Origin: Mytilus edulis
Lineage: Eukaryota
Assembly: GCF_963676685.1 (NCBI RefSeq)
Contig: NC_092347.1
Location: forward strand, 61,814,001 to 61,878,000
Direction of reading: 5' to 3'
DNA length: 64,000 nt
The notes below the pieces were generated by a model. The model had not been told where the DNA came from. It worked only from the letters and a program-made list of their open reading frames with translations, and did not search any database. This document shows positions 1-64,000 of this stretch, piece after piece; within the stretch, counting starts at the first letter, position 1, and each line of letters opens with the position of its first letter. The position numbers were made by a program, and so were the translations under genes.

Positions 1-71
1 ATAATACAATTATATTATTATATCATATTGTATTATATGTCTCAGGTAAAAATAAACTTAATACCTGTAAT

Positions 72-945
72 TTGGCATTGCACAAGGTCATGTTTTTCCT
101 CAACTGTTTATAACGTCTTTTCACTAATTTAAATCCATTGGATGTTGGATGTGAACTGATTGATTATTAAGTCTAAGATGCATGTTTTTTATTATTAGTT
201 GATGGGATTTGTATTTGTATCCATCTGATGAGTTAAGCTTTTTTTCAACTGATTTTTATAGTTTGTTCTTATTTTGTACTACCTGTAGCTGCTACACAAC
301 TGTCCCAGGTTAGGGGTTGGTTGTGATCCCACTAACCTGTTTAACCCCACCACATTCTGTAAGTATTGTCCTGAGTCAGGAGCCTTTAATTCAGTGGTAA
401 TGTGTATTGATGTTTTTTGTTCATTTTTTTGGACATAGATTAGGCCCTTAGTTTTCTCATTTGAGTTGTTTTCTATTTTAAAGCTGAATATGATGTACAT
501 TGCAGGGTTCTCGCTAAAGATTTTTGAAGGCGAGTCCAGGAACTCGTCATTTTTGGCCATGATGAGTCCAACAGCAATAAGAAAATATGCAATATAAAGT
601 AATATTTTAGTCTCCATTTCCTAACAGAGCAATGAAATGACATTAGATTCAGATCACTTTTAAACTTTTGCTATAACATGATGATCTTTGTGTTTTAACT
701 GTGTTCAGTTTATACCAAATATTTCAATCTTGATGCTTCTGTGATGTTTTGAAAATGGTGAGTCCAGACAGATTTTTATGAGTCCAGGACTCATGGACTC
801 GCCTTAGTGAGAACCCTGCATTGTATGGGCTTTGCTCATGGTTGAAGGCCGTACAGTGACCAATAGTTGTCATTTCAGTTTCTTTCCGTCTCTTTAGGAG
901 AGTTGTCTCATTAGCAATCATACCATATCTTCTTTTTTTATATTG
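72..945 (+). mobile_element. 3' fragment of a PLE-related repeat (degenerate SECIS-like and twister-like modules), interrupted by a MITE
   Basis: TTGGCATTGCACAAGGTCATG aligns with the RT element 3' region (TTGGCATGACACGGGTTATG). Also carries TTTAACCCC..GTCAGGAGCC and the terminus GTTGTCTCATTAGCAATCATACCATATC. Confidence 0.7.
503..818. mobile_element. MITE with CAG termini and 5-bp TSD
   Basis: TIR CAGGGTTCTCGCTAA / TTAGTGAGAACCCTG, flanked by CATTG on both sides. Confidence 0.8.
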
Positions 946-968
946 AAGTTGGTCTATGTGCATGATGA

Positions 969-1140
969 CATACACCTTATTGCTATTCCCGGCTGACTCG
1001 GCTACATGAACTTTTGACGTAACGTTATACATCAATCACTTTTCCATTGTGGCGTCAATTATTTTGTTTTAATGACATCAAAATTGTACGGGAACCTGTG
1101 TGATATCCAGTTCTGGCGGACAAATAGTGATAAGGTGTAT
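969..1140. mobile_element. Short MITE
   Basis: Imperfect TIR ATACACCTTATTGCTATT / AATAGTGATAAGGTGTAT. Confidence 0.55.
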
Positions 1141-3088
1141 TGAATGAGAGGTTGATGTATGACCTTCTCTATATAAACTATATTTCAAAATAGGTCAATG
1201 ATTGAAGTGCCTTGATACAGTCAAAGACTTTGGATTACTTACTTACACTTCTATTGAATTATGAAAGAACCATCTATTTGATTTGTAATGTTACAACGAA
1301 TTTACATTGTTTTGATTTGCATTTGTCCTACCATATGCATGTGGAAGTTTGTGATTGTTTCAACTTAATTTCAAGGTTCGGGTTTATTCTAAATTATAAG
1401 TTTTCTTAAACAACACATTGCATTGTTAATTCATGGCTGTATTTTGTGATGTAAAACATATTAAACGGTGTATATTTGATGCAAACCCTGACTGTCCTTG
1501 CAATTGTCGCCATTTGTTGACAGACGAATCAGTAAAAGAGAGCAATTAATAGGGGCGATAATCGGAATTCCCGCGAAAAATATTCACTTTTCCAATATTC
1601 AAGTTATAGCTTTTCTGAAAAAGCTAGTCGGGTCTCAAGTCATAAGTATGAAAATGGAAATTGTTTTTGTATTGTAATTTAATTCATTCAGAATTAAAGC
1701 TTTGTACATAAATTGTAACAGATTATTAGTATTAAAAGTCTAGGACAAATTTATTAAATATTGGCAATAATTTCATAGAAAACAGAAAATCACTGAAGTG
1801 CCATGACCTTCGAACGTCTTCATTAAAGTTGACTATTCTGTGTTGAAAACGTATGAAGCAAAAATACATGACGTATCATCTCGCTTAAGATTCTATTATT
1901 TTTATATATTCACGCTTCAAGTAGGAAAAACAATTTTTCCTGAAAGTACCTGACGACACACTTTACAGATGGATCTTTAAAATGCACGAACTTATTGATT
2001 ACATTATTTTTTAACTTTCAAAAATTTCACCTGACAACTGATCAAATATAGTTTTTAGTTCACTAATTGCAGAAAAGTATAGCAGACAATGCTCAATAGC
2101 CAATAGATACATTGTTTTTAAAACACAACTGGCGTACAAGGCCGGCCATGATCGGTATGACATTATGGTGCTATGTGGACACATTTGTCGGTTTGCAAGC
2201 ACTTTATTGATCTTTATTGGCACATTTGTCCCTACACTGCCTTTGACGATTGTAAAAATCAGCTGTTGTAATAGGGGATATTATTTTTTCCTCATAACCC
2301 ATGCCATAAATCGACTGAATCTTTAAGGTTTAATATGGGAACATTATTCATTTATGTAAATAAGCTAGAATCCTTTTTAGAACAGTCTATTGAACTGAGG
2401 ATAGGGTACTCTTGAAATATTTACTTGTATTATGTATATTAATGATCTTGTTATTTTATTTTTTATTTTGCAAACATTCCTGATTTTGGACGTGTAGAAG
2501 TGCTGTTGTAACTTTCTCACTCACTAAGGTACTAACGCTTACGGGACTTAATAGTTTAGACTCGTCTTTTCGAAAGGACACGTTATCTTGCCTGAAAACA
2601 ATTGTTTGATCAGTTGATGACTGAAACTCTTTCTGATGATGAAGGAGTAACTCATGTTTAACTGGTTATAAGATGTCAGAGAATACACAGACCAAGGCTG
2701 GGGACCTAAGAGTCCACCGTTTATCCCTGGATGATGGATCATCGTAAACACAGGGCCCCTTGTGTATACTTCCCTGGGTTATACAAGGTAAATTATTTTC
2801 AATAAATGTATTTCAAGTCTTAAAAAAATAATAGGCTGGAGATCTAAAAAGTTTTCAAGAAAATTCAAGATGGACATAACAACTTGTAGACTTTGATTTA
2901 GATACCTATTACAATATGATACTAAGTTTAATATATTCCACTTAAGAAACCAATAAAATCAAACAATTGTGAAGTATTTAATTTGTCATGTGAAATCTTT
3001 AAATTAACTGGGTATTTGTTTTAAAAAAAACAGCTAATCATGTTGAATCAAATTTGTACCGACATGTTGCATTTTTGTTCGTGTTTAA

Positions 3089-3725
3089 AGGGGCATAAGC
3101 AAAAGATACATTTTTTGTTTTGTTCAATCATTATTTGAAGTGAAATAATTAAATAATAATTCGTCTTAAGCAGACAGTCTGGTTATTTTTTTCAAAATAA
3201 GCCAAGAAACATCGCTGATGAATTATCCACTTGCAAATGAATAATTCGTCCTCATTGAATCCGTATATTCATGTGACCTTCAATCTTACCCCTTAGCTTG
3301 GGATGGGTTAGGCATGTATTCATCTATGTCAAAATTGAAAGCAAAACAAAAATGAACCATTTTGTTGACTTATTCGATCCACAAAAATATCTTATACAGG
3401 TAAAAACGATAATAAACAGACTTGTCAACCTACTATGTAAAATCAAACAGACAGAAAATCTTATTGCATGTGTTCACAATATATCTATGTTTATATCGGA
3501 GTATATGACCGTCGGCAGCCTTTGGAGGCAATTTCGATGGTTATTTAGATGACGTCTAGACAATGATACACCTGAAATACTGAGAAATATTATCGAGTCT
3601 ATGCATTGTTAATTGTTTATTTTAGACTTTTTGTATTTAATTTTACATTTTAATAGTATGTTATGAATCAAATATGAGAATTTGAGTCAAATCGGTGAAC
3701 ATGAGACTTGACAGCTAATGTCCCT
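3089..3725. mobile_element. TTAA-targeting (Kolobok-like) non-autonomous DNA transposon
   Basis: TTAA-AGGGGCATAAGC ... GCTAATGTCCCT-(T)TTAA. Confidence 0.55.
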
Positions 3726-4094
3726 TTTAACTTTAAACATTTAATAGATACAGATTTTTTCTTTTGACTTGTCTGTCTTTGATGTTTCTTAGTTTTGATA
3801 CCCATCTTAAACTATTTTTTTTTATCAAATATAATAAGTGGTGCAACATATTCTTAACATAGTTAAGAAGCTACCAACTTGATAGATCAAAACAAATAAC
3901 AACTCATCACTGTCAATCTGCTGACTAACTATGGAATTGTTATGTTCAGTAGTAAATGAGAAAATTGTGACATAAATATTTGTTGGATGAACAAATGGAC
4001 AAGGAAATTGGTCTGTTCACCATTTTTGAATTGGGTCACATATGTTTCTTTCAAACAAACTAAAGAAAACCACTGATGCACACAAACTAATAGA

Positions 4095-4760
4095 CATTGC
4101 ACAAGGTTATGTTTTTCTCTGACTGTTAATGACATCATTACACGGAATCCATAGGATGTGTACTGATTGATATATTAGTCCCCTATACATGATTTGTTTT
4201 AGCTGTTATCAGCTTTGAACTAGCTGTCAGTAACTGTGAGTACTCTCAGATCTGTACTTAAAGGTTTTTGTTGTTGTTAGTGATGAGGGATGAATATATA
4301 CCATGCCACATCCTGTCTGTATTTTTGTTTGGTGTTTTTCTTTGTATCCATCTGACCAGTTGAGCCTTTTTCCATTTGATTTTTATAGTTTGTTCTTATG
4401 TTGTGCTGTTACACCATTGTCCCAGGTTAGGGGCAGGTTGAGCGCTTACAAATATGTAACCCACCACACATTATTTATGTGCCAGTATTAAGTCTGGAGG
4501 CTGTATTTCATGGGTTGTCATTGCTTCAAGTCAGTTACCCGGTATATTTGATTTTCCTATATTGTTTATTTATAAATTAGGCTGTTGTTTTTTTTCAATT
4601 AAAGTTTCATTTTTTCATGTCAGGGCATTTTATAGCTGACTATACATTATGTTTTTTTTCCTCATTGATGAAGGCTTTGTTGTTTCCTATAGTAACTTAC
4701 ATCCACTTTATTTGAACTCTGGTGGATAGTTGTCTCATTGGCAATCATACCACATCTAAT
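4095..4760 (+). mobile_element. PLE-related 3' fragment, same family as 72-945
   Basis: Collinear with 72-945 and 14880-15200; retains ATGAC..AA..TGAT at 4129-4167. Confidence 0.7.
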
Positions 4761-7700
4761 TTATTACAATAATGTATATATCAATGCAAAGAACGACGAA
4801 AACAAAATAAATTTAAGATTTTTATTTTCTGATCTTTTCAGAAGCACCAATGAAAGTATAAAAAAGAAAAATAAAGAAAACATTCAACAATTATAGAAAC
4901 GAAAGGTCAACACTGTAAAAGGTAAATTCCAAACCAGGGAAATATTAACAAGCATAGAACTATAATATTTAAGTTAGTGTAATATGATAAAAACTGCACC
5001 TTTCTATACTTGAATAAAAATAAATTCTGATTTTATAATCAAATGCAGCACAAATGAAGTAAATAATGGAAACAGATATATTTTTTGTTCCCTTAATTAT
5101 CATTAAATATTCTTAGATCATTTATGATTCCATTGTTTTTCCAGGTATAGTTCAGAAAAAGGAAATATCACTTTATTAATTTTGTACATGTACAGCATAA
5201 GTTTGACTGTATAGCGTTAACAGACACTTTATTCTATCCTTCACTAAAATTTTAATTCATTGTTTCTCGTAAATTTGTCAGATAACTACAACTCACGAAA
5301 AAAAATTCATTCGTTATGCAATTTATGTGCTTTTTCAATGAATGCCAAATGTTAACGTAATCTAAAAACTCTTGTCTGAATGCATTAACAATCTTAAGAA
5401 TGGTAAATATTAAAATGAAAAATCTCAAAAATGCCTTTTTGAAATTGACAGTTTTATTGAGATTATTACAATGGCAACAAGGCATGTATATTTTAATATA
5501 TTTCATAACAAACAAACAGATAATAATGTGTAGCTGGTGCTTCTGAAGTTTTAAAACAGTAAGTGAACTGGGAAAACTGTCCAGAACATATTCTATAAAA
5601 GGGAATAAATTTAAAAAAAAACTGTTTTTCATCAATAGATAATAGCCCATTTGATTCTTACAGCTGATCTTTTGGTAGGGAAAGGGGAGTAACCCATCAT
5701 CCAATCGTTATGACAAATATGACCAGGTTTTTAAAAACCCTGGTTCTAACCCTGTAATTCTGTAAAAACAGTTTGGTCTGAAGAAATGCAGGATAGTTTG
5801 CCATTAGAAAACCTTAAATAATGACATGAGGATATGAACTTGAATATGTATAAGGGGTTGCACAGCACAAAATATTTGTCATTCCCTATTTTACAGAATA
5901 TGATCTGAACCGTTATCCAATCAGTATCTGAAATTTGTGAAGCACATTAATGTTTCGAGTGCTGATTATACATTATACTAGTGATATGTGATGAATGCTT
6001 CACATAAAATATGACTAACAACCAATGAATGAAATAAATATGATAATGGACAATTTACAATGTCATGAAAAAAAGAGATCATCACGTATAGACTCACATT
6101 CCAATAAATAATACCTGTCACAACTGCGTGGGCAATCTGGAAACCTAAATGATAATAAAAGCCGTAACTTACAAGAGGCCCATTGAATCAGTTACACTAA
6201 CAACCAATTGTGCTTTAAGTACATAAGCATATGGTAAAAGAACTTTCTTAAGAAGATATATGTAGAGCTAGCACTTTTAATACTTGAAAATTAGAACAGT
6301 TTGTCTTTCTGATCATGAACTTTTAATAATAAAAATTTATAAAAAATGTTACAATTTTCAATTATTTTTTTTCCTTATCATAACAAAATACTATACAAGC
6401 CTTATCAAAATATCAAGACAGGGAGAAAAGCAATCAGCATTCAATTTTCAAGGGTGGTTGTGTGTATTTAAAACTCAATTTTTCCATAATTAAATATTTG
6501 TTTTGTATATTTTTTTATTGTGGGTATGGGTGAATGAGGGAAGGGACTATTTTAAAATCCTAAGCATATACAATTTTCAAATTTTTGTTTAAATTAAGAA
6601 AGTATCCATCAATAATATATTGGAGAAATTTCAAGTACAATTATTTCTAAATCACTATATATAGCTAAATCCCTAAGAAATAATGAATGTTTAACTTGCT
6701 TGGTAAAAGCTTTACACAACAAAATAAGCAACACTTTAATACAGATAACAGTCAACAATATAAATGTTTGGCAAGGATTTAAGGTTTAAAGTTATTTTAA
6801 TTGTTTCAACAATAATAATTAAAAAAATAACAACTTGGACTTAATACTTCTGCTTTAACAAAGCAGCTTTCTAAACTCAAAAAAATGAAACAAAATCTTT
6901 AAAACACTTTTAATATAAGTCTTCCTTTAGTTTGCTAGAGAATTATTTAGTTTGCTACAGAAATATAAAAGTTAATACTTAAGTTAATTCCTTCAATATA
7001 GCTTTTATTCCTATAAAGTTTCATACATAAAGACTACTTGAACAGTTAACTTTAATCAAATTTGTGATCAAATGCATATTTTATAGAGGATTATTGTGAA
7101 ACCTATAAATGTTTTGGAAATGTAAACCTTAACATTATTTAATGTATTAAGCCAAACTGTTCCAATAAAACTTCATCTAGAATTTTCACTTTCCTTGAAT
7201 TCATTCATTTATAATACTGTAAGCCAAGATTCCATACTATACATGTTTAGTATTTGCTGCCTTAAATAACACAATGCTAACATGTCATCATTTCTAAAGA
7301 AGGCTGAATTGCCCACTGTAAAGCATTTCTAAAACACACTACATACAAATGTTACAAGTTAGATTACCAATACAGGAATATTGACATTAATATAAATTAT
7401 AAACAATAACAGACATTTTTAAACAAAAGTCGAGAAAAAACTTTCCCCCATTTGTATACATGTACTTTAATTTACAAAAGGTGATTGTTTGAGGAATTTC
7501 TCAATCAAAATTTTATCAACAGAATTTCAGTATTTTGTAATAGAAATAATAGTGAGAACCAACAGATTTTCCTCAAAGGTCAACACTCATTAGGGTGGGT
7601 GGGTGGGGAAAAAAAGGGGGGGGGTGAATGGTGGACTCCGGTATACTGGAGAGGATGCAATGTCTCTAAATGGAACCCACACAAAAAAAAAATCACTTTT

Positions 7701-8414
7701 AAAATTTCACATCAAAGTTAATTAAACTACACCAACTCCCTTTTGAAGACAACTACTATCTGTAAGCCAAGAACCATATTGCTAAGATGGTAAGGTGATC
7801 TGGGTATATCTCTTTAGGTCAACTTTAAACAGTAAATCAATCCTTTTGACAAAATTTTGGGATAACAAGCTTATTTTTTCACTTAAATTTCAATAAAAAA
7901 GGGATTTGCTATGAACTTTTATCCAATATTTTGCCAATAGTCATATGAAGAAGTTTACAAGATCACCAGAAAGGATAATAGGGTCATTATACCAAAAAAA
8001 TATTTTTGTTGAACCGCAACAAATGCCCACCTACTGATTTATAAAAATTGGTAACTTTTTTGAATTTTCGCTGTTGTGAAAGTATAAAACATGTAGTTAA
8101 CAAAAAAACCCATTAAAACATGTGTTTGAAAAATTAACATAGAAACAACAACATTATTGCCATTTTTCATTTACAACATATAACAAACATAACTTTTAAC
8201 ATACAGATTTTGACAAAGTTTCAAAATTTCCAAGACTTTGATGGATTTCTACTGCAATAACCTATTTGGGTTAACAAAATCATCTAGTACAATTAATACT
8301 TTGTGAAGTTAGGAATAAACAGTAAGAAAAACTGACAATATATATTCCACTCTATAAAAAGCAAAAGGGTATTTACTACATGCATTTTTATTTCAATGGA
8401 CACTAAGATGCATC

Positions 8415-8532
8415 TAGTCCAGATTACTCTGACGTCCAACAACTGTTTTGCCAGACAAGCTGGGGCCGTGGGACCCACGGTACCAGCTTGTCTGGCAAAA
8501 CAGCCGTTGAACGTCAGAGTAATCTCAGACTA
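8415..8532. mobile_element. 118-bp hairpin MITE with 9-bp TSD
   Basis: Near-perfect fold-back with TAG..CTA ends, flanked by AGATGCATC at 8406-8414 and 8533-8541. Confidence 0.8.
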
Positions 8533-8670
8533 AGATGCATCCAAAAACAACAAATTACTTCACCGGCAACTAAACTTTCAAACACTGCAGATCATTGATG
8601 ATCTTCGTCAAAGCAAAAAAATAGAAATCATCCAGTGTCAAAAAAGTACATACTTTTTTCTTTTAGATTA

Positions 8671-8845
8671 GGGCTATTCCATTAAAATGTATGTGGGAAG
8701 GTAGGAAGGGAAGTTTAATTATTGAATGTGACTCTCTTTTCAGTATGTGTCTATTACCCTAATTTAGGCAAAATTGGTTCTTGGTTGTAGGAATATTTTG
8801 AAAGTCCATTCCTACCCTCCCCCATACATTTTAATGGAATAGTCC
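8671..8845. mobile_element. PIF/Harbinger-like MITE
   Basis: TIR GGGCTATTCCATTAAAATGTATG / CATACATTTTAATGGAATAGTCC with TTA on both sides. Confidence 0.7.
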
Positions 8846-10882
8846 TTACTTATCATACTGCTACTGATTAAAAGCTTTTGGTAGTGTGAATGCAAGTTTT
8901 CACTGAATATCATACTCTTTGGGAAATGTAATTTTTTGAATATTTTATGATCTACAAATAAATGTATGTGAAAACTATGGTCTTTATATATGCTGAACAG
9001 CAAAATGTATGTAAAAATTAAAATGTTTAAATGCCAAACAGCAGCATATATTCTTTTTAAGCCAAATTCTTCAGACAATCATCAAAAAAGAAATTACAAA
9101 TATCTACAAATGTGTTCTCCTTAATTCACTTTTATAGATCTTTTTAAAGATAAGAAAGTTTGAAATCTTTAACAAATTGATACATTATGTAGCCAGATAT
9201 CTTTCTTAATAGGGACTGAAATATATCATTGTTTATACAATATAAAATATTGGTCATTTCACAAAAATATGCAAACATGCTTAGAAGCTCCTGTTAATAG
9301 GAAAGGGCTACAACCGTCAGAAATAATCAAATGAGCATAACTACCAGTTTTTTTCAGACAAAATATTGCAAATTTGCGTTTACAATTGCTTTTATCAATG
9401 TTTAATCTGACATTATCTTGGAAGGGTCAACATGGTCAATTGCAAAATTCTATCTTATAATCACAAATATGAATTCAAATGTCAGACAATACATGTTCTG
9501 AGAACTTTTTTTTAATTACTTTGGCACAACTTATTTTTCAACAAAACTCTGATCCAACATCAAAATATCATAAATTGAAAAGACCAAAATAAATTGAAAC
9601 TTACTAAATTCATGAGCAGATATTCATATCAAACTATTAACTGTGCTTAAAAACTTATAGTAGTATCAATCATATGGCACATTTTGGTCAAAATTTAATT
9701 CTGGTCTTCTCAATTTAGGAAATTTACTATACAAACATCAAACATTCTTAAGTACTATACATAGCACCGCTCTTCTATCGTCCAGCTTCTAACAGCTGAT
9801 GACAGAGTTTCTAACAAAGATAGTACATGTACACATTTATAAACATTGTATATACACTCCAAAGTTCCAAACAGATCAAAATACCAGATCTTTTTTTTCT
9901 TCCATTCTACATCTACTCTTTCTAACTGGTGGTCACAGTATGAGTAAAAAAAATATCATTGCATTTCACATTGCAATAAAAAAACAAATCTAGTACAAGA
10001 GAAAAAAAATTTTTAGAATGAAATTTAAAAAAAAATTACAAACAAGTACAACTTATATAAGTTAACATGCATATACATCAATTGTATTTTCTTAGCCACA
10101 AATAATCATGCATTGAAATATTAAACCAAGAGTTGCAGTATGTTTGCCAATGTTACAAATATCCACAAGAGACCAAACAACAGTTTAAGGCGAATGCAGC
10201 ATAGATTCATTATTGAAAAAAAATTCATTAATTATTTAGAATAAAATCAATCATGAATAGATTGATATGTCTTTATAGATGGAGAAGGAACATTAATATT
10301 ACTTTATTACATATAAATATGTCTTTTTGTCATGTTCTTTTTTATTTTTCAAATTCCATCAATACATGTATATAATTTCCATGACAGATGATATTCATCA
10401 AACATAACTAAATGGTGCAATTAAAATTCCCTGGTATTGAATAGATCTTGAAATGAGATTGAAAATTTAGAGTCACAAGATAATTTTTTTCTTTTTTTTT
10501 CTATTTTCCAGGAATTTCCATCTGACTAATTACAAAAATGAATTATTAAAATTTCAAATCGAATCAATTTGTTCTTCAGCATATTTTTACAGTCCTCACA
10601 GTTGAATTGTGATTTTTTAAACAGTTTAAAACACTGTTATTAAAACAATAAAACACAACAGCACAAAGAAACAACATGTTCAACAACATGAACAAAAATA
10701 TAGTCAATTTCTGAAATAATTTATAAAACAACAAGGCAATAAAAAGTTCAAGAATATAAAATTTAGCACTTTGCAATTGTATACATAAAAATGTTTGAAA
10801 ATATGTTACTACATATTACTGCAAAAGAGAAATTGAATTTGCCAAAATACAAAAAAAAATCAACCTTCAAAATCTTTTTTTT

Positions 10883-13800
10883 TTACATTGCTGACACTGC
10901 ATTATTACTTAGGAAATTTTCAATAAGTCTGACAGTTTTGCTGTCAAGGACACACAGATCAAAGTCAAAGGTTGTCTCCCCTACATTATACATTCCTGTT
11001 TCTTGTATAGCAAGTACAACCTTTTCTAAGATAACAGAATCTTGTATTCTTTCAAGTTTTTCATGTAACTCAAGCAGAGAATAAAGATCTTCACCGTTAG
11101 GAGCCTTGCCCAGATTCTCTTCTGAATCCTCACCATTAGAGACTTTCCCCAGATTCTCAATAGAATCTTCAAAATTAATTTCTGTGGTGTCTTCTTCTTT
11201 CGTTATTAGTTCTGTCTTAGAAATTAACTTTTCTTCTTGCAAATTTGATTTCAAATCTGTTTTTGATTCCTTCAGTATGTTTGCAGTCTTTGCTACTTTC
11301 TCTTCAGAATTTTCTGTCTTAACATTTTCCTTTTTCACCTCTGCTTCCACTGGCTTTTCCTTCCCAGGTGAATCAAACTTTCTGGCTGAAGATTCATAAC
11401 CTTCTTTTTTCTTCGCTTCCTTACCATTACTTGATGAATGGTTGGAAGATTTTAGTTTTTCATCATTTTCCTTATTTTTGGCCTCCTGTTTAATTGATTT
11501 TAGTTTTTCTTCGTTTTCCTTATTTTTGGCCTCCTGTTTAATTGATTTCATTTTTTCATCGTTTTCTTTATTTCTAGTTTCCTGCTTGATTGATTTTAAT
11601 TTCTCATCATTTTCTTTATTTCTATTTTCTTTACTAGACGTTTTGCTTCCCTGTAAAAATTTAGAAATTTCCTTAACTTTAGCTTCTTTTGCAGCTCTTT
11701 CCTTTTCTTTTTCTTTTTCCAATGTTTTGTTGGTATCCTCTGTACTTTTTTCAACATTCTTGGCTTTAACTTTACTCTCCTTGTTGAAGGACAGATTTTG
11801 AGATTTATCTTCTTCATTTTTTTCTTTAGATTTTACTTCTTTTGGAGTAGTTTTAATTTCTTTTGTAGAATCCGATTTAGATTTTTCTCTTCCAGAATGT
11901 TTTTTCTCTTTTGAATGTTCACGTTTTTTGCTTTCTTTCCTACTTTTCTCTTTGTTTTCTTTTTTACCTTTCAACAGTTTTTCTTTTTCAACCTCTTTGT
12001 TGTCAGTTTTGCTCTTTGAATCTTTCTCTTCTTGTTCATTTTTCTCTTTTGTATGTTCTTTTTCCTTTACTTCCACTTTATTTCTTACTTCCTTTTCTTT
12101 ACTTTCACTTTTGTTTTTGATATCGCGATCTTTACTTTCACTTTTCACCCGTATCTCCTTATCTTTTGTTTCAGATATTTTCTTAATTTCCTTTTCCTTA
12201 CTTTTTGATTCTTTTTCTTTACTATCACTTTTGTTTTTTGTGTCTTTTGAAGAATCTGATTTTGAATGTTTTTCACTACTTTTGTCTTTGTGTTTGCTAC
12301 TAGACTTTGAGGAACTTTTGTGCTCTTTTGTTACATCCGATGAAGCTTTTTCTTTTTTCTCTTGGTCTGTCTTCCCTTTCCTGATCGTTTCATCAGGTGT
12401 TGTTTTTTCCACTCTCTTAACCTCATCACTAGATTTCTTAGACGAACTAGATTTTGAAGAGGAATGGTGACTAGATTTTGATGAACTTTTGTGAGAAGAT
12501 GTCGGTGATGGAGCTATAGATTTATGTGATATAGGGGATTTAGAACTTTTCTGAGATGATGGTGTAGATGGCTTGGAGCCTTTTTGTGAAGGTGTTGGTG
12601 GCTTATCATGCTTATCAGATGAAGAACTCTTGGAACTTTTTTGTCCTGATTCTGAATGCGAAGTTTTTGAATGCTTAGATGATTCAGTATTGTGATGTGA
12701 TGATTTGGAACTTTTATGTGAGGATGACATTGGTGAAGATTTGGAATTTACGAAAGAAGACGGAGAATCCATTCTTCTAGAGACAGAAGCTGAACTTTTC
12801 ACTGATGATGAACTTTTGACTGACGATGGCGACGATTTTGCAAAAGGTCTATGGTGTGACATTAAATCTGAGGCTGCAAATGCCTCGTAATCACTATCGT
12901 CATCATCATCGTCATTGGCGAGTTGTTTTAATATGTCATTTAGTGCTTCAGCTCTTGGTCTATTCAACGTTTCACTTGTAACAGCAGACACATACTCTGC
13001 ATCAGGAGTTTGTCTCCCTTTGTTATCTTCAGTGTCTTCCTCAAAAATGTCAGTATCATTACCACTATCGTGACCCGGATCAACCACATTGTTCTTAACC
13101 TCCACCTCATTATCAGATGCTTCTGACTCAGAATCAGACGAGGATGAGGATGATCCACTACTGGAATTACTGTCACTATCACTACTTCCACTTCCACTAC
13201 TACTGCTAGATTCAGAAATCCTCGCTTTCTTTTTTACCGGGGCATCCACAGAATTTTTCCTCACTTTAATGAAATCTTTCTTATTAAAAGCATTTTCAGG
13301 TTTCTTAGTCTCGTCTCGCTTTGGGACACTTTCTTCTTTCTTAACAGGTATGTCTCTAATCTTTTTGGTCGCCACTAACCCACTTTCTTGTTTAGATTTG
13401 TGTGCTTTCTTATGATGAGAGCTTGATTTATGATCTGACGATGATGTAACTTTCCTATCATGGGAATTATGGGTAGATTCAGAAGATTTCTTCTTTTCTT
13501 TGTGTTTAGAATGTTTATTTTTATCTGTAACAGTTTCAGTTTTAAGTCTTTGTTTATCCTCTGAATGTATTGAGGAAATGGACGAACTCCTTTTTTGTTT
13601 TTTAGGTGGATTTGTATCAGTGGCATCTGATGGCCTTTTTAATGGCTTTGATGATGAATGCTTATCTTTTGTTGTGGAACTTTTATGATCTTTGGAATTT
13701 GGAGTCTGTTCTGATGATTTGGAAGGAATCACTGATGTTTTTGACGTGCTTTCTGATGATACACTGCCAGCATGCTTTGGTTTTTTCTCTTTGTCTTTGT

Positions 13801-16800
13801 CCTTGTCTTTATCCTTTAATAAATAAGATTAGAAAATTATATAATATGAAATTCTTAAATTCATCATAATAAAAATCCATTTATTGGTTTTAAACTATAT
13901 ACTGTAACTTTTAATCATTGAAAGTGTTCATTTCATGATAAAAACTTCCACAACTACCATTATATAATAAGTAGGATTAAGAAATTCCTGTTCATGTTGA
14001 AGTAGACTATTTATGGTCAAAATTATAATACTCAGTTTAACTTTTATCCTGCTGCAGTTTTTGTATTTATAACTCATCTCTATACATTCCATATATAAAC
14101 TATATCGCTCCTATCTGTTTTTGTTAAAACAGGGGGAATTGCTAACTAAAATTTTTAATTCTGTCTAAAACTCAGATTATATCTTCTTCTTAAGAATGTA
14201 GATTATGAAGTTTTAAACAGTAATAAATAATGATTAGAGTGTATGACTTTCATGAAAATCTACGCTTTATGTATGTTTGTCAGGGGTGGATCCAGCCATT
14301 TTAAAAAAGGGGGGGTTCCAACCCCCGGAACCCCCCTGGATCCGCCAATGTTTGTTATGAAAATCTAAGTATAAATGATGATTTTGACAAATTTCTTATG
14401 GTCTGCTGTAAACTCTTGAGTAACTGTTTTGCATTCCTTTTTTACCACTCTTTTATTGTTATCATTTACAGTTATATATGTACATTTACAAGTTAACCAC
14501 AGTTCACAAAATGTAGAAAATCCAAATATTAAATACATATAGCTGTAATAGTAAAATATCTGGTTATAAATGATATATGAAACATTTATAAGACACTAAC
14601 TTATATGGCTGCTATTGTGTATTTTACTTGTAATGTCAGATAATATTAACATTTAATTGTTTCAAAATTTTCAGGAAGGGCCTTTTATAGCCCACTATCA
14701 TTATGGGTTTTGCTCATTGTTTTGAGTATAAGTTTCTCTTTGTTGAAAGCCATAGAGTAGTTTATAATTGCTTACTACATTTTAACTCTGGTAGACAGTT
14801 TTCTTATACTCAATTATACCACATCTCCTCATTTTCATAAACAGGGTGCTGGTGTATAATAATTATACTATACAGACTTTCCCGCTAACATGTTTAACCC
14901 CGCCACATTATTTATGTATGTGCCTGACCCATGTCAGGAGCCTGTAATTCAGAGGTTGTCGTTTGTTTATGTGTTACATATTTGTTTTTCGTTCATTTTT
15001 TTACAAAAATAAGGCCGTTAGTTTTCTCGTTTGAATTGTTTTACATTGTCTTATCGGGGCCTTTTATAGCTGACTATGCGGTATGGCCTTTGCTCATTGT
15101 TGAAGGCCGTACGGTGACCTATAGTTGTTAATGTCTGTGTCATTTTGGTCTTTTGTGGATAGTTGTCTCATTGGCAATCATACCACATCTTCTTTTTTAT
15201 ATTTGCCATATCATTTGTTTCTTTTTGTTTATTGAATATGAATCAAAAGCAAGTTGTACGTATAATTCAATTGACTTTTTACATTTTTGTAACATGCATT
15301 TTTTTTGCATTCAATGACCAACAGATATTTAAGCAGTATCTATAAACAAGATGTCCTACAGATCATTATAAGACTGTGACATGCTCAGTGGGTATAATAA
15401 AGTTTCAAAGTATAGCTACAGTGGAACAGGAAGTGACTTCCCTGCAAATCTGAAACCATATGAAACAAATCTTTTCCCATTTAAATCTAATTTCTATATA
15501 ATATATATGAATACCTTAGAGCTTGACTTCTTTTCTTTCTTTGCTGAATCAGTTGTGATTGGCTGGCCAAATAATTCTGTAAACTGTTTGCCATTGCCAC
15601 TGTTGTCAAGACTAGCACCATTGCCAACTAATGTCTGTGAAAAGGCAAGTAAGTATATAAATAGCAAGATAATCATATAATAATGATAATTCAAAAGGTC
15701 ATGTAGAAATGCCTAACCTATATGCATCATAACTAATAAACATGCTACCAATGGGTCCATTGAAAAACAGACTATACTTTGGTAAATAGAGAGTTGGATG
15801 TGTATTGATTGATATTTCAATCTAAGATACGTGATTTTTTATTATCTGTTATTAACTCTGACTTAGCTGTCAGTTAATGTGAGTACTGTCAGATTTGTAC
15901 TAAGTTAGTGTCTTTATTTTTGTCTTTAGGGATGAGGGATGAACATACTATCTGCCAATTTCTGTCTGTGTTTTTGTTTGTTTTTATCTGATGAGTTAAG
16001 ACCTTTTTATTCGATTTTTGCTGTTACACCACTCTCCCGTGTAAGGACACACAGAAACATGCTTAACTCCGCTACATTCTTTGTGTGCCTGTCCCAAGTC
16101 AGGAGCCAGCTGTTGTTCAGTGGTTGACTTTGGTTCATGTCTGTCATATTCAGAGGCCCCCCGTTTTCTGCGAAAATTTGGTTGTTTATATAGGGAATCA
16201 CTGAAGCATGACCGGAGCGGCCCCCCTCTTAGGTAGTCAACAGGCCCCCACTTATGAAAATTTCTGGATCCGCCACTGATATTTGTTTTTCATAAATTTT
16301 CAATAGTTTGCTTTGTTTCATATTTTTCATATCAGGTCTTTCTATGGGGGACTATACAGTATGGTTTGTTCTCATTGTTGAAGGATTAAGGTTGTTTATT
16401 AATGCTTACATCCACTTCATTTATTTTTGATGGATATAGTTGTTTCAATAACAATCATATCACATCTCCATATTTTTATATGGTACATGTACATGTAACT
16501 GCACAGTTAAAGATTTTTGTCTATTTTGTTTAAGTCCATTAGGTCTTTAAGGGGACATTCAATCTCACAAGTCATAAAACAAACTGACAATACCATGGAT
16601 GAAAAATAAAAAGACAAACAAACAAACAACAGTACACAAAACACAACTTGGAAAACAAATGACTTAGCATCCCAACACCACCAATAACTGGGGGTGCTTT
16701 GGAAGGGCAAATAAAGTATGTACAATGTACTTACACCTCCTGATTTCAGTAGTTTTTTCTTAAATTCATCTGTTGGATTCTGGAATGTTAATTTCTCACA

Positions 16801-19800
16801 TCGTATGTGATTAACTGGTGTATCATCTAATTTCAGAAACAGGTCATACTGAAATCTGATTTTTTTTGGTTCCTCCTTATTTTTGAAATAAATGTCTATT
16901 GGCAATGTGAATCCTGCATAACCACTTGCTGCCACATGGTATGGTGGGGCAACTACAGCTGAAATAAACAAGTTTTCGCATTGTTATATTGCAAACACAG
17001 ATTTTACAGGTGTATTTTGTAAAGATATCAACATAAACCCCAAAACACTCAATGAATATTACTATAGTATTAATGAATGGGTGTTTTTATAATGGCCCTG
17101 TTATATGTCCAAGGTCTGTAATAATGGTCGAGGAAGTCTGTAATGGCCCGAGGCAACGCCGAGGGCTATTACAGACATCCGAGGCCATTATTACTGACCG
17201 AGGACATATAACAGGGCCATTATAAAAACACCCATTTCTTAATACATTTATTAACCAACTCATTTATTAACCAACTGAACAAAAGTGTATGTGTTGCTGC
17301 TAACTTGATGTACTATCTAACTCTTTTAATGACAGTTTAGTTTGAACAAAATAATGTGTACTTCACCATTATAAAGCTTTAAATATATACCAAATATCCA
17401 AGATATTAAGTTGAAAGAGATATGTGTTAAAAACAGGATGAACAGTGATCCCTTTATATGGTTCTTTAATGTTGGTTGCTGGTTACTAAATTAAATAAAA
17501 TACAAAAAGGTATTATACTCTTTACGACTTAGTTTTATTAACTTTATTAAAAACACTACAGACAAACTGGCATTAATACAAGGCCATTACAGAAAAACAG
17601 GACCATTACAGAAAAAACAGGGCCATTACAAAAAAAACAAGGCCATTACAGAAAAAACAGGGCCATTACAGAAAAAAACAGGGCCATTACAGAAAAACAG
17701 GGCCATTACAGAAAATATGTAATTTTTAATAAACAGTCACTTTTGGCAATAATGCACTTAGTTGGTTAATAAAAAGCTGTACTATTTTGTATAAAAATAA
17801 ACATGGCAAAAGGTGATGAAATTTATATATGTCAATATGAAGGTAAGTTCCAGCCAGAGGCTCTCTGGGTCTCAATTGCAAGAGCATGTGTCACTCACCT
17901 GTTTTTTGTTTTGTTTTTGGAAACCATGTAAAAATAGATTTAAATCATAACAAATGCCCTAATAATGATTGAAGCCAAATTTGTAGTCTTCTAGCATAAT
18001 TTGTGTCTTGGTCTAACTTGATTTCATTTATATTTCTGATTAAAAACTACCTCCATCAGCATTATTTTTTTAATAAAAATCTTAGGGTTATATTGCACAA
18101 TTCTTTGTAAGAATTTATAGTCATTACAATGCAATTACATCATGTACATTGTTATTATTACATATCATATGATTGAATAATACATGCTTGTATATTTACA
18201 TGTATATGCAAATATACTACATAAATTGACCTACTTGTTCTATGATTTCAATAATATATTGTTACTTGACATTAAATCATCAATTTATATGTAGAAAGTA
18301 ATATATATTCACAAGTAATCATTTTTACTTAATAAATATTTAAGAACAATTCAGTTGTAATATAGTTACATGTATTTGTACATGTTTCATTTATTTTAAA
18401 TGAATGCCTGTAATAAGTAACTAAAACTGTTAAAAAAATGGAACTATTTCTTAATTTCCCTAAGCACTGCTACTTCAGTGTGTTGATAAATATTTCATAA
18501 TGAAAATTAAAGTTCCTTACAAAACTGAGATGATGTAAATATCATTGTTAGATTAACATGCATGGTGAATGATGGTCATGGATGAATTGATCAGTGTTTA
18601 AACCAAAGGCAAATGTTACATTCATATCAGGAAGAGAACAAAATTTTTTTAAAGGATAGTATAATACATAGGAGAGCTACAATGTAAAGCTGCCATTGGA
18701 TTTTTAGGGGGGCTAGGATGAATTTTGTTCTGCATTTTATTTTTTAAAAGTTGTTATTCCTATCCTGCCTTTTTTTATTAGTTTATCCTGTATTTTTTAC
18801 CAAGTTGCTCATCCTGCCTTTTTTTATTAGTTTATCCTGTATTTTTTACCAAGTTGCTCATCCTGCCTTTTTATTACTAACCAGATGGACACAACATTCA
18901 AGCTTGATACAGCTCTGAATTTGGATTGCGATTAAATAGTTGACACAGAATAAATGTGGTCTAAGAATTAAGAAAAATAAAATTGGACATTTACCTTTTA
19001 TGGTCCAATATCCAAAATCTAAATACATGGTTAGATTCAGCATATCAAAGAACCCCAAGAATTCGATTTTTTTATGAAATTTTTGCGGCCATATAAAAAC
19101 TCCTGTCCAGCTTTTTTTCAAATTTCATCCTAGCCAAACCTCACCCCCAAAAAAATTCTTTGCATGAAATAAGTCTCCCAAGGAAAAGTTTTGTTGCTAA
19201 TGGAGACCAAATTTTCCCTGCAAAAAACATTATGGTACCTTCTTTCAAAGAGCAACACCATGCATAGTAAAATAAGGGATGGTAAACTTAAGGATACAGT
19301 ATTTTCTTAACTGATGATGTCATTTAATATCCATTATATGTGTTGGTACAAAATGTATATATATAGTTGACATTTTAATGGGGGTTTCTACAGACCTGTG
19401 ATATTTTTCCTTAGCGATTTACATTTTGTACTTAATGTGATATCGATGACAGGATTGTTTTAAGTGTGAAAAACATCACGTATTGTATTATAAACATTTA
19501 TAATGTACTAAGGCTAGTCCATGAGTCATTGGCCTTGTGAGTCAAAAGATGCATCAAGATTGTAATATGTTGTAACAACTGAGTTCAGATATCTTCATCT
19601 TATAGCAAAAGTTGAATAAAAAAATTTGTGACTTGATTTTTCTTTTCTTCTTATTTTCCCTCATGGAGCCTGAAGAATTTAACTAGTATATAGCAATAAA
19701 ATTTTACTTTGTTATTAGATAGGGCAAAAAATTCTTGAATCCTTCGTAAAAGCTTCGAATGTGACATTATTTCTTGTTATATAGTATCTTAAAAACATTT

Positions 19801-21708
19801 ATACATCTAATTATATATAAACATACCTCTTTTAGGATGTGGAAAACTAGCATGTAGATTAAAAACAACCTTTTCTACAAAATTTGAAATGTTACACCCC
19901 TCTGGTCCTCTGACGTAAACAGTCCAATCATGTGTGTACCCTTCTTGTGATGGTGATTCTCTCTGAGAGGCTCGATGACCAAGTTCAATCTTCACTTGAA
20001 CAGACTAAAATGACAAGATATATATTATGAAATACTATTTTTTAATAAATTATCTCACATGTCCTGATTTAAGATTTTTGTACGACAAGCCAATAACTGA
20101 TAAGTTGGTGAACAGTTTATGGTGAGAGCAAACTTCATGAAAACGTTTGATGCATAGATTAAAATAAGTTTTGTGCAGGAATATACAATGTAATTGATTT
20201 GTCTCAGCCGGAACTACATTTGAAGATACTACAAAGGCACTTTGTCGAATTCCAAACATTGAAACTGCTTACACACCTCAAAAGAGTGACAAAAAATACA
20301 TGTAACAAAGGGACTTTCAAACTCGAAGGTTGAAAATAAACTGACAACACCATAGGGCTAAAAAAGAAACCAACAGACAAACATCAGTACACAAATTAAA
20401 ACACAACATAGAAAACCAAAGACCATGAAGACTGAGTAACACAAACCCCACCAAAAACTCTGGGTGAACATATCGACTGATGCATAAAAAATGAAAATCG
20501 GCCCAGAATTAATTATTCTACAACGATTTGAAATAGTGAGTGACATTATTTTATTAGTTTGTGGGTGAAGTTTAAATCGCGATTAAGGTGTGTTTCGGTT
20601 ACCGCTGGTTAACAATAAATATATTTGATAAATATTAAAAAAATTTAGAGTGATATATATGGTTAAGTTACTGGATAAGCCTGGACAGTAGAAATTTCCA
20701 GTTTATAATACGAAAGTTAATCGAGCAAGTATCAATCAACAAAATACAGCAGAAGAAAACAGAGATCTAACTGGTAGTTAGTAACTACGTTATATAGCTA
20801 ATTATCATTTTATGTAATATATTTTTGTCCTCTAAAATATGTTATCATTATCCGACCAAATGAAACCATCCAAATGATACTGGTAAATATTATTGAACAG
20901 TCGCACAAGAATTTGTATAATGTCACTATACAAATCCTTGAGTCGCAGTACTAAAAAAAATTTCAACACTTCAGGGTTCAGCTGGTGTGTAAATAACATG
21001 CCATGTTTCAAGCTAATTAACATGTCATTAAATTGCGCGCAGCATCACAGATGAAACGTTTGAAGTTAGGTCGTAGTAGTTCCTGTCAATATAATACTTC
21101 CATGGTCATACCGACACCCATTATCACTCCTTGTACAAATAACATGAATTTTGTGAGTTTGACAGACTGAGTTTCAGTTTCAGAAAGTATTAACACATAT
21201 ATACTCATGAATGTTTTATTACAAAATGTATATCTCTAGTATCAACAAACAAATGACAAAGATAAACATTGATAAATCATGTTTTATTGTGTAAATCTTA
21301 AAATGAAAAAGAATAATGTTAATTATCATACATGTGCATAGCAAATACAATGTAACAATATGTAAATGCATACACATGACAAAAGTATAAACTACTTTCA
21401 AATTTTGTGTGTTAAGTGTGTATTTTTAAAATGAAGAGAATTTCTCAGAACTACTGCAGGGGCTTTCCCAGACTTATAATTTTTTAATTAAAATAAATAA
21501 AAATAAATATACACTTTAATAAAATTAAAGAAATGACATAGTATCAACATAACGCAAATTGAAGTATACAAATTGTGACCGCAGAATAATATTGTTGTTT
21601 ACAAGACACATTTTCGCTGTTTGTTTACAGTAAAATCGGACAATATTTTCCAAAGTAATTGAGTAACTGTTTAGAAATAAAGTAAAATGTCTTTACCTGA
21701 CTAGACAT
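10883..21708 (-). CDS. MLLT3: AF9/ENL family YEATS-domain super-elongation-complex subunit, 5 coding exons, 1154 aa
   Basis: Exons 21697-21708 (MSSQ), 19827-20004 ([34 protein letters not shown]), 16735-16958 ([22 protein letters not shown]), 15515-15634 and 10883-13813 join in frame with GT-AG introns. C-terminal ANC1-homology domain ([18 protein letters not shown]). The symbol is family-level (MLLT1/MLLT3 co-orthologue). Confidence 0.93.
14281..14350. mobile_element. GC-rich hAT-like MITE, 5-bp TSD
   Basis: CAGGGGTGGATCCAG..CTGGATCCGCCAATG with TTTGT TSD. Relatives at 16151-16278, 37314-37463 and 57036-57200. Confidence 0.75.
14880..15202 (+). mobile_element. PLE-related 3' fragment in AF9 intron (antisense)
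   Basis: Begins within the twister-like module (AACATGTTTAACCCCGCC..GCCTGACCCATGTCAGGAGCC) and ends ..CATACCACATCTTC. Confidence 0.7.
15794..16480 (+). mobile_element. PLE-related 3' fragment with nested MITE
   Basis: Collinear with 4095-4760; intact GCCTGTCCCAAGTCAGGAGCC; MITE 16151-16278 with ATATT TSD. Confidence 0.65.
17068..17770. repeat. Palindromic element with ~20-bp internal minisatellite
   Basis: ~175-bp fold-back at 17070-17245 centred on CCGAGGCAACGCCGAGG; about 7 copies of GGCCATTACAGAAAAAACA at 17581-17715. Confidence 0.7.
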
Positions 21709-21829
21709 TTTATGTTTCTTCCTCCAAATATTTGACTTTTGTAGTCAAAATCGTCAAAGTATTTATATATAACACAAAGAACATCTTCATTCATAGAAAC
21801 TTCATTATGCGAAAAATCAACAGCATGTA

Positions 21830-21925
21830 CAAACCGGAACTAGGTGATGCGCATGACTCGGTGTAGGAGGCATTTTATTTTCTGCATCCCTCGGGAAAAC
21901 ACCTACTTATCTCGCCTATCGATAT
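21830..21925 (-). promoter_or_regulatory. Probable AF9/ENL housekeeping promoter
   Basis: ETS-type CCGGAA (21834-21839), NRF1-like TGCGCATG (21848-21855) and DRE TATCGATA (21917-21924), 125-215 bp upstream of the ATG. Confidence 0.45.
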
Positions 21926-22720
21926 TTCCTTTTTAGAAATAACCACGCTTAAATAAAGGTGTGAATACTATATGTTTTATTTATCAAACCAAAAATATAA
22001 TCAAATGTTAAACTGAAACACACACAGGGAGGGTTACTAACACAAAACGCTTCATTTTTTCCCTCTAGCTTAGTAGATGCCCCCTCCCCCCCCCCCCCCC
22101 CCCCCACACACACGGCCGGGTGGAATTTACTCAGTTTCAAGGGCTGGTTTGAGATGAGTAACCTGTGGTCTAACTTGGACTGTCAGAATCAGAATGTGTG
22201 TCGGTTTCATAGTTGTCAAACTTGGATAATGTATTTCAATCAGTAGTATTATAATCCATTATACTGCTAGTAAACATTTCTGAAAGTTTGAACATGTTTA
22301 CTTGGCCGCGATGATAGAAAATTAACTTGTAGTTTAATAGAATTTTAGATAATGTTAGATATACGGAAAAGTTTTTCATGTTGAACATGTTAAAGACAGG
22401 TACTATCATTATAAGAACAGTATAAGTTTTTGATAACAATTTAAAAAAATTCCGACGAAGTGTTATAACCTCGAGGTTATAACACTATAAAGATCACTAA
22501 AGTTGAGTTCTGTATTCAGAAAACCTCAGTAGAGACAGAACTTAGTTATTTTAAAAATGTTTTGAACTCACAAAACAATATATATAGTACAGTGAACAAT
22601 ATATGTAGTAAATATCATGTGTAAGTGAAAGTTGTGATCCGCGCAAACTTTTCAGTTGCATTACTGATATAAACATAATATTAGTTGCTTTGACTGGACT
22701 GGGACCATGAACAGAATCAT

Positions 22721-23045
22721 GTATTAGTCCCAAAAATGAACTCATGTATTAGTCCCACAAATGAACTCATGTATTAGTCCCACAAATTAACTCATGTATT
22801 AGTCCCACAAATGAACTCATTTTGAATGTATTAGTCACATAAATGAACTCATTTTGAATGTATTAGTCCCACAAATGAACTCGTGTATTAGTCCCACAAA
22901 TGAACTCATGTATTAGTCCCACAAATGAACTCATGTATTAGTCCCACAAATGAACTCATTTTGAATGTATTAGTCACATAAATGAACTCATTTTGAATGT
23001 ATTAGTCCCACAAATGAACTCATGTATTAGTCCCAGGAATGAACT
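22721..23045. repeat. 25-bp minisatellite, 12 units
   Basis: GTATTAGTCCCACAAATGAACTCAT, with TTTGAAT inserted after four of the units. Confidence 0.92.
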
Positions 23046-24852
23046 ATAAGACCACCGTCACCCAGGCTAGAGTTTTTATATTATAAGAAATCACAGGCGA
23101 CAAATGAATGACTATTACTGCAAAAATTCAGACTTCTGGCGAAAATAAAGACCGTTCGAGGCATCAGTAGAAGAAAAGTTTGGATTTGTAAACGAAACAT
23201 ACTAAAATTAGAATAAAGAACTGAGAACTATGTTAAAGAAGCTACAAACGGGGTCAATTAAAAGTTCACAATTTTGTTTTCATTGTCACATTAAGAATAT
23301 GCACTTGTGACAGTGTACAGGCAAGTTATTGGCAACTCGGTGCATTTCAATAAAAAATTGATTCCAGAAAAGACATACTATGTCATTCATTTCCAGCTAA
23401 GCCTATCACGGCTATCCAATCGACGCCGACCCGTGGTGTTTGATAGGAGATAGACCCAATTTATTTCTAAAGATAGTACACGAAAGTGATAATGGGCTAT
23501 ATATATCTGACCTGTAGACAAACCCCTAACGGTCATATATGATATTCAATAGCAAGACCCTAATGGAAGGACACAAAGTCTTGGTTCCGTAAAAGTTTAT
23601 ATGTACACCAGTTCTCAACGGCTAGCTTAGACGGTCTCTTTCCTATCAGTTATTTAAGAATGATTCGAACGAATGATAATCCTTTTCTTATCAGAAAGAA
23701 ATGTTGGGATATAAGGTTCAAGTTTATACACATCAATGGTCAAATAATTATATCAATAAATCAATATAAAAAAGATAAAATTATACACGACGACATACCT
23801 TGTTATTGTTCATTTCATAAACTCCAGTTCGTTTTAGTATTATTTAGACGAATTCATTGTACATGTAATAGTCTTCCGTTTGAATTTTGCACCCGGATAT
23901 CTAAACACATTGGTTGACAGGACATGAATTTCGTCATATGCTTACGTTAAACAATCTTTAAATAGATTTAAAAATCCTAAATAAAGCGATAGCCCTCATT
24001 CATATACCGAAATCAATAATAACCCATTTTTTATTGGTGTCAAGTGCAAGCAATGTTCGTCATAGGAAATATTACCTTTATGGAAATGATTATTTCAAAA
24101 TAGTCGGGTATTTCTTTTAACTAAAATGTATAGGTTCATTTGTAAGTGTACTTTGAAACAGAATAAGGAAGCTCGATTAATCAATAAACAAATAAACAAA
24201 TACACAAATAAGTTTGCAGTGTCTGTACCACAATTTAAAAAAAGGGAATCCCTCTGTGTAAGTGAAAGCGAATTATGTTAAAAAAAAATTATTGTCTATA
24301 CGCATTAACAAAATTAGTGTTTTTTTTTATCCAATTTAGGTTCTACTAAGCCAACCAATATATGTGTTGTTCACGTCGATGAGGTGATAAGAAAACAACT
24401 CAAAAGTTACCATATATATATACATCTTAGAGATCATATACGACATTTGACAAATACCAGACGGCCATACGATATTCAGGCTCTGAAAAATCTTCTAGAA
24501 CAAGACCACGTAAAAAAGGGGAGGGTGTAACATACTTGTAACAGAGGCCATGATAAAAAAAAACCAAAAAAACATGGGAGATCGAGAGAACGGTAGCGTA
24601 CTGTATACAAAGAACAATAACTCTTATGAAAACTCACTGATTATCATGATGGCAATCACAGTACAATGGTTACAAATAAACAATGAAAGAATGTTTTATT
24701 ACGTATAGTGCTATTATTTCTCTTTATACATGTATGAATATATATATAAAAAAAAAATAGAGCAAAATCAGGTTATAAGAGTTTTTGTGTATAATTCGTA
24801 TAGTATGTCCCTACTCGAACAAGATCCTAACGTCCAACCTCAGTCTTTTTGT

Positions 24853-24945
24853 CACAGGCACTTGTTTCTGTCAATGTGGGGTTTACTATCCATACCAGTA
24901 CAGTATGGATAGTAAACCCCACATTGACAGAAACAAGTGCCTGTG
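24853..24945. repeat. Perfect 43-bp-arm inverted repeat
   Basis: CACAGGCAC..CTATCCATAC, 7-nt loop, exact reverse complement. Confidence 0.9.
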
Positions 24946-25990
24946 CTTTTTGTACTCAAAGATTATAACTCAGCATCATGATTGGAATGGTCTGCAGCAG
25001 ATTATTTTTTAGTTATCAAACCACCAAGACAAATTCAAAGACACCTCAAATTAGCTTATATTATCATTGTGAATAAATCGAAAAGAACGCATATTTTTAT
25101 GCAATAATTGAACCAATTCTTCAGAGAAAAAACGGTTGAAATCTTTTAACGGGTTGTTATTAATATACATATATAAAAATTAGAAGACTTGGTATGATTG
25201 CCAATGAAACAACTCTCTAAATTACATAGAAAGTTATCAACTATAGGTCACTGTACGGCCTTCAAAAATAAGCAGAATCTATACCGCATATATATAGTCA
25301 GCAATAAATGGGTCTGAAACAACAAACGAAAAACAATCCAAACGAAAAACTGATTCGTGAACAAAACAATGAAAGAAAAACAATTATGATATAAATAAAG
25401 AAACGACACTGACCACTGAATTACAGGCTCCTGCGACTCTTTCCACAAACTCTCCAACGATTAAAATTGATCGTAAGATAATAGAATTGCTGATTTATCA
25501 GACTAACTCACGAATGATCACAGATATATTTCACTTATCGTAACCACAATTCCGTTTTCTTTTTGATTTACCGAATCTGGCTATGATTCGGATTACTTAC
25601 ATGATCTAGTGCCAACATAGGATTAGAATCTGCTTACTCTTTCCAGAGCACATAAGTTCAATCCCAGTTTTTGATAGGGTTCGTCTTGCGGAATCTTCAG
25701 TGTCGTCGTTATTTTTGGCTGTATATGGTGTTGTTTGTTTTTATTAGACTTGGTTTGTTCTCTCTCTTGTTCAACCCAGGAACATATATATTAGATATAC
25801 TGTTCCCAGTTCTACCACGGCAAATATTTTCATTTAGTTTTTTTTTCTTTCCTGGAGTGAATATCTATATAATATATTCTAATCCCAGGCAGAAACCCCT
25901 AGCCGTATTGGTCACAACTTTTTGGATCTTTTGTTCCTCAGTGCTCTGCAACTTTGTACTTGTTTTGGCTTTCGAACTTTTTTCATCTGA

Positions 25991-26034
25991 GTGTCACTGG
26001 TTAGTCTTGTGTGGACGAAAAGCGTGTCTGGCGT
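25991..26034 (+). ncRNA. Degenerate minimal type-I hammerhead ribozyme
   Basis: Stem I GTGTCA/TGGCGT, core CTGGTTA (for CTGATGA), stem II GTC/GAC, GAAA, short stem III and GTC site. Core mutations make this copy likely inactive. Confidence 0.55.
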
Positions 26035-26158
26035 ATTAAAATGGTACCTTTTGATAGCTATTATTCGGCGTGTGTTTCTCTGTCCTATGTGTTCTCCCAT
26101 TTATTTGTTTTGTGGTTCTGTCATGTAATGTTGTTATTTCAATGTTATATTTAACATT

Positions 26159-26250
26159 GCCATAAAAGCGGGAGGTTTGGCATGCCACAAAACAAGGTGC
26201 AACCCATTATTTTTTTCTTAAAATGTCCTGTACCAAGTCAGGAAAATGGC
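26159..26250 (+). ncRNA. Second-family twister-P5-like fold (degenerate)
   Basis: P5 GCCAT/ATGGC; GAGGT with loop TACCAAGT (GGT/ACC replacing GGG/CCC); P4 CCTG/CAGG. Confidence 0.5.
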
Positions 26251-27278
26251 CATTGTTATATTATAGTTCGTATCAGTGTGTGTTACATTTTAATGTTGTG
26301 TATCTGTTGTGTCATAGTTCTCCTCTTATGTTTGATGCGTTTCCCCCAGTTTAAGTTTGTTACCCGGATTTGGGTTTTTTTTCTCAATCGACTTATGAAT
26401 TTCGAACAGCGATATACTACTGTTGCTTTTATTTCTATTTCCCATATCAAACAGTTTTTGTCCATCAGGGATTTTGAGGTCTCTTTGATTTCTCTGTTGA
26501 ATTTATCCACAACGATTTCGGACTACAAGTAATTTATTACTTGAAATATGGTATGGGCACTTGTTTATCTTAATCACCGTATGTTGACCCCTAGGCGTAT
26601 TTCTGGATTTTTGTTTTGTTATGTTGTTGTTTCATTGACTTATATATATATATATTTTTTTTTAATATATATAATATATGTATATTTCTGCCTATGTGAA
26701 GTGAGAACTGCAAATTATACCTTGTCCATCGGATTTCTTATGATTAAGAAATACCAGGCGTTAATTTAACATACTTTAAAAGAAGCAAGATATTTTTATA
26801 AGCGGGGCGAGTTGGCAGAACTTTATACAGTGGGGTTTAAACCTTTTTCATTAATAAGTGAGTTGTCAGACTGATTGTTCAATTTGATTTTACACTTTTA
26901 GGTGGGGCGAGTTTCGGTAAACAAGAGTGCAGATTTTTTATAAAGTGGCGATATAGTATAGGCCGACTGGCAGGTGGGGCGAGTTGACATTGTTTGATAT
27001 CTACTCATCGTGTTCGGGGGTGTATACATCATATAGTAATATATAAAGTATATTATAATGGTTGTGTGGCGTTCTAAAATAGATTTTATGAATTGTAAAT
27101 GTTTTTTCGTCAAATCTAAAACAGCTGGGATGTAAAATAGTTATCCCATTCGGACTCCGCCATCGGGATGATCTTACACTGACACACCGCGTCCTTGTGG
27201 GATAACTATTAATTGACCCCTAGGCCTTTTTCTGGATTTTTGTTTTGTTATGTTGTTTTTTCATTGACTTATATATAT

Positions 27279-27745
27279 GTTGTGATGTAAGTTTGTACAA
27301 ATTATAATTTGTACAGGGTTTTTGTATACAATTTATAAGTTTTTTGACACCTTTCTTCTTGCAACAGGTGATACAGGTGTATCCTATAAAATGTACCAGT
27401 GGAATGTTTTAAATTCAAAATATCATACTTCAACCTAAAATTTAGTGCTATTCTTCTTGTCTTCAAACTGGAAATGAGGATACCTGAATGGTTTAAATTC
27501 TAATTTTATTTTTTTCCTTATACCATATTCATCTCCATACAAAATCTGTGTGTGGTGTTATAATGTTTTTGTATCAATGCTCAGTATTAGACTGTATCAT
27601 GAAGTTGTGAAAATATGACAGAAATATGCGAAGCAAAAGACTGTGTGCTTGCATCATCCATTTGTGTTCAACAGATCATGAAACACTGATAACTTGTACA
27701 GAAAATCTGTACAAATTATAATTTGTACAACATTACAACTTGTAC

Positions 27746-27750
<5 letters not shown>
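27279..27750. mobile_element. MITE inserted in (TA)n
   Basis: GTTGTG..CACAAC ends; the 22-bp palindrome TGTACAAATTATAATTTGTACA lies near both ends (27294, 27708). Confidence 0.65.
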
Positions 27751-27783
<33 letters not shown>

Positions 27784-27784
27784 A

Positions 27785-28511
27785 CTATATACATTATGTA
27801 CACAGCCATGTATCACTATCATTGATGGCGATCCGATGGATACATCTGTTGTAGAGTTGTCACTGACTCAGACGTATATATATATATATCCGAAAGCTCT
27901 TTTTTTGAGAGCCCAGGTGGTCGTGTGGTCTAGCGGGACGGCTGCAGTGCAGGCGATTTGGTGTCACGATATCACAGTAGCATGGGTTCGAATCCCGGCG
28001 AGGGAAGAACCAAAAATTTGCGAAAGCAAATTTACAGATCTAACATTGTTGGGTTGATGTTTAGACGAGTTGTATATACATTATGTACACAGCCATGTAT
28101 CACCATCATTGATGGCGATCCGATGGATACATCTGTTGTAGGGTTGTCACTGACTCAGACGTACTTATGAATATAATTATTTTCTGTGACTGTATCTTAC
28201 ATTAATTTGTAGGATCCTTTACTATAGATAATTTAGCTGATCTGTAACAATAACATCTTCATGCCTTATATATCATGTACTGTAGTACGCCGCTAGATTA
28301 AAACTGACGTGGAAAGGTAACACATGCCCACCGAAAGCTCTTTTTTTGAGAGCCCAGGTGGTCGTGTGGTCTAGCGGGACGGCTGCAGTGCAGGCGATTT
28401 GGTGTCACGATATCACAGTAGCATGGGTTCGAATCCCGGCGAGGGAAGAACCAAAAATTTGCGAAAGCAAATTCACAGATCTAACATTGTTGGGTTGATG
28501 TTTAGACGAGT

Positions 28512-28520
<9 letters not shown>
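27785..28520 (+). mobile_element. Tandem ~441-bp unit containing a tRNA-derived SINE (copies at 27911 and 28352)
   Basis: A-box-like TGGTCGTGTGG, B-box GGTTCGAATCC, near-identical copies, (TA)n flanks. Confidence 0.75.
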
Positions 28521-28548
<28 letters not shown>

Positions 28549-30166
28549 TTTAATATATATAATATATGTATATTTCTGCCTATGTGTAGTGAGAACTGCA
28601 AATTATACCTTGTCCATCGGATTTCTTATGATTAAGAAATACCAGGCGTTAGAATATGTATAAAGTGCCTAGAAAATCAACCTAACGATGTTAGAGTAGA
28701 TTTGATTCGTAACTTCCTCCGTGGCATATAATATATATATATATTATTTTTATTTCTAACTACAAAGACTTTGAAAATAAATAGTTCCCCTGAACTTAAG
28801 ATTAAGAACCATATTTAACATGGTTTGGAACTCTCTTTCAATTGATATTTTAATTATTCCAAAGTTATGCCGTGAACGTATCTTTTGATGTGCATCTATA
28901 AAAATGTCATGTGTGCAACATTTAATTGGTGCATGTATCTTCATTTAACTTTTGAGACACGTTATACCTTAGCTCAAAATATTTTGACCTGTACTTATCA
29001 TTCCAAAAACTCTTACGTTTCTCTCAAATACCTAATTATCATTAATATTTTCGTTACTAAGAAAGTGCTTTACATTATCAAACCATCTAAACAATGATCA
29101 CGTTGTATGTCAAATCACCAACAAGGGATCTCGTGGAAGACCACGTTCTTCTTATCCGGAGAATACGTAACAACTTGAAGATATATAACGAAATCAACGT
29201 TTAGTTTTTCATAATAGGAAATCACAGCAGAAGCTATTAATCGTAAGTATACGCAGAAGTATAAAATTTTATTTTATAACATTTGAAAGAGAAATATAAT
29301 CTAAATTGTTGACATAATATAGAAAACGTGTTATCAAGACAAGAAGAAGCTATAAAATTAATGTATATAAAAAAGATGTGGTATAATTTTTTGTATATAT
29401 ATGTCTGTTTGCACTTGTTCCATTTTCTCGTAAGTTCACACTATAGAACTTCACAATTTTCCGTTGTATGCATTTTGTTTTGATTTGTTCATATGGTTAT
29501 TAATTGTATAAAATAGCAAGGCAGGTATACTGGACGAGCTAGAACAACAAACCTTTGTCTGCTGTTCTCGTTTGTAAATTCTAGGTGCATGGACACGGAG
29601 GTTTTTTTTTTTGGGGGGGGGGGGGGGATGAGTCATATTTATATATATTTTTTTTTTGACGCTGTGTTCACTGAAATGGTTAGCAGTTAAGAATTTTGTT
29701 TGTCAAAGATTTACAAAATCTTTAACTTTATTATTTTTTTTAACATTGGCATTACTATTTTTTTTAATTTTTTTTATTTTCTAGCAATGTGCAGTTTACT
29801 TTCCATATCCGATGTATACTGAAAGATCTATTTTCACTGAAAATTGTTTCAGCTTTTAAGCAATTTTAAACATATCTACTTATATGCATGTGTGCTCATA
29901 CCAACACAACCATATATCGAAAGCAGTTACGTTTGGAGGAAAGTAAGCTGAAATGATCCAGAAACTTTATTGAAAATATCTGAAAGATACTTATAGAAAT
30001 AGTTAAAAGGCTCCATGCACGCATCAAGCGTCTGTTGCAGTGTGTTTGTGAAAGCAACGAAAGTAATGTCTAGACTAAAATAGAAAAAAAAAACTACAGT
30101 AATGAAACAAAACCATAATAATTATATGAATAAAGGATCATATTTTTTTCTTTACAGATATTAAAA

Positions 30167-33100
30167 ATGTGGAGTTCCATTTTATCATTCGTTAGCCTTG
30201 TTTTAGTTGTGCAAGCCGCCACCGACTATGTGAAACCATGGTTTTGTCATAAACTTGATTGTCCGAAATTTACAGTTTTGCAGAACACGACAGTAAGTTT
30301 CATATAGTTTACTATTAATGGATTATTCGTGTCAGTTATAAGTTAAAAATATAAAGGAGGAAGTAAAAAAATGTTTTGAGAAATTCGAGTTTGTTTAAAA
30401 TTAACAGGATGTTTTTGCTATAAATAAAAAAAAAATCCCATTTTTACTTGTTTCGCTAGTGATTTTCATTAGTTTTACAATTCTTTCGAGGGAGAACTTT
30501 TATCTTACCGAAATCATAAATTTGTTCTGAAAAAGATCATATTAAAAAACTGCCATTTCTTGTGGGATTAAATCATGGAGGGTTATTGTTAAAGACAAAG
30601 GAGAAGCAGCAGTTCTTACAAACAACGATTTACTATAAAGTAGTTCAATCAGTAAACGAAGAACTTTTATGTCATGTTAGAAATAGAGATTTCAAACCAT
30701 ATGTTCCCATTCAGAAGCATTGATTGTCAAAAAAGGGGGTCCAATCCGCGAACCCCCTCACCTCCCCTGGATCGGTCACTAACCAACTACAGATCAACTT
30801 GCAACTCTAAAAAGATACAAATTAAAATTTCCAATACATTTGGATGATGAATATATTAATGACATGTTCTTTTAGGACTACCAACTACGACACTATATTC
30901 CATCAAAATGGGTAGCAACAAACATGACAGTTACCACTTATAGCCATGGTCAGTTGTTCCAGAAACTTTTCCAATACATATCAGGAAATAATGTTCCAGG
31001 TCAGTAGAGTAAAACAAATACATAACTATATGTTGTCAACACAGAGATAGCATTCACTTCTAACAAAAATGCAATTTTGTTACTTTGCATATAAAAAATA
31101 ACTTCAGAAAAATGTGTATGCGTGGAGCTCATATCTTCCGAAAACTTTGACAACACATGAGACCAAATTCAAAAAGAAAAGAGATGTGAGTCAAAAGTAC
31201 ACAATCCATCGATACATTCATTGTAACCAAAAGAAAAGAGATGTGAGTCAAAAGTAAACAATCCATCGATACATTCATTGTAAAAAAAAGAAAAGAGATG
31301 CTAGTCAAAAGTCAGAAATCCGTCGCTACATTCAGTGGGACCAAAAGACAAAAAAAAGTCAATAAACGGTCTTCAGTCAAGTTTGAAGTCGACCCGAGTC
31401 TAAAGACAATTCTACAAACTACAAAATATCTGCCATCATCACTGAATGAAAGATATCATAAGCAACCATGCCATTGTGCTGAATTTATTAGTTTGTATAG
31501 TACTAAAACGTAACCAGATTAAAGAAAAAAGGCATGGTACTGTTGTAATTGCTAAAACAATTTCAGAGTAAAGTTATGTTTAATATAACCCCACACCTAT
31601 ATAAAACGCTAAATGGTTTTAGTTCGACAATTCAAGATTGACCTGTAATGGTTTGCTTTTATGGATTGTTATTTGGATGGAGAGTTGTCTCATTGGAACT
31701 CACACCATCTATTGTTATAATTTACAAATAATAAACAATACCTAATCTTTTCAAAGGACAAAAAGTGGAAATGACAGCTCCCGTTGTAACCACTGTAATA
31801 CCAGATACAGATGGAACTACTATGTACATCATGCACTTTATGATTCCCTACACAGTACAGGCCAATACTCCTGTTCCTAATGACAGCGATGTTTACTTGG
31901 TAGATGTGCCAGCAATGGACGTTTACGTAAAGTAAGTTATTTTATCTTGATATTTGAAAGGCAATTTGGCATTGCTTTTGTTCATAATCGAATAAAACAG
32001 AATTACCTTACACTACTGGCAAATGTCAAAAAATGTCTTATTGGAATGCAGAAATTGAGTAAGTTTTGTTCAGCTCTATTTTAAACGTTAATCGCAGATG
32101 CAGATCATGACAAGATTTTGAAAATGAGACAAGGACGCAAACAAAGACAACGTTTCACTCTCTATATAGGTCTGGTTAAACTGATACAATATAAAAAAAA
32201 ACTCTTCATGAGTGGGACTTGAATACGCGTTAACCATATATGTAAATTAATTCACCTTGAATCGTTCTATTAGTGAAGCATTTACTTCATACAATGAACT
32301 CGATGCTAGTGGTCTACTGTCCGGACCTCACCTGTCCTTCATCGTGCTTGACCAATTATTTTTACTTGGTCAGTATGTTTTTAACACAAGTTATCAGTTT
32401 GAGAGTCACTAAATATGGTCTAAATTGAATCAAAGAGAGATGTGCAGTGATAGATGTTTAGTTGAAACTGGATAAAATGAATCAAAGGAGATCATCATAT
32501 GTGCAAATAATTAAAAGACATCCATAGAGGAACGGCCTGTCCGTACCTATAACTCTCCATAACTTATAAGTACATTGTTTTAGAATGAAATTCAAAACAG
32601 TGTGGCTGTGGCCATTGATTGACACATTAAAATTCATCCATTGACTGGGACAATTTAGGTGAACGTTTGTATGTAACGACCACTGCTCACTATGTACTTT
32701 TTAAAGACACTGAAACAATGGGGTCACCAAAGTTTCTTAACACCTTAATAAAGTAATTCGAAAAATTATTCAGAAATAACATGATGTTTTGATTTATATC
32801 AATTATATAAATCAAAACATAAAGTTTATTCCTGATTAATTTTTCGAATTATTTTATAATTAAACGTGTTAAGAAACCTTTGGTAACCCCACAGTTTAAA
32901 TGTCTATCGTAGGTACGTCGTGAACAGTGGTCGTTACAGACAAACGTTCACGTAAATTGTCCCAGTCAATGGATGAATTTAATGTGTCAATCAATGGCCA
33001 CAGCCACACTGTTTTGAATTTCATTCTATAGATAAAATCAACGTCAGACAAAACCAATCAACAACACAAATAACCTAAATAAAAATATTGGAGTATAATG

Positions 33101-34488
33101 TAAATCGTGTGAATTCTATTTCGTTTGTATCAACGTGCCTGAGGAACACTTGTCAAACAATATTATGTAATTTAAGACTGGAGGAGTAAAGCTGCTGTAA
33201 AACGCCCATGTAATTTTTTAAAGTTTTTTTTGTCATATATATATTTATTTCAATGTTCTTGATTTTAAAATAGCTGTACAGATTTCACTCATTATATAAA
33301 TAATATACGGTCTGACGCCCTCACGCGAGTATTGTTCTCCCACTGTCTTTTAAAGCTTATTACGAAAACATTTTACATAACTGGTGTTGATATATGTCTT
33401 TTCTTCGTGTAACAATTGAAATGTATATTTTTTTCCATTTTAATTCTTTTTCCAATAAGTATGAAACTAAAGTATGATATGTCTGCGGTATTTGCGGTGC
33501 TCGGTATATTGAGCTTGACATATTTGTTACTCCCACAAAGCCATAAAGCTTTATTTAACCTGGTATAATACGATTCTCGTACAGTTAGTATGTAATGAAA
33601 GAAATGTCAAATTCCACAGTTCTAGTTCAAGGAGAAGATTATTCATGTTATTGGTACAATGATGTAAGAAATAATGGAAAAACGAGACTGTCAATGTCAA
33701 TGCTAAAAGATGTCGCTTGAATTGCTAATATTCGTATACAGAAAGATTTTTGAATCTTCAAGCTCTAATAAATGAAAGTCTATTGTTAGAGTAAATACAT
33801 TTAAAAAAGAATATAATCCTGTCATTATTATAGCTATCATGCAGTGATGGCAAATTTATGTAATGGTTTATGGTATTGCATATTAAGACTCTGAAGTGCA
33901 TAGTCTGTCAAACTTAATTACGCTACAAATAAAAGCAGACCTTAATTTATATCATAGTGATAGTTTGTAAAAGTACAAACAAAACAAATACATTAATCTG
34001 TATATGAAAAGTATACATATTGAGAAATCATAACTACTTCCTTTTAACAAAATACAAATAAGCCCAGGTGGTCGTGTGGTCTAGAGGGACGGCTGCAGTG
34101 CAGGCGATTTGGTGTCACAGTAGCATGGGTTCGAATCCCGGCGAGGGAAGAACCAAAAATTTGCGTAAGCAAATTTACAGATCTAACATTGTTGGGTTGA
34201 TGTTTAGACGAGTTGTATATATATATACCAAAAATATCTTAGGCCTAATACAATTGAATATTGTGATCACTCATTTACATATGTTTTCTGATATTTTATT
34301 TTAGATCATTTGGTGGATTCGCCAGAGACAATACCTACGTCACAAAATTACAGGAACTAAAAACAAGTTTAGACACTAGTGCTACCAATTTATATGATTC
34401 CTCTCAGTTCTTCACACTTGGATATGACAGTCCATTTGCCTTTATTAACAGACATAACGAAGTGTGGCTTCAAGCCGTGAAAGCATAA
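30167..34488 (+). CDS. SOUL/heme-binding protein 2-like with N-terminal signal peptide, 4 coding exons, 202 aa
   Basis: Exons 30167-30292 (MWSSILSFVSLVLVVQA..PWFCHKLDCPKF), 30876-30999 (YQLRHY..KWV..FQKLFQYISGNN), 31757-31931 (KVEMTAPV..VYVK) and 34305-34488 (SFGG..GYDSPF..NRHNEVW) give all hallmark SOUL motifs. AATAAA at 34525. Confidence 0.92.
31172..31345. repeat. ~57-bp tandem repeat, 3 copies
   Basis: AAAAGAAAAGAGATGTGAGTCAAAAGT..ATACATTCATTGTAA repeated. Confidence 0.75.
32581..33028. mobile_element. ~450-bp fold-back element in SOUL intron 3
   Basis: The two halves are reverse complements (TAGAATGAAATTCAAAACAGTGTGGCTGTGGCC .. GGCCACAGCCACACTGTTTTGAATTTCATTCTA). Confidence 0.85.
34062..34228 (+). 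mobile_element. Solo tRNA-derived SINE in SOUL intron 3
   Basis: Same sequence as 27911-28078 with a ~9-nt deletion; (TA)n tail. Confidence 0.75.
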
Positions 34489-37400
34489 ACAAAAATGTAT
34501 TGTCTTATAGTGTACATATTTGTAAATAAATCGTTTCACATAAATATTTGTGAGAAAATAATAACGTGTGTTTGTTTGTTTTTCGACAAACCAAAGACAA
34601 AAATAATTTGTACATATACTGCAAGAAAAAATTGTCAAAAACGTCTATTAATGAAAACCTGTCGTAAAAAGAAGATAGAAATACCATACACATTCATGCT
34701 AAAATTTGCCCATGCAACTGAACAGAGTTGGAACAATTTTTTGAGTTCTTGGTATAAAGTCATCATTCTTAGGGTTAAATTTCTGCAGGTAGAATCTAAC
34801 TTTATTTCAATACTGAATCCCATATATTAATATGAAAATGGATTATCAAGTTTATTATAAGCTTTTCAAGTTCGCCAAAATGTGATATCTATATTCCTCC
34901 TGTAATCGTTTTCTTCTGATTCTTTTGAGATGGAAGAGGGTAACATTATTTTCGACAGAATTTGGGTCCCTAAATTCTGAATTCTTTAATTTTTTCACAC
35001 ATTTTTCCGGCTCTATTCTTTATATTTTTGTTCACTGTTCTCTATTTTTTTTTTTTCATACATTTTTTCTATATTCTTTATTTGTCGATCCAATTTTCCG
35101 TAGTGTTGGTCCATAATTCTCTTTTCTGTAAACCCTATTTTGACCCTCAGAATACCCCATATTCTTTCTTTTTCTATTATTTATCATATAAGGGTTTTTA
35201 AGGGCTAGCCTGGCGGACTCAAGCTAATACTTTGTAGATAGGTTCGGGCGTAATGCAAACTTCTGCCGAGCAGCGAGCCAGGGTCACAGGCTAGAGGAGG
35301 GCTATTAAGTTTTCATGGACATTGTTTGTATGTTTGTCTCAAGCTATTTTTATTTTATTTACACTGATATTCATAACAAACAACTTAAATTAACAGCAAC
35401 GGATACATATCACTGAAAGGATTAGAATTTTAGTGCATATATACTCAATTCTATATATAGTATTGCAGTAACTAAATAAAAAAAATGATTTTATCGTGAC
35501 TAAAAGCATTAATTCTTCCCCACGCATTCAAGTGATTTTAATAATATCCTCATTTATAATTTAAAATATTAGATTGTGCTACAAATATCTATATGTGTAA
35601 GCTAATTGATTAATAAGTACACCAATAATTAGAATAACTTGCACATTACAAGACTGTCGACCCAGCATTTTAAGCAGACGTTTTAATTTGTTCTTAACAG
35701 TGAATTTTCTAGGGAAAGATCGTATATCAATTTGATATTTTGTAACACAGAAATCAGTCTTCTCTTGATGGCGTCCAATTTTTTTTTCTTCAAAATGTTG
35801 ATTTAAAACTCAACACTTCGGACGTATGGTGTAATAGCTTCCTTGAAAGCAGCAACTGCATATCTATCAAGGAATCATGATAGGAGATGTAAGCTCGGCA
35901 ATATCGTATCAACTGGGAGATATATATTGCATATGCAGGCGGTACTGGAGTGTTACTATATACGTAGAAATGTAAAGTTCACTATTTGAAACTGAAATCC
36001 TTCCTCTCTGTTGTCGTAAAGTTATGTGCTCAACTGACCCTTGTTTTTAATTTCAAGATGTAAGACATAATACGAGGAGTACTGAACAGTATCTGGTGTA
36101 TCCTTTATTTTAAAATCGAGGATGGGAAAATGCGTTCAACATATTCACCTTACTTTGAATCATTTAGTGAAAGGACATTCCAAAATACCCAATTTTACTA
36201 TCCATACCATAAGAAACAAATTATGGATAGTAAAATTGGGTATTTTCTCTGAGTCGTTTAAATCACTCGAAACTAGGTGAGACATTCGCAGTAGTGGTAG
36301 ATAAAATTATGTAGCATAAATAAAGAACATTGAATGTTTTAATAAAAAAAAAATATATATCTGTATCATATACCCAAGCGCCTGTGGTCATGACAATTCG
36401 TGTACTATACGTGAAACAAATGAAAGGGGAAACCCAACGGCTTGATTTAAAACCAAAATAATAAACTAAAAACAATTAATTATAACTTAATTAAGAGACA
36501 GCAAACAACGACAGCCACAGAGTTACAGGTTCCGGAATTAGGACAGGCACATATTGAATGTGCCTGAATTATACATGTTTGTGTTTTTCTGTGTTTTGGG
36601 CAAACAATAAAGGCGGAGAATAACTGTATATTAGAAAAATAGTAAACATAAAAATTATTGATTTTATATTCTTGACGAAAATGTTGCAGAGTGTCCACTT
36701 AGACCCTAGGTGAGCGACACATGCCCGTTTAGAGCCTTTAGTTCGTCACTCCAGACCAGATCATAATGAAAGTACTGTTTGCCAAAATCTTTATAGATTC
36801 TAACACAATGTTATGTAACACAAAATACAGGTCATATTTAATTAAAATTTTGTTTTTTATTATCTTTTTTTTCTGTAAACGGCTGACTATCTGATAATTA
36901 GAGCATTCAGTCACAGGTGCCATTCTCACATATTGGACTCATGTCCTAACTTACACCTAGTTTGAATCTGGATGTTCACTTTATTTTATTTCAGGTATTC
37001 GGTTTAGTATGATTCTTTTAGTTGAGATCAATGATACAAACAGGACCAGGAACAATGTTACTTACATCTTGGGCTTGCGAAGATGTGTTACAATAAACCT
37101 GAACGAATTTGATAAGGTCCTTTATATACACTCGTTTACGGGACGTAAATGTTATATCGATGTCTCACTCTATCCGTCCCTTTGCAGTTTATCAGAAGTG
37201 TTGCATACAAATATTCAGCTAAAACGACTTGAAATATGCAAATTTTGCGCTCAGTGTCTTCGTCAAACTAGTTACTATCTTATATTTGAAAAGTTCTATA
37301 TTACGTGACGTGACAGGGGCGGATCCAGCGATTAAAAAAAAGGGGGGTTCCTAACCCAGGACAAATGGGGGTTACAACTACATGTCCCTATTCAAATGCA

Positions 37401-38055
37401 TTGATCCGCGTCCAAAAAAGGGGGGTTCCAACCTCTGGACCCCCCTTTTTGGATCCGCGCCTGTGTGTGGTGTCTAAAGTGCATAGAAAATCAACCTCAC
37501 AATGTAAGAGTAGATCTGATTCGTAACTTCGAGACTTTTAAAATAAAATTATCCTGCTCAAAATACAACTCATGTGTCTTTAGCTCATGGCTTGTGTTTT
37601 CCGCAGTCCTGTCATCCGAGTATTTATAAATGCCTGCATGGCGCAAATCAAGTTTATGAAGAAACTGAATAGAGTAAAAGAAAAAACTACGAAAGAAAAA
37701 ACTTGTGCTAATGAAGTGCAGATTGACGGAAATACAAAACGCCGCAAAATAAAAACTATAAAACAAAATATAAGAATTAAAGTTGAGTTTAAATGGTGCC
37801 CGTCTTTTTTTTATTTCCGGATTTGTAATCCGTTATTGTTTTTGGTATTATGATATCCTTGCGCATTTATTAGAATTATTTTGTTCTGTTGTTTTGTAGA
37901 CTACTTTACACACACATGGTTGAATGTAAATAGAAAGTTTTGAATTCCATAAATGATATGTAAAAGAAGTTATACGTCAATAAAATTTAAATGGTAACCT
38001 TCCAAATAAACGGTTAAATTCGCTTTATATGTCGCGTAAGATTTTCCTGCAAGCT

Positions 38056-38069
38056 GTTGCTAGGTCAAC
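38056..38069 (+). promoter_or_regulatory. RFX X-box-like motif, possible ARMC6 promoter region
   Basis: GTTGCTAGGTCAAC ~1.8 kb upstream of the ARMC6 ATG. The ATG sits right after a splice acceptor, so a non-coding first exon must lie upstream. Confidence 0.25.
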
Positions 38070-39835
38070 GTAAACACGAATAAACATGTGAAACTATATA
38101 TAGTCTAAATCTATTGTAAATATGAATCACTGCTTCTAGACTAATGGTCGAAGAAGTATAAGGTCCACCTTTCCATACATATAAGATTAGAGAATACTGA
38201 TTTTAACGCAACAATACAATTAATTCCAGTTTAACAAGGTAATATATTTTCATTTTCATAAGAATCATTGACCGTTTTTCTTGGTCAGTTCGTGAATTCA
38301 CGACAGTTGATGATGATCTGAGGCTGAGTTGGATTCATTCTTGTGTCATAGACAGACAAAGACTACAAGAAAAAGTTATGGTGAACTTTAACCAGTCGGA
38401 CACTGTGTTTTATTATATTCACAAAGCTTTGAATTTTCAATTGAAATATTGCTTCAGTATCTTCAATTGTAGAATTTTCTAGAACACTGTCATTCACAAA
38501 CCTAAAATTAGATTGCCTTTGACAATGGACTTTGATAGATATAATCATTAATATTGACCTGTGGTGAATTGTTTACCAGTCTTCTTCCAATACAGTAGTA
38601 GTATTCCTCTAAATGAGTATTATTGCACTATAGTCTACACCTTATCGCTAGTCCCTACTGACTCGAGAATCTGTACCGCTTGAACTATTGACTTAGGACA
38701 TACCATACAACAATCACTTATTCCCCAACCCCTGTTTCATTTGACAATCAATGCATTTGAAAGGGGACATATGGGTTTGACCCCCTCCCCCCATTTTATC
38801 ATGGTTTGAAAACCCCCTTTTAATAGTGGCTGGATCTATTGATGTCACACTGACTCAAACAACAACAGTGGCTGATATAGGGGTTTGAAACCCCCCTCCT
38901 TTTTTTTTGATGATCATGGGGGCATATGGTTAGAACAACCCCCCTTTTAGAATTGGCTGGATCACCCTCCACCATGAACAATTACATGTACTTTTTCTTT
39001 GTGTCATCAGAAATTTACAATTTAACTTCAAAATTTCCAGTATTGGTGGAGATAGAAATAAGGTGATTTACTTGAGTGTGTAAAATTTCCTTAAAAAAAT
39101 GAAAAAAAGGTATTGAACTTCAAAATTTAACTATATACATGTACAAATGTAGCTGTTTATGGCAGTGTAACTTTGATAAAATCATTCTAACATTCAAATC
39201 AGTTCTTAGAAGTTCCTTTATGTACATGTATTGAATGACAATCTATTAGGTCCATTTGACACACTACATCCCTTTTTCTGTTCATTTGGTACTTGTAAAA
39301 TATGTACATGTATAATACATGTAATATCAATTGTGACATTAATGTTCAGATTTTATTATGTTTTACTTTATAGAAATTCTATCCTTAAATTTTGTGGTTG
39401 AATTCAAAAGTTGTTGTAATTCAAAGGGTCCTCAAGCGTTTGATATTAAAAAGCAAAAACAAATATCACTTGTACATGTACCTTACTTTTTGTGTAATTA
39501 ACATTAAACATGTTTAATAGGATGTTAAGAAAAAAACAAAAGTTCTGTAAGTGTATCTGGTCCTGTTACATTATTGACTGTGTTTCATTACAAGTTTTAT
39601 AAAAAAAAAAAAAATTACTGGAAGTCTAAAATATTTGCTTTTAAACTTTCCATGATCATGATGATGAAGCAGTAGCCATTGTGTCATCTCTCTGATATAT
39701 AGGGAAAAAATACTCTCAACTTTTATTAAATCTTTTAAAAAAGTATGGAGAACAAGAAACTTTAACATGATTCATACATGTTAGTTCAAATTTTATATAC
39801 AATGTAAAGTGTAAAATTTTCATTTATGATTGTAG

Positions 39836-42800
39836 ATGGCAAAAAGAATCAACCAAGAATCATTTGATGATGTTGTCAAAGAAAATATGGGAGAGTTTGG
39901 AATGGAGGCACAAGAGGCTATTGATGATGCAGTACAGCAGTTTGAATCACAAGTATGGGCTTATTGATACAGTGTTCATGACCTCTAGATGACTTTTGTA
40001 TTTTGAATCATTAGGTTGCTATTTTCAAATATTTTCTCATTCTGATTCATCTGTTTACATCAATGTATATTTGCTCTAAAATACTAGGTTTGAGATATTT
40101 TCATAAAGTCAACTATACATGTATTAAGTGTAGACTTTTTCTTTTGAGGCTTGAAAACAAAATAAACCAACAACAGGTTTCTCACTGAAATCATAATTTT
40201 TGTCCAGCCTGCGTTGCAAAAAGGAAGACATATCGTAGCTATACTACATTCTGTCAATGGTGTTGTTGTTGGTGGCTTTAGCGGCGTCCACAAATAATTC
40301 ACTCTGTGGTTATTTTTTTTGAAATTTTAATAACTTTCTTAAACTATCCTGGATTTCTACCCAGAAGCTTGTTTATGGTCATAAGATAGTATCCAAAAGA
40401 AAATTTTGTAAAGAAAAATATCTTGTTTATCTGGATTTTACTTTATAAAATGGACTTAGTTTTTCTGTCAGTGAACATTACATTCACTCTGTTGTTAAAG
40501 TTCTTAAACTATCCTGGATTTCTACCCAGAAGCTTGTTTATGATCATATGTATCCAAAAGAAAATTTTGTAAAGAAAAATATCTTGTTTATCTGTATTTT
40601 ACTTTATAAAATGGACTTAGTTTTTCTGTCAGTGAACATTGCATTCACTCTGTTGTTAAAGTTTTTAAAATTTTAATAACTTTCTTGAAATATCCTGGAT
40701 TTCTACCAAACTTGGACAGAAGCTTGTTTATGATCAAAAGCTAGTATCTAAAAGGAAATTTTGTAAAAATTTATTTCCTGTTTATATATATACACCTGGA
40801 AAAAAGTATTGCAACACCAAATTAAAATTCAAATCATAAAAACACTTTTTATTTTTTTGTGATATAATTTGGTAAAATAGAATAAGTTAAACATTATTTA
40901 AGTATCACCTGAGTTTAATCAATAAATATCGACTCGATAAGTTCTTATTTGCACATGCAGCTACTGTATCCGTAAACAGCAAAACAGGTGTTTTAATCCT
41001 CATTGTTTTCACCACTTTAAATAACCAAGTTTTTGAAGTTATGTGATTGACACCTTGTAATGGGTCCTTGACCACTCTTAACTGCAGCAAGATGGCAGAT
41101 TATCAGCATGAGCGAAGCAGGGATGTCGCTGTAACAACTGCATGTATTGTTGGTCATCACCATTCCACTATAAGTCGTTTTGAGAAAAAAAAATCAGGCA
41201 ATAAACGATGTTAAAGACCTTCCGAGTTAAAGAAGACCCCCTATACCATTTGCCAGGGAAAATAAGGCATAATGAAGGTTGGTCAGAAGGAAACCCATTG
41301 CATACAATACAATCCTAAAAAGAGAGTGGTGGGTATACAGGAGCCTTTTAACTAGAACTATTTGAGATCGACTAATCGCTACTGGTTATCGTGCGATAAG
41401 ACCATTTCGGATACCTTTGCTTACGAACAGACACACAGTTTTCCGTATCCAATGTAGTGCAGAGCTCGCCAAAGTTGAAAATTAGCATCGTGGAGGAAGA
41501 TTCATTGTTCCTATAGAATTCGGTTCATCTTTCTTGGCCCGATCGTAGCCCGGATTTGAACCATATCGAGCATATATGGGACACTATTGGGCAAAAAGTG
41601 CGCGAAAGGACACCACAGTTCAAACACATCATGAAATAAACAATGCTCTTCATCAGAAATGGTTGCTGCTACCTTAGAAACAAATTAGGCGATTTATGGC
41701 AGGAATCAGAAGACTTTATGATGCGGTTATCCGTTTGAATGGAGGCTGCGCACAAAGTACTAAATCTTTGGCGTATAACGATCACTCATGATGTGAACAG
41801 TCATCGGAAGATTAATTTTAAAATGTCTGACATTGTAATGTTCGACTACAGTAATAGTTGTAAAATGCATTTTTTTGTACAAAAAACACTTCATTTTGTT
41901 ATCAAAACTGTGGTTATATAAATCTTTTTTTTTTAAACATTTTTTGTTCGTTAAAATGCCAATGTTATCATAAACTATGTTTCAATAATATTATACACAT
42001 ATTTTACTATATTTCATCCAAAAAAAGAGGTTGGTTTTTCAAGTTTTAAAAAATCAAGGTGTTGCAATACTTTTTTCCATGTGTATATATATGAATATTA
42101 CTTAAAAATGGACTTAGTTTTTCTTCCAGTTAACATTACATACAGTCTGCATTGAAAGATTTTAAAATGTTTATTAGATTCATAAACCATCCTTGATTTT
42201 TACCAAACTTGGACAGAAGCTTCGTACATGTACAATCAAAAGATAATGGAATTTTTTTTCTCTCCATAGACAACAGCAAAAGAAGGCAAGTCACTGGGTT
42301 CCGCGGAACCCTTACACATTTTTATTATCAAAAATAATGTATACATGTCAATGCAATTTCATGTACTCACGTACATAAAATTCTCCTAAATATTCAAACA
42401 AAATATTTCATTTTTTGATGGTACTTAAAACAGACATTATAAATATTAACAAATCAAATAGATTTAATAACAATTGGTAGGAAATTAATTAGGAAATTGT
42501 ATACAAAGTCAAACACATTGTTCTCTGTTTCAGGGGGTCAATTTGGCCAACATTGTAAAAGATGCCAGTCTCTTCAGTGAGAATGGGGAAAAAGTTGAGC
42601 ATCCAGTAATAACAGCAATTAACCAGTTGAAGATTTCAGTTGACAGCTCTGATAAAGGGGAGATAATCCAGATACTTAAGAAAATTAAGTCCGAATGTGA
42701 TGTGGATTTAGCCAAAAGATGTATGGCAGGAAATAATGATGCATATACAGTGCTACTCAATGCTGCTATAAAACATAAAAATGATAACGAACTTTTGGAA

Positions 42801-45800
42801 GAAATTCTTTCAGGGCTGATTTCCTTGACCAATGGTCAGCCAGATGTTTTGGATGAAGCTGGGTGTACATTTTTGGTAGAAAACTTGACAACCAAAGCAG
42901 ACGATAAAGACCTTTTAGTTACAAATCTGAAACTTATTAGAAATACATGTATCAAACATGAATCAAATAGACAATTATATGTTAAAAAGAAAATGATTAC
43001 TGAATTAGTAAATATATTAATTGAGAAGAAAAAAGAACCAGCCGTTGTTATAGAAGCATGTGGTTTATTGAGATGTCTAACATATGATGATGATGTGCGA
43101 GTGCCCTTTGGTTCAGCTCATGAACATGCCAAGATGATAGTCACAGAAGGAAACTGTCTGAAAATGTTACTTGAACTATCCCAAGGTAACGGTTTATTGA
43201 TACACTTGTAAATTTATAAATTTTGTATTAAAATGAAAATTATCAATTGATCTACAAAATATACATCTTATTATAAGGGTTGGAAGGATTTTTTTTTAGG
43301 ATTTGGGATTGATATGTTTAACTGCTGGAATTCAAGAAAATTCATTTTTCATCTTCATGAATTTAGAAATTTGGGATTTTATAGTATTGTGGTGTGGAAA
43401 TGGACACATTATTTTCACAGAAATTTGGGATTTGGCATTCATATTTTTTGGAATGTACATCCATAAAGAGACAAGCAAGAATATATGAACAAATAACACT
43501 GATTTACCACATGTTTTGAATTGAATTGAATAAGGAATCATTAAACATTTAAACATATGTTTGTTTTTCAGAATACTCTGATAATACAAGTGTTTTAAAG
43601 GAGTTATTTTCAACAATGAGTGTTGTAGTGGTTAGAGATGAGTTCTGCAAGGCTGTTATGGATATGGGTGGTTTGGACTTCATTTTAAAGGCTTTACAAA
43701 ATAATCTAGGAGAAAAGGTAATATTTATCATCTTACCTCAACATTTAACATTACTTTGGATTCATAATTTCAGTATTATTTGTGAGATACCAATTTTTCA
43801 TTGGTTTCGTGGGTACAAATTAACCACAAACTCAAATTTTTGTAGGCTTTGCATGCAAAACCATAAAATCAAATATTCAAAAAATGCAAGTTTTCTTCAA
43901 TCCACGGAAATTGATACATTGTATTCACAGAAAAAAATGAATCCACAGTATGCATGAAATAGTAATACATGTAGCTGCTAGCACATATATATAAGGAGAC
44001 ATGATGCGTTTATTGCCAATTCATCAGTGGTTGGCAAAATTTTTACGATTGATATACATTTTGTACTTGGGTAGGATTGCTACGGATGATTCAGACAACA
44101 AATGTAGGCATGTTATACACCATTGTAAAGATAAATCAATTTAGATTTATGATATAACTAGTTTTTAGTGGGGTTGACAGCCTTGAAAGCGGCATATAAC
44201 GGAATTTCGTCACCACCTGACATTGTTCTAAAATGCAAGTTAAGTACCCTGTGTTATATTAAGGTATATAGGAAATTTTTTTCTGAGACAAGTGCCTGTG
44301 ACTGCTAGTGTACAATGTAGGTGTACTGTATTACTGTTGCATACATTTTAAAGGATTGTATTAAGATTATTATTAGACAACTCTATTTGAAAAATATTTA
44401 TTATACATACATGTACAAGTTTTTAATAATTTATTAAAACATTTGGAACATGTTAAGTTTATACATGTAATTATATTAAACATGCATATATTTGAACCAA
44501 AAGATGTTTGTTTTAATTTATTTTTTGCATAAATGCTTGTAAAATTTCAAAACTATATTTTTGTTACCAGCCAATCTATAAATTTAGGCGAATGTATACA
44601 AGAAATCATTTGAATATAAAATGAAAATTTCATTCTTGCAGGGTATTGTGAAACAAGCACTTGGCTTAGTTAAAGCTTTAGCTGGTAATGATGATGTCAA
44701 GGTCGCTGCTGTTTCTAAAGGTGGTATTGAGTTAATCCTAGCTGCCATGACAAAACATCAAGCCAATGCTGCAGTAGCAGACCTTGGATGTGGAACCATT
44801 ACAAGAGTGGTACTGCGTAATCCTGCAAATTGTGCCAAGGTCATAGAATGTCAAGGTCATCAGGTCATTCTTCAGGCAATGAAAATACATGTAAAGGAAG
44901 AACTTGTTCAGGTATATTATTCAATATTATAATTATCTGCTCCAAGATTTTGAGATGTGTTTATTTTTCTCTCTCACTTAACAAAAGTAAAAAGAAGAAT
45001 AACAAAAAATATGAACTCCAACATACATTTATATATATAACTTCATAACAGAAAAGTCTCTTATGAAATTGCAAAATCAAAAGCTGAATCACATCAAACA
45101 AATGGAAAATACCTGACATATTCCTGACTTAGTTCAGGCATTTACTTGTGTAGAAAATGGTGGATAAAACTTGGTTTTATAGTTAGTTAAACCTCTAACT
45201 TGTATGACAGTTGCATAAAATTCCAGTTACAGATCATTCCAAGGAAAAATGTTCATTCATGAGTGATACATGTACCCATTTATTTCATCTGTTATTATCT
45301 AGTCTGACATTTAAAATAACTTCAGGAATATTTAAATAAAAATGAATATTGAAAAAAAGAGGCAGCATCAAACCTTCAATCTTATCAAAATTGTAGTGTG
45401 TGGTTTTTTTATGCCCCAACTACGATAGTAGAGGGGCATTATGTTTTCTGGTCTGTTCGTCCGTCCGTTCGTCCGTCTGTCCCACTTCAGGTTAAAGTTT
45501 TTGGTCAAGGTAGTTTTTGATGAAGTTGAAGTCCAATCAACTTGAAACTTAGTATACATGTGCCCTATGATATGATCTTTCTAATTTAAATGCCAAATTA
45601 GAGTTTTGACCCAAATTTTATGGTTCACTGAACATAGAAAATGATAGTGCTAATTTCAGGTTAAAGTTTTTGGTCAAGGTAGTTTTTGATAAAGTAGAAT
45701 TCCAATCAACTTAAAACTTAGTATACATGCTCCCTTTGATAAGATCATTCTAATTTTAATGCCAAATTAGAGAATTTATTCCAATTTAACGGTCCACTAA

Positions 45801-46965
45801 ACATAGAAAATGATAGTGCGAGTGGGGCATCCGTGTACTGGGGACACATTCTTGTTTTTAATAAAATTGAGAATTCTTGTTTTTAATAAAATTGAGAATG
45901 GAAATTGGGAATGTGTCAAAGAGAAAACCACCCGACTTAACTGCAGAAAGCAGCTGAAGGCCACCAATGGGTCTTCAACACAGCTATAAAATCCACACAA
46001 CTGAAGGCATGCTTCAGCTGGCCCTTAACAAATATGTGTAATCTTGCTAGTACCTGACCAGTCCATGTACATGTAGTGTTATCAATATCTATCTTTCCTA
46101 CATTCCAAAATCCAACAGATGTTTGAGCTTTTTCCTATTATGTCTGATGATGAGACTTATATTTATGTGAATACATCAAATTCCGTTCATTATAAGAATG
46201 TTAAGTTGTTGTTCAGGATTTACAGTACTTGACATATATGCATACTCAGTTTAATGAACTTAATTAATAAGTTCGTGCTCACTTATGCAGTATCAACATA
46301 TAAACACTTATGCAACATCTATATCAGTCCATCTACAAACTATAACCTTTAATGTTTAGAGAATAATGCTCTTTTAATGTCCCACCTGGGGGGCATTATG
46401 TTCTCTCTGTCTGTGTATCTGTTGGGTCTCTCGTTCATCCTTTTTCTGTCTGTCTGTCCTTCGATCCGTCTTTTCAGCTTCAAAGTTAAAGTTTTTGGTT
46501 GAGGTAGCTTTTCATGAAGTTGAATCTTATCAGTTTGAAACTTAGTACATATGTTCCCTATGATATAATCTTTCTACTTTTAATGCCAAATTCGAGTTTT
46601 GACTCCAATTTCACGGTACACTGAACATAGAAAATAGTGCCATTGAGGCATTGATGTACTATAGACACATTCTTGTTTAATTTTATAACAGCTAGCATTT
46701 AACTGAATACTGTTAATGAGTGATAATTTAATAATACTCTTTCCTTTTTCAGAAACAGGCATGCATGGCAATAAGAAATTTAGTGGCAAGGACAAGAGAA
46801 TATTGTGAACCAATCCTAGAATTAGGAGCTGAATCTTTGATTAACACGGCAAAAACTAATCATAAATCATGTACTGATGAAGCTAAAGCTGCCCTGAGAG
46901 ATTTAGGATGTCGAGTAGAATTGAATTGTCCGTGGAAAGGAGAAAATGTGCAAATAGCTTACTGA
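39836..46965 (+). CDS. ARMC6: Armadillo repeat-containing protein 6, 5 coding exons, 465 aa
   Basis: Exons 39836-39952 ([26 protein letters not shown]), 42534-43185 ([22 protein letters not shown]), 43572-43717, 44642-44911 (ALAGNDDVK) and 46753-46965 ([24 protein letters not shown]). All in phase, GT-AG. Confidence 0.95.
40200..42316 (+). mobile_element. Helentron/HINE-like element with ~160-190-bp tandem cores, interrupted by Tc1
   Basis: Repeated AACTATCCTGGATTTCTACC..AAATGGACTTAGTTTTT cores and 3' hairpin GGGTTCCGCGGAACCC. Same family on the minus strand at 57005-57910. Confidence 0.65.
40793..42083 (+). mobile_element. Decayed Tc1/mariner transposon
   Basis: 26-bp TIR CACCTGGAAAAAAGTATTGCAACACC, TA flanks, broken transposase remnants (HHSTISR; [16 protein letters not shown]). 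The central DDE region appears deleted. Confidence 0.88.
45408..45855 (+). mobile_element. HINE/DINE-like non-autonomous Helentron
   Basis: T-run, ATGCCCC subTIR + hairpin, (GTCC)n microsatellite, two ~170-bp cores, 3' GGGGCAT + short palindrome. Relatives at 46375-46676 and 58323-58480. Confidence 0.7.
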
Positions 46966-47285
46966 TATATATTACTAAAATTATTATCTATTATTTATTT
47001 TCAAATATCACTTATTAAAAATGAACAAACACTCAACTCCTGATAGTTTAGGAGATATTTGATGTGGAATTCTACATTTCTGTCATACATACAAACATAA
47101 ATATAATTATTGTCTAAATTGTTTTGTTTCATATTTTTAATGTCACTAACTTTTATAACTGACTATGTGTGTTTTCTCATTGTTGAAGGCCTTACAGTGA
47201 CCTATATATGTTTATAGCTAAAGTCTACTTCTGGGTGAGGAATTTTCTCGCTGTGTTGAGGACCTGTTGGTGGCCTTCTGCTTTT

Positions 47286-50270
47286 TTAGCTCACCTGTCC
47301 CGAAGGTTCCTTAGGGTATCTAATTTATAAATTGTATCCGAAGTTTTGATCTATCAACAAACATGGTCGCCATTGCTAAAAATAGAACATAGGGGTCAAA
47401 TGCAGTTTTTGGCTTATAACTCAAAAACCAAAGCATTTAGAGCAAATCTGACAGGGGTAATATTGTTTATCAGGTCAAGATCTATCTGCCCTGAAATTTT
47501 CAGATGAATCAGACAACCTGTTGTTGGGTTACTGCCCCTGAATTGGTAATTTTAAAGAAATTTTGCTGTTTTTGTTTATTATTTTGAATATAATTATAGA
47601 TAGAAATAAACTGTAAACAGCAATAATGTTCAGCAAAGTAAGATCTTCAATTAAGTCAAATTGACCAAAATTGTCAATTGACCACTTAAGGAGTTATTGC
47701 CCTTTAAAGACTTTTTTCACAATTTGTTCATCATGTTGACTTACTTTAAAAAATCTTCTCCTTTGAAACTGCTGTATCAATTTCAGCCAAACTTAGGCTA
47801 AATGAGTTTCAGAGTATCTAGTATAAATTTTATATTTTATTTCCTTGTATGTCAAGAAACATAGCTCCTATGACTAAAATAGAACATAGGAGAAAATGAT
47901 TATTTTTTTTGGCTTTTGAAGAAAATAGGACGATCCAAAAAACATTTAAATGAATTGAAAAGCCAAAATAATCATTGATGAGAGATTTAACCAAAAGAAT
48001 TAAGGTGAGCGATTCAGGCTCTTGAGAGCCTCTTGTTTGATATTCTTTGGGTGGGTTGTATCTTTAACACATTCCCCATTTCCATGCTCTATTCTATATT
48101 ATATCCACATCATTTTAAACTCTGGTGGATATCTGTTTTATTGACAATCATACATCTCCTTATTTTTTTAGCTCACCTGACCTAAAAGGTCAATTGAGCT
48201 TTTCTCATGACTTGGCGTCCGTTGTCTGTTGTCCGTCGTCGTGAACTTATACAAAAATGGTCACCTCTGAAACTACTGGGCCAAATTTAACCAAACTTTA
48301 CTACAATCATCAATGGGGTTTCTAGTTCAAAAAATGTGTCCGGTGACCAGGCCAACCAACCAAGATGGCCACCATGGCTTAAAATAAACATATGAGTAAA
48401 ATGTAGATTTTGGCTTATATCTCTGAAACCAAAGTATAAAGAGCAACTGACATGGGGTACAATTGTTTATCAGGTCAAGATCTATCTGCCCTGATATTTT
48501 CAAATGAATTGGACAACCTGTTGTTGGGTTGCTGCCCTGGAATTGGGAATTTTAAGGAAATTTTGCCGATTTTGGTTATTATCTTGAATATTATTATAGA
48601 TAGAGATAAACTGTAAACAGCAATAATGTTCAGCAAAGTAAGATCTACAAATAAGTCAACATGACCAAAATGGTCAGTCAACCCCTTTAGGAGTAATTGC
48701 TCTTTATATTCATTTTAAAACAATTTTTATACAACCGCAAAAATTAAAACATTTTTGGTCGTATATTGGTATGACGTTGGCGTTGTCTGTGTCGTTGTCA
48801 TCCAAAGACGGATTGTTTCCGGATAATATCTTTTGAATAAGTAAAAAAAAATCAATAAAATTTTAACACAATGTTTATAACCACAAAAGAAAGCTTTGGA
48901 TTGATTTTGGGGGTTATGGTCCCAAAGGTTTAGGAATTAGGGGCTGAAAGGGGCCAAAAACAGCATTTTTCTAGTTTCGAGACAAAAAGTTGTGTATTAG
49001 TAATTCAATTGTTCTGGAATTGTATCACAATGTTTAATACCATAAGTAGAAGGTTGGGATTTATTTTAAGGGGTTATTGGGGAAACAGTCTGGGAATTAA
49101 GGACCAAAAAGGGGCCAAAAACAATTTAGTTTCAAGACAATAACTTGAGTGTGACTGTATGGATCTCTCTGACATTGTACCTGAAGTTTCCATATAACAC
49201 AGTAAAGGCTGATATTCAGTTTGGGTTAATTTTCCCGAATATGTAGGAATAAGGGCCAAAAAAAGAAGCATTTTTCTAGTTTACAGACAATAACTTGTGT
49301 TTAAGTGTTTACAAGAAGATTCACACTAAAGGAAGATTGGGATTGATTTTTGGGGTTATGGACTCAATAGTTTAAGAATTAGGGGCCAAAAGAGGGCCCA
49401 AAATAATCATTTTTGTAGTTTTCAAACAATAACTTATGTTTTAGTGAATGCATCTCTCTGAAATTAAACCACAAGTTACCATACCATGGAGGGATGATAA
49501 GTATTGACTTTGGGGGGTTATGGCTCAAAATGTTTCGGATTAAGGGACAAAAAAGGGAAAAAACTAGGTATTTCTGGTCAATGGACAATTAAGACAATTT
49601 AAAAGCAGTGTAAGGGAGGTAATTTTAAAACATTTAACATACAATGTAGGGTATGTTCTGATTTACCTCCCTTACACTACTTGTATATTATGTATAAAGA
49701 AATGTCAGGTTTTGGATTAATTGCAAAAGAAAGGGTAGTTGTTTTCAATTTTGTTTTTCTTCAAATTTCTCAAATTCCAAATTTTTGAAAGTTAAAAGAA
49801 GAAATCTTTAATTGCACAATATTGTGCAATAGATTTGTAAGATCTTGACATTTGTTTTGTGTCAGAAACTCATATTATGTCAAAAAAATTATCGCAATCC
49901 AATGGTAATTTTAAGGAAATTTTGCAGTTTTTGGTTATTATCTTGAATATTATTAAAGAGATAAACTGTAAACAGCAATAATGTTCAGCAAAGTAAGATC
50001 TTCAAATGTGTCAACATGATCAAAATTGTCAATTAAACTTTTAAGGAGCTGTTGCCCTTTAGAGTCAATTTTTTACAATTTTTCGTAATTTTTGTTAACT
50101 TTTAAAAATATCTTCTCCTTTGAAACTACTGAGAAAAAGTCCACAATCATCATTAGGGTATCGAGTTTAAAAAAATGACTTATGACCCCGCCTGCCAACT
50201 AACATGGTTGAGATGGCTAAAAATAGAACATAGGGGTAAAAATTCAGTTTTTTGGCTTATATCCCTGAAA
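47286..50270 (+). mobile_element. Cluster of nested HINE-like elements
   Basis: GCTCACCT..AGGTGAGC subTIRs with AGGCTC/GAGCCT hairpin (47286-48036); a second copy from 48169; a different family nested from ~48727. Confidence 0.65.
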
Positions 50271-51321
50271 CTAATAAATGCAAAAGTGTAATTGTTGCAT
50301 TATTTCATGCATCAATTGTAAATAAATATATCAGTTGAGAGACACGGGCTACTTGGAGCCTCTAGTTAAGATCTTTCACCACATTTATTTTGTGTCAGAA
50401 ACCTATATTATGTTAAAAATTTATCACAATCCAAATCTGACAGTTTCAAGCTTGAATATTGTGTCCAAACTTGCACCAACTGTTCAGGTTCGACCTCTGT
50501 GGGGCGAAAGATACCAGAGGGACAGTCAAACTCATAGATCGAAAAATAAACTGACGACGCCATGGCCAAAAAAGAAAAAGACAAACAATAACTATGCATC
50601 TATCCCATAGAACTTAAAATAAAGTTTCCCAAATTGTGAACTTTCCATGAGTTGTTTGTCCTTTATGCAATATCTGTTTCACAGATGACGACGATATGCT
50701 CCCATTATTGTCATTACCAAAATCAACTTCCTCGTATGTTGCCAATCGAATTAGACTTATCACCCGGTTTGTACTTTTATGAGTAAAACGGCATGTGCCA
50801 CCACATGTGGAGCAATATCTGCTCACATCTCTTGGGCACCTATAATCCCCTAGTTTTAATGGGATTCGTGTTGAACAGTCTTTAGTTATCTATGCTGTGT
50901 TTGTGTACCATTGTTTTTGTTTTACCATATGCATGCCATAGCCTTAAATACAGGAAGATGTGGTATGAGTCAGACTGTTTTTGAATAATGAGTGTGGATA
51001 TCGCTTTGACGGTATCTTTCTCCTTTCTTTTGAAAAAAAATGACTTTTAAACTGAACATATTGTAATAGTGTCAGATATTTTTTCACAATACCAGCAAAT
51101 TGGAAATTATACATCATGGCAATCTCTTACAATAGTCTTTGCGAGTCAAACAAATTAAAACGTTTAAAATATAGTTGTTTCCTTTAATATCTCAATAACA
51201 ATAATACGTGTATATAAATAACAAGAACAATTAAACACATTTTATATAAAACAAAGCACTGAAAGTTCTTTTATCACATAGTATTTATAGCACTAACATA
51301 ATCACCATTTACATAGCAATG

Positions 51322-52184
51322 TTAAAATCTCATCGCTTTTCTTGCATATCTTCGTTTTTTTCCAGCTGTCCATGACTTTGACTTGACTCTAAAATGGCGC
51401 AAATCGTCTGAGTGGTCTGAATGAAGCACTGGTCGATACCTCACTGGATCACATAGATCTGATTGTTCATTGAAGAATGCCTTGTAACCACTATCTAGTA
51501 AATAAATTTCTGGGAAGTTCAGCGATGGGTAGTTTACTTTATTGAGTTCCCTGTCTTTACTTCTGAGGAATCTTAACATTTTAGGACCTCTTTCGGACGA
51601 AAATTCACAGTGGAAAATGATTATCTGTTTGTTAGATGTAGGTTGACGAAGCAAACTTAAAATGGTCTCGTGTAAATACATATTTTCCGCTCCCCTTCAA
51701 ATTCATACAGATATCGGCAGTCGGTGATCTTGTAGTCACTAATGACGTCATTGTAGTGTCCATTAACAACATCAGCAAGTGTCTGCGGAGTGATGCTTTT
51801 CAAATCAGAATGCTTTCCAGTGACAGTTGGTAAAGAATGCAATCTACTTTCATCAGCAATGAAGTCGTCGTTTTCTGAAAGTTTGTTTACCGCAGATTTT
51901 ATATCGGTACAAACTTTTGGGCGTTTTGAACATCTATAGTTGTCTTCGTCTTCACGCTGTCTCTTTGTTGGTTTTTGTAAACCTGTTGTACATGTACCAT
52001 GCTCGTCCATACCGAGACCGGAATCCTCGTCATCATCAGGAAACGGACTTCGTTTGATGTTTGGAGTCATCAAAGACATAAAGTTATCAGCCATTACTGG
52101 AGTACAATCAAAACTCAGAGTAGATACAGAGTCTGGAAATGCATCAAATTCATCGTCTGTGTCGAATAATCTTTTTGAAAGCAT
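51322..52184 (-). pseudogene. CDC25: Intronless Cdc25 (M-phase inducer phosphatase) copy with a frameshifting deletion
   Basis: Two overlapping ORFs: DLKSITPQTLA..DCRYLYEFEG, then GAENMY..IIFHCEFSSERGP..YPSLNFPEIYLL..GYKAFF. The conserved GHI of EGGHIxGA is missing at ~51692-51695. No introns. Confidence 0.85.
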
Positions 52185-53920
52185 AGTTGTTGTTTCTCTA
52201 TAATCTGACTGTCTTGTATTTTTTTTTTTATTTATTTTTTTTTTTTTTTTTTTAGCACTCAGATTGTTGTTGACTTTATAGAAAAATAACGATCATATGT
52301 TAAACAATAGGACACAATTTAACAAAACAAAATATAAAAAGTAGCGGGTTATAACAGATTTGAGTTTTATAGTTTAGTTGTGATTACATATGACGTTACG
52401 CACGGTATTGCGTCGCAAGACGTAACATGTATAATTGACAAATGTGACGCCATACTAACTTTGACATTTTGTTATCAAGAGCGGAGAACCTACTCAATCG
52501 ATCTTTATCAAATAAATACAATAAGCTGAAGAAATGTTTCAAAATTTATCATGTATAAGGCAATTAAGTAAGGATCGTTTTTATTTTCTGATCTGTAATG
52601 AGATGAAAACAAATGCAAATTTTTCAATTTTATTTTGGATAGGATACATAGCAACCTTTAAAAAAATCTTGTTCCCGGAGGGACACATGAAAACAAAAAT
52701 ATAGCTAAACATTTTTTTGAAAAATTGAACATAAACACTTATGGTATTTATTTCATAAAATTCGGTCATATAATAATTCTGCAATATTTCTTTTTATAAG
52801 GATTTTAGTTGAAATGTTTTTTTTTAGATTGAACTCACTTTTGTCCAATATTTGTATGTGTGACTGTCTGTGCGAGTTTTCAGACTATTTCTCTATCTTT
52901 CTAGCACTGATGGTTTTATTTTACAAATAGGTATTTATTTAATTCTTTAAAAATTATAAGACCATTGTACCTCGGATTCTAATCGGTTTCTAATCTATAA
53001 GGGTGTTTTAGATTTGCGTAAAAACTTTTGTCCATAAGAAATTATCCCTCGGCCCATCCCCCCTTTTCCCCTATGTCTATAAACGGTTTATTCCTAATGT
53101 TGGTGTGTTTTTCTAATCTGGGTGTTATTTTAATTCTGTAGACCAATTTGGAATGACCATTTCCCGGCATTATTTTAACTGCCTAAACAGTTCGTAAATA
53201 GTGTGTATTTGTATAAAAGACGCCACTGTGCAGAAACGTCAAAATGACGCCCTTGGACATAATGGCTAGACATAGGGATGCTGCTTTCCGAAAAAAATTG
53301 TACGGTCATCATGTTTTTATCCATTTGTATGAACTTATAGTTTGTATCTTATAAATATGTTAATCTATGTAATTGTAGTACCTCCGAATATATTTATGGA
53401 CCCATTTCCCATGTTATATAAACAGGAGATCTTAACATCGTTCAAGACCGAGAGTTAAAATCATTCCTCAGTAAAGGACCTAAATATCGTCCCCCGTCAA
53501 TTATTAATTGGAATGAGTGTCGTAATATCATCCACGACTCACTCCATACTTACTGTATGAAATGGATAAAACGGGAAAAAGCTGACAAAAAATCTTTGGA
53601 CTCTTTTTTTTAATTCAGTAATGAAGATAGTTGATATACGTATTCAACATTTTAAAGAACATTTTACTATTAACAATAACCACAAAAAACCTATTTCTCG
53701 TATCAAACATAAACTAAAAGAACTAGCCAAGAAATTTGTTTTTGTCCCGGCCGAAAAAGCTGCTAATAATATTATTATTGTTTGACGTAAATTTTACATT
53801 GAGGTTCTGAAAAAAGAAATCACCAATTCACCAACATTCCAACTGACTCCATTTTCAGAAAACGACATCTGTAACAAACATAAACTTTTAGCTACCGCTT
53901 TACAAGCAGAGCCAAATACA

Positions 53921-55228
53921 ATGAAAGTCCCAACTATGTACTGGCTTCCGGAGCTACACAAAACACCTTACAAATATAGATTTATTTCGTCTTCAAGCCA
54001 TTGTTCCACTACTAAATTGTCTATTCTTCTTACCAGCACACTTGGTACAATTAAAAACCTGATAATAAATTGTTCAAATAAGGCCTTCGAAAATAGTGGA
54101 ATTAATTACTTTTTGAGTGTCAAGAACTCGTTGGAAGTACTTGATAAATTGCATGCTTATATTGGTGATTTTAAATCTGTTCAAAGTTTTGATTTTTCTA
54201 CCCTGTATACCACATTGCCTCACATTCTCATTAAGAAAAAATTCACACACCTAATTAAATGGGCATTTAAAAAGTCAGAATGTGAATATATATGTTCAAA
54301 CTCTTTTAGGTCATTTTTTAGTAGCCATAAACAAAAAAACTATGTCAATTGGACATACTTTGATACTATATATGCCCTTGAATTTTTACTAGATAACATT
54401 TTTGTTCGCTTTGGGGATTCCGTATATCGTCAGATTATCGGAATTCCAATGGGGACTAACTGTGCACCACTTATTGCGGACCTGTTTTTGTATTGCTATG
54501 AGTTACAATTTATGACAAAAATAAGCAAAGACCCATCGAAACAACATCTGATAAACAAATTTAATAATACTTTTAGATATTTGGATGATATTTTGGCTCT
54601 CAATAATGACGACTTCAGTATGTATATTAAAGAAATTTATCCCGTTGAACTAACTTTAAATAACGCTAATACTAACAATGACTACTGCCCTTTCCTCGAT
54701 CTTGATATCTATATCACTAACGGAAAGCTGAATACTAAAATTTATGATAAAAGAGATGATTTTTCATTTCCTATCGTTAATTATCCATTTTTAGATGGTG
54801 ACGTTCCCTTGTCACCATCTTACGGTGTTTATATATCTCAACTTGTACGATTCGATCGTGTATGTAACAATGTTTTAGATTTTAACGAGAGAAATTTATG
54901 TATTACTGAAAAATTATTACACCAGGGTTTTCGATATCACAAACTAGTCAAAACATTTACTAAATTTTATCATCGGTATAAGGACATCATTCGTAAATAT
55001 AGCTCAACATGCAGACTTCTTATACGTTCAGGTATTTCACATCCAATTTTTTATGGAAATATTCTTTATAAAGCACAAAGATGCGAGTATTCACCTCAAA
55101 AACTAACAAAACCTTTGAATAGACTTATTAAGAAGGGATATAGTTACGATACTGTTGTCAGGTCATTAAAGATTGCATATTTTGGCGTTAATATTGATTC
55201 ACTTATAGGGTCTTTGCACCGGAACTAA
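53921..55228 (+). CDS. Reverse transcriptase of the Penelope-like element (C-terminal part of a decayed ORF)
   Basis: 435-aa ORF with complete RT core. The frame stays open upstream to ~53612 apart from one TGA at 53783. Confidence 0.8.
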   Translation: MKVPTMYWLPELHKTPYKYRFISSSSHCSTTKLSILLTSTLGTIKNLIINCSNKAFENSGINYFLSVKNSLEVLDKLHAYIGDFKSVQSFDFSTLYTTLPHILIKKKFTHLIKWAFKKSECEYICSNSFRSFFSSHKQKNYVNWTYFDTIYALEFLLDNIFVRFGDSVYRQIIGIPMGTNCAPLIADLFLYCYELQFMTKISKDPSKQHLINKFNNTFRYLDDILALNNDDFSMYIKEIYPVELTLNNANTNNDYCPFLDLDIYITNGKLNTKIYDKRDDFSFPIVNYPFLDGDVPLSPSYGVYISQLVRFDRVCNNVLDFNERNLCITEKLLHQGFRYHKLVKTFTKFYHRYKDIIRKYSSTCRLLIRSGISHPIFYGNILYKAQRCEYSPQKLTKPLNRLIKKGYSYDTVVRSLKIAYFGVNIDSLIGSLHRN

Positions 55229-55282
55229 ACACATTTATTCAAAAACCAGTTGTTGGCATGACACGGGTTATGTTCTTCTCAT

Positions 55283-55343
55283 ATATGTTATGATGGTATG
55301 ATACTAAACCCCTAACGGGAAGGATTGTGCCTGATGTTCATAT
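55283..55343 (+). promoter_or_regulatory. Type-2 SECIS element
   Basis: Helix I ATATG/CATAT; ATGA (55290) .. TGAT (55332) quartet; helix II GGTATGAT/ATTGTGCC; unpaired AAA (55306-55308); apical CCC/GGG ministem; 55 nt after the RT stop. Confidence 0.85.
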
Positions 55344-55541
55344 GATGAAATCATAATCTTTCAGTCAGTTTAATTGAAGTCTGGAGCTGGCATGTCAGTT
55401 AACTGCTAGTAGTCTGTTGTTATTTATGTATTATTGTCATTTTGTTTATTTTCTTTGGTTACATCTTCCGACATCAGACTCGGACTTCTCTTGAACTGAA
55501 TTTTAATGTGCATATTGTTATGCGTTTACTTTTCTACATTG

Positions 55542-55630
55542 GCTAGAGATATAGGGGGAGGGTTAAGATCTCACAAACATGTTTAACCCCGCCGCATTTT
55601 TGCGCCTGTCCCAAGTCAGGAGCCTCTGGC
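55542..55630 (+). ncRNA. Type-P5 (circularly permuted) twister-ribozyme-like RNA
   Basis: P5 GCTAGAG/CTCTGGC; P2 GGGG/CCCC; L1 GAGGG + TAA; P3 GCA/TGC; P4 CCTG/CAGG with loop TCCCAAGT able to form both pseudoknots. P1 is poorly paired. Confidence 0.7.
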
Positions 55631-56198
55631 TAGTATATATTTGTTTAGGGGCCAGTTGAAGGACGCCTCCGGGTGCGGGAATTTCTCGCTACATTTAAGA
55701 CCTGTTGGTGACCTTCTGCTGTTGTTTTTTTCTATGGTCGGGTTGTTGTCTCTTTGGCACATTCCCCATTTCCATTCTCAGTTTTAGTTTTGTATTATAA
55801 ATGCACATTTATTATTTATACAACATTTTTCACCTAAGGAATGGACAAAAATTACGTTTGGACATAGTGGCTAGACATTCAATTTTTTTAAATTCTGCTT
55901 CAAGAAAAAGTTTTTTTTTTACATTTGAAACTTTGGAAATGCTTATCTTTTCCAGAACTTTCTATTGGGTATAGTTTTAATATGATTTTATTACTTTATA
56001 GGGATAATAATAAAACTTAAATGTTGATAAACACATTAAGACAGGTTCCTCTGCTGATTATTTCGTTGAAGGCTTGCTTCAAATTTCAGCCAATACCAAA
56101 AACGGGTATGATGTTATAATATAAATCTAGTAGGAAGCTGATGTACTAAATTTCGCAGATTTTATGTGCAAAATTACAACGGAACATAGACAAATGCA

Positions 56199-56881
56199 TC
56201 TATACTATTAAACGAGAAGACCTCATTTTTGGTGTCGCTTCTCTTCTTTCCACAATAAATTAATCAACACGACTCTGTGTCCTATATATACAGTGCATAG
56301 TCGCATTTGTCATCCATTCATATGTTTATTCAGATTGAGTTATTTTGGGAGAAAAACGAGAAAAAAGGCATCCGGATATTGTCCCGTCATTGGACGAAAT
56401 TTTAAGTCAGATTATACTTCCGGTTTGCGTTTTTCTGTATACTTTGAACAAACGAATAGTACGAATAAAGTGTATTTTAATTCTGTCCAGAGTTTATTAA
56501 ATGGAGAGGGTCTGTATACTATGTCAATTGACAACCATGGATCGATTACTAAACTAAGAATTGAAAGTAAATACACTTTATTTATATAGTAATAAGCGCT
56601 AAAATTATTCATGTGAACTTTTGATACCTTTTCTGAAATTCTCCATTCATTAAAACGGAACGAAAAACAAATATGTAACACACAAACAAACGACAACCAC
56701 TGAACTACAGGCTCCTTACTTAAATGTTCATAACATAATAAATGTATGTTCATATTGAAATTGATAGAAAACCAAAAATTGGGAATTTTGGAAATGAAGG
56801 AGGAGGTATAAAACTTCTAACAACACTTTACATACTTCTAACTCCGCTCTGAATGCCCGCGATTTCGCGGGTGTGTTCTAG
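56199..56881 (+). mobile_element. Non-autonomous Helitron
   Basis: A^TCTATACTATTAAA 5' end, CCCGCGATTTCGCGGG hairpin, CTAG^T 3' end. Confidence 0.85.
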
Positions 56882-57004
56882 TTTTATTTAATTTGAAATG
56901 TTACGCCGGACATGCAATTTTTAACGTGAACGTAAGATTTGTGTGTTCAATAAAATAAATGTATGGTGCAAAAATTTATAGAATTAACTTAAAATAAGAA
57001 AATT

Positions 57005-57910
57005 TGTAAGGGTTCCACGGAACCCAGTGTCTCGCCAGGGGCGGATGCAGGAATTTTCGAAAGGGGGGGTGCTAACCCAGGGCACCCAGGGCAAAGGGGG
57101 GGGGGTGCAAAACATATGTCCCGATACAAATGCATTGATCGGCAAAAATAAAGGGGGGTGTGCACCCCCGGAACCCCCCCCCCCCCTGGATCCGCCACTG
57201 CTCGCCTACTTTTGCTGTTAATCGCAGACTCAACAAAAACGAGGAAAAACATCAATTAAAATTTCCCTCTCGATACTGTCTTTTGATTGAAAGAAGCTTC
57301 CAAGTTTGGTAAAAAATAGGATAGTTTATGAATCTAATAAATGTTTTATAAACTTTAACTGCAGAGACTATGTAATGTTAACTGGAAGAAAAACTAAGTC
57401 CATTTATAAGTAAAATACAAAATTTTTACAAAATTTACTTCTGAATAATATCTTATGATCAGAAACAAGCTATTGTCTAAGTTTGGTAGAAATCCAGGAT
57501 AGTTCAAGAACATTATAAAACTTTTAAAAACTTAAACCACAGAGTGAATGTTTTGTTTCTGGCAAAAAAACTAAGTCCATTTATAACTTCAATATAAGTA
57601 AAATAAGGAAAAGCGGAAATTTATTTTTACAAAATTTTCTTCTTGATACTATCTTATGATCATAAACAAGCTTCTGTCCAAGTTTGGTACAAATCAAGGA
57701 TAGTTTATGAAAGTTATTAAAATTTTAAAAACTTTAACCACAGAGTGAATGTAATGTTTCCTCGCAGAAAAACTAAGTCCATTTATAAGTAAAATACGGA
57801 AAAAATGGAATTTTATTTTTACAAAATTTACTTCTGGATACTTTCTTATGATCATAAACAAGCTTCTGTCTAAGTTTGGTAGAAAATCAGTATAGTTAAA
57901 GAAAGTTATT
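57005..57910 (-). mobile_element. HINE-like element with tandem cores and nested MITE (57036-57200, CTCGC TSD)
   Basis: Reverse complement of the 40200-42316 family. Confidence 0.7.
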
Positions 57911-59162
57911 ATATTCAGATTGAGTTATTTTGGGAGAAAAACGACAAAAAAAGGAGTCCGGATATGATTCCGTCATCAGACTGAATTTTAGTCATAGATA
58001 AGACTTCCGGTTTGAAACATGCACAAATACAACCAATCGTATGATAGATAACAAAAATGAAGAAAAAAAAATAAGCCAATCAGAGCGTTCTCAATATCAT
58101 GGTGTTTAGATCGCAAGAATCACAACTATTATTATACCTCCTTTAATAGAGGACAACTATTTTTCCCGTTTATCTACATGTAAACTACGATTATACTTCT
58201 TCAATATATAGAGACTCTCTGTATTCTGTATTTTGTCTACTGTTCTTTGAAATGTTAACGTTTACTATCTACTGTTTTCTTTGAAATGTTTACTTTTTAA
58301 GTGGTCATACCACTTGCATATATATTAATAAGTAAAACATGCTCAACTTCATCTAAAACTACCTCGACCAAAAACTTTAACCTGAAGCGGGTCAGACGGA
58401 CGGACGGACGGACGACCAAACGAACGCACGCACGGATGCACAGACTAGAAAACATAATGCCCATAAATGGGGCATAAAAATTTATGTTTGAAAGGGAAAA
58501 TAGTTATTTGGCAAAAATGAAAGTAAGGTACAGATTAGAGGGAGGCAGGACCTTTTTCGGGGCGTCGGGATCGGGTGTTTTTAAGCTCGGGATTTGGGAA
58601 TTAATCCTTACGGAATCCGGGAATATATTTTTCGATTTCGGGATTTCGGGATATGAATTTCTTTAAATTCTGCATCTCGGGATTTCATGATTTTAAGCCC
58701 GGGTTTTCGGGATCAGGACCCCTCCGACCATCCCTCAAATTAGCCTAAGTCAGTCTTAGTCATTTATACATGATTCATATCCTACCATTGGTATGTTAAT
58801 AAGAATCTCAAATGAAAAGGCACTGATGGATTGTCCTAGAAGCATATTTTATTAGACTAATAATGGTCTATATATAAGCAGTTACATTTATTTCATGTTT
58901 GAAACGGTGCAAATTTTTAATTTGATTTGACTTTTACCAAAAGAAGCATTGTAGCAAAGGAGAAGACTAATTGTGGTCTGAGGCCAGAAACACGAAAATA
59001 TTTGAATTTAACAGAAAGGAAACAAATATCGGACTTTGGAAAAAAGGGAGAGGGCTTTTGATACCTTTTATGAAATTCTCCATACATAATATCTTTTACA
59101 AAAAATCATCCTCCAACAGTTCACAAGCTGTATATGCCCGCGATTTCGCGGGTGTATTCTAG
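57911..59162 (+). mobile_element. 5'-truncated Helitron related to 56199-56881
   Basis: Shares ATTCAGATTGAGTTATTTTGGGAGAAAAACGA and the same hairpin + CTAG terminus. Confidence 0.65.
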
Positions 59163-59819
59163 TAATGTTGTAAAGTATGAGGAACGAAAATTTTGATCCG
59201 GAATCATTTCGCTAGGTTCGGATTCAGGTAATATTTTATAAAATAACATGAAGTCACTAGAACGTTTGAGAATAGGTAAAATAAAAATAATCACTAGTGA
59301 TATAATTTGACAAAAAATAATATAAGAAGATATATTGTTGATAAAAATAAACATTTTAGTTACAAATTATATAACAAATAAATGGAGCATAGATTTCTAC
59401 TGTACTAATTTTCATTAGTCTATTATTTTTTAATTATAAATGTAGGGGTTAAATCTTGATGTCTAAATGATGTAAGATTTAAGAAGAAAATTACAATGAC
59501 AGTGTTTAAGGTAAATTGTGGTATCTGATTTAAAATTAGTTTTCTCCACAGCACTAATAAAGAAAATATGAGGTAGGGCAAAATTCAATGAAAATCAGAA
59601 CCCAAATGATTTTTTCTTCACCTAAGCATTAAGTTTGTAAACCTTTACACCTAGATCTTTTAAAATATAAGGCAGCCCACTTTTAAAAGAAATTGTTAGT
59701 GGAACAAGGGTTAACTTTGATTTATTCAGAATATAAACCACAAATTAATCAATGGTTGAATTATTTTAAGAAAAATCTTTTTATTTTAAAATATTATAAT
59801 ACTTTTTACTAATAGTTAC

Positions 59820-60961
59820 CCTATAGGACACTGACAGTATCCATATTGCACCATAAAATCCCCACTATCTGTTTTCAAAGTGCATATATACACCTGGTAT
59901 CTTTGTTTCTTCATGGATGCTTGACACATTGCTCTGATATAAATTGTCTGTTCATTGATCTGAAATCACAAAGAAAGATTTAAGTTTTGAATAAATTATT
60001 TGTTTATTAACAGTATTTTCTTTCTTCAAAAATATAATTAATTTTCTTTTAAAAAGTGATGTTTGTCTATACAATTGAAAATATATACAAAGTATAATTG
60101 TTTTGTGTTAAACTGTTACTTTCTGCCAAAATACTCATCTGGATGCTTTTAATGGCAACCACAAAAATTTCTAAGTATAAATCTTATAGTCTAAAATAAA
60201 GGAAAATTTATTGCTGTTAATATTTCATTTGCTATTTTTTTTGCAGAATGATGTTCTTATTATTAACTACCACATTTAAAAATGATGCAAGTTTTCCTGA
60301 CCATAAATACAAAAAAATAATAATTACTTTTTACAAGGATTTGTATAGTTAGAAACTATACAAATCCTTGCTTTTTATAATTAAGTTTCTTATTGAATTA
60401 TGATTTTTAATGATCATGGGCATACATATAAATTATTATATGTTTTTGGTGTCTTTATTTTCATTTAATTAACTAGTGCTATCTCTATATATCATTTTAA
60501 TTAAGTGTGCCTGTCAAATTCAAGTCTGTTATCTTAAATATTCTGGGTTTTATTACCTGTGCCATTCCTACTTCTTGGATATCACCAGCATCATAATGTT
60601 TGACTGCCTTGTCAAGCCCCTTGAAATTTTGAGTTGTTGTCCCTGAATACGTAGGTCTTGTTACCATAAAATCATAAATATCTGCAAATTTGATTATTGG
60701 AAATTTGGTTTGGTCACAGATGGTGTAAGTCACTCTATTGAAGGGCGGGAGGTTTTCATTTTGTTCACTGGGAATCGTCACATCACCTACTAGGACTGCC
60801 TGCTTGATAATCGGTGTTAAGGTAGATGAAGGAACTTGTTCTGTCAGTATATCCGAAATTATCCTTTCCTTTTTCTTCTTTTCCACTTCAATATTATGCT
60901 CCGCGGCAAGAATCTTTAAAGAACTGATATTTAACTTATTTAAACTTTCCCGGGTCGCCAT
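59820..60961 (-). CDS. Partial two-exon gene for a SWIM-zinc-finger protein (3' exons not found)
   Basis: Exon 60557-60961 (135 codons) splices to 59820-59959 (IRAMCQASMKKQRYQV..GYCQCPIG|gt), the first half of a CxC..CxH SWIM finger. Confidence 0.65.
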
Positions 60962-61069
60962 GTTGGTATCTAGTGTAAACAAGTTGCCGTCCGGAAGCGT
61001 TTATGCGCATGCTCGGGATTTATCGTGAAAGGGCTTATAAAAAAATTGCCAACAACACACAGCTTCGAA
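60962..61069. promoter_or_regulatory. Compact bidirectional promoter
   Basis: 108 bp between divergent ATGs, containing CCGGAAG (ETS) and TGCGCATG (NRF1-like). Confidence 0.6.
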
Positions 61070-63469
61070 ATGGCATTTGGTCTATACTCTTTAATCGAAG
61101 CTGTTATATTGTGTTTAAATGCAGTATGCATTTTACACGAAGAACGTTTTCTTGCTAAAAGTAAGTGTCTTATGAATTTAAATATGGCTGTAGATTTATA
61201 ATGGAACAAAAATTATCTCAATAATCAATTTTAGAGTTTCAAACCAACATATTTATATATGTAGTGTATGTTTGTGTAAGCAGTTAAGAGTTTTAATCAA
61301 ATTTGCTCATATCTATCCGTAAAACCTATATAGTACAAACCCTAGCCTAACCAAAACCATTAATGAACCGTAACCCTGATATTAGGGAGTCGTAAAACCC
61401 ATGGGGATCTTCTCCAGAAAAGAAGTTTGAGTTATTCTTTACCTTCTTTATAGATTATGAACTCTTACTCAATAATTCAAGTTTGGGGAGATTTTTCAAA
61501 GCAGTAACAGAAAATTAAGATATTACAAATTTGCATGTATACATTTTGTACATTTGTAAATAATATGCGTCAGGTGTTACCTGTTGAAGGGAACGACGTC
61601 TGTATGAATTATTCTTTTAATTCAAGCATATTTTTAGTCTTGAATCTGTTGCAAAAGAAACGAAAATACAGAAACATTTCTCAGTACTCAAACATTGTCA
61701 AATTACAAAACTTGTGCTCGAAATACCAATTCCAGTATATCATGTATATTGATAGGTCATTTCTGGAATCATGTCTTTCACAGGAAAAGATCCTCAATTT
61801 CGCACGCCTTTATGACGTCATTTAACAGATAGTTTGTTTATAAAACAATTTACCTGTGAGATCAATTACGGTGGTACTAACTATTAAAATTGATGAAGTT
61901 AATAAATATCTCGGTGAGAGTCCTTCACAACAGTTTTTGGAAGGAGTTCAACTGCCGGACAATAAAAAAAAAAAGTGATATACAAAAAATAGCACAAACA
62001 ATCTACAGGAACAAAGGAGAGGAAAGCACCTGCAGAATCAAAGGCAGAAAAATCATTCAAACTTGAAAGAAAGCATGAAAATAAAAGTAAACATCTATCA
62101 TTTATATAAGTGTTTGTCAAATGCATGTCATTTTTGTAGGACCAGTAGATTCAGAGCCGGACCAGTAGATTTTTAGTCCACTGGTCCGGCTGGCCAGTAC
62201 ACAAAAAAGCTTAAATTCGACCCCTGAAGTACTTAATCATGATTGCCGTATGACTAAGCGAGTGTGACCATCCTTTTAGATTTTAATTTCCCAAATATTT
62301 TGTGCAGTATATGATAAAACTTTTTCACCCGTTTGCTCAACATGTGTTGGAAATTTCTATGCATACACTTTTGTCACGTGGTGGTGGAAGTCACATGACA
62401 AATTCGTCTGAAAACTGTATCCGGAACTGGCCTATTGGCTGATTCCTGAGCCTGAGTACAAAAATCGTGCTAAAAAGTTTTATGATAAATAATTAAATGC
62501 ATATATATATTTTTTGCAATGATGACTAACTAGAGGACCCCCCTTTTTCAAAATCCTGGAAAATCTGCTGATTGATATGTTTCATGCATGTACATGTATC
62601 TGATAAAAAAATAGAAATTCTTATTCTGCAATTTAGTGTTTAATATTGTAGATATTTTGTTTTTCTTTCAGTTGGTTGGGGTACAGATCAAAGAGGCTTT
62701 GGTGAAGATCCTGGAATGAAAACCCAGATATTAAATTTGATTAGATCTATAAGGACAGTTATGAGAAGTAAGTTTGATTAATAGTGGGTTAAGTCCTGAT
62801 TACAGCTAGAAATCTATAAAGTGGAAAAAATATACTAATAAATAAAAAATCGTTAAAAAATCCCAACTGAAATTGCACATCTATGCTGCTGAATGCCTGA
62901 GGCTATAGCTACCATATTGTGGAGTACAATTTATATGATTTCCCATAGATTTGTATATACAAATGTATATTTGTTTACCAAAATAAAGGTATCATGAATA
63001 ATACAAACTTCCTCTTCTTTCACATGTAACACCTTCCCTATACATGTATTATTAGGTTAGTTTGAGAAAAATTATTAAACTTATCTAGAATTCAAGTTTT
63101 ATAGAATAAAAGAAGAATTGTTTGTATTTAACCATTTGATTTATTAATAAAAAGGGAGTAAACAGTCCCTTTTTATGCTTCAGTAGGGTGAAATACTTAA
63201 CTCTTCTCATGTGAAACTCCTATAGACTATTCATGGTAAAATCCAATCTAGTAAGAGTAAAATATGAGAGGAAAGTCAGAAACAAAAAATCTTGTCTTTG
63301 ATATATATGATATAAGACTATATGTTATACTTAATTTAGATAAAGAATAGTTCTGTGTAATATTTTCATTCATTTAGTATACATTTATTTTGATATTTCT
63401 GTCTTTATTTCAGTACCTCTCATTGGAATCAACGTAGTTGTAATAGGACTGAAGTTATTATTAGGATAG
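61070..63469 (+). CDS. IER3IP1: Immediate early response 3-interacting protein 1 (Yos1 family), 3 exons, 80 aa
   Basis: Exons 61070-61160, 62672-62767 and 63414-63469 give MAFGLYSLIEAVILCLNAVCILHEERFLAKIGWGTDQRGFGEDPGMKTQILNLIRSIRTVMRIPLIGINVVVIGLKLLLG. Not in the ORF track. Confidence 0.96.
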
Positions 63470-64000
63470 CACTAGTTTACATATGATACAGAGTAAATGA
63501 AAAAAATGTTATAGAAGATGACTGTGAATTTGTATGGAAGGATGGCCAGGCAAGATTTTAATGATGTGATGCGAGTGCAATATTACTTTTTAATTGTAAA
63601 TACAATATTTACTTTTTTTGAAAATTAAGAACTGGTGTATATTTAAAAATATATTGTATGAAAATTGCAGTAGGCCAAGATGGCATTTTGGAAAAGAGTG
63701 TATGGTATCATAAAAAATGTTAACAATTATGATTTATTTAAAAAGTGCCAAATTTTTAAAACTTAATTTCTCTTTGATTGTTTTACCTTGTATTACAGTG
63801 CTAAAAATAATCCCTTCTAGGCCAAAATTAAAAATATGTTTGTTTCCCCTCCCCCCCACCCAGGTCAAAAATAAACCCCGGTTCAAAAAATTATTTTCCA
63901 CAAAAAAATAGAAATTATTTTTTTCCTGAGAATAATTTGTTTCCATTTTTGGAAAATGCTTGAAAGCAGAAGGATTGATAATCTAAATAAATACACTCAA

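Follow-up and report, generated by a model that had tools for sequence, protein, structure and literature searches.

The repeat copy at 25864-26434 of the window, the whole 64,000-nt stretch of Mytilus edulis DNA analysed here, is best explained as the truncated 3′ end of a Naiad retrotransposon whose untranslated region (UTR) carries a conserved fold of the twister type that is likely to serve as a self-cleaving ribozyme in place of the hammerhead of other Penelope-like elements (PLEs), while the adjoining hammerhead is best read as the decayed remnant of an inserted retrozyme. We put the probability of this reading at roughly two in three; the identity of the element, the nested insertion, the decay of the hammerhead and the covariation of the twister core have direct support. 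The copy is laid out as follows.

25864-26434 (+): 3′ UTR copy of a 5′-truncated Naiad Penelope-like retrotransposon; 3′ end at 26434 common to copies
25864-26062 (+): 3′ part of a 5′-truncated hammerhead retrozyme monomer, nested in the Naiad UTR (from empty and filled sites)
25991-26034 (+): dead minimal type-I hammerhead; CTGGTTA core, former cut between 26028 and 26029
26151-26258 (+): twister-P5-like fold without P1 helix (family B), closed by P5; predicted cut between 26200 and 26201
26172-26176 (+): predicted general-base G, conserved A and T1 strand GGT, which pairs with ACC in L4 (26232-26234)
26178-26187 (+): perfect 10-nt palindrome in the P1 position
up to 26200 (+): second, imperfect palindrome, damaged in the window copy
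26201-26242 (+): A+1, A+2, three-base P2 strand, T2, P3 hairpin, P4 and L4
26259-26434 (+): Naiad 3′ tail to the fixed insertion end (from shared copy ends)

The parent element

A 291-nt query returned 4,759 candidates in the genome, and the 40 that were scored, with the window copy itself excluded, are 87-90% identical to it over the full length. The 3′ ends of thirty fetched copies all fall sharply at 26434 and their 5′ ends are ragged, the mark of target-primed reverse transcription from a plus-strand RNA, and the fixed insertion end at 26434 is likely where reverse transcription starts. Traced upstream, copies lead into reverse transcriptase (RT) frames, behind which families A and C of the twister-like fold are placed as well. 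The sequence-only reading had taken the repeat to be free-standing and non-coding; it is instead the 3′ UTR of a protein-coding Naiad, and an independent SINE-like origin was dropped in view of the upstream RT frames. That reading was right that this stretch holds no meaningful open reading frame (overlapping stop-to-stop frames reach only 62-127 aa), and right in proposing a Penelope-like RT as the mobiliser.

The window copy is 79-84% identical to the 3′ end of the full-length unit in the young relative L245/L246 (two tandem loci), whose intact 1007-codon frame contains a Zn-finger, GIY-YIG, CxC, DKA and RT. L245 is a partial tandem with a period of 4,555 nt (4202-8756, G000:C8). Within its one open reading frame GIY-YIG (PF01541, residues 135-223; E 1.4e-4, 22.5 bits against a cut-off of 22.6) lies N-terminal to an RT at residues 708-853 that is also under the Pfam cut-off; the window itself holds UTR only. 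CxC, DKA and the Zn-finger before GIY-YIG were read by eye in the translations of L245 and L212, and a similarity to the N-terminus of the published Naiad_Mgal was likewise noted by eye. Both 5′ truncation and partial-tandem (pLTR) structure are present in the repeat family. By the domain and motif diagnostics in section 6 of PMC8557442, the parent element is a Naiad.

The youngest Naiad family, with at least 40 copies at 99-100% identity over 720 nt (from a search with an upstream RT-frame copy; L245 and L215-L244) and an intact 1007-aa frame, is likely still active. The window copy itself is a passive fossil. Also in the window, at about 25420-25760 (+), is an old, degenerate sequence similar by eye to the tail and RT C-terminus of L062; it is absent upstream of the other 29 copies and is likely a separate insertion. 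An exon encoding a YEATS domain (PF03366, E 4e-12) lies at 19807-20004 (-), so that the repeat, on the opposite strand, is about 5.9 kb upstream of it and possibly intronic.

A conserved twister-type fold without P1

The twister-P5-like fold noticed at 26159-26250 from the letters alone is present. It maps onto the type-P5 order as P5 (26159-26163), P2′ (26168-26171), G-A (26172-26173), T1′ (26174-26176), A+1/A+2 (26201-26202), P2 (26203-26205), T2 (26206-26207) and P4/L4 (26227-26242), and 26150-26258 scores 25 bits (E 2.5e-4, the E-values being rough) against a covariance model trained solely on families A and C, the next-lower match in the window scoring 15.9 bits. Both motifs had been called mutated, which stands for the hammerhead, whose core is broken, and not for the twister core: its only changes, at T2 and the P3-closing pair, give G-U wobbles, the catalytic G and A are intact, and the damage falls on the second palindrome. 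The core register is fixed by the 3′ half of a family-A copy (55580-55639) through its weak alignment with Rfam twister-P1 (18.3 bits against a cut-off of 67.2, E 0.23). An Rfam scan of the window found neither motif at gathering score, with no ribozyme up to E 10 in 25500-26800; a genome search with RF02684 (twister-P5) gave no match but recovered none of its controls either. Folding of the single sequence without pseudoknots recovers P4 and P5 but not the core, and leaves the hammerhead unfolded.

Seven more twister-like copies in the window score 29-102 bits on model R1, the copy at 55535-55636 (+) being the most canonical of them.

295-396, 4412-4513, 14855-14954, 16027-16119 and 55535-55636 (+): twister-like copies, model R1
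36516-36602 and 45107-45215 (-): twister-like copies, model R1

Exact P4/L4 hairpins number 16,111 for family B, 17,585 for family A and 4,321 for family C genome-wide, together at least 38,000 matches in one genome, with none for the reversed controls. Across 32 hand-picked full-length copies of all families, the pseudoknots T1 and T2 are paired at 98% and 100%. T1 reads GGG/CCC in A, GGU/ACC in B and AGG/CCU in C, so that in two of its three pairs both partners differ from family to family; with partners slid 1-3 columns along, pairing drops to 26-46%, and the covariation score of 0.249 compares with at most 0.091 for slid partners, on an alignment that represents about five lineages and hence few independent events. 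Families A and C alone have 97% of cells paired and double changes in 7 of 22 pairs, with P2, P3 and P5 covarying. P4 is invariant, but as the search anchor it is uninformative. The general-base G, A+1, A+2 and the L4 adenines are kept in family B, and the catalytic G and A in all three lineages.

This conservation extends over lineages whose RTs are only 46-69% identical. The best match between the A1 and C UTRs is the twister motif (E 6e-10), and for B2 the strongest similarity to the others lies at the P4 hairpin; beyond the twister motif the three UTRs have little in common. When the youngest family is set against the subfamily of the window copy, the one pair of lineages compared in this way, mismatches amount to 6 of 92 positions in the twister, 9 of 44 in the hammerhead (Fisher p 0.021 against the twister) and 74 of 433 in all 5′ parts (p 0.010), so the twister motif has diverged less than the adjoining hammerhead. 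One Naiad consensus already in print (the entry preceding Naiad_Mphi in the PMC8557442 supplement) likewise ends in an unannotated B-type motif, with yet another P5 and palindrome. The twister-P5-like fold is a real conserved structure and a predicted ribozyme.

Three further observations concern the same repeats. A second GC-rich stretch (GGGGCC ... TGAAG) between the twister and the 3′ end is common, by eye, to families A and C (window about 55645-55720 (+), L171 about 1620-1700, L200 3′ UTR) and was not seen in B. An array of twister-B hairpins with 207-nt spacing at G000:C1:5262282-5262713 (-) could be a twister-based retrozyme-like array, and L191/L192 hold short tandem arrays of about 51-nt units of partial twister motif.

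A P1 helix with a closing loop is absent, and palindromes stand in its place. Of the parsable copies, 37 of 47 in family B, 28 of 30 in A and 16 of 24 in C have a perfect palindrome of 6-10 nt after T1′, with eight main sequences among them. Self-complementarity extends through the centres of these palindromes, where a hairpin loop would have no need of it, and we therefore infer pairing between copies. P1 has been reported as dispensable in twisters, and in natural twisters imperfections at P1, P2 and N-1 are tolerated, though not at A+1 (PMC11662667).

P2 is the element in which family B stands apart: four pairs form in A and C (95% paired), three with a bulge in the window copy and two Watson-Crick pairs in the youngest B family, the B strand being one base short. 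P2 is only 76% paired in the all-family alignment, in which B is left ungapped at this position. Other P2 registers for family B (no gap; CAC with GUG) were dropped, as they lose A+1 or T2. The shortened P2, weakest in the youngest family, raises the possibility that only A and C are active twisters and that B, no longer catalytic, persists only as a folded signal, for instance for RT binding or RNA pairing. One B1 subgroup with a G-A mismatch in T1, and the 25 bits reached on the A and C model against up to 101.6, point the same way. We regard such a loss as unlikely, though it deserves some weight: natural twisters can accommodate bulges and deletions in P2 (PMC11662667), the catalytic and L4 positions named above are kept in B, and T1 and T2 have undergone compensatory changes.

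RNA reads speak little to the matter. Four RNA-seq runs from two studies, chosen by species label, contain mostly reads less than 95% alike and hence from other copies; in them no read-end pile-up appears at either predicted cut of the window copy or at a family-A predicted cut, and sense-strand depth rises across the family-A site in the three stranded runs in a way that is indistinguishable from other coverage steps. A PLE hammerhead active in vitro likewise gave no such ends (PMC11167929), and their absence is for that reason weak evidence. Among genomic copies, 128 of 183 sampled (five unclassified of 188 excluded) run through the predicted twister cut, therefore most templates would have been uncut or re-ligated; the other 55 end within 90 nt upstream of P4. 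About six, by eye, end within 2 nt of the cut against about three expected, no clear enrichment of 5′ ends. A chance resemblance, in which the twister-like hairpin belongs to a conserved UTR structure that was never a ribozyme, would fit the missing in vivo ends, the missing P1 helix and the lack of an Rfam match at cut-off; we consider it improbable, since two pseudoknots, G-A, N/AA and L4 follow one another as they do in the Rfam twister consensus and show covariation among distant lineages.

The hammerhead as a passenger

The minimal type-I hammerhead proposed for 25991-26034 is there, on the same strand as the twister-like fold (+) and separated from it by 124 nt, close to the roughly 125 nt first given. 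Its layout comprises stem I (GTGTCA/TGGCGT), stem II (GTC/GAC), GAAA, a minimal stem III and the cleavage triplet GTC with H17 at 26028. At 25997-26003, in place of CUGANGA, the core reads CTGGTTA (A6G, G8U), and C15.2 is changed too; the CUGANGA/GAAA core is absent from the window copy and from the majority of its subfamily. A change at G8 (G8C) abolishes a PLE hammerhead in vitro (PMC11167929).

The homologous hammerhead is abundant elsewhere, with 17,256 exact pattern matches in the 1.37-Gb genome and none for the reversed pattern; 87 of the first 100 matches listed have an intact CTGATGA, often in 356-359-nt tandems. An insert of about 290 nt aligns to one such tandem retrozyme unit (L045) at 74-83%. 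In an older Naiad subfamily its site is empty in L129, L132 and L140 and filled in L123, L137 and L145, where it is flanked by a short TTAG-like duplication. The hammerhead is thus a passenger, the decayed remnant of a known mussel retrozyme inserted into the Naiad 3′ UTR, and what the window retains is one truncated monomer, not tandem units with intact hammerheads: the insert derives from a non-LTR retrozyme family but is not a working member of it. RNA-seq reads from the intact retrozyme family accumulate at 25905-25954, with a 4- to 14-fold one-strand bias in three stranded runs; they come from other copies and agree with the published high expression of retrozymes.

By the refuting conditions that the sequence-only reading set for itself, its double-cut model fails: the family majority does not restore the core. 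In the older filled subfamily the core is CTGATGA by majority of six copies (a seventh, L138, aligned only with gaps). Thereafter it is broken in several different ways in the younger subfamilies: G8 is kept in 0 of the 30 nearest copies (six of them one tandem cluster), the core is intact in 0 of 24 recognisable remnants (from 30 of 106 copies chosen by junction alone, three loci overlapping the nearest-copy set), and it is erased in all 30 copies of the youngest family. Nor do the motifs travel together, being separate insertions that seldom co-occur. A hammerhead remnant lies upstream of 10 of 70 consecutive twister-B matches, nine with a broken core and the tenth with a broken stem III, and 1 of 30 retrozyme-hammerhead loci continues into Naiad UTR; scaled from 10 of 70, a sample from the first 4 Mb of one contig, about 2,300 composite copies would exist genome-wide.

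The predicted cuts (26028/26029 and 26200/26201) lie 172 nt apart, and the suggestion that the two motifs act in cis, releasing an RNA of that size to be circularised and mobilised, is the least probable of the explanations weighed: the spacing is right, the core is CTGATGA by majority in the older filled subfamily and about 14% of B copies hold both motifs, but in each younger subfamily sampled most copies have a broken core, copies extend far past both cuts into the RT frame, and no 26200-to-26029 joint is among those listed for the four RNA-seq runs, whose reads are mostly from other copies and whose libraries may lose small circles. This model is largely refuted for the youngest subfamily and for that of the window copy; in the older subfamily, with its intact majority core, there may have been a short period following insertion when a double cut could occur.

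A possible role in Naiad transposition and known systems

We propose, at odds somewhat below even, that Naiads, which dominate bivalve genomes and had been taken to lack a ribozyme, rely on a twister with palindromes in place of P1, cleaving as a dimer across tandem pLTRs, and that one lineage captured a hammerhead retrozyme, discarded it and kept the twister, a natural swap suggesting that PLEs need one self-cleaving site of any class. Read-through of a partial tandem would give an RNA with two twisters one unit apart, and upstream and downstream cuts would release a unit-length RNA (4,555 nt in L245) whose ORF would start about 460 nt behind the 5′ cut (L245 coordinates). Reverse transcription would then proceed from a fixed internal site; internal initiation has been demonstrated in another PLE (PMC11167929). 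The palindromes that replace P1 could let two copies pair, much as PLE hammerheads are thought to cleave as dimers via a palindromic stem III (PMC6765202). A captured hammerhead would likely have been redundant or harmful, cutting off 172 nt, and appears to have been lost in several master lineages.

The window's own copy, a fossil, matters little here; the twister is likely an overlooked part of Naiad elements. Craig et al. (PMC8557442) concluded that Naiads do well in the absence of canonical hammerheads and raised the possibility that hammerheads are mere parasites of PLEs, an argument that a conserved twister at the equivalent place would, if real, reverse. It would also permit a direct test of the role of ribozymes in PLE transposition in a still-active family, and would add a very large unannotated ribozyme set, of at least 38,000 hairpin matches, missed by Rfam. 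We found no report in the literature of a twister in Naiads; the supplement of PMC11662667 might list mollusc twisters.

With the Naiad clade of Craig et al. 2021 (PMC8557442) the elements share the N-terminal GIY-YIG, CxC, DKA and C-terminal RT, 5′ truncation, partial tandems and very high copy number in bivalves. At 4,555 nt the unit slightly exceeds the published 3.4-4.4 kb, consistent with the insert, and a twister-like fold occupies the 3′ UTR, whereas that paper describes no canonical hammerhead and mentions twister neither in its text nor in its supplement. The retrozyme part agrees by description with the Mytilus non-LTR retrozymes of Cervera and de la Pena 2020 (PMC7229834), type-I hammerhead repeats of about 350-390 nt against the 356-359-nt tandem spacing found here, and differs in being a single truncated monomer with a dead core inside a Naiad UTR. 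The fold shares with twister type-P5 (RF02684) the order P5-P2′-GA-T1′-...-N/AA-P2-T2-P3-P4/L4-P5, both pseudoknots and the catalytic G and A, and departs from it in having no P1, two palindromes, a bulged three-pair P2 (B) and a score below the Rfam cut-off, its cleavage being predicted. The twister variants of Perere-3 and RTE elements (PMC8501958, PMC7761336) are also retrotransposon-borne, with a P1 not fully encoded by the element; in contrast to the Naiad fold, which lies 130-360 nt before the 3′ end and is run through by most copies, they are 5′-terminal in a non-LTR element, where they define the end of the insertion. Closest in position are the minimal hammerheads in the pLTRs of canonical PLEs (PMC6765202, PMC11167929), with their palindromic element thought to permit dimer cleavage; they too leave no cut ends in RNA-seq (PMC11167929), and it is the class of ribozyme that differs.

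Follow-up and report, generated by a model that had tools for sequence, protein, structure and literature searches.

Some Penelope-like retrotransposons (PLEs) of the Naiad clade encode selenoproteins: the Naiads with selenocysteine (Sec) codons and a SECIS that the initial annotation of the DNA studied here already mentioned have been described in clams and spiders (Craig et al. 2021, PMC8557442). That paper names the position eight codons past the DKA motif (DKA+8) as Sec in all four of its Sec families, does not flag its mussel Naiads as selenoproteins, and describes Naiads as elements without hammerhead ribozymes, hammerheads being the only ribozymes looked for. Other PLEs carry minimal hammerheads, for which dimer cleavage and circle formation have been proposed (PMC6765202, PMC7229834). 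Twister ribozymes are a different class; they are associated with a retrotransposon in the T-variants of S. mansoni Perere-3 (PMC8501958), and twister candidates have been reported in bivalves (PMC11662667).

We analyzed a 64,000-nt stretch of the Mytilus edulis genome (contig NC_092347.1; hereafter the window) and found that it contains a dead copy of a high-copy Naiad-type Penelope-like family. In our main reading, which we hold at a probability of roughly 0.7, full-length relatives of this copy carry four UGA codons likely decoded as Sec by way of a SECIS, and a predicted 3′ twister ribozyme that likely replaces the hammerhead. The Sec part adds a new member to a published kind: its combination of sites is new, and so is its host group. 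If true, the twister part would, within the literature we searched, connect this ribozyme class with Penelope-like elements for the first time.

A truncated mussel Naiad and its relatives

The window copy spans positions 53367-55786 on the forward strand, which carries all features described below, and corresponds to the 3′-terminal 2.4 kb of an approximately 4.0-kb unit. Its linker part (53368-53610) contains the CxC motif (53368-53376) and a GPKY motif. A TGA codon at 53783-53785, eight codons past the DKA motif, sits in frame between VPAEKAANNIIIV and a 480-codon frame (53786-55228) that encodes the reverse transcriptase (RT) and thumb, ends in TAA, and matches the near-intact copy P0001 at 96%. 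This in-frame TGA, first pointed out in the initial annotation, corresponds to residue 514 of P0001 and is a predicted Sec codon. Downstream lie a SECIS-like hairpin (55280-55344), the predicted twister (55542-55630) and, beyond a private deletion recognized by comparison with sister copies, the remainder of the 3′ UTR (55630-55786).

Comparison with two sister copies accounts for the damage to the window copy. The TAA at 53419 stems from a 3-nt insertion and a +1 frameshift from a surplus T in the run 53604-53611; 79-80 nt are deleted after 55630, and the 5′ break at 53367 has removed the endonuclease region. The copy cannot encode the full protein, in agreement with the earlier judgment that it is dead; the deletion and the twister-like motif had escaped that annotation. 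Sister copies are 97-98% identical to the window copy (over 53367-55630 and 55630-55786) and share its 3′ end at 55786, where we saw no clean target-site duplication. Their sequence runs on upstream of 53367, which rules out a fixed 5′ end there, as in a family lacking an endonuclease. The glutamate of the window copy's “EKA” is private; the sisters read DKA.

The genome containing the window measures 1.37 Gb. Using 301 bases around the TGA as a query, we obtained 2,105 first-look candidates and scored 40. The codon equivalent to 53783 is TGA in 30 of 30 fetched loci, which were picked as the best DNA matches and are thus biased towards identity. A pattern combining DKA with any TGN codon gave 3,061 matches (control, 0), and among the first 100 of these, inspected by eye, all 45 rows belonging to the family and its subfamily read TGA. 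The codon is therefore not private to the window copy, the outcome that the initial annotation had named as refuting its reading. Ten longer loci define a unit of approximately 4.03 kb, in which a 5′ UTR of about 0.4 kb is followed by an open reading frame of some 1,007 codons and by a 3′ UTR whose end corresponds to window position 55786. In three of the ten (L034, L035 and L036), part of the 3′ end is repeated upstream as a pseudo-LTR, and L037 retains a 40-nt remnant of one. Nearly all examined copies are broken. A near-intact one, L031, has a 1,011-codon frame that is open but for four TGA codons, at residues 46, 77, 88 and 514 of its protein (P0001); no TAA or TAG is fixed.

Full-length copies encode a GIY-YIG endonuclease N-terminal to the RT, with the cysteines of CX2-5CxxC and CCHH motifs, and P0001 contains the CxC linker, the GxKY and DKA motifs and the KR-rich block. 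Pfam gave no useful match on the RT or on P0001; precomputed PF01541 assignments exist for some homologues aligned to P0001. A single-sequence fold was of no use (pLDDT 32.7), while the best fold matches of an alignment-based model of P0001 (pLDDT 87.6) are telomerase RTs (E = 2.4e-10). The family also shows the Naiad traits of 5′ truncation, partial tandems with pseudo-LTRs and a body within 3.4-4.4 kb, and the Rfam hammerhead models found no match in six long copies at E values up to 1. Overall, this anatomy bears out the Naiad assignment of the initial annotation.

The closest described elements are the clam Naiad_Mmer and Naiad_Scon (PMC8557442), which share with the family of the window copy (family A) a GIY-YIG domain at the N terminus, CxC, DKA, the RT and a SECIS past the stop; the Mmer record was confirmed by its SECIS context. 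Three UGA sites are also shared: at the Cys that precedes GIY-YIG, at the first Cys of CCHH, and at DKA+8. The endonuclease region here looks, by eye, more like that of Mmer and Scon than that of the mussel entries. The fourth UGA falls on the second Cys of CX2-5CxxC, a position published only for the spider Naiad_Sdum, and sister families here also read UGA for the first Cys of CxC, which is not among the sites in that paper. The SECIS differs as well, being of type II form and 51 nt past the stop rather than type I at 1-21 nt, and the host is a mussel whereas the closest published Sec-Naiads come from clams. The published mussel elements Naiad_Mgal, Mcor, Bpla and Mphi belong to the same clade and host group, but have Cys in the endonuclease region. 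Their counterparts here are approximately 37-43% identical to P0001, lie far off in a quick tree, and have a degenerate twister-like motif; one of them, family E, matches the DKA stretch of Mcor and Mgal and the 3′ end of Mgal in the supplement of PMC8557442. The endonuclease cysteines and the quick tree rule out identity of family A with these published mussel Naiads. Our literature search found no paper linking Sec-Naiads to mussels.

We collected twenty loci from the DKA and TGN pattern and twenty more from a narrower pattern with 158 matches. Family A and its subfamily A′ have TGA at 514 and Cys at 377. Family B has TGA at 46, 77, 88, 377 and 514 (L122). Family C reads TGC at 514 in 15 of 15 loci, which were chosen for that codon, with TGA at 377 in five of six readable loci and at 46, 77 and 88 in L195 and L201; family C′ has TGA at 514 and, in L126 and L207, also at 377. 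In families D, E and F (12 loci), position 514 is TGT and every other site read is TGY. At individual sites, the sister families exchange TGA with Cys codons, as Sec/Cys pairs do. The tree, a quick version leaving out P0024 and 45 other homologues, places A beside P0002 and P0003 (both Cys at 514), and B, C and C′ as the sister group of this cluster, with D, E and F far away. This topology implies at least three changes at codon 514, on the assumption that database Cys residues represent true Cys codons. Such a natural series of Sec/Cys exchange at single positions of one protein may help to show what role Sec plays at cysteines that likely bind metal, and if transposition is limited by the supply of selenium.

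A twister-like motif in the 3′ end

Parsed parts, covariation and sub-threshold Rfam scores together point to a permuted (P5-type) twister at 55542-55630. We identified an outer stem (55542-55550 with 55622-55630), helix P2 (55554-55557 with 55587-55590), the GAGGG segment (55558-55562), a P3 hairpin, and P4 with its loop (55608-55616); cleavage is predicted between 55584 and 55585 (U-A). All pairs of P2, P4 and both pseudoknots form in the window copy (L184), together with the conserved letters of L1, L2 and L4. The layout is that of the published S. mansoni twister table in permuted order: the UAA, a 4-bp P2, the GC, P3, P4 and GAGGG are shared with Rfam Twister (RF02684, P5; RF03160, P1) and with the Perere-3 T-variants (PMC8501958), as is a P4 with the GUCCCAAG loop. 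Retrotransposon association and a weak P1 are further points in common with the T-variants, from which the motif differs in its order, in having palindromes for P1, and in lying at the 3′ end or pseudo-LTR of a Penelope-like element rather than at the 5′ end. In L034, L035 and L036 it lies within the pseudo-LTR. This place and the palindromic segment are shared with the minimal hammerheads of other PLEs (PMC6765202, PMC7229834), which belong to another ribozyme class.

Rfam scores are low overall, with 18-30 bits where the cut-offs are 37.6 and 67.2: Twister-P1 gave 18.3 bits on the window motif, and Twister-P5 gave 23.2 bits (E = 0.0039; cut-off 37.6) on the sister copy L032. Because the gathering scores are missed, we call the motif twister-like rather than a member of the class. 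A genome-wide Twister-P5 search gave no matches among the 79 of 31,236 candidates that were scored, a search in which the control also gave none. A pattern of the core has 12,567 genomic matches versus one in the control. In an alignment of 18 rows, 88.9% of cells are paired (slid controls reach at most 46.7%), nine of 16 pairs have changed on both sides, including two of the three long-pseudoknot pairs, and the covariation score was reached by none of 500 shuffles; these rows are related to one another and were selected by hand out of 93 variants, all retrieved by a regular expression in which the core is enforced.

In the position of helix P1 lies a segment (55563-55583) with two short palindromes, at 55566-55571 (longer in most copies) and 55576-55583. 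We found no monomer fold of this segment, and its predicted dimer reaches −7.0 kcal/mol in the window copy and −15.4 kcal/mol in a common variant. The first palindrome measures at least six bases in 12 of 14 variants, with differing sequence, and both palindromes are present in eight. P1 of twister is reported to be dispensable (PMC11662667); if so, the palindromes need not gate catalysis, and may instead pair RNA ends.

Turning to published consensi, the loop strings of the window motif are absent from the Naiad consensi in the supplement of PMC8557442. Variant loop strings occur in three of those consensi, and two more were seen. By eye, the Scon and Mmer consensi end in the same twister-like motif, and three mussel records have looser forms. 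The word “twister” does not occur in the main text of Craig et al. (PMC8557442) or of a preprint (bioRxiv 10.64898/2026.07.22.740005), the supplement of Liu et al. 2021 (PMC8501958) contains no Mytilus, Crassostrea or Penelope, and our literature search found no paper linking twisters to Naiads. The Naiad motif may itself already be among the bivalve candidates in the supplement of PMC11662667.

We consider it probable, from these sequence features, that the motif self-cleaves. The main competing explanation, which we regard as unlikely, is that the element is a Sec-Naiad of the published type whose twister-like motif is a relic without activity, or a structure that binds protein or lets the RNA dimerize, with insertions arising from uncut linear tandem transcripts. 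The Rfam scores under cut-off favor this explanation, as does the state of the motif in Cys-only families: in E and F it is degenerate, with P2 and the short pseudoknot mismatched, and in D a different motif takes its place. The insertions point the same way. Among the first 100 of 6,940 copies inspected by eye, one starts at the predicted cut and four more break within 35 nt upstream of it, so that 5′ ends show no excess there; RNA read ends show no pile-up at the cut among the rows listed. Insertion ends thus do not coincide with the cut site, a further difference from the Perere-3 T-variants (PMC8501958). Every copy of more than 200 nt runs through the site, and the template must therefore have been uncut or religated. 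Finally, Naiads thrive without hammerheads according to Craig et al. (PMC8557442). Against an inactive motif, conservation of the core letters and of both pseudoknots extends across families with RT proteins 58-68% identical, the long pseudoknot shows compensatory changes, and the clam consensi, by eye, alter P2 and the short pseudoknot in step. A self-cleaving twister-like motif thus remains our preferred reading. How Naiad RNA is processed without hammerheads was left open by Craig et al. (PMC8557442), and a twister would be a short RNA that can be tested directly.

Probable selenocysteine decoding of the UGA codons

We aligned 74 homologous proteins to P0001 and found Cys at each UGA position: 55 Cys and 19 gaps at site 46; 55 Cys, five other residues and 14 gaps at site 77; 61 Cys, one Trp and 12 gaps at site 88; and 71 Cys, one Trp and two gaps at site 514, where the initial annotation had expected Cys from recall. 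One homologue (P0024) has Trp at 77, 88, 377 and 514 and looks like a further Sec element with its TGA codons translated as Trp. In our 29 loci, TGA is present in eight of eight readable copies at site 46, eight of nine at site 77 and 11 of 11 at site 88; the first 100 of 256 matches to a site 77 pattern all read TGA.

The hairpin at 55280-55344, which begins 51 nt past the TAA stop, contains the SECIS core (AUGA, AA, GA and helix II) in the 3′ UTR, 1.5 kb past the last UGA, with ATGA at 55290, AAA at 55306-55308, TGAT at 55332, and nine of ten helix II pairs formed. Its apical minihelix gives it the type II form named in the initial annotation, but the Rfam SECIS_1 model (RF00031) scores it at 32.3 bits (E = 0.0011), short of the gathering score of 35, and we accordingly call it SECIS-like. 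Its fold z-score is −2.49, with three of 200 shuffles equally stable. The sequence of helix II differs among families A, B and C, with 8-10 of ten pairs kept, the C-family motif being our own parse. Since Rfam missed even the B-family SECIS on twelve 5.5-kb loci, we used 15 short 3′ UTR stretches, in which SECIS_1 was found in A, A′ and B and in none of nine stretches from Cys-only families; this silence is a weak indication, because Rfam also missed the SECIS of C and C′ in three of three stretches. SECIS-like motifs are present in three of four B, nine of 15 C and four of seven C′ loci, many of the others being without a 3′ end. Five tRNA-Sec matches in the genome exceed the cut-off, and all three of those tested were confirmed.

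Taken together, the alignment of UGA with Cys, the exchange of Sec and Cys codons and the co-occurrence of the SECIS lead us to infer that the host Sec machinery very probably recodes these UGAs. Three of the four lie in the endonuclease region, so any selenium gate of the kind suggested in the initial annotation would act on the whole endonuclease-RT protein; if the first three were not recoded, translation would end within the endonuclease. Mobility would then depend on selenium, a prediction that we hold at even odds. The Sec residues may be metal ligands, judging by the zinc-finger labels in PMC8557442.

Decoding of the UGAs without selenium, by leaky readthrough as Trp, Cys or Arg and with an incidental hairpin, is very improbable. 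Inserting four Sec residues from one SECIS is a demanding task, the SECIS scores under the Rfam cut-off, and Sec insertion is itself a sequence-based prediction; nonetheless, every UGA falls on a conserved Cys and is exchanged with TGY between families, neither TAA nor TAG is fixed in the frame, and the SECIS core is retained while the helix sequence differs. Least probable of all is that the UGAs are true stops in the master copy of a non-autonomous family mobilized in trans by a Cys-type Naiad: the genome does contain Cys-only Naiad families and nearly all examined copies are broken, but the 1,011-codon frame is open apart from its four TGAs, and families B and C, with protein identity of about 60%, likewise have TGA at these codons.

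A possible circular intermediate and transcription of the unit

With Sec recoding and a self-cleaving motif as the preferred reading, we propose the following route. The transcript would start in the upstream pseudo-LTR, and the host machinery would read its UGAs as Sec by way of the SECIS-like hairpin after the stop. The predicted twister would do the job that hammerheads do in other PLEs, with cleavage at both twisters, one per pseudo-LTR copy. The resulting unit-length RNA would retain the SECIS and be closed into a circle by ligation, its two ends being paired with help from the palindromes, and the RT would prime at the fixed 3′ end and run round the circle, giving rise to 5′-truncated copies like that in the window as well as to partial tandems. 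This route follows the circle model proposed for hammerhead-bearing PLEs (PMC6765202, PMC7229834), and as a whole, from cleavage at both twisters through the circle to priming at the 3′ end, we offer it tentatively and by analogy. It is an evenly balanced proposition that bivalve Naiads have, more broadly, replaced the hammerhead with an active permuted twister whose palindromes stand in for P1 by pairing two copies, a motif overlooked in the clam and mussel consensi and present in more than 12,000 copies here, travelling with a radiation of selenoprotein families in which Sec comes and goes one codon at a time. SECIS and ribozyme motifs are dispersed over the genome in thousands of 3′ fragments, the route by which new selenoproteins were proposed to arise (Craig et al., PMC8557442).

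We examined four RNA runs from 2026 whose species label matches that of the DNA. Each has 5,625-12,264 reads across the whole unit, with a steep climb in depth on both strands towards the 3′ end, the profile expected if fragments lie inside other transcripts; most reads are passively transcribed fragments on both strands. In one run (X22), first mates on the minus strand are in 4- to 8-fold excess across most of the endonuclease region; with a stranded library of the usual type, this excess would represent sense transcription. We found no spliced joint consistent with a 5′ leader intron that removes the upstream twister among the 15 of 25 joints listed. The reads show transcription of the unit, not translation. 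They cross the junction between pseudo-LTR and body in three of the four runs, and 170 of 171 RNA reads have TGA at place 2394, where L035 has a private TGT.

tRNA-Sec genes and database homologues

The M. edulis genome contains five tRNA-Sec genes above the cut-off, four of which are clustered on one contig (loci at G000:C7:74815896-75374462 and C1:49149863). Among database homologues of the Naiad protein, P0024 carries Trp at four Naiad Cys sites, and is likely another Sec-Naiad whose TGA codons have been translated as Trp. Four further homologues (P0002-P0005) each begin only after the endonuclease Cys sites, and P0002, P0003, and P0005 after the CxC as well; these late starts look as if the proteins were cut by upstream TGAs.

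A conserved motif in family D and possible derivatives

In the Cys-only family D, a different conserved motif occupies the position of the predicted twister in the 3' UTR, with a TGCTTAC core between two palindromes (genomic loci L066:2409-2479, L071:2820-2890, L094:2906-2976, and L099:70-140). Related pieces lie in the window at 16549-16696 and 50501-50918, and by eye the consensi of oyster-type Naiads contain a similar motif, although their palindromes differ. This motif, which gave zero Rfam matches, could possibly represent an unrecognised structured RNA or ribozyme.

At a separate Naiad locus (L035:2126-5586), RNA reads from two runs (7 and 3 reads) connect the beginning of the ORF with the 3' UTR at non-GT-AG ends, possibly marking an internally deleted non-autonomous derivative. 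Weak hammerhead matches at L124:276-319 and 3866-3904 belong to a different repeat, which has inserted into a family C copy or next to it.

Surroundings of the insertion

Besides the insertion at 53367-55786, the window holds additional 3' pieces belonging to Naiad families C, E, F, and A-like (61-472, 4095-4823, 14880-15203, 15793-16150, 25171-25433, 25892-26301, 45071-45231, 45886-46035, and 56652-56721), along with part of the RT of a Cys-type Naiad resembling family D (35826-36178, minus strand). About 1.1 kb from the insertion lies a 211-codon frame (51657-52292, minus strand) that by its motif resembles a Cdc25 phosphatase fragment; a Pfam search gave no support for this likeness. Similar AT-rich stretches on both sides of the insertion (53343-53360 and 55787-55804) are not clean, and may be what is left of a target duplication, or filler. 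Naiad fragments also lie between the two exons (within 10883-16983, minus strand) of an AF9/ENL-type gene that carry a YEATS domain (E 4.7e-9) and an AHD domain (E 4e-17).

Follow-up and report, generated by a model that had tools for sequence, protein, structure and literature searches.

A twister-like RNA motif with palindromes in place of P1 in the 3′ region of Naiad Penelope-like retroelements of Mytilus edulis

We analysed a window of 64,000 nucleotides of Mytilus edulis DNA (contig NC_092347.1, positions 61,814,001 to 61,878,000 of the forward strand) and found in it a 5′-truncated copy of a Penelope-like retroelement, in which a reverse-transcriptase (RT) frame is followed by a SECIS element and then by a twister-like RNA motif (Table 1). 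The motif begins 314 nt beyond the stop codon of a 435-aa frame with RT motifs in this copy, and a direct read-out of the sequence gave exactly the letters by which it was first described.

Table 1. Features of the analysed window and families of the twister-like module
Feature	Position in window	Strand	Remarks
5′-truncated Naiad-clade Penelope-like element copy, family A	53367..55791	+	aligns with longer copy L031 from 53367
Reverse-transcriptase frame	53621..55228	+	carries YLDD; in-frame UGA at 53786..53788
SECIS, 3′ UTR	55280..55344	+	Rfam SECIS_1, 32.3 bits, E 9.4e-05, just below the gathering threshold of 35
Whole twister-like motif	55542..55630	+	P5(5′)-L2-P2(3′)-GAGGG-palindromes-UAA-P2(5′)-GC-P3-P4/L4-P5(3′), the type-P5 order
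P5 5′ strand GCUAGAG	55542..55548	+	partner CUCUGGC, 55624..55630
Spacer AUAUA	between P5 5′ strand and P2 GGGG	+	
P2 3′ strand GGGG	55554..55557	+	agrees with Rfam twister consensus and published S. mansoni twisters
Loop L1 GAGGG	55558..55562	+	agrees with Rfam twister consensus and published S. mansoni twisters
T1 strand GGG	55560..55562	+	partner L4 CCC, 55610..55612
Palindrome 1	55564..55573	+	UAAGAUCUCA in window copy, UGAGAUCUCA in most copies; occupies the place of the P1 3′ strand
Palindrome 2, AACAUGUU (DNA AACATGTT)	55576..55583	+	immediately 5′ of the predicted cleavage-site U
L1 UAA	55584..55586	+	predicted scissile bond U55584/A55585, placed by twister consensus
P2 5′ strand CCCC	55587..55590	+	Rfam alignment
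L2 GC	55591..55592	+	Rfam alignment
P3 hairpin C GCA / TTTT / TGC G	55593..55604	+	Rfam alignment
P4 CCUG/CAGG	55605..55608 with 55617..55620	+	whole hairpin 55605..55620
Loop L4 UCCCAAGU (DNA TCCCAAGT)	55609..55616	+	CCC 55610..55612 is the T1 partner, GU 55615..55616 the T2 partner
Spacer AG	between P4 and P5 3′ strand	+	
P5 3′ strand CUCUGGC	55624..55630	+	partner GCUAGAG, 55542..55548
Family D relative	26147..26265	+	GAGGU with UACCAAGU (UACC; T1 compensated), palindrome GGCAUGCC
Decayed family-B/C-type copy	4409..4515	+	nhmmer match and sequence
Further decayed copies	292..398; 14880..14968; 16048..16135; 36506..36583	- (36506..36583)	nhmmer matches
Family A, window element			P3 GCA/UGC; P5 GGCUAGAG/CUCUGGCC
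Family B, SINE-like repeats and divergent Naiad-lineage 3′ UTRs			P3 ACAU/AUGU; P5 CCAGG/CCUG plus ACCACUG/CAGUGGU
Family D, non-coding repeat, >1,600 candidate matches			P3 AUUUU/AAAAU; P5 GCCAU/AUGGC, extendable

The host had been called a Penelope-like element in the first-pass annotation of this DNA. That assignment held, and comparisons made on real copies, not on a consensus, refined it to the Naiad clade and the selenoprotein type. The RT, which Pfam does not recognise, has 4,018 homologues, none with a Pfam RT match. Its DKA-type motif reads PAEKAANN in the window copy and PADKAANN in other copies and homologues; the change from DKG to DKA is diagnostic of Naiads (PMC8557442), and the window element has a Penelope-like RT that bears it. 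Among 29 compared copies, we observed a common 3′ end about 230 nt beyond the motif and scattered 5′ ends, which is the pattern of a 5′-truncating retroelement. Together with the copy number of this family (family A; about 7,900–8,500), the variable 5′ truncation and common 3′ end agree with what is expected of a Naiad. Upstream of the 435-aa part, the RT frame runs on through an in-frame UGA (53786–53788), and relatives such as the homologue P0002 have Cys at that place; the window element therefore combines a UGA at a Cys codon with a 3′ SECIS, as in the selenoprotein subtype. Clam and spider Naiads have been described as selenoprotein-type (PMC8557442). They share the DKA motif, the UGA at Cys and the 3′ SECIS with the window element, and both are 5′-truncating and reach very high copy number in bivalves. 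For the published Naiads no canonical hammerhead is reported and twisters are unmentioned (PMC8557442), whereas the window element has a twister-like module after its SECIS. Naiads are expected to have an N-terminal GIY-YIG endonuclease joined by a CxC linker, and no Pfam match to such a domain was found in longer homologues of up to 732 aa; the window copy and the copies compared with it are 5′-truncated. The window copy also lacks 78 nt directly after P5 (55631/55632) that are present in most copies. Four of the 29 top-scoring copies had suggested a preferred 5′ end shortly before P5; this proved to be a sampling effect and fell to about 3% in an unbiased sample.

We compared the motif with the consensus lines of two Rfam models, twister-P1 and twister-P5, and with the Schistosoma mansoni twisters in Table 1 of PMC8501958. 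The earlier mapping of the motif onto a twister core opened at P5 stood up to this comparison, because both loops and helix order agree with the Rfam and published twisters. All conserved loop nucleotides (UAA, GAGGG, GC and GUCCCAAG) are kept except for one change in L4, where the last position is U and the consensus has C, so that the first T2 pair is G·U instead of G–C. Thus UAA stands on one strand of L1 and GAGGG on the other, P2 lies beside L1 as four base pairs (GGGG/CCCC), and the P4 hairpin carries the loop GUCCCAAGC with the single C-to-U change. The consensus G–C pair of P4 is U–A in the window motif. Both pseudoknots can form: T1 joins GGG of L1 with CCC of L4 (94.8% of alignment cells paired), and T2 joins GC of L2 with GC of L4 (96.2%). 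T2 consists of G·U plus C–G in the window motif and of A–U plus C–G in family D; the individual pairs are assigned after twister crystal structures. P5 is present in the minimum free energy (MFE) fold, with duplex z-scores of −2.7 to −3.6. The MFE of the window motif (−33.8 kcal/mol) belongs to a fold with a competing hairpin of GGGUUGAG with UUUAACCC, compared with −28.7 kcal/mol when the twister helices are folded in nested form and the pseudoknots are left aside.

The main departure from known twisters is at P1. The nucleotides that follow GAGGG cannot pair with those that precede UAA, in the sequence or in the fold, which confirms the earlier remark that P1 is not Watson–Crick paired and that two short palindromes sit in its place. 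The stretch from GAGGG to UAA is 21 nt long and contains both palindromes; in the window copy the first, with AGATCT at 55566–55571, has one mismatch. Type-P5 twisters (RF02684, clan CL00120) have the same order of parts, the closing P5, a P4 hairpin with the same loop and the same conserved nucleotides. They have an 8-bp P1 hairpin where the window motif has the 21 nt with two palindromes, and the window motif differs further by an added P3 hairpin and by the U at the end of L4.

Searching with the Rfam twister models, which had been proposed as a check, did not return the motif: at the gathering threshold there was no twister match in the entire window. The best permissive match was to twister-P1, at 18.3 bits compared with the 67.2 required, and twister-P5 scored lower. 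The twister-P1 alignment was good from UAA through P4 and then broke down on the permuted 3′ half. Of the 58 positions of the twister-P5 model, 16 lie in the 8-bp P1 hairpin between GAGGG and UAA, and the model has no P3; a canonical metagenomic type-P5 twister, used as a reference, scored 50.7 bits with it. The window motif thus falls short of formal Rfam twister membership because the P1 hairpin is absent. A genome-wide search with RF02684 gave no match among the 79 scored of 31,236 candidates and was uninformative. We judge the motif to be very probably a genuine member of the twister fold by homology.

A loose core pattern (GAGGG..TAA NNNN GCC..TCCCAAG) had a single match in the window, compared with none in 100 shuffled versions of it. 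A variant of this pattern without the commonest P2 letter matched 528 sites in the 1.37-Gb genome and one in the reversed control, and a 14-mer of the motif occurred 7,934 times in the genome and not at all in the control. These counts bear on whether the motif resembles the twister consensus by chance within a repeat, as its absence from the Rfam calls might suggest. In metagenome contigs the loose pattern did yield 120 loci, nearly all of them fortuitous and without P2 or P4 pairing, in which they differ from the sites described here; one locus was the canonical type-P5 twister used as a reference. Chance would have to account for the excess over both shuffled and reversed sequence and for four helices and two pseudoknots in the correct order, with covariation; the counts and the covariation effectively refute it, and we regard it as extremely improbable. 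One metagenome contig (L187, 83–1560) contains three spaced GAGGG/UAA/GCC motifs with a CGG-UCCCAAG-UCCG hairpin and no P2 pairing.

The module was found 116–353 nt 3′ of the RT stop, on the same strand, in RT lineages that are 96%, 84–88% and about 43–51% identical to the window RT. Two loci of divergent lineage (L053 and L062) have the same arrangement of RT and then module. When their 3′ UTRs were compared with that of family A, the twister region was the sole alignable island in L053, and L062 gave a weak 61% alignment over about 650 nt. The P5 helices of families A, B and D are formed by three sequences unrelated to one another. In family D, ACC replaces GCC, which makes T2 A–U, and CAA replaces UAA; P2 pairs at only two of its four positions. 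The module is, on balance, likely to be a fixed part of the 3′ UTR (pseudo-LTR region) of Naiad elements and of the short, non-autonomous repeats to which Naiad tails have given rise. The first-pass annotation had pointed to related copies in the window with compensatory changes. Such copies exist, and the differences in P3, P5 and T1 hold at the level of families; the copies at 4409–4515, 14880–14968 and 16048–16135 are decayed single copies whose own changes carry little weight.

Covariation was scored on an alignment of 65 distinct real copies, for P2, T1, T2, P4, three pairs of P3 and the two palindromes. Standard pairs occupied 85.4% of cells, compared with 28–50% when the partners were slid by 1–3 columns. 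The covariation score was 0.196, compared with 0.118 after shuffling (reached in 0 of 500 shuffles) and at most 0.052 after sliding, a score in which kin copies form the rows and a few evolutionary events are counted many times. The third pair of T1 was G–C in 48 rows and U–A in 12, where family D had changed on both sides; this double change represents one evolutionary event. The second pair of P3 was G–C in 27 rows and A–U in 16, and T2 went from G·U (49 rows) to A–U (15 rows). P2 and P4 did not vary between families in the 65 copies and hence showed no covariation. The covariation that had been called for as a check is therefore present between families in P3, P5 and T1, where changes are compensated, while T2 stays paired; it is absent from P2 and P4. 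The copy at 4409–4515 had hinted at covariation in P4. For genomic copies whose third P4 pair had changed from U to A on the 5′ side, a matching 3′ change was present in only 5 of 100, and for those changed from U to C in only 2 of 100, so the hint is explained by neutral decay, and compensations in single copies mostly reflect decay because so few changed P4 copies are matched. Reads and contigs show four high-frequency variants inside the motif, at the equivalents of 55543, 55549, 55574 and 55597; each of them either lies in a loop or preserves pairing. The contigs extended the comparison across species to three closely related organisms.

Palindrome 1 stays palindromic with other letters across families (GGGAUCCC, GAGCGCUC, GGCAUGCC and GGUACC), with pair counts of 32 A–U and 26 G–C at one pair and 48 G–C and 12 C–G at another in the 65-copy alignment. 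The form in family C is GAGCGCUC, and palindrome 2 of family D, in the same place, is AACC-A-GGUU. Both palindromes between GAGGG and UAA (55564–55583 and its equivalents in L034–L082) were palindromic while their letters differed, as in GAGAUCUC and the forms just listed. Self-complementarity of the loop is more than a hairpin requires, which suggests that two molecules pair or that the sequence has a role at the level of DNA. One possible explanation is that the palindromes act mainly in DNA or cDNA, as hairpins or as protein sites during integration, and that the twister letters are an inherited passenger. Perfect palindromes of the AGATCT, GGATCC, AGCGCT, GCATGC and GGTACC types, together with ACATGT, do exceed what an RNA hairpin needs. 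We consider this explanation very unlikely; it does not account for the invariant loops or for the way in which P3, P5 and T1 change with compensation, which are features of an RNA fold.

Cleavage between U55584 and A55585 had been predicted, with a search for read starts at 55585 proposed as a check. We placed the raw RNA reads of one 2026 run on a typical copy (L003:1000–1900, with the predicted bond at 1555/1556) and took one fifth of the depth as the threshold for a pile of read ends. Read coverage was continuous across the predicted cut site in both orientations, and nowhere near the bond did read starts or ends accumulate to the threshold. The same raw reads contained no circular-RNA junctions. 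Genomic copies gave a similar picture: 14 of about 7,900 started at the predicted scissile bond, whereas control positions at distances of 4 and 8 nt gave 8 and 10. Small deletions would explain the look of most of the 14. [quoted passage not shown] The only pile in the region was at L003:1701 (about 55652 in the window, the deletion allowed for), where 80 RNA molecules start in one orientation at a depth of 389; it may mark where reads of another repeat family begin to match. In addition, 14 RNA reads with 8 start places join L003:1582 back to 1549 (window 55578–55611), a 34-nt duplication across the predicted cut site that is absent from the contigs of three other runs.

Twisters almost universally have P1, and cleavage without it is reported to be inefficient (PMC8501958). 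We lean towards the reading that the motif is a type-P5 twister in Naiad tails whose RNA cuts itself at U55584/A55585 on transcription. The element would be transcribed, often through tandem or read-through arrangements, and its RNA would fold into P2–P5 with pseudoknots T1 and T2. The folded RNA would then cut itself at the predicted bond, leaving a 2′,3′-cyclic phosphate and a 5′-OH, and the twister would take the role proposed for hammerheads in canonical Penelope-like elements. Because two conserved palindromes replace the canonical P1, cleavage would be expected to be slow or conditional, possibly requiring two paired RNAs, and this would agree with bulk RNA showing no strong sign of cleavage. 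Slow or conditional cleavage is plausible and compatible with the read and copy-end results, which lend it no support. Catalytic function itself we judge to be somewhat better than an even prospect.

A twister-derived fold could also have been kept with little or no cleavage, for recognition of the 3′ region by the RT, for dimerization driven by the palindromes or for RNA stability. The loss of P1, the conservation by covariation of the two palindromes that replace it, and the lack of a cleavage signature in RNA reads or at the 5′ ends of genomic copies are all consistent with such a fold. The module is moreover common to autonomous and non-autonomous elements, as are tails recognized by RTs, and family D, in spite of CAA, ACC and a weakened P2, was amplified to >1,600 candidate matches. 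The nucleotides of the catalytic loops are nevertheless unchanged across RT lineages that are about 50% identical, which a structural role would not obviously demand, and P1-less and truncated twisters have been reported to be catalytically competent (PMC8501958; PMC7761336). We regard a fold kept without cleavage as possible and rather doubtful. If the preferred reading of a self-cleaving twister is taken further, Naiads may carry a twister instead of a hammerhead that is active only when two element RNAs pair through the covarying palindromes. This version is unlikely; if true, it would mean that dimer-gated self-cleavage arose convergently, within one class of retroelements, in two unrelated ribozyme folds.

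Minimal hammerheads in the pseudo-LTRs of canonical Penelope-like elements are active as dimers (Cervera & de la Pena 2014; Lunse et al. 2017, cited in PMC6765202). They share with the window motif the kind of host, the 3′ or pseudo-LTR place and a crippled helix with palindromic sequence in its stead; they belong to a different ribozyme class, and for the window motif dependence on a dimer is only hypothesized. Besides canonical Penelope-like elements, mussel retrozymes are also known to carry hammerheads (PMC6765202, PMC7229834). The mussel retrozymes are, like the families described here, abundant short non-coding repeats that bear a ribozyme; they are about 350–400 bp long and probably mobilized by Penelope-like elements (PMC7229834). 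They carry type I hammerheads and form tandem repeats and circular RNAs, whereas families B and D are dispersed and carry the twister-like module.

The first-pass annotation had also suggested an undescribed RNA-processing system. A link between twisters and retrotransposons was already known: twisters occur at the 5′ ends of RTE/Perere-3 elements, and their activity has been demonstrated (PMC8501958; PMC7761336). Like the window motif, these are twister cores in an abundant retrotransposon with a weak or variable P1, and their loops are nearly identical to those of the window motif, including GAGGG followed by UUG. They are type-P1 twisters at the 5′ end of the element, whereas the window motif is of type P5 and lies in a Penelope-like 3′ UTR; for RTE/Perere-3, cleavage and target-site duplications adjacent to it have been shown, whereas the window motif left no footprint in reads or copy ends. 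Our literature search, by Penelope, Naiad, retrozyme and bivalve, found no paper associating twisters with Penelope-like elements, although the lists of Roth et al. 2014 may include such sequences. The suggestion thus stands as to the association, and a processing system as such is still conjectural. What is new here is a type-P5 twister that bears palindromes and no P1, together with its host class and its position.

The main interest of the motif is its bearing on whether Penelope-like elements need a ribozyme. Naiads, which dominate the Penelope-like elements of many invertebrate genomes, were described as lacking hammerheads, and this was read to mean that ribozymes are dispensable or merely parasitic (PMC8557442). 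A conserved twister in Naiad tails would reverse that reading. A small ribozyme would then be needed generally, whichever class supplies it, much as LINEs use either HDV-like ribozymes or twisters. The known eukaryotic twister-like motifs would grow by many thousands that are invisible to Rfam models requiring P1, and a natural P1-less, palindromic variant would offer a handle on how twisters tolerate or exploit the loss of P1.

Elsewhere in the window, a hammerhead-like core (CUGAGUG ... GAAA) at 25985–26030 precedes the family D module by about 150 nt; it has no Rfam match at E values up to 1. Two blocks of 25-nt tandem units, ATGTATTAGTCCCACAAATGAACTC, occupy 22694–23045.
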